DNA from: Lepidodermella squamata
Taxonomy: Eukaryota; Animalia; Gastrotricha
Direction: 5' to 3'
Length of the DNA: 64,000 bases
NCBI GenBank assembly: GCA_047495785.1
Contig: JBLDXI010000032.1
Coordinates: forward strand, 682,001 to 746,000
The notes beneath the pieces were generated by a model. That model did not search any database. It was not told where the DNA came from and saw only the letters and a list, made by a program, of their open reading frames with translations. Both the position numbers and the translations under genes were made by a program. Numbering within the stretch: the stretch's first letter is position 1; each line of letters opens with the position of its first letter. This document shows, one piece after another, positions 1 to 64,000 of this stretch.

Positions 1-216
1 TGGTCTTGTGGCCATGTGGTCTCATTCATAAGAATTTACGCTAGTAAAACAACTAATAATCGTGACGTATCGGCGGAATGAATGAAAATCCTGAGTAAAA
101 TTAAAATAAATTTGTGAGTTTTCTGAGTTAAAATTGTTAATTATTTCTGAGTTCCGAAAAATAATTGGAAAAATACGTGGTCAGACTTTTCAGCAGTGAC
201 CTTCAGCAAATGAGGG

Positions 217-636
217 CAGTGACTTTGATTTGATATGATTTGATTTATTCAGTAAATCACAGGTCTTTGTCAATCAATCATTTCAAATCAAATCCCCAAA
301 AAATCGATAGTAAATCAATCAAATCAAATCTTTCGCATAGGGAAACATGAGTATCATGGTAAATTTCTGGGGATTCTTTCAAATTTCAAGCTTGGTTTTG
401 ACAGAATGAGTATGAAAGGGCGTGAATAGCTCGAGGCTTTGGAAAACAGCTGTTTTCAAGGCAAATGTGAGTTCTCATGTTTAGTAACAGGGGGGGAATT
501 CCGAGAGCTCTGATTTTTATAAATCAGCAGCAAATCAAGTGGGCTAAATTTAAATCAAATCAAATCATCCTGAAATTTTCTAAATCAAATCATCAAAAAA
601 TGGCCTAAATCAAATCAAATCAAATCAAAGTCTCTG
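217..636. mobile_element. hAT-type MITE nested in the MULE left arm
   Basis: TIR CAGTGACTTTGATTTGA / TCAAATCAAAGTCTCTG; 8-bp TSD AATGAGGG (209-216, 637-644); the duplicate at ~23005 has the empty site; AAATC subterminal repeats. Confidence 0.92.
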
Positions 637-879
637 AATGAGGGTCAAATAAGCAGTGACTTTCCATCAGTGACAAATGAGCAGTGACATTTGAGCTGCG
701 ACATTTGCGCAGTGACAAATCATCAGTGACAAGCCAGCAGTAATTTTTGATAATATATCCTAAATTTTTTAAAGTTATTATCTTTATCTCGTTGAAATTT
801 GCGCAGTGACATTTCAGCGGGGACATTTCACCAGCAGAACTTCAGCTGTATTTAGCAGGGACTATGCGCTGCATTGAAG

Positions 880-3110
880 TTGAGCTCAAAATCAATCAGA
901 TTCGTCGTTCGCCTCGTTAACTTGGTTCTCCTCGTTCCCTTCGTTTACTTCGTCTTTGTCGTCGATATGGTCGAAACTTTCAATTTCCATGTAAACCGAT
1001 GAAATTCGATGAAATTTCGGCCCTCCGAAGCATCAACCTCGAGTTCGGCACAGAAACGGCGACGATTGCACGGCAAATGCGAAAAATCTCGCGTTTCGAG
1101 CAAGACGCTTGAAGCACACCAAAGCATTTCAGCGCCAGTTTACGAGCTTCCTTCTTCACAGGTACCTTGAAAGATCATGCATCAAGTGATTTATGCAAAA
1201 GGTGACGAGAGTTCCGGAAGTTGGCAGGGTTTTGCCGTCTTTGTGAGCGTCAATAAACAGGCGGCTCAGGTTGATCACGTAACTTCGCAGATTTTTCTCA
1301 CAAAATGTAATCACCACGGCATGAAACTCTGCGAAACAGCAATCGATTACCACCACTCTCGGCATTTTCGCCGCCCTGTGAGCTCGTTCCACCGCCGATT
1401 TCCAGGTCGTTAAAAAACAGGGAAACATAATTTTTTATTTGCTGTCCAATTCAAAATCAATGAGTTCGAAAATATTCCATAGCTTAAAAAATGGGTCCAA
1501 AGATCACTCGCAAAACATCAGTAAAATTTAGGCTTGTTTTGGAGAATGTTCAGAAAATCAAGGTGAACTCGTAAATTAATAAAAGAAATACAGGTAACCG
1601 AGGGACACAAATATGAAGCCCCAATATTTTACCTGGAATTTTGCGAGCTCCCCTTGATTTTTTAAAAAAAGTTGGAGTGAGTGCCGGCATTTTTGGCCTT
1701 AAACTTGAATACAAGAGCCACACTCGATTTCAACAATGAAAAATCTTTCGGTTTACAAATTTGTCACGTCTTAGATACTTTTAGAAGGTACTTAAAAGGT
1801 AGGTCAATAGACAAAAATGCTGGATGTTTACCTTCAAAAAGAAAGCGATTCTGTCGCCAGTCTGCTCAGCAGAAATCAGCTCACCCACCGGGTAACCCAC
1901 AGGCTTGTCATCAACCGTTATAGGCAGAAATACGTGTAAAAAAACGCGCTTGCCCGTTTCATAGTCAAGTTTCCATATACCACCTGTCGCATCCAACACA
2001 CAAATGATGTATCCATGCTTGACTGCTTCAAAGAATAATTCAATTGACAAGCCGAAGTAAAGAACTAGACCCATCGGATAATCCTAATAGAATCAATATT
2101 AAAAGCTGCATATTCACAAGTTAATAGTTACTCACAATTGACTGTCGAATGTAAGGTTCTGGCATTTTGTTCATCCCGCAGTTTAATGAGATCAAAGCGG
2201 GGATCAGCATCGGCTCGACCAGCTATAAAACAGTTCTTGAATTCGTTTCATTTTATTCATAAAAATTAATTTTCAAACCCAAGTTTATCTTTTCAGACTG
2301 AATTTTCTGTAGTACGGACAGGTCTGGTACCTCTGTCGTGGGCATTTGAGCAAACATCTCGCCATGAAGCTTCTTCGCTGTAGTCTTTTTCAATTCTTCG
2401 GCCAATTTTTCGCGTTTGTTTCCGGAAATTTTCTCTACCCGTGGCTCTCCTTCATGATTGAAAACGCCTTAAACGTTCAATGATGATTTAGTTGGAAGAG
2501 GAAGTAAGAGATATAACAATACCAGCAACAACTTTCAGCTCGAATTTGAAGGAACCAGTTCCGGTATCGTCCAAATCGCAGCTGAATTCGAAACTTCGTC
2601 ACTTGGAATATTGGCATTCACCCTTGCCAGTCGCCATTCGAGTGCCCTCGGTGATGCTATGGCCATCGAAACTGATTGGGCATGTTGTTTCTGGCTTGGA
2701 AGCATCGCGTAGTAACTGCGCCCAGCCTTCCGGAAATTTTCATTCAAGTCGAGGCTTGCCATTTCTCAACGTTCCGTTTCTCTTCTGGACTGGGTTTAAT
2801 GCGCTTGAGAAAGGCACATTCACGCAGAAATGCTCATACTCCACCTGGTTGGTTTTCTCCAGCACTTCGAGATGCGAGCCTCCGCAGCCCTTTTTCCGCA
2901 TTTTATCCTTGTATCTTTCATACGCGCACTTCCTTTGATCCCAATCATTCGGCTTTTGCTGTTTTGTGCAGCCCACACTGAGTTGCTATCTCGCCCTAAT
3001 TAATACATAAGTGAAACCAAAGTAATGGGGAATTATTCAAGTGACTTACAAGATAAATTCAGCTCCTTCCAGTTGCTCAGTTCAGAAAGTATTTCTTCCT
3101 CAGATTTCAT
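880..3110 (-). pseudogene. Spliced MULE/NOF-like transposase remnant, C-terminus missing
   Basis: Fragments ICVLDATGG...YPVGELISAEQT...IAFFL (1781-2074) and PRVVVIDCCFAEFHAV...TFCINHLMH (1156-1428) match the first two DDE aspartates and the CxxH motif of MULE transposases; GT donors at the fragment ends. Confidence 0.72.
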
Positions 3111-4221
3111 ATTTTCGCATTATCGAGTTGGAAACGAGATGATGAACTCTGAGTTTCAGTTTCAACTTTTTGATGTGAGCAGCGCGCGCGATGCTAAATT
3201 CGCGCGCACACCATCACATTGGTGCCACCTTTCTTTGCACAGATGACCATTTTTCATTTTGACAAAACAAATGTTCGATCTTTCTAAATTTCTAAATTCA
3301 AATTTATTTGTCCATCAGTCACAAAAATAATTGTTGTAAGACCTCAAGCACCATTGCGCCTACATCCTATGTCCATATAATTTCAGATAATGTACTTGAC
3401 TATTGATGTACTCGTAAGTAGCCACTTAGACACGCCAGATACCCATTTAAACCTTTAGAGGCAATAAATGAAGAGCAACTTGAGCGTACTGTTCGCTCAT
3501 AAAATAACGAAAATGTCATTTTTAATTGCTGTTATATGGAAACAAGTATCCTAAAATGCGCTGCCAGATGGATACATCGAGAATATCACTTGGCAGACAC
3601 CATTCCGACAACAAAAGGTGGCCGTTTATGTTTTAAAAAATTGGGCCGCTCACTTGTCTACAAGAATTATTAAAATTAATACAAAAATGTGATTATAATG
3701 GAATATTTACTGACAAGGTGTCACTGATGAAATGTCACTGCTGAAAAGTCTGACCACGATAAAATAATTTTTTAATTCATCTAATTAATAAAAAATTAAA
3801 TTTTCAATTTTCAAAATTATCATTTTTAATTAAATGAATAAAAGATTAGTTGATAAAACGATGTTTATATTCCGGTATTACTATGCTACTAAAATAAATA
3901 AAAAGAAAATTTTCGAATAATTCAGAAGAAAGAAGAAGAAACTCATGTTTTATTGAAAAAAACACATATATGGCAGATAAATCCTAACTGCTTGCCCTAT
4001 GACACATGAAGTTGAGAACTAAGAATAGCTATTGTTTCTAGTTTATATATTGTATTATATCAAGGTGCTAATGAGCTAGTGTGCTACTTGTTATTATACA
4101 AGTGGTAATGTAAAATTCGGCACGAGTCCTTAAGTAGGTCCTTAGGTATATTTTTTGTCATTTGTTTTCAAAAGATAATTATTACCGGCAGCTTTGATTC
4201 TAGTTTATTCTAGTCTAAATA

Positions 4222-5402
4222 TTATTTCAAAAGTTCCATTAATTTTTCACGTGGTGGTACTTTGGTTAGGTTGTGCCGAATAACTAGCCCGATTGCCGGA
4301 GTAGCAGGAACAAGAAAACGTTTCCCACTCCGATACACCTCGCGCAAGACGTTATCAGGATCTGGACGCTCTATCTTCTGGCTCACCAACACTGCACTTG
4401 GAACATTCAGCGTCGCTTCGTCGAGCAGTTTCAATATTGTGTTCATCTGCTTATGTTTCACCCTTGCAGAACCAACGGTTTTGATTGCCTCGACAATTTG
4501 ATTTTCCAACGTCTCCCAAACGATATCTTCTAACATCTGCCTCCCTGCCTCAGTCAATTTGCCGTCGCGGTCTCTTTCCGCACGTGAATACTTCCGCACG
4601 ATTATCTTGTTTAGATGTGGGAAGCCTCCAAGCACTGACCATACTGCCAACTTCAAGCCTACAGCATCTAGATCAGCGAATAGAACCTGAAATTCAGGAA
4701 TCCCCCACAGTTGGCCTTGATCGTAAGGCTCAACATTTATCACATCCTGTCTCCCCGTTTCCAAAAGTCCAGGAGGAAGCGTGTTCGGAGGGCCATCCAC
4801 AATGACGTGAAGCCCATACTTTTCTGTTAGCAAACGAACGGCACCAGTAAGCTTTGCGTAAGGTTCCTTATCCTCAGGCGACCGTTCGCTAGCACGAATC
4901 ACAAGAAATGGCGATTTTCCCGTCAGGCGCTTGAATAGGTGAATGGCCCACAGAGCGCGATATTCGTCGGCAAATGGCACTATCGTTACAGCACGCAAAG
5001 CTTCAAAAAGGATAGTGTCATGGTCAGTACCTGCAGGAATCTGTATAAAGAAGAAAAATGACAACAAATGAGCTCCCGCACCAAAAAAATGTTACTTACA
5101 ACGCATTTAACTACTCCGCGTTTACAGCTTGTGAACGTGTCTATCAAACACGACTTCCCAACACCTATGGCTCCAGTAACAACGATGTAGCTTTGATGGC
5201 CCCAGGAGTAGTTTTGAAGCTGTTCAAGTTCTTTCGTCCTAATAGAGCGCGGACGCAGATCAGGAGACTTCATCAGCAGACCAAGTGTCGGCAGCGAAGA
5301 GAAGCCAGCTATTCCTACAACACTTCCAACAGCCCATTTGATAGATGGTCGCTGAAAGACTCGCGACACCGGTGTCCAATATTGTCGCAGTTTCTTAAGC
5401 AT
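4222..5402 (-). CDS. P-loop NTPase family protein, copy 1 (intact, 2 exons, ~373 aa)
   Basis: Exon 1 5402-5100 (101 codons, hydrophobic N-terminal segment, Walker A GAIGVGKS); GT-AG intron 5099-5041; exon 2 5040-4222 in frame (LHVIVDG acidic motif). Confidence 0.85.
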
Positions 5403-5850
5403 AACAGCTCTAAAGGAAGCAGAAATTAGATACAGAGAAATCCATTAATAAGAATGGAAGAAATCGCCTTTTAAAACACGATATTTTAGGAAAGTTATTG
5501 TGCAGTTTTGTTTTATTAAGATGTTATATTTTCGTGCAACGTTTCGGCCTCAAAATGGCCATCGTCAGGCAATATCTTAGAATTCGAAAATCAAGACGCA
5601 GATATTTTGCGTATCGACTTTCGAATTCAAATGATTCGAAAACTCCGAAAAATCAGAATATTAATATTATTAACTCAGAAACTCATAAATTCATTACATT
5701 AAACTAAGTAAACTCAGAAAGAATAATATTTAAAGTTTCTATATGCAGTGGGATGTGGTCAGCCTCAGATCAGCTCTGATGGGGCTTCATCAACTTCTCG
5801 TAATTCTGTCTCCACTTCTGAATCTGATGGGCCGCTGGCCGATTTCGGAA

Positions 5851-6645
5851 TTTATTTATTTATTTTTTTAGAAACTATGACATACCCAAGAGAGGGCAGC
5901 TTGACAATGTTTGAAGGAAAAGCAACAGATAATTCCAGGACAGGTTCAGATTTAGGACAGGAAAAGTGAACACAGTAAGAGGAAACAAAGGTTTAGACCA
6001 TTCATCGTTTTGATATGTAGCAGTGATCAGTCAAAAATTTGGATCAGTAGTACATAGTGTGTAAAAATAATGAAGATAATATTAAAACAAAATCTCAACA
6101 ACTTCATCAAGGCTATAATAAAAGGCAGTATCAGCTCATAATAGCATCACAACAGTAAAAAAACAGAGTGCAATCAATTTATTAAAGTGCTAAAATAGAG
6201 GCATTTTTGTTGTAGAAAAAAGCGTGAGCAATTGAACGGCATATGTCAGCTGACTCGGCCTGCCGTGCCTCAATAGGCAGTTCTTTCCACAGTTCGGGAA
6301 CTCTGTAACTCAGACTAAGCATTTCTCGTTTTGAGTCGCATTTCGGCTTGAACATAGGTTCGGAATTTCGAACCTCGTATCGGGGAGGCGGGTTCAGACA
6401 AAAAAGTTCTTGCATTGCAGCCGGTGCTTGCTTGTTAAGGCACTTCCATATGAAGGTGGCTAGGTGAATGGCGTGTTTTGTTCTACGTCAACCCAGCCAA
6501 GGCGATGTCGCAGTGGGTGAGCATCAGCAAACGGATGAGCGCCACAAATAACTCGAACTGCTCGGTCTTGCAGTTGAAAGACCGAGCCTGGCCAGTGTGG
6601 TCGGTGCAGCTTGGCCCAAAGTTAGGTCACCGTAATTCAAGTGAC
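5851..6645 (-). mobile_element. 5'-truncated L2/CR1-clade LINE (ORF2 C-terminus and 3' UTR)
   Basis: HLATFIWKCLNKQAP...LSYRVPELWKELP...RQAES is a typical ORF2 C-terminus; (TAAA)n tail at ~5851-5867; homologous to 13121-13300. Confidence 0.8.
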
Positions 6646-7886
6646 TAAATATCAAACCATTGGCCATTATTTCGGCCAGAATTTAGGTCGTAGTTGGCCA
6701 AGTATTCGGGCGAGTAGCGTTGCAACGAGGGCGGCTAAGGGCTACGATCATTTACTAAGGGTTGTGCAGGGGGTTTTGACCATGACGAATGATGATCTTC
6801 CGCCTCTTGACCATATGAACACCAAAATTTCATCCCCAAAAATAGGCGGATATGACGCGTGAAAAACAATATTTTTTAATGGCGACATGATCGCTCGCGA
6901 CCTGTATGCACGCGACGATAACGCCCTTGCCAAAAGCCATGAGTCGTGATGAGCCGTTACAAGGTACTCCAGATTCACCTTTTTAAATGCTCTGTACTCG
7001 ATACTGCCTGTGGGCCACTTAGCCACGTCAAGCTTCCAGTGTACCAGGCCCGGTCTTACCAAGAAAATCCAAGCCGTGTCATTGGTCAAGTTTGGTTGCA
7101 ACAAATCTATCTGTTTCCACCTCTGGTTAGAAGTTAGAATGCGGTATCTATATGCTGTTGTCGCCAGTGTTAAAATCACTACCTATAATGTCATAAATTA
7201 GCATTGTTCATAATTTAGACAAAGCGCTTCTGTCGCCGTTGGAAATGTCGCTAGCTAAATTGTCGCCTGAATTAACCAAAATGTGGCTAATTTGTCGCGG
7301 GCGGAAAAGGCGCTCACATTTTTGGGCTAGAATGTCTTTGGACGTCATTGTCGGGGCGCAAAGTGTACGGACGCAATAGTCGCGCACGGATTTGTCGCCA
7401 CACCTTAAAATATTTACAAAATTCATTTTATTGAGTTTTACGATTCTGAAATTTTGCTAAAAAGTAAAAATGATTTTAATTTTCTGAAATGTCTCTACTG
7501 AAAAGACGTAGATCCGTATAAGAAAGTAATAAAAAGAAAAAATGTATACTAACATAGAGATCGAACTTCGATCACATTGCTCGCTAATAACAAAAGTTGT
7601 AGTACAACTGAATGCGAATCGCTAATGGAAATGCTATAATTTCGTAGTGATTAGTTAAGCATAGTTGAGCATAGTTTAAGGAGATTTGGCAATTCGCGAG
7701 GTTTGCGTGGCAACGGGCGTTGAGGTCGCGGGCGTTAGGGTCCCGAGCTGAGGGGTCGCGACCTATTTTCAGATTCAAATTATTTTCTTCGCGTCATCAA
7801 CGCCCCAAAGTGATTATTCAGAAATTTGGAAAATAATTGTTACTTCTTGGCTGAAACGTCGTGGGCGGAATAGTCGCTGGCTGTAA

Positions 7887-8956
7887 CATTGTGCTTGAGC
7901 TAAATTGTCAAATTTCTGGGCGCGCGCTGATTGGTCAATCGATCGTTGCTATGACTCCCGGATGAAACATGTTGGTTGTGCGATCCATGAAATTTTTTGC
8001 AACAAGTGTTTTTGCCGCAGTAAATTGCTACGATTATTATAAGGTTTACGCTCGTGATCAATGGAAACCGTGCAGAGGGTGTGGCAAGCAGCGCCGGATT
8101 TTCCCAGTTGAAAAATTCACGGGGCCCTAGGCAAACTCCATCTTCGGGGGCCCCTATCCCCTATATTTGGTTGTTACAATTGAGTAGCTCGATTTACCGC
8201 TGGACCGAGTCAGGCTAATTTCGTTCGCTTTTTGTAATAAAAAATTTCTCCGCCGCTTTGGCGAAAATCTGCCGAGATAAACCAATTCGAGCGAAGCGAG
8301 CAAATTTTTAAGTTTTTCCTCTAAAAATAGTTGAACAATCTCGAAAAATAATGACCTAAAAATACATTTTGCCTTGAATTTTGGTCGTTAGCATTTCGAT
8401 TTCACATTAGTAACATGCATGAAAATTCACTGATCCGGCTCATTTGCCTACGTGTAAACTATGCTTGCATTCATTTATGTTCAGAATTTGGTTGAATAAT
8501 TTGCTGCATATGCTGCCTGCACTGGCGAGATTAGCAAATTTTGGTCAGAGAATTTGAAGCAGTGACGAAAAAGTATAAAAGTGCGAGCGAAGCGAGGAAA
8601 TTTTTTCAAAATGTTTGTCCAACAGCATTAACGAATGCCGAAAAATTGATCATTACTGGCGTTTTCACAAATCAAAATCAAAGCAAAAGGGTCCCCCCTG
8701 TGGAATTTTCCAACAATAGTCAGAAAATGTGGGGGCCCTTTGGATTTTGCTCCAAGAGCCGGAAAATCGCGGGGCCCTAAGGCAATTGCCTTGTTTGCCT
8801 AATGGAAAATCCGGCACTGGTGGCAAGGTCATTTTTGCATAAATAGAAAATAATTTATTAGTGGATCGCACGACTAAATTGTTTCATTCCGGAGTCATAG
8901 CAAAAATAAATTGACCAATCAGCGCGCGGGTCAAACATACTACTTGAAACACAATG
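7887..8956. mobile_element. CATTGTG-TIR MITE with 2-bp TSD (CMC/EnSpm-like)
   Basis: Termini CATTGTG / CACAATG; subterminal inverted repeat CGCGCGCTGATTGGTCAAT...GCTATGACTCC; TSD AA; same termini as 23202-23503. Confidence 0.78.
8089..8819. mobile_element. hAT-type MITE nested in the CATTGTG element
   Basis: TIR CAGCGCCGGATTTTCC / GGAAAATCCGGCACTG; 8-bp TSD GTGGCAAG (8081-8088, 8820-8827); GGGGCCC subterminal motifs. Confidence 0.92.
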
Positions 8957-9174
8957 AATTTCTTGGACGGAAAGGTAGGGACGCAGAGTTCCCCAGCGGA
9001 ATTGCCGGGACGGAAATATCACACAACCTTAAAAAATTAGTTGATATAACGACGTCTATATTCCGGTATTACTAAGCTACTAAAATAAATAAAATTAAAA
9101 TTTGAATTTTTTTTTGGTTTCCAAAAAATAATTATTTCCGGCAGCTTTGATTCTAGTTTATTCTAGTCTACATA

Positions 9175-10355
9175 TTATTTCAAAAGTTCCATTAATTTGT
9201 CTCGTGGTGGTACTTTGGTAAGGTTGTGCCGAATAACTAGCCCGATTGCCGGAGTAGCAGGAACAAGAAAACGTTTCCCACTCCGATACACCTCGCGCAA
9301 GACGTTATCAGGATCAGGACGCTCTATCTTCTGGCTCACCAACACTGCACTTGGAACATTCAGCGTCGCTTCGTCGAGCAGTTTCAATATTGTGTTCATC
9401 TGCTTATGTTTCACCCTTGCAGAAACAACGGTTTTGATTGCCTCGTCGATTTGATTTTCCAACGTCTCCCAAACGATATCTTCTAACATCTGCTTCCCTG
9501 CCTCAGTCAATTTGCCGTCGCGGTCTCTTTCCGCACGTGAATAGTTTGCGACAATATTCTCGTTTTGATGTGGGAAGCCTCCAAGCACTCACCATACTGC
9601 CAACTTCAAGCCTACAGCATCTAGATCAGCGAATAAAACATGAAATTCAGGAATCCCCCACAGTTGGCCTTGATCGTAAGGCTCAACATTTATCACATCC
9701 TGTCTCCCCGTTTCCAATAGTCCAGGAGGAAGCGTGTTCGGAGGGCCATCCACAATGACGTGAAGCCCATACTTTTCTGTTAGCAAACGAACGGCACCAG
9801 TAAGCTTTGCGTAAGGTTCCTTATCCTCAGGCGACCGTTCGCTAGCACGAATCACAAGAAATGGCGATTTTCCAGTCAGGCGCTTGAATAGGTGAATGGC
9901 CCACAGAGCGCGATATTCGTCGGCAAATGGCACTATCGTTACAGCACGCAAAGCTTCAAAAAGGATAGTGTCATTGTCAGTACCTGCAGGAATCTGTATA
10001 AAGAAGAAAAATGACAACAAATGAGCTCCCGCACCAAAAAAATGTTACTTACAACGCATTTAACTACTCCGCGTTTACAGCTTGTGAACGTGTCTATCAA
10101 ACACGACTTCCCAACACCTATGGCTCCAGTAACAACGATGTAGCGTTGATGGCCCCAGGAGTAGTTTTGAAGCTGTTCAAGTTCTTTCGTCCTAATAGAG
10201 CGCGGACGCAGATCAGGAGACTTCATCAGCAGACCAAGTGTCGGCAGTAAAGAAAAGCCAGCTATTCCTACAACACTTCCAACAGCCCATTTGATGGATG
10301 GTCGCTGAAAGACTCGCGACACCGGTATCCAATATTGTCGCAGTTTCTTAAGCAT
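9175..10355 (-). pseudogene. P-loop NTPase copy 2 with one premature stop
   Basis: Same exon structure as copy 1 (intron 10052-9994); TCA(Ser) changed to TGA at 9589-9591; otherwise in frame. Confidence 0.85.
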
Positions 10356-10536
10356 AACAGTTCTATCGGAAGCAGAAATTAGATGAGAATTAGATACAGA
10401 GAAATCCATTTATAAGATATAAGAATAGAAGAAATCGCCTTTTAAAACACGATATTTTAGCGAATTTGAAGCGGATTCTTTGCTGGTATAGCGATATCAT
10501 GGGAGATAATACTTCAAAAATAAGGCCAAGGAACCA

Positions 10537-10579
10537 TACACCGATGCGTTTCGGCTTTTATTGCCATCTTCAGGGTATA
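10537..10579 (-). ncRNA. Minimal type I hammerhead ribozyme (Penelope-like element type)
   Basis: Minus strand TATACC-CTGAAGA-T-GGC-AATAAAA-GCC-GAAA-CGCATC-GGTGTA: core CUGANGA and GAAA, stem II GGC/GCC, stem I UAUACC/GGUGUA, AUC cleavage triplet. Confidence 0.72.
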
Positions 10580-10752
10580 ACAAAGAAATTTTACAACATC
10601 TTAGTGGAACCAGTGAATCCACAATTATCTGATTGGTCGGGCGGTTTCAAGTCTGTGATTGGTTGGTTCAGAGCACGCGACACGCACCATTTAAATTTTT
10701 TTCTGCGATTGCATTTTCCATGATATAATAGAGTGTATTCGACTAAGAAGGC

Positions 10753-10825
10753 AGGACTGTGGCTCAGTGGACGAAGCATCTGATCAAGTATCAGAAGATT
10801 CCAGATTCGACTCTTGGCAGCTTCG
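10753..10825 (+). pseudogene. tRNA-Arg(ACG)-derived pseudogene
   Basis: TCTGA...TCAGAAGATTCCAGATTCGACTCTTGGCAG aligns with the eukaryotic tRNA-Arg-ACG body; anticodon loop and stems mutated. Confidence 0.72.
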
Positions 10826-10894
10826 AAATATTTTTAATCCAGAAGTAATACGAGTAAGGAAATCTAAAATTTAGTTGTACCCTACTCAGTCTCA

Positions 10895-10967
10895 GCCCGG
10901 TTAGCTCAGTCGGTAGAGCATGGGACTCTTAATCCCAGGGTCGTGGGTTTGAGCCCCACATCGGGCG
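10895..10967 (+). tRNA. tRNA-Lys(CTT), T-loop variant
   Basis: GCCCGGTTAGCTCAGTCGGTAGAGCATGGGACTCTTAATCCC...; B-box reads GTTTGA instead of GTTCGA, so possibly impaired. Confidence 0.85.
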
Positions 10968-11024
10968 GTTGTACACTTTTGGCCATTACGCTTAGTTTAG
11001 CTTTAAAATTGAGAAAAAAGCTAG

Positions 11025-11103
11025 CTCCTTGGCAGGGATTCGAACCCTGGTCTCCCGTGAGCAGTTAATCGCAGTTTCTGCGGTTCGAGTCTCCCGAAGG
11101 GCG
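11025..11103. pseudogene. Fused 3' halves of tRNA-Asp (minus) and tRNA-Asn-like (plus)
   Basis: Minus 11025-11059 reads CACGGGAGACCAGGGTTCGAATCCCTGCCAAGGAG (Asp 3' half); plus 11060-11103 reads GCAGTTAATCG...GGTTCGAGT (Asn-like). A deletion appears to have removed both 5' halves. Confidence 0.55.
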
Positions 11104-11178
11104 CTAGCTTTTCAAAAACTTACTGCTAGTTTTACGTCATATTTGAGAATGCCTTTTTTAATGTTGACTTGAATACAT

Positions 11179-11251
11179 CGGGGGTTAGCTCAAATGGCAG
11201 AGCGCTCGCTTAACATGCGAGAGGCAACGGGATCGGCACCCGTATCCTTTT
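11179..11251 (+). pseudogene. tRNA-Ala(AGC)-derived pseudogene (anticodon now AAC)
   Basis: TTAGCTCAAATGGCAGAGCGCTCGCTTAACATGCGAGAGG...GGGATCG is the Ala-AGC body; acceptor stem disrupted. Confidence 0.75.
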
Positions 11252-11460
11252 TAAAAGATTTTTTGCCACGAATCTTTTGCTTCAGCAGCTTAAATTTGGT
11301 ATTGAATGGCCATGAAAGCCGAAAGGGAAAATAGCTTAGTGATTAAGTGTCTGCTCAGTTAGCAGACGATTGAAGATTGAAGGTTCGATCCCCTAAGCCT
11401 TGCTCGATTTTTTGCGATAAGCAGTGAATTTTTGCAAAAACCTCATTTCGGAGCAAAACT

Positions 11461-11532
11461 TTCCCTGACCGGGAATCGAACCCGGGCCGCCGCGGTGAAA
11501 GCGCGGAATCCTAACCACTAGACCATCAGGGA
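11461..11532 (-). tRNA. tRNA-Glu(TTC)
   Basis: TCCCTGATGGTCTAGTGGTTAGGATTCCGCGCTTTCACCGCGG...GGTTCGATTCCCGGTCAGGGAA; complete cloverleaf. Confidence 0.95.
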
Positions 11533-11615
11533 TGTGTGAAGATAAATACTGAATGTGAAGATTATGCGATGAATTTTCAATAGCTTGTTGAAATTCAAAT
11601 GAAGAAAAACCTAGT

Positions 11616-11687
11616 GGGCCCGTTCGGGAATTGAACCCGAGACCTCTCGCACCCGAAGCGAGAATCATACCCCTAGACCAACGGGCC
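11616..11687 (-). tRNA. tRNA-Pro(CGG)
   Basis: GGCCCGTTGGTCTAGGGGTATGATTCTCGCTTCGGGTGCGAGAGG...; complete cloverleaf. Confidence 0.95.
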
Positions 11688-11756
11688 TGCGATAGAAAAC
11701 CCCCGTGGGCTTCTAACATGGCAATTAGGATAGGCCAATTACGGCGCAAAAAGGTA

Positions 11757-11829
11757 CGCCGAGACCCGGGATCGAACCAGGGACCTTTAGATCTTCAGTC
11801 TAACGCTCTCCCAACTGAGCTATCTCGGC
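11757..11829 (-). tRNA. tRNA-Phe(GAA)
   Basis: GCCGAGATAGCTCAGTTGGGAGAGCGTTAGACTGAAGATCTAAAGG...; complete cloverleaf. Confidence 0.95.
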
Positions 11830-12402
11830 TTGATGGCAAAAGGTAGTCACTTTCCGCTAAATTTCAATTTTCATAATCGCAGAAAAAATAAATGGCGCGT
11901 GTCGCGTGCTCTTTGAACCAACCAATCACAGACTTGAAACCATCCGACCAATCAGATAATTGTGGATTCACTGGTTCCACCAAGATCAATTAAGCTAATT
12001 TCAGATGTCAACAATCAGTACGGCCTCTCACCTCATTTTTGTTACCAGTTGCTGAAGATTATCAATTACAGAATTAGTTAAATTTACATCGTAACAATAA
12101 TAGTTCAGCATAGTTTAAGGAGAATGGCAATTCGCGAGGTTTGCATGGCCACTGGCGTTAAGGTCGCGGGCGTTAGGGTCCCGAGCTGAGGAGTCGCGAC
12201 CTATTTTCAGATTCAAATTATTTGGAAATTATTATTAAGAAATTCGGAAAAATAAGTATTAATTCTTGGCCGAAACGTCGTGAGCTGAATAGTCGCTGGC
12301 TGAATAGTGAATAGGCGTAAAAGTCGGGACGCAAAGTTCCCCAGCAGAATTGCCGGGACGGAAATGTCACACGACCAAAAAAATTAGTTGGTCAAATTAG
12401 TA

Positions 12403-12500
12403 GCTCAACATTTATCACATCCTATCTCCCCGTTTCCAATAGTCCTGAGTCGACAGAATTTGGAGGGCCATCCACAATGACGTGAAGCCCATACTTTTCC
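12403..12500 (-). pseudogene. Internal fragment of the P-loop NTPase gene
   Basis: Near-identical to ~4727-4823 (KYGLHVIVDGPP...ETGR.DVINVE). Confidence 0.75.
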
Positions 12501-12525
12501 GTACTTTTCCCATACTTTCCCATAC

Positions 12526-12647
12526 CATTCATCGTTTTGATATGTAGCAGTGATCAGTCAACAATTTGGATCAATAGTACAGTAGTACAGTGTGTAAAAA
12601 TAATAAAGATAATATTAAAAATTAAAACAAAATCTCAACAACTTCAT
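12526..12647 (-). repeat. LINE 3' UTR fragment
   Basis: Near-identical to 5997-6107. Confidence 0.75.
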
Positions 12648-13120
12648 ACGAAGCCGAAGTGCAGGACAGGCCGCCAGTGCCAATCAACGCGGTACAATCC
12701 GGCTAAGGAAATATCGAGCGGAACGGCATCACTTCCGGAAGGCCTCGATTTAAGCTCACCTCAGCTAACAAAGGAGCAGAGGCAACGACTCGAAGCTCTT
12801 CTTCGCGAGTACAGCGACATTTTCTCGAAAGGAAAGCGAGATTTGGGCAAGTGCAGCAAGGAACGGGAAGTCATCCGGCAAGAAATTGACGAGATGCTCG
12901 AAGCAGGCGTCGTCGAACCCAGCACGAGCGGATGGGCCAGTCCAATCGTTTTGGTCCCCAAAAAGGATGGTACGGTGAGGTTCTGTATCGATTTTAGACG
13001 GCTCAATTCTATGACAGAAAAGGATGCTTTTCCGTTACCCCGGATCGACGACACCCTTGACGCCCTGTCCGGAGCAGCCTGGTTCAGCGGGATCGACCTT
13101 GCATCCGGCTACTGGCAAGT

Positions 13121-15170
13121 GGGTCGCGTGTTTTTGATTCACGTCGACCCAACCTAGACGGCGTCTCAATGGTTCGGGATCAGCCAAGGGATGTGCACCG
13201 CAAATGACACGAATGGCCCGATCTTGAGTTGATTGCAATTTGGCTAGCGAACTCGGCGCTGCCTGACCCAGCGTGATGTCACCGTAATTCAAATGACTAT
13301 TCGTAACACAAGCCCGTTGGCCATCATAATCGCCGTCTTTCTATCGACAAACTTGACGGCCAAGCGAAGGGCGTATAGCCCTCTTCTCGCCTTGCTCTTG
13401 GCACTCCTTATTTGTTTCTTGAAGTCTGTCGTCGATGATAAATCCGAGAGTTATCATTTCATTTGACGGTTGGACAACCGCATCGCCGATAGTGATAGCG
13501 AAGTTTGGAGCCGAAGGAACGGCGCACTTGAGTATCATAAATTGAGACTTCTTACCATTGACAAGTAGAGAATTGTTTGCCAACCACTTGCAGACCCGGT
13601 TCATTTCATTTTGTAATTCATTGTAATTCAATTCATTGATATTACGGCTTGCAAAGTAGATCGTGATGTCGTCGGCGTATTGTTTTATTTTGCAATGCGT
13701 AACAACCGACGGTAGCTCGTTTACGTAAACAGTGAACATCAATGGGCCGAGAACGGATCCCTGCGGCACTACATGATGTATTGGTTCAAAGGATGAAAGT
13801 TCGCAATTGACCTTTGTAGCCTGTCTTCGATTGCCCAGATAACTCCGCAAAAGTCGAATCGCTTGTTTCGTCAGGCCTGCACTTCGGAACAATTCAAGAA
13901 TACCCTCGTGATTGAGAGTATCGAAGGCTTTCGAAAGATCAATCGACATGGCTCCAACGACGAACCGCCTTTCTTCGGTTTTGGCCTGAAGTCACCAATG
14001 ACTCGCCAGATTTTTCGCGGATCTCGCCCGGCATCAGAAATTCGCTTTCGGTATTTTGCCCGTCTTTCTTTCCGACGCAGTCTTTGGCGTTGACGTCGGG
14101 AGAGATTTGGGTCCATATTCGTTCGATGTTTCTTCCTCATGTCAGGTTTTTTGACGATCAATGGCGCAACTTCGTTTAAAACCTCTAGTAGATAACATTT
14201 AAGTTTCTGCCATAGACCTTCGCAATCTAGCGCATCGCAATCCAAATTGGCGAGTTTCTCTTGTAACCGGCAATTCAACCTACCGAGTCAACACCACGCA
14301 GATCACGAATAAGGCGAACGTTCGATCGGCTAGGTTTCACGTCGCCTTTATCACGAATAACCATGGCAGTCCCGTAATGGTCGCTGAGACCAACAACTGA
14401 GCCACTCTCTGCTATTTCGAATACAGGAATGTTGGACCAATAGTGATCCAGGCATTTGCCTGATGCAGGTCGAGTAACTACGTTCGAGTAGGCTGGTTGC
14501 ATACCGAAGTCGCCGAAGACCTCCCGTATAGCCGCCGCCACTTTCGGGGTTAACAAAAATTCCAATTGAAGTCACCTGTGATTACATGATAATCGGCTTA
14601 GGTAGACATGCATTCTGTCAGAAAGTGTTCGAGCTCGTCCGCATCGCTATTAGTAGGGCTACGATAGATCGCAGTAAGAGCCAATCGCTTCCCGGACGGT
14701 AATTGGATGACGCATTGTAAATTTTCGATTGTTTTAGAGGGTATAATTCGCTCGGAAAATACTTTGTAGGCCTTATAGATAAGCACTCCGCCGCCGCCAG
14801 CTCTTTTCTGATTCCGGCCTTTCCAGAAACATTCGTAACCTAGATACGGGTCTTTGAGACCGGGATTAGGCGAAAACTCGTCCTCGACGTGGCTAGGGGT
14901 GCAACCATCGGGTATTTTTGTTTCACCCAGAAGTATAGCCATCGGGCGGATGACCTCTGCGAATTCTGCTAATTCAGGCAGTTTTTCGACAGTCAGCAGT
15001 CCATTAAGATTAGCGTGAAAGAGAGCGTGAAGGTCAGATGAGAAGCGAGACTCGACTAGATCTGTATGTTCGAGTGTCGGCGGAGCCATTTCCGCAACAG
15101 TTTCCGGGGGACCGGGATTGGGCGCGATTCCAGATATCAATAGAAATATCATAATCGTTGCTCTTTGGCG
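13121..15170 (-). mobile_element. L2/CR1-clade LINE ORF2 (APE endonuclease and RT), frameshifted, inside the Gypsy pol
   Basis: APE motifs HANLNGL, LGETK, GGGGVLIY, AIYRSP, LDH, LSDH; RT motifs IDLSKAFD, PQGSVLGP, QYADD. Confidence 0.9.
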
Positions 15171-15704
15171 CGTAAGCTGACGAAACGGATTACGAGAATT
15201 GAAGGAGAAGAAAATTGCGTACCACTCATGGGTGATGGTATCAAGGCTTCGACCGTCATGAATCGAAGGGGCACCGTTGTCACAGACGCCGTTACCATGG
15301 AAACCGTTGCTAAGCATACCGCAGGCTCTGCAAAACCGCGTGCTTCAAAATCTTCATAAGGATGTACACGCAGGACACCTGGGATTTGACCGCGCACTGG
15401 ATCGAGTTCGTCAGCGGTTCTACTGGCCTAAGATGGAAGAGACCATCGCCGACTATGTTCGTAATTGTTTGGAATGTCAACAGCGGAAGGCTCCAATTGC
15501 TCACCCGGTTGCACCTTGCACCCTTGCAGCCGATTGATACAACCGAACCAATGGCGTTGGTAGCCTGGGATGTCATGGGCCCGATCCACCCTACATCAAA
15601 GAAAGGAAACAATTATATTTTATTGATTGGCGACTATTTCACGAAGTATATAGAAGGGTATCCACTAAAGAATATTACCGCAGAAACGGTAGCCGATTGT
15701 CTAT

Positions 15705-16818
15705 TACATAATCTTCCCGCATGTGGTGCGTGACAGTGCGGGTGAATGAGTGCGGGATAATCTCCCGCACAATCCCGCAGCAAGTCCCGCACCATCGCGC
15801 AGTAGTGCGGGATCGATGCGTGATACAGTGCGTGATAGGTTCCAGCACCATCGCGCACTGATCCCGCACTATATCCCGCACTATCCCGCACTGTTCCCGC
15901 ACAAGCCTCCCGCACTATCCCGCACAGGACGTCTGAACTATCCCGCACAAAAACATCCTTAAAAATTACAAAACACAAGAGCGGCACCGGGATCCGAACT
16001 CGGTACCCAAGCGACGCTAGCGCCGCCAAACCAACTACACCACCGACTCCGCTGTATCGAGAGAGCCGTTTTTGGAATATAAGCCGATTGCAAAGTTACG
16101 GGATGGAAAATAGTTAAAAACAGCTAGAGTCAACATTACTGAGAAACAGGTGTGGCAGTAAAGAGAATAGAAATGGCGTTTGGATTTGACACGCCAATTT
16201 GACACACTTTGCACGCAATTTCACAACGAACCAAGTATCGCCGGACAATAAATCTTATATCGGCGGATAGCCCTCGAAATTCTGTAGAAACTACCAGCGG
16301 CCGCTGTACAAATTCGCCGCCAATCGGGTCGATATCGGCTTCGGAAATCGCGATTTTGGCCTAGGCCGCACGCCAATTTGACACACTTTGCACGCAATTT
16401 CACAACGAACCAAGTATCGCCGGACAATAAATCTTATATCGGCGGATAGCCCTCGAAATTCTGTAGAAACTACCAGCGGCCGCTACAAATTCGCCGCCAA
16501 TCGGGTCGATATATCGGCTTCGGAAATCGCGATTTTGGCCTTGGCGGCACGTTAAAATGGTAACATGTTTGACATTGATATTGAAGTTTCCCGTGAATAT
16601 ATCCCGCTTATCGACTCCCGCACTCTTTTTGCGGGACCCTTTTTTTGTAGGTGCGGGTTTCAATGCGGGACTGTCCCGCACGCCGTCCAGCAGTTTATGC
16701 GGGCCTGTCACGCAGTGTGTGCGGGACAGACGCGCACACTTTCACCTTTCACGCACTTCATGCGGGTCTGTCCCGCACTCGTCACGCACTGTCCCGCACT
16801 AGTGCGGGAAGATGGTGT
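15705..16818. mobile_element. Non-autonomous TIR element inserted in the Gypsy integrase
   Basis: TIR core ATCTTCCCGCA / TGCGGGAAGAT; many TCCCGCAC subterminal repeats; two ~179-bp tandem units (16190, 16369); integrase reading DCL...YLDFVFRWG resumes across it. Confidence 0.82.
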
Positions 16819-18212
16819 ATATTTAGATTTCGTGTTCCGATGGGGGCGCAGTCAAGTCCTTTTGAATGACAATGGAAGGAACTTTGAAGCCAAGCTGATA
16901 AATGATATTTGCGCCATTCTGAGAACAAAGCATGTGCATACTACTCCATATCACGCTGTGGGCAATGGATTTATCGAGCGTATGAACAAAACAGTTCAGG
17001 ATATTATAGTCATGTATCTAACGCCAGCCACTCAATTCGACTGGGATGTTTACCTGCGATCTGCGTTGTTCGCGTATAACACAAGCACACACGAATCAAC
17101 GACGTACTCGCCATTCTACCTGATGACGGGACGGCATGCAAAGCTACCAATAGATGTTGCCATTCAAGAACCAGCACTCAGCGCCGAAATGCAACAGCGC
17201 AGTGAGTACGCGCAAAAAGTATACGCGCGCCTACGCACCGCGTTCAAAGAAACCCGAGATAAGCTGGCGCAGGCTAGGGCTAAGCAGAAGCGGCAATACG
17301 ACCAGGGTAGCAAAAACAGCGAGCCGTTTCAAGAAGGGGAACTGGTGTGGCTACATAACCCAGTAGTAAAGAAGGGGCAATCAGCTAAGTTCCACTGTGC
17401 GTGGCGCGGACCATATACTGTGGTAGCGCGCTACGGAGCGTTGAATTATGCTATCAGGCTTTTCAACGGTAGCGGGAAAGAAAAAGTAGTGCACCGGAAT
17501 CGGCTAAAGGAATATTGTGGCGATGCGCCAACACAGTTGGATAAAGTTACTACGTATGAGCTGGAGCAACAACAGCAGCGAACGGCAAAAGGCATCGCGC
17601 AAACCACGATTCAGAAAAAGAACCGCACACTACAGCTACTACCCGCGGATGATTATGAATGGGATTATGGCGGAGGCACAGAACTAATCTCAGCACCACA
17701 AGCACAGCCAGCGCCGGTGGTTCATAACGGCGCAAGAACGGTGAGCGCCGAGGAAGTACAGCGAATACTGGCCTATCAACCAGTAGTTCGAATCAAGCCC
17801 GCACAAATAATACAACCCGTTACGTATAGTCAGGCACTTAGTCAGAGCCTGGAGCCGGCAATCAGCACGCACACATCAGACGGAGCACCCAAGTACCAGC
17901 GACACAACGCAGGCCGCTAAGAAATCGGAAAATAGTAGCAACAGCAGCGCAAAACGGGAACTGCCAGATCGAGCAGCCAGGAGAGAGATTTGTTATAAGG
18001 AAAAACGAATTAATCAAGCCGAATACCGGGAAAACAAATGGAACACGAAGATAAGTGAAAGGCAGACCACCGAGAATGCATCAAAGTATTCAATCAAAAG
18101 ATGAATCGTCAGCAAGGCGTCTTTAAATAAAAATGTCCATGGAAAAGAGCCGGCGTGTAATCTTTTGATTGAAAGTACGTAAACACAGTTAAAAGGGAAA
18201 CGCATCGACGTT

Positions 18213-19198
18213 TTGAAAAAATTGTGTAATTACTTTAGCGCCGCAAAGACGGTATTAAAGGCCTTCGCGGCAATAGCCATGGCTATGGCTACTGTATACA
18301 TGGTATATCTGTCAAAGCATAAGTTTGAATCGGTGATTAAGGAAGCACAGACTATCGGTACTATAACGATGGATCCCGGAGAGGAATCGGCGTCGGGATC
18401 CGCGTGCTACTGCGAACAAGAGAACGTCGCGGAAATAATTAACTACTCAGAACTGGACAGAAGCAAGCCCGCCGCGGCAAGAACACAGAAGTGATACTGA
18501 TGAATGCCAGCGGAAATGGGCCCGAGGAGCAAAACGTGACAGTGGAACGTGAGCCAAGCCAGATAGAAGAAACAACAACGCTCCGTTACGAAAGCACTAC
18601 GGCGAGAGCCGCAGAAACAGATAAAACGGTGTTAGCTATCGTCAACTCACAGCGATGCAGCCACAAATTTTTAGGAAGTCGAGAATTTTACACCGCGGAT
18701 TGCAACGCCGAAGAAATGCCTCCTCGTCTGGATCCACATTTCTTGGTTCCGCATAAGGCCGATCTGGGCAACTCCACGTGGGGTGCCGCGGTAGGCTGGG
18801 ACGATGACGATGTGTCACTCGATCTGGATGAGTTGGACGCTATTATAGCACTGGCAAATTTGGGCGGGATACCAGAGCCGCAAGTGCTCGAACCTGGCCA
18901 CTGGAGCCAAGGGAACACCAACGGAGGCGCGTACCATTCAGGCCAGACGTCCCTGACTTCGTTGGGGGACGATATCAGCGTATGGCCGGAGCTCATAACG
19001 ACTTGGAGCGAACACTCCGGTATCGATGGGTGGTACGAGCTGGAAGCGGATGCCCGTAGCGAGGCCATCGAGACGTGGCTATGGAATCCCGCACCGCCTC
19101 AGCCAACAGAGCAAGTTCCACTCGATGAGCTGGAGGAAGAACGCCACCCGTGGAACAACTTGGGAAGCGGGTCGCCAAGCTCTTATTACCAGCTCTGA
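18213..19198 (+). other. Extra ORF(s) between Gypsy pol and the 3' LTR
   Basis: 93-aa ORF with a hydrophobic segment (VLKAFAAIAMAMATVYMVYL) overlapping a 235-aa acidic, Trp-rich ORF by GTGA. Confidence 0.45.
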
Positions 19199-21154
19199 CC
19201 AAACCTGCAAGTCAAAAGTAGCGGTTTATAAAAGGCGTACGAAACGAAGAGAAGTACTTAAAAAATGTAGCAACTGGGAAGCACCCCTACTGCCCGAAAT
19301 AAAATATAATACGCGGTTGAAAAATAATTCTCTAAATCCCCAGGAATTTATTGCAAGAAACTGTTTTGAAAGTCCAAGTACCTTGGTATGGCCTCCAAGC
19401 GCAAGACAGCGGACCTCCAAGTGAAGCTGTCAAAGATAAAGGGCGAGTGGATGCCAAGTAATACTGCCGAGGAAGAAATGAACACCAAGAAGAACACTGC
19501 CGCCACAAGCCATGTCGAGCGGGAGCCGGAATCAACATAAAAAACGAAGAGTATGTCAGAAAGCGTCGTCGTTTCGACCAACCCTGCACACGTTGTCAAC
19601 TTGCACGTATCGGCAACGAACGTGGAAGTGAAACTAGGTACCAAGGTGAAATTGGATACCGAATTGCCGACTCGACCCTTTTGTCAGGCCACCTGGTCCC
19701 AGTAGCCCAAGTGACAGCACGGCGGACTGGTCTATAAAACCTAGATGGTAAGTGAAAAAGTAATCAACTATAAGCCATAATTCTGACATATTCTGATAGA
19801 GAAAAGCGTGAAGAGCCAGAAATTCTAGTTATACACCTAGGAAAACATAGCATGTAAGTGTAGCAGATCGGTGAAAACGCATGAAAACCCGGTTTACACA
19901 CGAAGAGAAAAACTGTTTTTGCTGTGGGGAAAATTTTATTACATGACAGACGAATGAAAATATTTTTTTTTATACCTTTTTAAAAATAATATAATTAGTC
20001 AAAAATATTTTTAACACAGAATTATAAAATACATTTTAGCCGCAGGTTTGTCGGATTTTTGTCAAAAATCACGCGACGCGTTTTAGAAACCGGTAAACAT
20101 TTCGGGACGAAATGTAAAGTAACGTTGGAGGTGTAAAAGGACTCAACACCAATACGGATATCACTGTTTATTCTCATTTAAAATACGAGTAACCAGTTGA
20201 GAGCTTTATCACCTCAAACACGCAGTTTAGGTTTCTGCATACCCTGGCATCAATGTACCCTGGCAACAATCCAACTGCGAAGATGAGACTTGGCATTAAT
20301 CCAATGACGCATTTGACTATATAAAGTACAGGGTGTACTTTTTAAAACCGAACATCCTGCCGTAGTCGCGAAAAATAAATCTGCCGGCTATTTTACGAAA
20401 ATAATTTTACTAAAATAATTTTTTATCACTTTTATTAATAATTTTTAATTTTATTTTTAATTGCACGATGCCCTTGAATTTTAGCGCGAGTTGTCACGTC
20501 GACGCGTTCGTTTTTAAATTTTAGCAGTTAAAACGCCGGAAATAAGGGTTTTCGCGCCTGGTTCCTAAGGTAACCGGCAAGCGTGTAGCTCCTTGCCGCG
20601 CATCATTCAAGTCAGTTAAGCGAGCTAAATGTTTTAGCCGCGCCGTTTTTCCTTATTCCTTATTCTCAGTTTTCACTATGTGCTATACCCAAAACGGTAA
20701 AAAGGGCCATGAATCGCTCTTCCTCGCTGGTGAAATCTACCGCTAGGATCAATTAAACATCGGTGCAATGTGGTTTTCTGTTATCAGTAATAATGTTTAA
20801 GGTATATCAAATGATCCTGAATAGTCCGCGGATGAGAGATATACACCTTTATTCGGCCAAAATGCACTGCAAGAGGCTGTTTCGCGTTGAAAATGACAGT
20901 GATATCATGTAAATGGACGGAGTAGCTGGCGACAGCATGTCGAATAGGCGGAAACGTCGGGACGCAAAGTCCCCAGCGGAATTGCCGGGACGGAAATGTC
21001 ACACGACCTTAAAAAATTAGTTGATATAACGAAGTTTATATTCCGGTATTACTATGCTACAAAAATAAATAAAATCAAAATTTGAAATTTTGTTTGGTTT
21101 CCAACAAATAATTATTTCCGGCAGCTTTGATTCTAGTTTATTCTAGTATAAATA

Positions 21155-22481
21155 TTAATTCAAAAGTTCCATTAATTTTTCACGTGTTGGTACTTTGGTT
21201 AGGTTGTGCCGAATAACTAGCCCGATTGCCGGAGTTGCAGGAACAAGAAAATGTTTTCCACTCCGATACACCTCGCGCAAGACGTTATCCGGATTTGGAC
21301 GCTTCAAATTTTCTGGCAGGGACAGCAGACCGGAGAGACGCTACTTCCAACGGGCTTTCATCCAGCAGTTTCAGAATTTCCCTTGTCTGAGGATACATTC
21401 GCTTGGAATTATCCACGGTTTTGATTGCCTCGACAATTTGATTTTCCAACGTCTCCCAAACGATATCTTCTTTTTCCCTGCCTCATTCAGCGTCGTTTCG
21501 TCGAGCAGTTTCAATATTGTGTTCATCTGCTTATGTTTCACCCTTGCAGAACCAACGGTTTTGATTGCCTCGACAATTTGATTTTCCAACGTCTCCCAAA
21601 CGATATCTTCTAACATTTTCTTCCCTGCCTCAGTCAATTTGCCGCTGCGGTCTCTTTCCGCGAGTGAATAGTTTGCGACAATATTCTCGTTTTGATGTGG
21701 GAAGCCTCCAAGCACTGACCATACTGCCAACTTCAACCCTTCAGCATCTAGATCAGCGAATAAAACATGAAATTCAGGAATCCTCCACATTTGGTCTTGA
21801 TCGTAAGGCTCAACATTTATCACATCCTGTCTCCCCGTTTCCAATAGTCCAGGAGGAAGCGTGTTCGGAGGGCCATCCACAATGACGTGAAGCCCATACT
21901 TTTCTGTTAGCAAACGAACGGCACCAGTAAGCTTTGCGTAAGGTTCCTTATCCTCAGGCGACCGTTCGCTAGCACGAATCACAAGAAATGGCGATTTTCC
22001 AGTCAGGCGCTTGAATAGGTGAATGGCCCACAGAGCGCGATATTCGTCGGCAAATGGCACTATCGTTACAGCACGCAAAGCTTCAAAAACGATAGTGTCA
22101 TGGTCAGTACCTGCAGGAATCTGTATAAAGAAGAAAAATGACAACAAATAAACTACCGCAGCAAAAAATGTTACTTACAACGCATTTAACTACTCCGCGT
22201 TTACAGCTTGTGAACGTGTCTATCAAACACGACTTCCCAACACCTATGGCTCCAGTAACAACGATGTAGCGTTGATGGCCCCAGGAGTAGTTTTGAAGCT
22301 GTTCAAGTTCTTTCGTCCTAATAGAGCGCGGACGCAGATCAGGAGACTTCATCAGCAGACCAAGTGTCGGCAGTAAAGAAAAGCCAGCTATTCCTACAAC
22401 ACTTCCAACAGCCCATTTGATGGATGGTCGCTGAAAGACTCGCGACACCGGTATCCAATATTGTCGCAGTTTCTTAAGCAT
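21155..22481 (-). pseudogene. P-loop NTPase copy 3, chimeric and frameshifted at the 3' end
   Basis: Intron 22178-22121; partial duplication of EDIVWETLENQIVEAIKT followed by a divergent segment at 21300-21415. Confidence 0.82.
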
Positions 22482-22596
22482 AACAGCTCTATAGGAAGCA
22501 GAAATTAGATGAGAATTAGATACAGAGAAATCCATTAATAAGAATAGAAGAAATCACCTTTTGCTACACTGTTTTGCTACATAACATGGCAGTATG

Positions 22597-24990
22597 TGGC
22601 CTCGTGGCCATGTGGTCACATTCAAAAGAATTTTCGCTATTACAACAACAAATAATCGTGACGTATCGGCGGAATGAATCAAAATCCGGTCAATATGCCA
22701 TATATACATTCTGAGGTGAAACTAATTAATTTTGCATAAAAATTATATGATTTTAGCGTAAATGAGTTGAATATTCGAAAAGACATTATGCCCAGCCATA
22801 TGACGCATTATTAAACTAACTTTTGTGGAGTTTTTTCTTGCGGTAAATCTGCATTAGTGCCGAAAAAGTACCGATATAATCGTATTATGAGTAAAATTAA
22901 AATAAATTTCTGAGTTTTCTGAGTTAAAATTGTTATCTATTTCTGAGTTTCGAAAAATAATTGGAAAAATATGTGGTCAGACTTTTCAGCAGTGACCTTC
23001 AGCAAATGAGGGTCAAATAAGCAGTTAATTTCTAGCAGTGACAAATGAGCAGTGACATTTGAGCTGCGACATTTGCGCAGTGACAAATCCTCAGTGACAA
23101 GCCAGCAGTAATTGTTGATAATTTATCCTAAATTTTTCCAAATTTATTATCTCTATCTCGGTGACATTCTAGCGGGGACATTTCATCAACAGAATTTCCG
23201 CCATTGTGTTTGAGGTTGTAAGTCGAAAAAAATCCGCACGCTGATTGGTGAGGTTGGCTCGTATCCATGACTCCGCCTTGCTACTTGATCGTGCGATCTA
23301 TATAATTTGTGGCTTTTATTATTTTTATGGAGGCCGTATCGTAGCACGCGTTTCCAACAAATGCGTAAAACCATTCATAAAAAGATATTTTTTGCAAACA
23401 TTTTATGGATCGCACGATCAAGTAGCAAGGCGGAGTCATGGATACGAGCTAACTGACCAATCAGCGTGCAGATTTTTTTCAACTTACAACCTCAAACACA
23501 ATGGCCGTATTTAGCAGGGAGCGCTGGAAGTTGAGCTCAAAATCAATCAGATTCGTCGTTCGCCTCGTTAACCTGGTTCTCCTCGTTCCCTTCGTTTACT
23601 TCGTCTTTGTCGTCGATATGGTCGAAACATTCAATTTCCCATGTGTCAACCCATGTGGTTTCGATGAAATTTCGGCCCTCCGAAGCATCAACCTCGAATT
23701 CGGCACAAAAAATGGCGAAGATTGCACGCCAAATGCGAAAAATTTCGCGTTTCGAGCAAGACGCTTGAAGCACACCAAAGCATTTCAGCGCCAGTTTACG
23801 AGCTTCCTTCTTCACAGGTACCTTGAAAGATCATGCATCAAGTGATTTATGCAAAAGGTGACGAGAGTTCCGGAAGTTGGCAGGGTTTTGCCGTCTTTGT
23901 GAGCGTCAATAAACAGGCGGCTCAGGTTGATCACGTAACTTCGCAGATTTTTCTCACAAAATGTAATCACCACGGCATGAAACTCTGCGAAACAGCAATC
24001 GATTACCACCACTCTCGGCATTTTCGCCGCCCTGTGAGCTCGTTCCACCGCCGATTTCCAGGTCGTTAAAAAACAGGGAAACATAATTTTTTATTTGCTG
24101 TCCAATTCAAAATCAATGAGTACGAAAATATTCCATAGCTTAAAAAATGGGTCCAAAGATCACTCGCAAAACATCAGTAAAATTTAGGCTTGTTTTGGAG
24201 AATGTTCAGAAAATCAAGGTGAACTTGTAAACTAATAAAAGAAATACAGGTAACCGAGGGATACAAATATGAAGCCCTAATATTTTACCTGGAATTTTAC
24301 CTGGAACTTGATTTAAAAAAAAGTTGGAGTGAGTGCCTGCATTTTTGGCCTTAAACTTGAATACAAGAGCCACACTCGATTTCAACAATGAAAAATCTTT
24401 CGGTTTACAAATTTGTCACGTCTTAGATACTTTTAGAAGGTACTTAAAAGGTAGGTCAATAGACAAAAATGCTGGATGTTTACCTTCAAAAAGAAAGCGA
24501 TTCTGTCGCCAGTCTGCTCAGCAGAAATCAGCTCACCCACCGGGTAACCCACAGGCTTGTCATCAACCGTTATAGGCAGAAATACGTGTAAAAAAACGCG
24601 CTTGCCCGTTTCATAGTCAAGTTTCCATATACCACCTGTCGCATCCAACACACAAATGATGTATCCATGCTTGACTGCTTCAAAGAATAATTCAATTGAC
24701 AAGCCGAAGTAAAGAACTAGACCCATCGGATAATCCTAATAGAATCAATATTAAAAGCTGCATATTCACAAGTTAATAGTTACTCACAATTGACTGTCGA
24801 ATGTAAGGTTCTGGCATTTTGTTCATCCCGCAGTTTAATGAGATCAAAGCGGGGATCAGCATCGGCTCGACCATCTATAAAACATTGTATTCATAAAAAT
24901 TAATTTTCAAACCCAAGTTCCATCTTTTTCGACTGAATTTTCTGTAGTGCGGTACCTCTGGTACCTCTGTCGTGGGCATTTGAGCAAACA
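22597..24990. repeat. Segmental duplicate of 1-2355 including the left part of the MULE (from 22972)
   Basis: ORFs 23812-24084 and 24433-24726 are identical to 1156-1428 and 1781-2074; flank outside the TIR is also shared; ends in a deletion junction at 24990. Confidence 0.9.
23202..23503. mobile_element. CATTGTG-TIR palindromic MITE with 2-bp TSD
   Basis: ~100-bp inverted arms; TSD GC; empty site TTCAGCTGTATTT at ~841-853 in the first copy. Confidence 0.88.
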
Positions 24991-25598
24991 TATTGTGTTC
25001 ATCTGCTTATGTTTCACCCTTGCAGAACCAACGGTTTTGATTGCCTCGACAATTTGATTTTCCAACGTCTCCCAAACGATATCTTCTAACATTTTCTTCC
25101 CTGCCTCAGTCAATTTGCCGTCGGCGTGGTAGGTAAATAGCCCACAGGGCGCGATATTCGTCGGCGAACAATGGCACTATCGTTACAGCACGCAAGGCTT
25201 CAAAAACGATAGTGTCATGGTCAGTACCCGCAGGAATCTTTAGAAAAGAGAAAAATGACAACAAATAAACTACCGCAGCAAAAAATGTTACTTACAACGC
25301 ATTTAACTACTCCGCGTTTACAGCTTGTGAACGTGTCTATCAAACACGACTTCCCAACACCTATGGCTCCAGTAACAACGATGTAGCGTTGATGGCCCCA
25401 GGAGTAGTTTTGAAGCTGTTCAAGTTCTTTCGTCCTAATAGAGCGCGGACGCAGATCAGGAGACTTCATCAGCAGACCAAGTGTCGGCAGTAAAGAAAAG
25501 CCAGCTATTCCTACAACACTTCCAACAGCCCATTTGATGGATGGTCGCTGAAAGACTCGCGACACCGGTATCCAATATTGTCGCAGTTTCTTAAGCAT
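24991..25598 (-). pseudogene. P-loop NTPase copy 4, internally deleted and 3'-truncated
   Basis: Exon 1 intact; exon 2 jumps from EYRALWAI to DGKLTEAGKK and is cut at QMNTI. Confidence 0.82.
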
Positions 25599-28500
25599 AA
25601 CAGCTCTATATAGGAAGCAGAAATTAGATGAGAATTAGATTCAGAGAAATCTACTATTATTAAGAATAGCAGAAATCGCCTTTTAAAACACGACATTTTA
25701 GCAAAGTAATTGTGCAGTTTCGAGCCATTTTGTTTTATTAAAACGAGTTTTATTAAAGCGAGCTGAATGCAATGGCCGCGCCCTTTTTTCTTAATCTATC
25801 TCAGTTTTCGCGATGTGATATACCCAAAATCGGTAAAAAGAGCCTTATAATGCGGTTCCTTGCCGTTGAAATCCACCGCTGGGAACAAGAAGACGGCGGT
25901 GCAACGTGGTTTTCTGCTGTCATTGAGGATGCTAATGATATATCAAGCGGCCTTGATAAATTGTTGCTCAAGTTTGAGTCTGCGGATCAGAGAAACGCAC
26001 CCTTTTATGGACGAAATGCAATGAAACTAGCTGTTTCACGATGAAAAGGGCAGTGGTATTATGTAAATAGACGGAAAGCCGGGCGAAAACATGTCGAATT
26101 TAATGACATGGATGTTGTTGATGCGGAAGACACATTTCCTTCCTTCTTTACCTTTGATAATCTCTCATCGTGATGTTGTGATACAACGTCGTCCGCAGTG
26201 ATGCCGTAGTTAACTCCTCCCGACTAATCAAAGCTGATCTCAAATGCCTTACCACTGTTATCATCAAAATTGTCTCGCAGAACATGTTAATATCAAAAAG
26301 AAAGAATGCAAGGTATTTTCGATTATAATTATTTAGCCGCTCAATTTATTCCGTTTACTCTGTTCGTGACGCCGTCATGTTCCTTACTAAGGATACTAAG
26401 GGTTACTAAGGGTTCACAAGTGAGCATAGCTTGGTCTTAGTAAGGACTGCCATCCTAATGATCATAACTATGGACACCCACTCTACGCCGCGTCATTCAA
26501 GGTGCACATATCTTTTATCTGAGATCAGATCCTTAGATCGCTCAGTCTGAAACGGCGAAGTCTGAGTAAGGATTGTCGAGTAAGCCATTCCTACCAAGCA
26601 TACCAGTGTCACCGCGTCCTTACTTGGAAGCCATCTTGCTAAGGATGTCTTGCTTAGTAAGGACATCCTTATTAAGGAATTCCTAAGCAAGATGGCTTTT
26701 AAGTAAAGAGAGCGCTTAGCATCTCCTTTACTCATACCTTATGCATCCTTAGCATCCATAGCATGGAAAGTCGACATCGCTAGGCTATGAACAGCCGGTC
26801 ATTTGCACCATTCAGATCAAGTTGAGTGTTTAACAAAACGTCATGTAAACTCTAACATAATTGGCAGCATCCGGCGCGCGGCGTGAGTCGTTAAGAGTGA
26901 GAATTTGGCATCATTTTCGGCGAAAAATTCATTGATATCACTGGATCCGCCGAAGATTTGAGGACAGCCGATGACTGAGACAACGCTTAGAGACTGATAA
27001 CCAAGATCTAATTGAAGAGTGCTCATCTGACCAGAGGATGAGATCTAACTCAGCAGGTATGGCAGAAGGGAGTCACTCCTGCTCAAGAGTTAGTATGGCA
27101 ACACCGGCATTTTCTTGTTTTAGTGTCAACTTATTTTTACGTCTCCTAGTAGATTCACTCATTTGACCGCCCATTTGACCGCTGAATTGTTTGCTAATAT
27201 TATAAATGTTCCGAATATCCCGAAACTCCATTTTCTAGACGGAATGTATCCATAGCAGCAGCAAGTGAAAAACCACGGTGACTCCCCAAAAAAGTCACGG
27301 TAACTAAGAAGTATTAACTCTGCTTTACAAGAAAGCAATGAGAGACAGCGTTTTTGACGGGTGATTTGAAGGCATGGACACCCTTGAACGATCGTGGCGC
27401 AGCATAAGGTCGTAACTCAGCCCGATCCAGCGGAGGAAAGAGATGATTTTATATTTCGTGCATAACTTGGGCTAGGAACATCGTTTTTTCAAGCTGAAAA
27501 CAGGCATCGGCGTGTCTGTTGCAGCACTATCACCGAGATGCGTTGAGATAGTAAGAAACACATGAATCGCGACATAATTCTGGTAATTAGTTCCGCCGCA
27601 GTACATCTATTATATAAAGTGCGCGTGATTCATCGGCCACATAATTGCAAAGAATGTGCTGCGAAGTAGATGCGTTACCGGCGCAAGCGTATTGTTTAGG
27701 GCATAAATGGCTCCAGATGCGCACAAATCGAAGCCGCCACGAAGCTGCTGCTCATAAACAACATTTTCATCCCAACAGACGCATCCTTTTCTTCCTTTTC
27801 TTCTTATTTTTACCCAGAACACACCATTTTATCTTCATAAGCCTGCCAGTTTAGACAAAGAAAAAGTCACTTTTGTCGCTTTAAGACCCATTTTCAGAGG
27901 ATTCAGTTGAATTATATATTTCCAGAATCAGCACGACAAGCCCTGTCTAGCCATGTAAATTTCAATGCTTTATCGCTAAAATTAGTGTTTGAAATCACGA
28001 AAATGGTTATTTTTATTGATGTATTGTCAAATTTTGCCCAATCATCCTAGGAAAATAACGAAAATAAGTTGCAGATTAGACTAGTTTCCTTTACTCCAAA
28101 GAATTTTGCAGTTGATAAATTGGCATTTTGATAATTAATTTGATAATTAATTAAATATCCTAATCCTGTTCCATGCGTAACCATTGGCCGATTTTTACGT
28201 TTAGAATGCTCACTAAAAGTTGCGGTTGGCGTACAGCTGACCGATGAATTGTCTAGTTTTTGCCAGATGGTTCCTCCTCGAGTGGGGTTGTCATGTGGCT
28301 ATGTTACCCCACTTCGTCTCGATCTTTTACCGGGGTGAACCGATTGATCTCATCGCCGGTTTCGGACCGGGGTATTTGGGAAACACTTCCCTTCATCGAA
28401 TTTCAAAAGAACACGATTATTCTTATCTTGCATCGCATTAGCGTGAATTCCCAACCTGGAACTCGACTAATCACCTTTGAAATCAATCTGTCTGGATCAA

Positions 28501-29291
28501 TTGGGTCCTTATTCCTTGGTCAGAAAAAAAACACAAAGCCTTAGTAAGCAGATTCTGAGAGTTCATGGTCTACCTTCAACCGAGAGCAGCTTAACTTCTG
28601 GGTGCGAATCGCGAGCATGCAAAGTCACATGGCAGCCGCGGTGGTTTTAAATCTCTCTTCGACACTTTGAGACCGTGACCACCCATATCGGCACGGCCAG
28701 GTCGTACTAATTTGTACTTCTTTTGGCTAGCTCAAATCTGATCGAACTTGGTCGTACTTTTTTCGGCCTGGTCGTACTTGGTCGCACAACTTTCAGCCTG
28801 TACAGCCAGCAATTCAAGTTCAGCAAAGTGCGACCAATTACGACTTGAATCAACTTGGTCGTAATTTAAAACTTGGCTATTTTAGGATTTGTTCATGAAA
28901 AACTTATGACGACATGCAACTTAAAAGATTATGGAATTCTGCAGGGTATTTATGCTTATTTATGCTCTTGTTAGGAGCTGCATAATACCATAGTATCAAG
29001 CTCTGCTTACCACACGCTTAGCGTGATGACCCTTATTTTAGCTTGCTGCAGCCCCGATAAATCACAAAAATCTCAATGGTGCGACATTTTCGTAGGGCTT
29101 TAGCGACAAGAATCAGCCATCTATTGTGTTCCACCCTATATTTTCTCACAAATTTCTTAAAACTCTTTTCCCTACTTAGGTGATATCGTTTATTTCGGCC
29201 AGGCGTCTTATTTCGGCGTTTAAGGTATTCCTAAATAGGCTAACGTTATACGGATTTGATGATTTTTGACGCCGGATAACAACCATATCTA

Positions 29292-29407
29292 CAGAGCGTT
29301 CGCGTAATAATACTCTTCTAAAAATAACTTTCCTACTTTTTGCATGCACTTTAGCTTTTTTGTAGCTATTTTTAGCTCACCCAGAGTATTATTACGCGAA
29401 CGCCCTG
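29292..29407. mobile_element. Tc1/mariner-type MITE (116 bp)
   Basis: TIR CAGAGCGTTCGCGTAATAATACTCT / AGAGTATTATTACGCGAACGCCCTG; TA TSD. Confidence 0.88.
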
Positions 29408-29409
29408 TA

Positions 29410-29550
29410 GGTGTCATCGGTGGACAGCGATGGATATTCGTCCTTCAGGCCACTATTCCGGCCTTCGGCTGTGCCTCGGGCCTACATAGCAAGGCTTCAG
29501 GCCGATATCCATCGTGCTATCCACCTATGATATCCACCCGGATATTTTAT
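29410..29550. repeat. Short palindromic repeat remnant
   Basis: GGTGGACAGCGATGGATAT / ATATCCATCGTGCTATCCACC arms; its right part recurs at ~61079-61127. Confidence 0.55.
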
Positions 29551-29579
29551 ACAAACTAGTTAATCTTTCCAACTTGGAA

Positions 29580-29768
29580 CATGAGACGTACTATAGGACG
29601 CCGCGGCTCGCAGAACATCAGAAATGATGTGGGTTTTTTAATGAGGTGAAAAGTCCAACTTGCTGATTTTTTGCTATATATTCACACTTCTAGCTCACTT
29701 CTAGCACTTTTTTTCGAGGAAATATTATTGAGGCTTCGAAGCCGCGGCGTCCTATAGTACATCTCATG
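29580..29768. mobile_element. hAT-type MITE
   Basis: TIR CATGAGACGTACTATAGGACGCCGCGGCT; 8-bp TSD ACTTGGAA. Confidence 0.9.
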
Positions 29769-32700
29769 ACTTGGAAATGAATGGAAAATTTCTGCAGTCG
29801 GAGAAAATGAGGAAAGCCTTAGTTTCCTTCAATATTTATGAATATATTTGCCTCAGATTCTGAGAGTTCATGGCAGTCCTAGATTGAGCAGGTCAGATTC
29901 GCGATTGCGAGCATGCAAAAACACGAGTTGGTCACGATTGTTTTGAAAGCCTTTGCCTTGGAAAACTACGGACCGGGAAGCCTTATTGGGATAACTACGT
30001 TCGGAGTTGGCGAGACCTTGAATATCTTTTCTTGGAGTGGCCTTTGGGAGTGGCTATGCTTTTCAATAATCGATCTTAATAACGAACCCCGGACATGGCT
30101 AGTTTAAAGACCAGAAGGGCTGTTCCGAAGAAGCTCGAACATCGAAAGTGAACATCGAAAGTTCAGGCTAGACTGAAGTATTCGAGAGCTTTTTTCGAAC
30201 TGTGCAAGATGACCTGGAGCAACTAAGCATTCTAATAGCCTCTTGACACTTTTATATTATTCAAGTGATTCACCGTTCCAAAACAAGCCGAATATCGATG
30301 ATCTGCATAGGCGTCAACTCAATTCAACTCTCTTAAACTTTCAAGGTGCTACTTCGGCTACGTCAGTCGACGGAAGGCCTGAGTACTTGGGAAACTTGTT
30401 TTTCCAAGGTTCTTCAGCTCTTTCTTATTTCTAAATAAATTCTTCTAAATAAATTCTTCTCATCTTCCGGCTAGAGTATCGGGAATTAATAGCGTTCAAT
30501 AAATTTCGTCGAGATTTTAGTCTGACGATGATTCCATAATGCTCGGAACTCGGAACATTGCAACCTAGTAGTCACGAAATGACTGCGTTGAGATATGGCC
30601 GGGAGCTGGATCCTAAGAAGAAACTCCTTAGAAAGCAACGTTCGGATTCTGATGCATGATGACCAACTCTACCAGGGATAGTACCGGGAATCGGGAATGG
30701 CTTCGCTTTTAATAAACGAGCTTAATAAACTCCCGTGCCTTTGCTAATAAGCCTTTTAACTAACGGGCTTGCGAAGTATCTCGCGAAGCAGAATATCAAT
30801 TTTGGGAAAACTTATTTTCTCAAGTCCAAACTTCTTCCCAAGCTATTCGGAATTAGAGTTAAATTTGCCAGACCTCAACGCCTTCTGTTATCTTTCATTC
30901 CTTTCCCCGCTCTTGACTGCTATTTAGCGCACGCTACTATGACGGCCGTGGAAGACTTTCCCGGGATAGAAGCCGAATCTTTTATCAAATATGGTGTCAA
31001 ACCAGGCCCTGAAAGTTGAGCTATCCATCCTAATCAAAATTTTATTAATTAGCTATATCAAATCCTAATTTAATTAGCTATCTTGATAAATTGGCCCGCG
31101 TAAAATCAAAAAGTTGTTCGAGATTGCTTGAAGCCGGATCCTTTGTGAGGGTAAAATTCAGTTAACTGTGGCAATTGTTGGAGATGTTCACCGTTCATGA
31201 TTTGGCGTTGAAACGGCGAAGTTCTTCAATTCATCCTCTTTATTAAGATCCCGGCAATGCGCCACGAACGACCTTACTTGGCTATTCATCGAAATTATAT
31301 CCTTGGTTTAGAATCAAATCTAGTTAGCCTTGATGTTTCATAATGTTTCTGAAAGATCAATGCCAGTCCTAACCCAAACTACTTATCCCTATTACTCATC
31401 TTGATTAAGAATCAACAGTGAGGCTTATCAACTTTGACATTAACGGCATTTTTCTTACGATTTCATTACGCACCCTCTGTTTAGAGTATTTTGATGTTTT
31501 AAATAGGTATTCGAACCTTTGGCGGAGTTCTGAAAACCAATGACCAGTCTTATTATAGACAACTTTCGATGTCGATTCGGCTAAGAAGCATCATGCCCGT
31601 GTTGTTCCGAGTATCACCAACACCCTCGATTACATCCGCTTTCGCCGCGGACATTTTTGCTCGAGCCGGTGCTGTTTATCGCTTGGTCCGCTCGCGTTGC
31701 TGCTCAGTTGACCGGAAGGGCCGTATGGACTGTCGCCGGTCGTGGTGGCGCGCATGCCTGGGTACGCAACTGCACTACATCAAGGCGAGAAGCTGAAGAC
31801 GTTGCCATCATGCTCCACTTGGAACTTGGAAGATTTCATCGCTGACTTCAATTGCCGACGCAATTCCTTCTAAGAGCACAGCTGTTCAGCTGCCTGTCGC
31901 TCAGCCGTGCGCGAATGCCGTCAACCTTCAACACGTCGCACATCCTTATTTACGTCCAGCCTGTTCAACAGCAACTACCGGCTCCGGCCTATCTCGCACA
32001 GTTGCCTTGTTGCGCAACCCACGACTACGCCACCGCAGTGCGGTCTGCAAGTCGTGATGCCTTGTGCTCAGCGATATGGTCATTCAGCCCAGTTTACTCA
32101 GCCTCAGCGACTCTAACTCTATCAGCAACAGCAATTGCCTGGAGCCATCGCTTTTCTCATCGATCATACTTTAGCAAGAGATTTCCTGGATTCAACTGGA
32201 TCAATGATCAAGATGAAAAAATTTCGGTAATTCTCTTAATTACGGAATCCGAAATTAAGAGAACATTAATACCAATTCGATCAATTTAGAGAGACGACGT
32301 CTTTTATTTTGTAGTAGGTATATAGTAAATACTTGAAAAGGCAGGCTTCGTCTTTATGCGAAACTTATCATCCTGGAAGAGTCTCGAAGAATCCAAATAA
32401 CCGCCAAAAATGTATAAGCTCACTTCGCATGGAAACTGGCTTGGAACAATTTATACTTTACTTATTGCAATAAAGGTTGAGAGTGTAGTAAATCAGACCA
32501 TTTTATTCTAAATTTTCGAAAGGTTTTATGAGAATTTCCCATCAGCTGCGGCCGTTTAGGATGTCTATATGGCTATCTGAATTGAGCAGAAGAACAGGAA
32601 TTCCACGTCTACACAGATTAAATGATTAAGGTAAGCATCACGCATTGAATGAGTGTCAGCAGAGCATTGAATGAATCAGATGTCGCATTTAGCGGCGAGC

Positions 32701-33230
32701 TACTTTTGCGGAACTAGTTCGGGCTCGAATATGGCTAGTATGCATAAATATTCACAAAGCCAGATGTATTCCAGTACAGCCGAAAAAGATTTGACGCGCG
32801 CTCATCGAAAAATGACAAGTTGACAAAAGTTGACGTGACTTTGTCAGCCACCAAGACAGGTCTGGAGTCCGGAAGTCTTCTATATATCGATAGGAATAGC
32901 ATTACACAGTCTGTCTAGTTGATTTAACTATGAATCAATTAAATCCGCTCTCTTGCGGTAAGAAAAATGAGTTATGACCTTATGCTGCGCAACGATCGTG
33001 AAGACGGTGATAATGAGATCTATGCTCTGAAAGACCGACTGGCTGTTAGGGCAGGCGTGCTAAAAATAACCATCATCCAACAAGAGCGGCTGTGGTAATC
33101 TTGTAGAGAATATATAACTATACTTAGAAACACTGTTTCCGCAAGGAATAACCGCACTCAGATGGAAGTTTTCGCGGTTATACGCCCAAGAACTGCGAAA
33201 AACGTCACAAAAAATGTTTGTTTAGGCTTA

Positions 33231-34178
33231 AGCTGGGTTCACGGACTCGCGATTTGTCGCGCGCGACAACTGAGCGGCGCGACAAATCCGGTGTCGCGCG
33301 CGACAGTCGCGCACTTGTTCACGGACTCGGCGGTGTCGCGCGTGTCGCGGGTGTCGCATCAGTGTTGCGCGCGACAAAACGCTCGGGTGTTCACGGACTC
33401 AGCGACGCGACAGGCGCGCGAACAATAGGGATGGACGGCCGTTGCGTAACAGCGAGCGACAGAAAGAACAATGGATTTTGTCGCTTGTCGCGTCGCGAAG
33501 GGGAAAATAGCCTGTTTTGGGCGCGACAACGCGACAACGCGACAAGTTGGAGGCAAGTAGGCAATAATAATAGTAATAATAATAACGATAAACCGCCCGC
33601 CCGCAAAGATCAAATGCCATAGTAATAATAATAATAATAACAATAAACCGCCCGCTCGCACAAGATAAAATGCCAACCATACGCAAAACTCAGGTTTATT
33701 CGGACTCGATACAAGGTGTATCGTGATGTGCCTGCGCCTTTTTTCTTACCTTCCAAATTGTATATTTTCGTTCGTTTTATCTGGAAAAAAGGACAAAATA
33801 AAAAGCTTTTCGTTTTCGTTTCGTATAGGCTTTAATTTTATTTTTTTTCGCGCGAGAAACCTGTATTCATTCAATAACGAATTTTGTAGATTTTATTTCA
33901 GAACAAAAACCGCCGTGAAATTGTAAAGTAGCCCTTTGACATGCGCGCGGCCAATAATATTTTGAAAATTATTTCTAATTTTTCATAATTTATTTCGCTT
34001 TTACCCGTAATTGCGCGACCGACGTTTGGGGTCGGACGGAACCCAGTTGAGCCACAACAACAGTTTGTCGCGCGCGACAGAATTTTCAAGCGTGACTGTT
34101 TTGGTGCGACACACCCGCGACAGTCGCGTTGTCGCGCGCGACACTTGTCGCGCAGTCGCAGAGTCCGTGAACCTAGCT
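33231..34178. mobile_element. PIF/Harbinger (Tourist-like) MITE
   Basis: TIR AGCTGGGTTCACGGACTC / GAGTCCGTGAACCTAGCT; TTA TSD; TGTCGCGCGCGACA subterminal palindromes; internal (AAT)n two-unit tandem at ~33563-33680. Confidence 0.85.
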
Positions 34179-34669
34179 TTAGTGGTTACATCTACATGAT
34201 CCACATTTAGGAAAAAAGACGCCGGCTGCCTTATTAAATGCTTGAAATGCTATCAGAAAAACACTAACAAAGGTGCCGTCACCGGTGATAAAATGCGGAA
34301 TTACGGGGGAGAAGTTGCGCGCCGGAGAACTGGCGGTGCGCGTAGCGGCTACAACGCGAAAACGCGCGGCATCGCGCAGCACGCTTTTCCGTAGCAAAAA
34401 AATTTTTATTTAAAAAAAATTATTAATATAATAAAATACAAATATTTTTAAAAGGATATTCAATTTTGTGCATAAAATTTTGCGGTAGCACGCGATTTTT
34501 CCAACGCGCGAGGCGGATTTTCGGTTTTCAAAAGAACACCCTGTATTACTATGCTACTAAAATTTTCATTTTCCTAATTTCCGAAAAATTCTTATATATT
34601 TTATAAATTTGTTTTCAAAAAAAAATTTATTTCCGGCAGCTTTGATTCTAGTTTATTCTAGTCTAAATA

Positions 34670-35865
34670 TTATTTCAAAAGTTCCTTTAATTTTTCACGT
34701 GGTGGTACTTTGGTTAGGTTGTGCCGAATAACTAGCCCGATTGCCGGAGTAGCAGGAACAAGAGAATGTTTTCCACTCCGATACACCTCGCGCAAGACGT
34801 AATCCGGATCTGGACGCTCCATCTTCTGGTTCACCAACACTGCACTTGGAACATTCAGCGTCGTTTCGTCGAGCAGTTTCAATATTGTGTTCATCTGCTT
34901 ATGTTTCACCCTTGCAGAACCCACGGTTTTGATTGCCTCGACAATCTGACCCTCCAAAGTCTCCCAAACGATATCTTCTAACATCTTCTTCCCTGCACCA
35001 GTCAATTTGCCGTCGCGGTCTCTTTCCGCACGTGAATAGTTTGCGACGATATTCTGGTTTTGATGTGGGAAGCCTCCAAGCACTGACCATACTGCCAACT
35101 TCAAGCCTACAGCATCTAGATCAGCGAATAAAACATGAAATTCAGGAATCCTCCACATTTGGTCTTGATCGTAAGGCTCAACATTTATCACATCCTGTCT
35201 CCCCGTTTCCAATAGTCCAGGAGGAAGCGTGTTCGGAGGGCCATCCACAATGACGTGAAGCCCATACTTTTCTGTTAGCAAACGAACGGCACCAGTAAGC
35301 TTTGCGTAAGGTTCCTTATCCTCAGGCGACCGTTCGCTAGCACGAATCACAAGAAATGGCGATTTTCCAGTCAGGCGCTTGAATAGGTGAATGGCCCACA
35401 GAGCGCGATATTCGTCGGCGAACAATGGCACTATCGTTAAAGCACGCAAAGCTTTAAAAACGATAGTGTCATGGTCAGCACCCGGAGGAATCTGTATAAA
35501 AGAGAAAAATAGCAAAAAATGAACTACCGCAGCAAAAAATGTTACTTACAACGCATTTAACAACTCCGCGTTTACAGCTTGTGAACGTGTCTATCAAACA
35601 CGAATTCCCAACACCTATGGCTCCAGTAACAACGATGTAGCGTTGATGGCCCCAGGAGTAGTTTTGAAGCTGTTCAAGTTCTTTCGTCCTAATGGAGCGC
35701 GGACGCAGATCAGGAGACTTCATCAGCAGACTTCATCAGCAGACCAAGTGTCGGCAGCGAAGCGAATCCAGCTATTCCTACAGCACTTCCAACAGCCCAT
35801 TTGATAGATGGTCGCTGAAAGACTCGCGACACCGGTATCCAATATTGTCGCAGTTTCTTAAGCAT
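34670..35865 (-). pseudogene. P-loop NTPase copy 5, frameshifted with Walker A K->N
   Basis: 13-bp tandem duplication at ~35716-35741 shifts exon 1; GVGNS replaces GVGKS; intron 35549-35492; exon 2 open. Confidence 0.82.
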
Positions 35866-36307
35866 AACAGTTCTATAGGAAGCAGAAATTAGATACAGAT
35901 AAATCTATTAATAAGAACAGAAGAAATCGCCTTATAAAGACGATATAATAGCAACGTAATTGTGCCATATCGAGCCATTTCGTTTTAATATGATGTTATA
36001 TTTTCGTGCGACGTTTAGGCCACGAAATGGCCATCGTCAGGCAGTATCTTAGAATTCGAAAATCGATACTCTGGTATGGGAGAAAACAAAACAACCCATG
36101 AGTTTAATAGGAAAAAATGTAACACAATTGTTACAAAGTGAGGAACGTTCTTCTTAAGACATGAGAACCAAGAGTTAACAAACCAGAATTTTCAACGAAT
36201 TTGTGTACAGTTGCCGCATCGGCAAGAACCGTGGAGAACCTCCAGCTATAAATTTAATGGAACAGCCTTCTAATATTGAGCAAAAATCCAATTAATCTTG
36301 AAATGTT

Positions 36308-37689
36308 TCATTCAGTGGCTTCTTCGATTAGTCCACGAATTCGCATACACATTCCGCGCAAACATGATTCATCTGGGTCTTCTACGCCAAAAATACCAAC
36401 TGGCAAAGTGAATTGCTCTGAGACACAATAGGTTCCATCGATTTCAAGCTTGAGGAAGTACCAGCGAACACAATCAGTCACAATTCCGAAAGAATGCGGC
36501 ATGTCTAGTTTAGAACCAGGGCGCTTCACCGACAAACGTTTCTAGAAAAAATATCAGGTTAATAAACATATCTCGAGTTGCCACGCACGAGTTACCTTTG
36601 ACAGACAGTCCATCGCTACCAAAGCCTGCGGAATCACCCAATCAAAAACCTCCTCATCCGGAGCATCGACTGGCATCACATTAACAGCCATTATTTCGGT
36701 TGGACCGCAAGAGATAACGATGTCGGCATAGCCACTAAGTTCGCTCTCACCATCGCTGATATGCACTTTTACGTTAAATCGAAGCTTTTTATCCAATCCA
36801 TCTATATAGGTATCCATAATAGTATTATTAATATTTACGGAATCGGCGTAACTTACCCAAAGCGCATGAAAAGAAGAAGCTGCTGAGAAGCAATCGCTTT
36901 ACCTCGGAGTCATCTAAAAAAATCGGCATTCGCTTCAGAGAATGCTATAAACAACAGACATTTTTTTCGTGAAAGATATCCAAAATAGCCTCAACAAACA
37001 TTAAGGGTTTTGCAGAAGTCGTCAAACGACTCGGGTGAAATGAGCGATTCTTTAGGCACGAAAAGTTCACAACTAAACCAAAATAGACGTAAAATATGCG
37101 AATGCGAAAATTGAAATGGCTCACGATTTCCGATAGATGCCTTGTAGAAATGTCGCGTTTCCGCGCAGCGTCGAAATGGATTTGTCCAATTGTTTCGATA
37201 TTAGCATTTTCACAACAGCCTTCAGCCGTTCGAGTATTATATCTATATTATATTTTAAAGTATGCACAATAAGGAGTCCTGATTAACTTTTGCCACTTGA
37301 TGCTACTAAAGTGAAAAGTACAAGTACTTTAATAAGGAGTTAAAATTACCTTTTTTCGGTAAGTAACGGGCTTTTACTGTTGCTATGCGCCTTCCAGATA
37401 GATCGACCAAACTCTTCAAGCTATTCATTAGTCTTTCGGTTGCGTCAAAATCCCTTTGCAAGCGCTCCTTCTCATGAGGATCAGTAGTTTCAGCTAATTT
37501 TTCGCTCAACGAATTGAACTCCCGTATGACGGCCTTAAACTTAATTAGCCGTTGATTTTGCTCTTCAAGCAAATGCCAAAGTTCGGCATCCAACTTATCC
37601 TCCGGGATTTCGAGATCTTCCTTAGTTGGCGAACTCTTTTCTGTCATATCGTCTCTTCTTGAACGTTTTCCAGGTGGTTCTGAATTCAT
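36308..37689 (-). CDS. PD-(D/E)XK/REase-fold (Crinkler-REase-like) protein A, ~6 exons
   Basis: Joining GT-AG exons gives an open frame: NLS-like PPGKRSRR, coiled coil, DSEVKR, SGYADIVI, PQALVAM, SFGIVTDCVRWYFLKL. Confidence 0.72.
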
Positions 37690-37896
37690 GATGTCATAAA
37701 CTTGCTCATAACGAACTAAATAAGAAGCACACGAAAAAAGATAAACATGTTGAATTAGCTAGCAGCTCGAAGCCGGAAGCTGAGGTGATGGATGAGTGAT
37801 GAGATTAAAAATGTCGGCGCTATTCTTACAACGACATATGCTAAAATGCGAGATGTAAACCGCAAATATGCCATCTGTTGATTTTACTCAATTTTA

Positions 37897-38041
37897 CTAA
37901 TTTTACTCAATTTTAACGCTTGAAAACTTGCTTTGAAATAATAAAGTCGCATGCTCGCAATTGTAACACGTCCCGTTTACAACCCCCTTTTTCGAAGCTT
38001 TGAAAACACAATGTCCCCTGAAGCTAATACGGAAAATACGG
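37897..38041. repeat. Right arm of the pogo/Tc2-like MITE
   Basis: Near-identical to 45016-45160. Confidence 0.8.
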
Positions 38042-38064
38042 TAATCAACGCAAGTGACAAGTGA

Positions 38065-38530
38065 TTTCGGGTGGCTACTTCACCTCAATTTATCTCAAAA
38101 CACACCCCCTTCGATTTTTGTTGAACTATTTTTATTTTGAAGTATCAAACTCGAGCCATATCTACATTTCCTCCGAATTTGCGGCCGGCCTTCCGTTATT
38201 TTTCTAGAATTTTTCAAGCCTTCCACATTTCAGCAATCAATTTAATGGCGCTGGGCTGACTGCTAGTTTTTTTGGTGGCGTGAATCATAATTATTGCAGA
38301 TGACGCTGTGATTCATTAGGCGATTTTTTGCAAAAAGCTCGTTAAAGCAATAATAATCACTGTGCGGAAACGTGCTTCTTTCAAAAAAATTCTACGAAAA
38401 ACCGTTCCCTGGCCGGAAATTCCGATTTGACAAGGGTTGAGTTGAAGGTGAGATCTACATGCCCTATTTTTTCGAGAAAATCGAAGGGGGTGTGTTTTGA
38501 GATAAATTGAGGTGAAGTAGCCACCCGAAA
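38065..38530. mobile_element. Palindromic MITE
   Basis: ~50-bp TIR TTTCGGGTGGCTACTTCACCTCAATTTATCTCAAAACACACCCC; TSD not resolved. Confidence 0.8.
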
Positions 38531-39598
38531 AATTAATAAATTTTATAATTTCAAAATTAAAAATTAAAAATTAAAAATAGACCTGCGTGGTTGAAAACAT
38601 TCCACGTTGGCTCGTGTTTTCTGGTTTCTGGCTTAGCGCGGGGCATTTTGCAAAAATTTTGCTTCAGCAAGCGCATTAGGCAGTACTTATCACGCTAATT
38701 AATTCCGCGCATTGGTAAACTTGCATAGGGAAACTTGCATGGGGAAAATTGAAGACACCTTCCTGACGTTTGCTGATACCGACCACTTTTGCGCATTCAA
38801 CGTTCCAGCACGACAGTTATTCATTACAAATATAAAATACGATTCGGTGGTACTTCCGCGCCACAAGATCCACGCATGTATATTTCTGCACAAGGGTCAT
38901 TTGTGCAATTGCAGAAAACTGCATCAAAAAACCTATCACCAGCAAAAAAATCACTCAATCGCGAGCAAAATGGTGATGTAAAAATCCCCAAAAAGTAGAT
39001 GCATGCATGAGGAATCGAACCACAGCAGTGCGATTTTTATGCCAAGTGAAAAAACAAATACAGCAGCATTCACAAGATATGTGTGGGTAGTGCAAAAATA
39101 CAAAATTCACCCAAATTTGGAAATGGTAAAGGGGCAGCGGTCAACTTAGGTTCTGAATGCTCCAAGGTTATCAAATACTATGACGTACTTTTCGGAGGCC
39201 ATATCGTTAGTTACGTTAAATACTCGGATTTAGGCTTGTTTACGAGTATATCTGGTAGTAAAAATGTATTCGGCGGTGAAATTTTCCCACCTAATGAGTG
39301 TTGGCGGTAGCTTAAAAAGTCCTCCTTAACTAGCCTAAACCCGAGTTATTCCATGATGTCAGTGAAATGTATTTGCTTTAGCGTATTTGGTGATTTACTC
39401 GAATAACTCGTATTTGCATAGCCGAATCTACTTGCGCAGCGAGCGCACTGAATGGTAGGGGGCTGAAACACCCTTCCCGCTAGGAGGGGCTTACGGGGTG
39501 GGATGGCATGTTGCGCAGTGGACTCTAACAACTAACCTTAAAAACCGAAAACAGCTGCTCGCTATTCGGTAGGCCGATTGAAAAATTTCAAATATTTC

Positions 39599-40782
39599 CA
39601 TAGACAAATAATAAGAGACTGGACACTCGCGCTTATTTAATACTGCCGAAATCAAAAAAGTTGTTTTTTATCCGCACACTAACTTTGTGTTTTAATTGCG
39701 CCTTGAGTTTTCACGACGCAGAAATAAGGTTTCACGATCTAGTGCAACCTTTCACGCTCTATTCAACCATATAAATTTGGAACCTATATCATAAAGATTT
39801 CGTCATAAATCAGGGCTTTAAAAACTTTGAGAGCCTGCCTTGCAATTTGCCCCACCTCAGATTCCATAATTGTACTAATGGGATCGATGCAGAATTTTAT
39901 GAGCTTTCTTTTGATACCAAAATCATGAGGTGCATACTCGTGATAGAGATAGGAGCAACGAAAAAGTTAAAAAGGCTATTTTTTATTACGCGTTTTGATA
40001 TGCGAGACGCGACAAGTGAAAGCTGTATTTTACGAACAATTTTAGATCACTTCATGGTCTACTACAGTTTTTCCCGCTGATTTTAAATCTGAAACCCGTT
40101 TTTCAATATCTGTTACCGTTCTCAAGATCTAAGCACAATTGAGTGTGCGCACATTACAAATGCAATTTTTCAGGGGAAGCAAAAAACAAAATCATAGATT
40201 TTCGAAAATATGTCCTTTAGGTATAGCGAATTGCAACACCTCATTCGGCGGTTTTTATGACCAACTAAGGCAGTTTGAGTCATTGATTCCGAATTTTGCA
40301 CTACTAAGAGCCCAATTTCTACCGATCTACCTCAAATTGGATTAGAAAACCACTTAATCAAATTTGCTTTTTCGTTTTTATTAAACTATGAAGGCCCAGG
40401 TAATTACGCACCTCATGATTTTGGTATCAAAAGAAAGCTCATAAAATTCTGCATCGATCCCATTAGTACAATTATGAAATCTGAGGTGGGGCAAATTGCA
40501 AGGCAGGCTCTCAAAGTTTTTAAAGCCCTGATTTATGACGAAATCTTTATGATACAGGTTCCAAATTTATATGGTTGAATAGAGCGTGAGCTACTGCCTT
40601 TTATGGCTACGTCTCGTCCACAGCCGATGAAAACTGTCGCTGCAACGCCAGGATATAGTGAGGGCTGAAATTCGTAAATTTCCTTAAAAATGTGCTTAAG
40701 GAGGAATTTTGAATTGTAAATTCGAATAATTTCGGCAGTATTGCAAAGGCAAGAGTGTCCAGTCTCTTATTATTTGTCTATG
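39599..40782. mobile_element. hAT-type MITE (CATAG termini)
   Basis: TIR CATAGACAAATAATAAGAGACTGGACACTC; 8-bp TSD AATATTTC. Confidence 0.9.
39753..40588. mobile_element. Nested long-TIR element (CAC termini)
   Basis: ~180-bp near-perfect inverted repeats at 39753-39933 and 40408-40588; no TSD seen. Confidence 0.8.
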
Positions 40783-40959
40783 AATATTTCGAAGTGGCTC
40801 ATATGAGGCAGGTTTCTGCATTTTTCTCTAAATCCTCTACAAAATTGACCTTTATTACAAGTTTTTCGAATAAATCTTGTTTATAAAACTTGAAGATTCT
40901 TTAAAACATCCACCTTAATTATCAACTTAACTTCAAATTTCGATTTAATTTCTTAAACA

Positions 40960-41001
40960 ATCCCTGAAGATGGTTATTGTGTATAACCGAAACGTTGGAA
41001 T
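40960..41001 (+). ncRNA. Penelope-type hammerhead-like motif
   Basis: TCC-CTGAAGA-T-GGTTAT-TGTGT-ATAACC-GAAA-CGTT-GGA; stems I and III are very short. Confidence 0.55.
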
Positions 41002-41014
41002 AAATGCGTTGCGT

Positions 41015-41054
41015 CATAGAGAATAGAGTTACCTAGGTAACTCTATTCTCTATG
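41015..41054. mobile_element. 40-bp perfect palindrome with 8-bp TSD (minimal hAT derivative)
   Basis: CATAGAGAATAGAGTTACCTAGGTAACTCTATTCTCTATG flanked by CGTTGCGT on both sides. Confidence 0.88.
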
Positions 41055-42342
41055 CGTTGCGTTTTATAAACAAAATTGACCTTTGTCATGCATAAACCGG
41101 ACTCAGACCCCAAAATCCGTCCGGTTTGGAGTAAAATGATATTATATGTAAAATCCACACTTTGGATCTAGCCACCCGAAAACGTTCGGTTTAGACAACT
41201 TTCACTTAACTGTAGTTGTCCGCTGTTCATGGAGACTCAAGCTTTAATGTTGAAAAAATTTAGGTGGCCAATTGATCGACCCATTGCCATCAAATGACCC
41301 ATGAGTAGAACTTCGATCGATCATTTGCTGCCTATATCATCCAGGCACCACAACAATAAGTGTGGGCATTGGGTGCGGTAAAGACTATCTGATCGAACGA
41401 GGGTCCTTATTTTTACCTAATCCCTGAGATTTGCCAAAAGGTATAAGTTGAAATCTACTGCTGATTCATAATTTACTTTCCAACTGTCGGGGATCTAATT
41501 CACAAATCTATAATTAATTAAAAAACTAATGCAAAAGCGTCGGTGGCAAAATGTTTATACAAAAAATTTCGATTACGAATTGACGCGTTGAATAATTCGA
41601 TAAACAAAAATAGCCGGTTTGCAAAACCGTCAGGAAGACATTGACGGTAGACCAGTTACATTATAAGGTGCATTCACTCTTGCGCGACATGTACGATGTA
41701 CGATATGTGTCACTCCGTCACATGCGACTGTCGCAGCTCTGTAGCATCAAATCCGCAGACAACAGCCGAGGGATAGTCACAAAACAAAGACACATTCAGC
41801 AAAACAAAAATGCAAATAACTGAGATTTCAACCAGAAAAATATATTTTCGACATCACCCTATGTACGTGTATTAATTGTTTTCACCCGGCCCGGCATAAC
41901 CTCGCAAAAATTGAGTGCGCGTACAACTTTATTAGCTGTATGCTGTATTTATCAAAAACCGATGACTTTCAAGAAATTTCGCTCGTCAAATCTTTCAAAT
42001 ATGTTAATGGCAACGACTTTTACAAGTTACATATAGATTAAAATACGCGTCCCGATCTTGAGCAATGACTATATGGGTAGCACTGCAAATCCAAATCATC
42101 TTCCCTCCTCTTACTTCTCCCAAAAAACGGTTTATAGCGCTATTTTTGGTGCGGTACTGGTAAAGTTTAATAAAAAACGCTGCGTTTGAAATGTATTTTA
42201 ATCGAGGGAATTCGGTAAAAGGCCTTATCACTTTTGGCGAATAGTAACTATTAGAAATTTACAAAAATTCAATCATATTTTCCTATGATAGATCTATTTT
42301 TCCTATCGATCAAGTTTTCGATTATGCCCATATGAAACAGTT

Positions 42343-43843
42343 CTATGATGTAGCTTCTTCTACAAGTCCACGAATTTGCATGCAGATTCCACGCAAAGAT
42401 GATTGATTTGAGTCTTCTTCGCCAAAAATTCCGAGTGGTAGGTCGTATCGCTCCGAGACAGAATAGGTTCCATGAATGTCAAGCTTAAGGAAGTACCAGC
42501 GAATACAATCAGTCAAAATTCCGAAAGAATGCGGATTGTCTAATTTTGAACCAGGACGCTTCACCGACATACGTTTCTAGAAAATAATACGATTGCTAAA
42601 ATAATAAACATCGCCTGAGATGCCACGCACGAGTTACCTTTGACAGACAGTCCATTGCTAGCAAAGCCTGCGGAACTACAGATTTAAAAATGTCCTCATT
42701 CGAAGCATCGACTGGCATCACATCGACAACTATCATTTCGGTTGGGCCGCAAGAGATTACGATGTCGGCATAACCATCAAGTTCACTGTCAACATCGCTG
42801 ATACTCACTTTCACGTTAAACTGAAGCTTATTATCCAGTCCATCTATTTAAGCAACTGTCTTATCAAACTTTACAAAAATCTTAATCAAGTTACTCAAAG
42901 CGCATGAAAAGAAGGGAATGCTGAGAAACAATCTCTTGGCTTCGGAATCGTCCAAATAAATCGGCATTCGCTCTATAGAGTACTATAAACAGAGAAACAT
43001 TGGAGTGATAGGTATCCAATAAGCTTCAACAAACATGTAGAATTTCGCAGAAGTAACCAAACGACTTGTTTGAAATTGCCGATTCTTTAGGCACGAAAAT
43101 TTTATGTCTAAACCACACTAGATGTATTAAATGTGAAAACGGAAGTCGAAATGGCTCACGATTTCCGATAGATGCCTTGGAGAAATTTCTCGTTGCCACA
43201 CAGCATCGAAAAGGACTTGTCCAATTTTTTTGATGCTAGCATTTCCGCAACAGCCCTCAAACGTTTGCTAATCATGTCGCATTTAGGCTTCAAAGGGAGC
43301 TCCGCTGAAAAGATATTTTAGAATATTATGCACAGCTTAAGGAATTTTTGGTTCATTCTTACCAGTTAATTTATCGTTAACTGAAAAAAAAACAAAAAGC
43401 GATCATTCCGTGCGAAGCATCAAATAAATATTAAAAATACCTTGCTGTTCCAGATCGCGAATTTTAGGTAAGTAACGGGCTTTTACTGATTCAATTTCCC
43501 TTGCAGCCTGATCGACCAAACCCATCAAACTACGACGATGCTTTACAGCAGCATCAATTTTCCATTCCAAGATCTCCTTCTGATGAGAATCAGTAGTATC
43601 CGCCAATTGTTGGCTCAATGAATCAATTTTCTCGATGCACGCCATGAGCTCAGTTGTCAGTTGATTTTCCTTCGCAAGCAACGGCGCAAGTTCAGCATGC
43701 AGCTTATCTTTCAGGTCCTCAATTTCTTCAGTGGTCGGTGTAGCTCTGCATTGAGGCGATTCCTCTATGGATTCTGTCGTATTGGCGCTTCTTGAACGTT
43801 TCTCGAACGGTTCTGAATCCTTTTTATTTGACAACGATGTCAT
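42343..43843 (-). CDS. PD-(D/E)XK/REase-fold (Crinkler-REase-like) protein B, ~6 exons
   Basis: Paralog of 36308-37689 with the same intron positions; DSEAKR, DGYADIVI, PQALLAM, SFGILTDCIRWYFLKL. Confidence 0.72.
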
Positions 43844-44082
43844 AACCTTGCTAACAACGACCTACACATGAAGCAAAAGAAAAGGTGAAAATGAACATAA
43901 ATTGTTCTATGTATCTCATATCTTATATCGTAATATATCGCAGTTTGACTTCCTAGGGAGATCCGCAGAAAATATATTAAAAAACACAATAAGAGTTAGG
44001 GTTAATTCGTACAGCGTTAATTGAACGAAAATCAAAAAAATATCTATTCTGTGCGCAATAAAGCATCAAATAAATATTGAAA

Positions 44083-44475
44083 TTAACTAGTTGCTCCAAT
44101 TCGCGAATTTCCGCCAGGTAAACTTACTCTAGCAATTCGGCTTCCAGCCAGATCGGCCAAACCCATCAAATTATTATAATGCCTTTCATTTGCATCAATT
44201 TGCCGTTGCAATATCTCCTTCTGATGAGAATCAGTAGTATCCGCCAATTTTCGGCTTAATAAACCAAGGTTTTGTGTGCATGCCATAAGCTCAGCCGTCA
44301 GTTGATTTTCCTTTTCAAGCAACGGCATAAGTTCGGCAGCCAACTTATCCTGCGGGATTCCGATTTCTTCCGGATTCCGAGAAGCTCTTTGCGAAGGCTT
44401 TTCTTTGCTGGTTTCTGTCATATCGTCGCTTCTTGAACGTTTCCCATATGGTTCTGAATTCTTATCATTGGCCAT
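44083..44475 (-). pseudogene. Orphan first exon of a third REase-like paralog
   Basis: SEPYGKRSRS...KLAAELMPLLEKENQLT homologous to exon 1 of A and B; has no downstream exons of its own. Confidence 0.65.
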
Positions 44476-44642
44476 AATAACTTGCTAAAACAACGAACTG
44501 AACAAAAAGCACAAGGAAAGGAAACATGAGCAAAAATTGATTACAGCATACTATGACCGCTACGTTTTTGTCTTTGGAGACAGCGGTAATCCATCTACCG
44601 TAGTTACCGATATATAAGCCCCCTCGTTTAGAAACCTAGGTA

Positions 44643-45160
44643 CCGTATATTCCGTAATAGCTTCATATACCCGTTATTACCGCCCGTCCCGTTTACAACC
44701 CCCCTTTTCAAGGCCTTTGAAAATATAAAGCCTCTTACTCGCAATAGCTACCCGCGATCTAAATTTTAAATCAAACTTTGAAAATCGCATTTAAAAATAA
44801 TTGCGCATACTCTTTTGAAATTCCATTTCTGAAGCGTTTGATAGGCATGTTTGATAGAAAATTGGGAAACATAGCTGAGTGAGAGAATTTAAGCAACGAA
44901 AATTTTAAATGTTTAAAAATTTGCATAAAATGGCTGAGAACTCGCTATCGAACGATGAAGTTCTCGATTTTGATGAAGAGTTGTTGACTTTAGTTTAAAA
45001 ATTATCAATTTATTCTAATTTTACTCAATTTTAACGCTTGAAAACTTGCTTTGAAATAATAAAGTCGCATGCTCGCAATTGTAACACGTCCCGTTTACAA
45101 CCCCCCTTTTTCGAAGCTTTGAAAACACAATGTCCCCTGAAGCTAATACGGAAAATACGG
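44643..45160. mobile_element. pogo/Tc2-like MITE
   Basis: TIR CCGTATATTCCGTAATAGCTTCA / TGAAGCTAATACGGAAAATACGG; TA TSD. Confidence 0.85.
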
Positions 45161-46113
45161 TAAATTTAAATTCGTCGATGCAGTCCAATCTCAAATAGTA
45201 GCCTGGGCTAATATTACACGTGCGAAACGCTGAGCCTAAAACAGTAGTTAAAATCCGAAAATATCTGAAGATATTTAATAATCTGCGATTTAGGATGATT
45301 CAAGTTGAAGCGTTCCTTACAATTATTTATCGTCAGCTATTACATGACCTAGCCAATAGATAACAATGAAAAATTTGACGAGTTTTGAGATTGAAAGGCG
45401 GAAAAGAAAGTCAGGTCTTCGTTGCATTAGCCTATCTCGAATGGAAGCCTACTTTTCCCTATTTTTCGAGCTATCAGTTTTGTATAAGCCCGGGTTAGGC
45501 AACTACAGTATCCAGCAGAGCTTCGATGCCGCTGACGGTATTATGGAACTTGCGAAAACCGGAATGTCTCGGCGAAAGAAGCTTACGAATGTTTAGGTGG
45601 GTTGTAAGGTCAGCTTAGTTTTTCGGGTTTTCGGAGGATCCGATAGATGGCAATAGTGTGTTTAATTAGCTAGCAGCTCAAAGCCGGAAGCTGAGGTGAT
45701 GAGCTCGACGACGACGAAGAATTCTGCCAAATGTAAACCGCAAAAATGCCAACAAACTGTTGCGGTGAGTTCAAAGTTCAAAAAGTTCAAACGAGAAAAT
45801 ATGTAAATAAAATAAAGAATGATGGTGGCGTAATCGACTTGCAAAATAGTCATAGTTTTTTCGGCATAGTTCAATGCATATAAAATATGTTTATTAATTT
45901 ATTCCAGTTTTGTTGATTTCGCCAGCCTTGACACTAGGGAGCGCGCCCAAAACGCACATTATAGCGCTGGCGAGTTGGACTCGACGACTAGGTCCAGTGG
46001 CTTGACGATTATGCCTGCAATGCCTGCATCTTTCAATTGGCTTGGGGTTTACGTACCACTTCATCAATTTTTCATTTTCCTTCGATTTGTAGGGCTTTAG
46101 CTGCTGAATTACA

Positions 46114-47521
<1,408 letters not shown>

Positions 47522-47596
47522 TAGCTTTAAATTGAAATTTGTTGAGGTTGCATGCTATTGATATTCATGTTTTTCATTTTGTTAGTGTTTTTTGAA

Positions 47597-50500
47597 ATGT
47601 TTGGTCGGAAAAAGGAGAAACCGCCTCAGAATGGCGAATCTGATTCTGGGGCGATCATTCAAGGCTTCGTCTGTCCCATGTGCCTTTCAAATTTCGGAAC
47701 TTCCAGTGATTTAGAGGTAAAAAATTGCAAAATTAGAGTGATTTCCTCAGATTATCGTATATTTCAGGTTCATTTTCAATTGAAGCATGATCAGCCTCAA
47801 ATTCAAGATGACGAATTGATGTTGATGAGACAGCAGCTATCGGCATCTGAACAAACCAGAGATTTGAGTAAGCTCGACAATTTCTTCAAGGTTGATGATT
47901 TTAAAGGATGGTTTCTAGTGCAACGTGAAATCGCGAGACATTTAGAATCGATTCACTCGTTGGAGGGTGCTGTTGCTTCCTTAACATCGGGTCGAAATGA
48001 AGTCGAGGTCAACCTTCAGAAAGCGGTTAGTTGTTATAGATGCGTGAAAAACTGATCTAAATATAATCAATTTTAGTTGATTGAGCTGTCAGAACTACGT
48101 CAGAGCATGGACGCTGAGAAAAGGGCGCACCTAGAAGCAATGGAGAAAAATGATATATTAGAGCGCCACCTCAAAGAATTATCAGAAAAATTATCTTTAA
48201 GGTAAATTCACACTTGAAAATGGTCAATTTCCTTATTAATTATTTAATTATTTTTAGACCTGATGAATCTTTGCTCGAAGAGTTGAGAGCAAGATGCGAA
48301 GCTGCCGAAAAGGCTGCTGCCACTGCAAAATCTTTCGCTGAAAATTCAGCTTCAGAACAGTCCGCTGAAATTACGAAACTAAACGAAAATTTAACGAGGT
48401 TAGATTTATAGCCGTATTTTTTCAAATTTCTCATTTTTGTTCCTTCTAACAGTGTCAAAAAGTCCTATCACGATTTTATGAATAGCCTCGGCCACCTGTT
48501 GAATAATATCGAAGCTTTCGAGAATAATTCAGCTAATCATGATTTCAGCGATTTGAACTCGGAATGCGTTCCATTAATGAGGGCGTTATCAAAAGAAATG
48601 CGGCACCATTTTGAGGAAAAAGAACGGCTGAGGACAGCGATTCGAGACCACGAAGAAATGCGGAATAGATTCGTTGAAGAGAAGTCGAAACTCGAACAGC
48701 AGCTGCACAGTTTAGAGAAAATTCAGGCTGGAACTCGCGGCAAACTGGTTGTCTTGTCGCGATTTGTTAACGCCGATGGTTCTGAGACTTCGAGTGATAA
48801 TCTAGACGACGTCGGTCTCATTGACGCTATTCATCAGTCATTTGTATCGCTGAATACACGGAATTCCCAATTACAGTCTGAAATCGAAAGAAATGTATGG
48901 AAAAATACAGATTTTATTGCAATTGTAAATCAATATTCGGTAAATCTTAGATTTCCGATGAAGATTTCTTGAAGCGGATGAAACAAGACCATGAAGCGGC
49001 GATTGGGGTGAAAAATTCGGAGCTTACCGCTTTGCATTCCGAGCTAACTGCTGTTAAAAAGCGACTCGCTGATTTAGAACCAGACGCTGCTGAAGCGAAA
49101 TCTAAGCTTTCAACGTTGCAGAATGAATTTACAGCCCTAAATAACGAGGTAAAATTGCTGAAATTTCAAGTGAATTAGGGCAAGACGTGTTTTTTCGCTA
49201 TTAGAAATCTGGTCTTCAAGCGACTTTATCCGGTCAAGATTCGCTGATTCGATTTGCTTTTGAGCATTTCAACGACGGCAGTTATCTATTACCGGCTATT
49301 GGTGTCTATCCCTCGATTAGTGAAAACGATTTCAAGCAGTATTTCAACCAATTTGTTAACGAAAAAGTAAGTAATAACTTGGCTTTGAACTTTGCCAATT
49401 TTAATTGAACACTGGGTTAATAAATTTATTGAGCTTGGAATCTTCCAATTCGGGCATTTTTAAGCTGGAAATGTAATGAAAAACTACTAAAAAAATTTAG
49501 TTTGGCCAAACCCGAGTTTAGATTTGATAGCGATTTTTGTTATTTTAAGCTGGCAATTATTGATTTGTATTTTCTCAAGGAATCACTACGCACCGAATGC
49601 AATGTTCTCAAGAGCAGTTTAGAATCAAAAGAGAAGCACCTCACATCAGTCGAACAGGTTCGTGGACTAGTTTTCTTGTATTCTGTTTTCTAAACGAGTC
49701 TCCTTTCAGCAAAAATCGGCTCTCGATTCTGAAATTGTGTCGAAAAATGAGGTAATTAGCCGATTGGAAGCTGAGCTAAAACAACGGCAAGAAGAAGTTG
49801 CAACTCGTGACCGGTCTTATTCAACCCTCGAAGAAGCGATGAAGTCAGCCGAAAGTCAATTGGAAGCCCTACGCAAGACTTACGATTCTCAAATTCAAAC
49901 TATCGAAGCTCTCGAAGCTGAGAAAAATTCCCAATCGGCTAAAATCGCCGTTTTGGAAGCTCAGCTATTAGAGGTTGGAGATTAGAAAAATTATTTAAAA
50001 AAATATTAAATTGTTTCCTTATTAGATGGATCAAAAATTCAACGAATTGAAAGCCTCTAGTGAGTCAAAGGATGGCCAAATTTCAGAATTGACTGCTAAA
50101 CTCGAAGAATCGTTAACCGAAAAGCAAAAAATTGATGCTAAACTATCGGAAGCGACTCGCGAACACGGCGAGGTCGTTCAAAAACTGCGTGAAGTCGAGC
50201 AGAAAATGGACCAAATCGACGCCAAACGATTCAAATACGAAAAAGAGTTGCAAGTTGCGACTGGTGAGCTGAAAAACACGCGGGACGAACTCGCTGCGAG
50301 TGATAAAAAAGTCGATGAACTTGAGCAATTGGTTGTGAGCACCACTGAGCAAAAACTCGCGGCTCAGGACGTGTTGGAGAAATTACAGGCCGATTTTTCG
50401 AAAATTTCCACGGAATTATCGATGGCGAAATCTTCGCTTGAAAGCTTCCAGTTGTTACTTAACAAGGAGAAATTGCTGGTTTCAGAGAAAACCGCTGAAT

Positions 50501-51126
50501 GTCGAGTTTCGGAGGAAAATCGGCTGAAATTAGAGGCGGCTAACAAGTCCTTATCAGCGCAACTTGACGAGTCGTCGCAGGAATTGGCGAAAACTCGGCA
50601 GAAAAACGAGCAGTTAGAGCAGGCTGTTGGTAATTTGAAGAACGAATTAGCGACCGAATCGAGCCGGCTGAAAGGCGAGGCGGAGAAATTGGTCGAAGCC
50701 CGCGAGTCCGCCTTAAAATTCCAATTCTCGGGCGTTGAGGCGAAATTGAAGGCGGAAGTTGCGACGCTACTGTCGCGCCTCGAACAGAGCCAGAACGAGA
50801 GTCAGGATTTGGAGGATGAGTTGAATCAAATGCAGCGACGCGTGTCGGAGTTGCAGCTAGGGCTGCAAGAGCTCGGCCGCGAGCAGCAGAATTTGCAGAT
50901 CAAAAATACGAAAATCAAAGAGCACAGGTGGCAGGATGACGCCGAGGCGACGGCGTGTTCCAAGTGCGACCAGTCGTTTAGTCTGACTGTTCGGCGGCAT
51001 CACTGCCGGCGGTGCGGTCTCGTGTTCTGCCATTCGTGCTCGTCGCGGAATGCGCTGGTGGGCGGAGCTAGCCGCAAGCCGGTCCGTGTTTGCGATGCTT
51101 GTTACAAGGAACTGAACGATTCTTGA
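47597..51126 (+). CDS. EEA1: Early endosome antigen 1-like, multi-exon
   Basis: N-terminal C2H2 finger GFVCPMC...H.QLKH, long coiled coil, C-terminal FYVE (WQDD, RRHHCRRCG, VRVCDAC). Confidence 0.88.
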
Positions 51127-62873: not shown

Positions 62874-64000
62874 TCAAGCTAAGAAGTGACCTCTCGTCGT
62901 TGCGAGAACTAAAGCTAGAAAAGTCACATCAATGAAGAAGCACCCTATGATGATCCAAACACTCCACGAAGCATAACAATAAAGTTTCATGTACGACGAA
63001 TCTCGAATGCCTCCAGATGGCAGTGGCTCCATATCTTCATCCCTTTCCAGTTCCTCATCCTCAGCGATGGTTCCTACAAAACAAAGTTCAAATCTTTTGC
63101 CCAACATAATTTTCTATTTACCATGAATTGCGTGGTGTAGAGCATCCTTCGTTGCGTTGAATGAAGTCATAAAAGTATCCTCTACTTCATTTTTCTCTTG
63201 AAAATGAATAAAATTTCAAGGCCAAAACTGTAAAAAGATGGGTAGGACTTACTCAAAGCTTTAGCCGTTGTAGTTACCTTGAGAATCTGAGGTAGTGGCA
63301 CAAATTCGGTGCTCGAACCTCGAGATTTTTCAGTTGATTTCGCGCTACCCTTCGAGTCATCGTCAAGCTTCGCGCCATGGCCAATGTAGACAGTCTCTTT
63401 CTGAACTTGATTCGGAAGAGCATTCGCAAGGCGCCACTTCTTTTTCACCTGATAATCGTAAGCTGTTCGATTGAAGTTCAAGCCTTTATAAGGGTCAAAT
63501 TTTGAAGCGGTTGCAACGTTTTGCACCCAAGAACAGATTTCGCAAGATGCCCCGTGCCAGAAGAGGACAGCTAGGATCGCGAAAAATGAGCTCAGAAATA
63601 TGCCAATAAGAACTAGCCATTCTTTGATGAGCAAACTCTTCTCAGTAGACGAGTAGTCACATTCGTCGAAATCGATCTCGAAAGTAAATGAATGGTAGAG
63701 TAATAGCACCAAACTTGCACTGATTAATGACAGACTTATGAAAGCAAGACAGCGACTCAGTGTCATCCAATCGAAAACAACTTGACTTGGTATCCACATT
63801 GTCTCGTAAACGAATTGCGGGGTGGTAGCGACTGGGAAGACGCGTTTAAATTTCGAGTACTTGCGGACATGTAGGGTGAATAGCCCGGCGTAGGAGGCCA
63901 CTCGTCCATCTTCAAAATAAGTCCACATAGGCAAGGTAATCGCTGTCATTAGCAGGGCATAGATTACTAAGCTGATTGCAATCGTAAGTTTCGTCCAAGG
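62874..64000 (-). CDS. Claudin/PMP22-like multi-pass membrane protein (5' end outside window)
   Basis: ITLPMW...YAGLF signature after a hydrophobic helix, three further hydrophobic segments, GT-AG introns near 63250-63075. Confidence 0.6.

What the first reader, a model, noticed from the sequence alone, without database searches (positions are those of the whole stretch)
10597..11987. Candidate mobile tRNA array: a TIR element whose only cargo is tRNA genes
Seen: ~113-bp inverted repeats with AA on both flanks enclose about nine different tRNA-derived units and no plausible protein gene. Glu-TTC, Pro-CGG and Phe-GAA are intact, Lys-CTT is nearly intact, and Arg, Asp, Asn, Ala and one unassigned remnant are decayed. 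The unit sits in a TE-rich region beside a Penelope-type motif. Inference: a non-autonomous DNA transposon has captured and moves a multi-isotype Pol III cassette (a Pack-type element for tRNAs). This could alter tRNA dosage or supply TFIIIC-bound insulators against silencing. I do not know of this arrangement in animals. An alternative is that a tRNA cluster was copied once into a resident MITE.
Basis: partly seen in the sequence, partly recalled or inferred. Interest (0 to 1): 0.88.

Follow-up and report, generated by a model that had tools for sequence, protein, structure and literature searches.

The report
Transposon family carrying tRNA gene clusters
A 1.4-kb piece of jumping DNA with no enzyme of its own is filled with nine different transfer-RNA genes (three intact, one nearly so), and raw sequence data show its ends at many other genomic sites, several joined to the same tRNA load, so tRNA gene blocks very probably spread as transposon passengers in this tiny animal.

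Summary
Inverted arms of 110 bp (104/113 columns identical) enclose nine tRNA-derived units, each followed by a Pol III-type T-run, and no protein gene. Glu-TTC, Pro-CGG and Phe-GAA are intact, Lys-CTT has one B-box change, and five units are decayed. One correction: the termini are probably 10600/11984 (CTT...AAG) with a possible AT duplication, not AA. The new evidence is from contigs of the probable source run. The arm is a dispersed family: at least 14 contigs leave it into unrelated flanks. Five contigs that differ from this copy join the arm to the Arg unit, one at about 12 times haplotype depth, and five join it to a Phe-side-like spacer. Best reading (0.72): a non-autonomous cut-and-paste element captured part of a host multi-isotype tRNA cluster and multiplied, and its cargo now decays copy by copy. 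Expression, selection, the transposase and any empty site are untested. The scan noted six similar elements elsewhere in this genome, but I could not compare their sequences. The host is probably the gastrotrich Lepidodermella squamata (circumstantial). I found no published eukaryotic DNA transposon with such cargo: a new variant of Pack-TIR.

The parts
10600..11984 (.). Whole element, 1385 bp, termini CTT...AAG; AT lies on both flanks (10598-10599, 11985-11986), a possible 2-bp target duplication
10600..10710 (+). Left terminal inverted repeat. The outer ~70 bp is the family core; it has a short hairpin at 10604-10622 and two GATTGGT motifs
10753..10825 (+). Decayed tRNA-Arg-like gene (25.7 bits, several broken pairs, B-box changed), then T5
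   Evidence: isotype from own knowledge
10895..10967 (+). tRNA-Lys(CTT), all stems paired, T-loop C56 changed to T, then T4
11026..11060 (-). 3' half of a tRNA-Asp-like gene, then T6
   Evidence: isotype from own knowledge
11061..11104 (+). 3' half of a tRNA-Asn-like gene, fused back to back with the Asp half at the anticodon loop, then T4
   Evidence: isotype from own knowledge
11179..11251 (+). Decayed tRNA-Ala(AGC)-like gene whose anticodon now reads AAC (ARAGORN calls Val), 36.9 bits
   Evidence: isotype from own knowledge
11325..11405 (+). Decayed tRNA-like unit with an AGT loop and a 7-nt internal duplication, tentatively Thr, then T6
11461..11532 (-). tRNA-Glu(TTC), intact
11616..11687 (-). 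tRNA-Pro(CGG), intact
11757..11829 (-). tRNA-Phe(GAA), intact
11875..11984 (-). Right terminal inverted repeat
10505..10591 (-). Flank, not part of the element: hammerhead-like motif belonging to a separate high-copy repeat

Best explanation
This is one copy of a dispersed family of non-autonomous cut-and-paste DNA transposons (Pack-TIR type). Shown: 110-bp inverted arms, no coding capacity, many unrelated insertion flanks for the arm, and the same arm-Arg and arm-Phe-side junctions in other, diverged copies. Inferred: an ancestor of the family lost its interior and took up about 1.2 kb of a host cluster of mixed tRNA genes as DNA (spacers and Pol III terminators kept, no CCA or poly-A tails), probably by template switching during gap repair or replication. 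An unidentified transposase acting in trans then moved and multiplied the loaded element. Each copy now loses genes and suffers internal deletions on its own, while a subset of genes stays intact and could be transcribed from its internal A/B boxes wherever it lands. The tRNA genes are mostly passengers, and the element works as a vehicle that scatters tRNA gene blocks.
For: Arms and cargo. Family (run X1): summed contig depth jumps from 1,329 to 10,104-14,336 at position 10600, while a perfectly matching flank contig has depth 40.6. Loose ends lie before 10598 (3 contigs), 10599 (5) and 10600 (6) with only 0.50-0.78 agreement and median lengths up to 230, so the flanks are many and different. 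Cargo link: record 7 (depth 116.8; 8 substitutions, 6 gap letters) bridges arm, spacer and Arg unit. Three contigs of depth about 50 join the arm at 10668-10669 to the Arg region with different skips (87, 105, 121). Record 6 (253 nt, depth 572) holds arm 10608-10689, and a joint of the same depth links 10689 to 28 nt like the Arg 3' end and trailer. Five contigs continue behind 10710 with a consensus 25/30 identical to this copy's Phe-side spacer and 10/30 to its left spacer. Context, unverified: six notes of inverted-repeat-bounded tRNA arrays of 0.9-1.9 kb and tandem 20- and 27-gene tRNA cassettes elsewhere in this genome, and a mixed cluster without inverted repeats at 61.2-62.7 kb of this window. 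Mechanistic precedent: multicopy Pack-TIRs in animals (PMC8277862).
Against: No listed contig spans outer flank, arm and a tRNA gene for another locus. No empty site or proven target duplication: AT/AT could be chance. No transposase partner was found. Contig depth is not a copy number, the DNA was probably whole-genome amplified, and X1 is probably the sample the window came from. Arm depth is more than ten times the depth of the proven Arg junctions, so most arms may carry other interiors or no tRNA. The three right-hand genes are perfect while others are heavily decayed, which uniform neutral decay does not explain.
Confidence: 0.72

Rival explanations
1. Selected cargo: the family persists because intact tRNA genes help it or the host (TFIIIC/Pol III barrier against silencing, or added tRNA dosage), so it is a specialised mobile tRNA cassette and not a passenger load.
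For: Glu, Pro and Phe have all stems and both boxes intact next to heavily decayed neighbours. Earlier notes report three or four intact genes in other elements and sizes from 0.9 to 1.9 kb, which may mean repeated capture (unverified).
Against: Five of nine units are dead, including B-box lesions. Other copies show different Arg lesions (table 3). The TIR-less cluster at 61-62.7 kb also mixes intact and dead genes, so pseudogenes may have been captured as such. No expression data: no RNA run holds the stretch.
Confidence: 0.12
2. One or a few captures into a common MITE-like family by transposition-independent gap filling; the few loaded copies then arose by segmental or tandem duplication, or are alleles, and did not transpose.
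For: Most animal Pack-TIRs are single-copy and arise this way (PMC8277862). Arm depth far exceeds cargo-junction depth. The probable host is about 3% heterozygous (PMC11660948), and local duplication of small-RNA blocks is noted elsewhere in the genome (unverified).
Against: At least five distinct arm-Arg junction contigs with different deletions, one at about 12 times haplotype depth. Record 7 has 10 events in 141 nt and depth 117, more than one allele should give. The left flank contig that matches this locus perfectly has only depth 40.6, so the flank was not co-amplified.
Confidence: 0.12
3. The arms are not transposon ends but a dispersed host boundary or regulatory repeat placed in inverted orientation around tRNA clusters, or the structure is an amplification chimera.
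For: The termini match no superfamily I could test. The arm holds two CCAAT-like motifs. Multiple displacement amplification can make inverted chimeras (PMC11660948).
Against: A sharp shared outer boundary with variable flanks is what insertion gives. The arms differ at 9 columns, and the differences recur as variants in other contigs (AA insertion at 10669, 3-nt gap at 10694), whereas a chimera would give identical arms. The second cluster in the window has no such arm. The genome paper found no chimeric contig.
Confidence: 0.04

Closest known systems
Pack-TIRs of animals and Pack-MULEs of plants (Tan et al. 2021, PMC8277862)
   Same: TIR ends around captured host DNA, no transposase, multicopy forms spread by later transposition.
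   Different: The cargo here is a block of nine different Pol III genes that fills the interior. The word tRNA does not occur in that paper's main text. The parental copy and superfamily are not identified here.
TRIMp3 elements Helenus, Ajax and Cassandra (Kojima 2024, PMC10886601)
   Same: Non-autonomous mobile elements that carry small-RNA-gene sequence with a Pol III promoter.
   Different: Those are LTR retroelements with one tRNA- or 5S-derived segment in each LTR, a PBS, a PPT and 4-5 bp duplications, and are thought not to encode functional RNA. This element has inverted ends and several complete genes on both strands.
MER6 MITE carrying a SINE-derived V domain (PMC6887750)
   Same: An animal non-autonomous DNA transposon that spread a captured non-coding sequence.
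   Different: One SINE fragment, not intact tRNA genes or an array.
Bacterial long tRNA gene arrays on plasmids, conjugative elements and phages (PMC8421152)
   Same: Multi-isotype tRNA blocks spread by mobile DNA, often cryptic, sometimes co-opted.
   Different: Prokaryotic, co-oriented operons moved by horizontal transfer. Here the genes are separately terminated Pol III units on both strands inside a eukaryotic TIR element.
tRNA-derived SINEs, and elements that target tRNA genes (Ty3, Dictyostelium retroelements, Dada, Starships; own knowledge apart from the title)
   Same: Link between mobile DNA and tRNA genes.
   Different: SINEs have one tRNA-like head and a tail; targeting elements insert at or next to tRNA genes. 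This element contains the genes.

Membership tests
Pack-TIR (cargo-carrying non-autonomous TIR element) | TIR sequence on both sides of the cargo | tested here: met
Pack-TIR (cargo-carrying non-autonomous TIR element) | Interior is captured host DNA, not transposase | tested here: met
   tRNA genes with spacers and T-run terminators, no coding ORF
Pack-TIR (cargo-carrying non-autonomous TIR element) | TIR belongs to a dispersed family with unrelated flanks | tested here: met
   at least 14 contigs with loose outer ends, agreement 0.50-0.78
Pack-TIR (cargo-carrying non-autonomous TIR element) | Loaded form is multicopy, each copy with its own flank and target duplication | tested here: inconclusive
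   arm-cargo junctions recur in at least 5 + 5 contigs, but no listed contig spans flank, arm and gene, and duplications of other copies are not visible
Pack-TIR (cargo-carrying non-autonomous TIR element) | Parental copy of the cargo, free of TIRs, is identified | not testable with these tools
   rest of genome not searchable; the cluster at 61-62.7 kb holds other isotypes
Pack-TIR (cargo-carrying non-autonomous TIR element) | Target-site duplication at this locus | tested here: inconclusive
   2-bp AT at 10600/11984 is the only duplication longer than 1 bp with complementary termini, and it could be chance
MITE in the strict sense | Short (usually under about 800 bp; own knowledge), homogeneous, non-coding | tested here: not met
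   1385 bp; interiors heterogeneous, depth falls after about 70 bp of arm
ISL2EU (PHIS) | Fixed target A|AT|T (PMC4482050) | tested here: not met
   this site is C-AT-C, and most other copies do not extend through AT
Tc1/mariner, piggyBac, hAT | TA, TTAA or 8-bp target duplication | tested here: not met
   none at any symmetric boundary from 10596 to 10605
CMC (CACTA/Mirage/Chapaev) | 2-4 bp duplication of variable sequence, and family-type termini or transposase | tested here: inconclusive
   a 2-bp variable duplication would fit (PMC4482050 gives 2-4 bp for CMC); termini are CTT, not the CAC I recall for EnSpm; no transposase available
TRIMp3 (Helenus) or tRNA-SINE | Direct LTRs with PBS and PPT, or a single tRNA head with a 3' tail | tested here: not met
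   ends are inverted; no long direct repeat inside the element; nine units on both strands
Functional tRNA genes | Transcribed by Pol III and processed | not testable with these tools
   no RNA run on record holds the stretch; intact structure only for Glu, Pro, Phe

The most novel reading that the evidence does not exclude
A DNA transposon family specialised in carrying working multi-isotype tRNA gene cassettes. It captured different tRNA clusters more than once, keeps a subset of genes intact under selection (Pol III/TFIIIC shielding or tRNA dosage), and is the route by which this genome seeds new tRNA clusters and perhaps its large tandem tRNA arrays.
Probability: 0.2. Interest if true: 0.86.

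Novelty: new variant of a known kind. Interest (0 to 1): 0.67.

Why it matters
How eukaryotic tRNA genes reach new places and turn over so fast is usually put down to local duplication, conversion and retroposition (own knowledge). A dispersed cut-and-paste family that moves blocks of different tRNA genes is a further route, for which I found no published eukaryotic case in six targeted full-text searches. With tens of copies of different age in one genome it is also a ready test set: one can ask whether element-borne tRNA genes are transcribed, whether their boxes are conserved more than spacers, and whether Pol III genes protect a transposon from silencing. It also warns that tRNA gene counts in such genomes include transposon cargo.

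Tried and rejected
No second copy of arm or cargo in the window. The arm pattern gave 0 hits in metagenome contigs as a 23-mer and 3 as a 19-mer, all chance: no extension, no tRNA. It gave 0 hits in viral contigs. Runs X3 and X24 hold nothing on the stretch and X2 only the hammerhead flank. A host search with the carboxylesterase ORF gave only 30-39% identical hits and no lineage. Six paper searches for tRNA-carrying DNA transposons found no case; the library lacks most subscription journals and Repbase, so this is weak evidence of novelty. Rejected: the AA duplication; ISL2EU, Tc1/mariner, piggyBac and hAT membership on target-site grounds; a SINE or TRIM origin; an amplification chimera. My early guess of a nematode host was dropped in favour of a gastrotrich on circumstantial grounds. 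I laid contigs only on 10440-10890 and left the intact tRNA genes out on purpose, because I know them to be close to human tRNA genes and the tool states that it turns such stretches away. As a result, cargo to the right of the Arg unit was not tested for copy number.

Full report
1. Observation. The structure is in the sequence as described. BLAST finds one inverted pair, 10598-10710 and 11875-11986, 92% over 115 columns, E 5e-42, and no other copy in the window. The terminal 18-mer occurs twice against 0.05 expected. Between the arms ARAGORN and Rfam find Lys-CTT, Glu-TTC, Pro-CGG, Phe-GAA, a weaker unit at 11179-11251 and an Arg-like unit below the gathering score. A B-box scan shows three more T-arms. 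From my own knowledge of animal tRNA sequences these are the 3' halves of divergent Asp and Asn genes fused at their anticodon loops, and a Thr-like unit; the unit ARAGORN reads as Val-AAC is an Ala-AGC gene with a changed anticodon. All nine units are followed within 3-10 nt by four or more T, against a background of 0.12-0.20 per site, and are spaced 42-83 bp apart. They are therefore genomic Pol III gene units copied as DNA, not retrocopies. There is no coding ORF.

2. Boundaries. In contigs of run X1 the summed depth rises from 1,329 to over 10,000 at position 10600, and other copies leave the arm before 10598 (3 contigs), 10599 (5), 10600 (6) or 10601 (record 5). The best boundary is 10600/11984 (CTT...AAG), where AT lies on both sides, the only duplication longer than 1 bp with complementary termini. 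The target is not a fixed AT, since most other copies do not extend through it. ISL2EU (A|AT|T, PMC4482050), TA, TTAA and 8-bp duplications are not met. A variable 2-bp duplication, or none, remains possible. The superfamily is unassigned.

3. Is it a family? I laid contigs on 10440-10890 at 85% likeness, leaving out the intact tRNA genes because they resemble human genes. 159 contigs of X1 lie on these 451 bases. A contig that matches the flank perfectly has depth 40.6, and several single-looking contigs have depth 38-54. Depth at single arm positions is 10,000-12,700, over 200 times that level. Overlapping short contigs inflate such sums, so I read this only as tens of elements. At least 14 contigs have loose outer ends with low mutual agreement (0.50-0.78; 44 more loose ends not shown), so the arm sits in many unrelated places. 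The outer 70 bp is the common core and depth falls further in, so interiors vary.

4. Is the cargo linked to the arm elsewhere? Yes, in part. Record 7 (depth 116.8) runs from the arm through the spacer into the Arg unit with 41 and 94 letters on either side of the junction, and differs from the window by 8 substitutions and two insertions. Three contigs of depth 49-53 join the arm at 10668-10669 to the Arg region with skips of 87, 105 and 121 (the letters between are not known). Record 6 (253 nt, depth 572, about 12 times haplotype depth) has arm 10608-10689, and a joint of the same depth links 10689 to a 28-nt match to the Arg 3' end with its trailer. On the other side, five contigs continue behind 10710 with a consensus 25/30 identical to this copy's Phe-side spacer. 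Record 3 is a diverged arm (9 substitutions) with 51 letters of foreign outer flank and 16 inner letters, the median length of that group, so it is probably such a copy at another site. Variants in the Arg region include reversions to the standard B box (10805 A>G in 7 contigs) and new lesions (10803, 10807, 10810), so copies decay independently. Limits: no listed contig spans flank, arm and gene; the proven Arg junctions sum to depth 844, under a tenth of the arm depth; X1 is probably the source sample.

5. Context. The element lies in a repeat-rich region, beside a hammerhead-like motif that is itself high-copy and near LTR-retroelement RT and integrase fragments. A second mixed cluster (iMet, U1 snRNA, Leu, Gly, Gln, Ala, Leu and two remnants) at 61.2-62.7 kb has no inverted arms, so mixed clusters exist here without the element. 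Earlier notes of the scan, unchecked, list six more inverted-repeat-bounded tRNA arrays of 898-1898 bp on other pieces of this genome, one of 1393 bp with three intact genes, and tandem arrays of 20- and 27-gene cassettes. These are leads; I could not compare sequences. One note names the gastrotrich Lepidodermella squamata as probable host, another a nematode. The gastrotrich fits circumstantially: that assembly is 122 Mb in 157 contigs with 43% GC, from a study that also sequenced C. elegans (102 Mb), at 83-fold coverage and 3% heterozygosity (PMC11660948). The scan has 1992 windows on 147 pieces, the window is 37-50% GC, the sister run X24 holds 101 Mb, and depth near 45 is about half of 83. 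I did not test the identity directly.

6. Mechanism. Shown: arms, cargo, dispersed arm family, recurring arm-cargo junctions, independent decay. Inferred: capture of a host tRNA cluster segment into an emptied TIR element by template switching, as proposed for animal Pack-TIRs (PMC8277862); movement by a transposase in trans; later deletions such as the Asp/Asn fusion (a strong hairpin, z -4.96). I give this 0.72. Selected cargo gets 0.12: three neighbouring genes are perfect while five are dead, which is unexplained but also seen in the TIR-free cluster. Capture without later transposition gets 0.12, and a non-transposon or artefact reading 0.04.

7. Comparison and novelty. It works like a multicopy Pack-TIR and meets the structural tests I could run; the parental copy and per-copy duplications are untested. 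It is not a SINE or a TRIMp3 element such as Helenus (PMC10886601). The nearest functional parallel is the mobile long tRNA arrays of bacteria and phages (PMC8421152). Six full-text searches found no eukaryotic DNA transposon carrying a tRNA gene array, within a library that omits most subscription journals and Repbase.

8. Verdict. Real, multicopy, and a new variant of a known kind. Interest 0.67. Function is untested.

Noticed in passing
window 61252-62745: Second mixed small-RNA cluster without inverted arms: iMet-CAT, U1 snRNA (61440-61599, 108 bits), Leu-TAG, a Ser-like remnant, Gly-TCC, Gln-CTG, Ala-CGC, Leu-CAA (-) and one more remnant, downstream of a RING/IBR gene.
   Followed up: partly
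window 11016-11112: Back-to-back Asp and Asn 3' halves fold as one long hairpin (z -4.96), and both are followed by the same short trailer before the T-run.
   Followed up: partly
window 11179-11251: Ala-type body with an AAC (Val) anticodon; probably decay, but it would be a mistranslating tRNA if made.
   Followed up: no
window 4161-5489, 9114-10460, 21484-22562, 25130-25740, 34608-35952: Five copies (88-97% alike) of a 1.35-kb repeat. Hammerhead-like cores lie at its end at about 5568 and 10573 (- strand), and a similar motif follows the 35-kb copy; weak P-loop hit in an ORF at 9939-10409. Possibly a non-autonomous Penelope-like element.
   Followed up: partly
window 10505-10591: The hammerhead-bearing segment is itself high-copy in run X1 (summed depth about 4,000), and a 37-nt match occurs in a wastewater metagenome (X2).
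   Followed up: partly
window 12537-17920: Fragments of LTR-retroelement reverse transcriptase (both strands) and integrase, with short tandem repeats at 15841-16800.
   Followed up: no
window 23200-23505, 38065-38530, 39590-40789, 51603-51785: Other inverted-repeat or palindromic elements, including a 185-bp pair at 98% identity (39752-39936 / 40405-40589) nested inside a second inverted pair.
   Followed up: no
window 11822-11837 and 61717-61724: Phe-GAA and Leu-TAG genes share the same short upstream motif (CCATCAA) directly before the mature 5' end.
   Followed up: no
window 46838-60641: Compact host genes: RIO kinase, FYVE coiled-coil protein, a 520-aa carboxylesterase with no relative above 39% identity, RING/IBR ligase, and several ORFs without Pfam hit.
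   Followed up: partly
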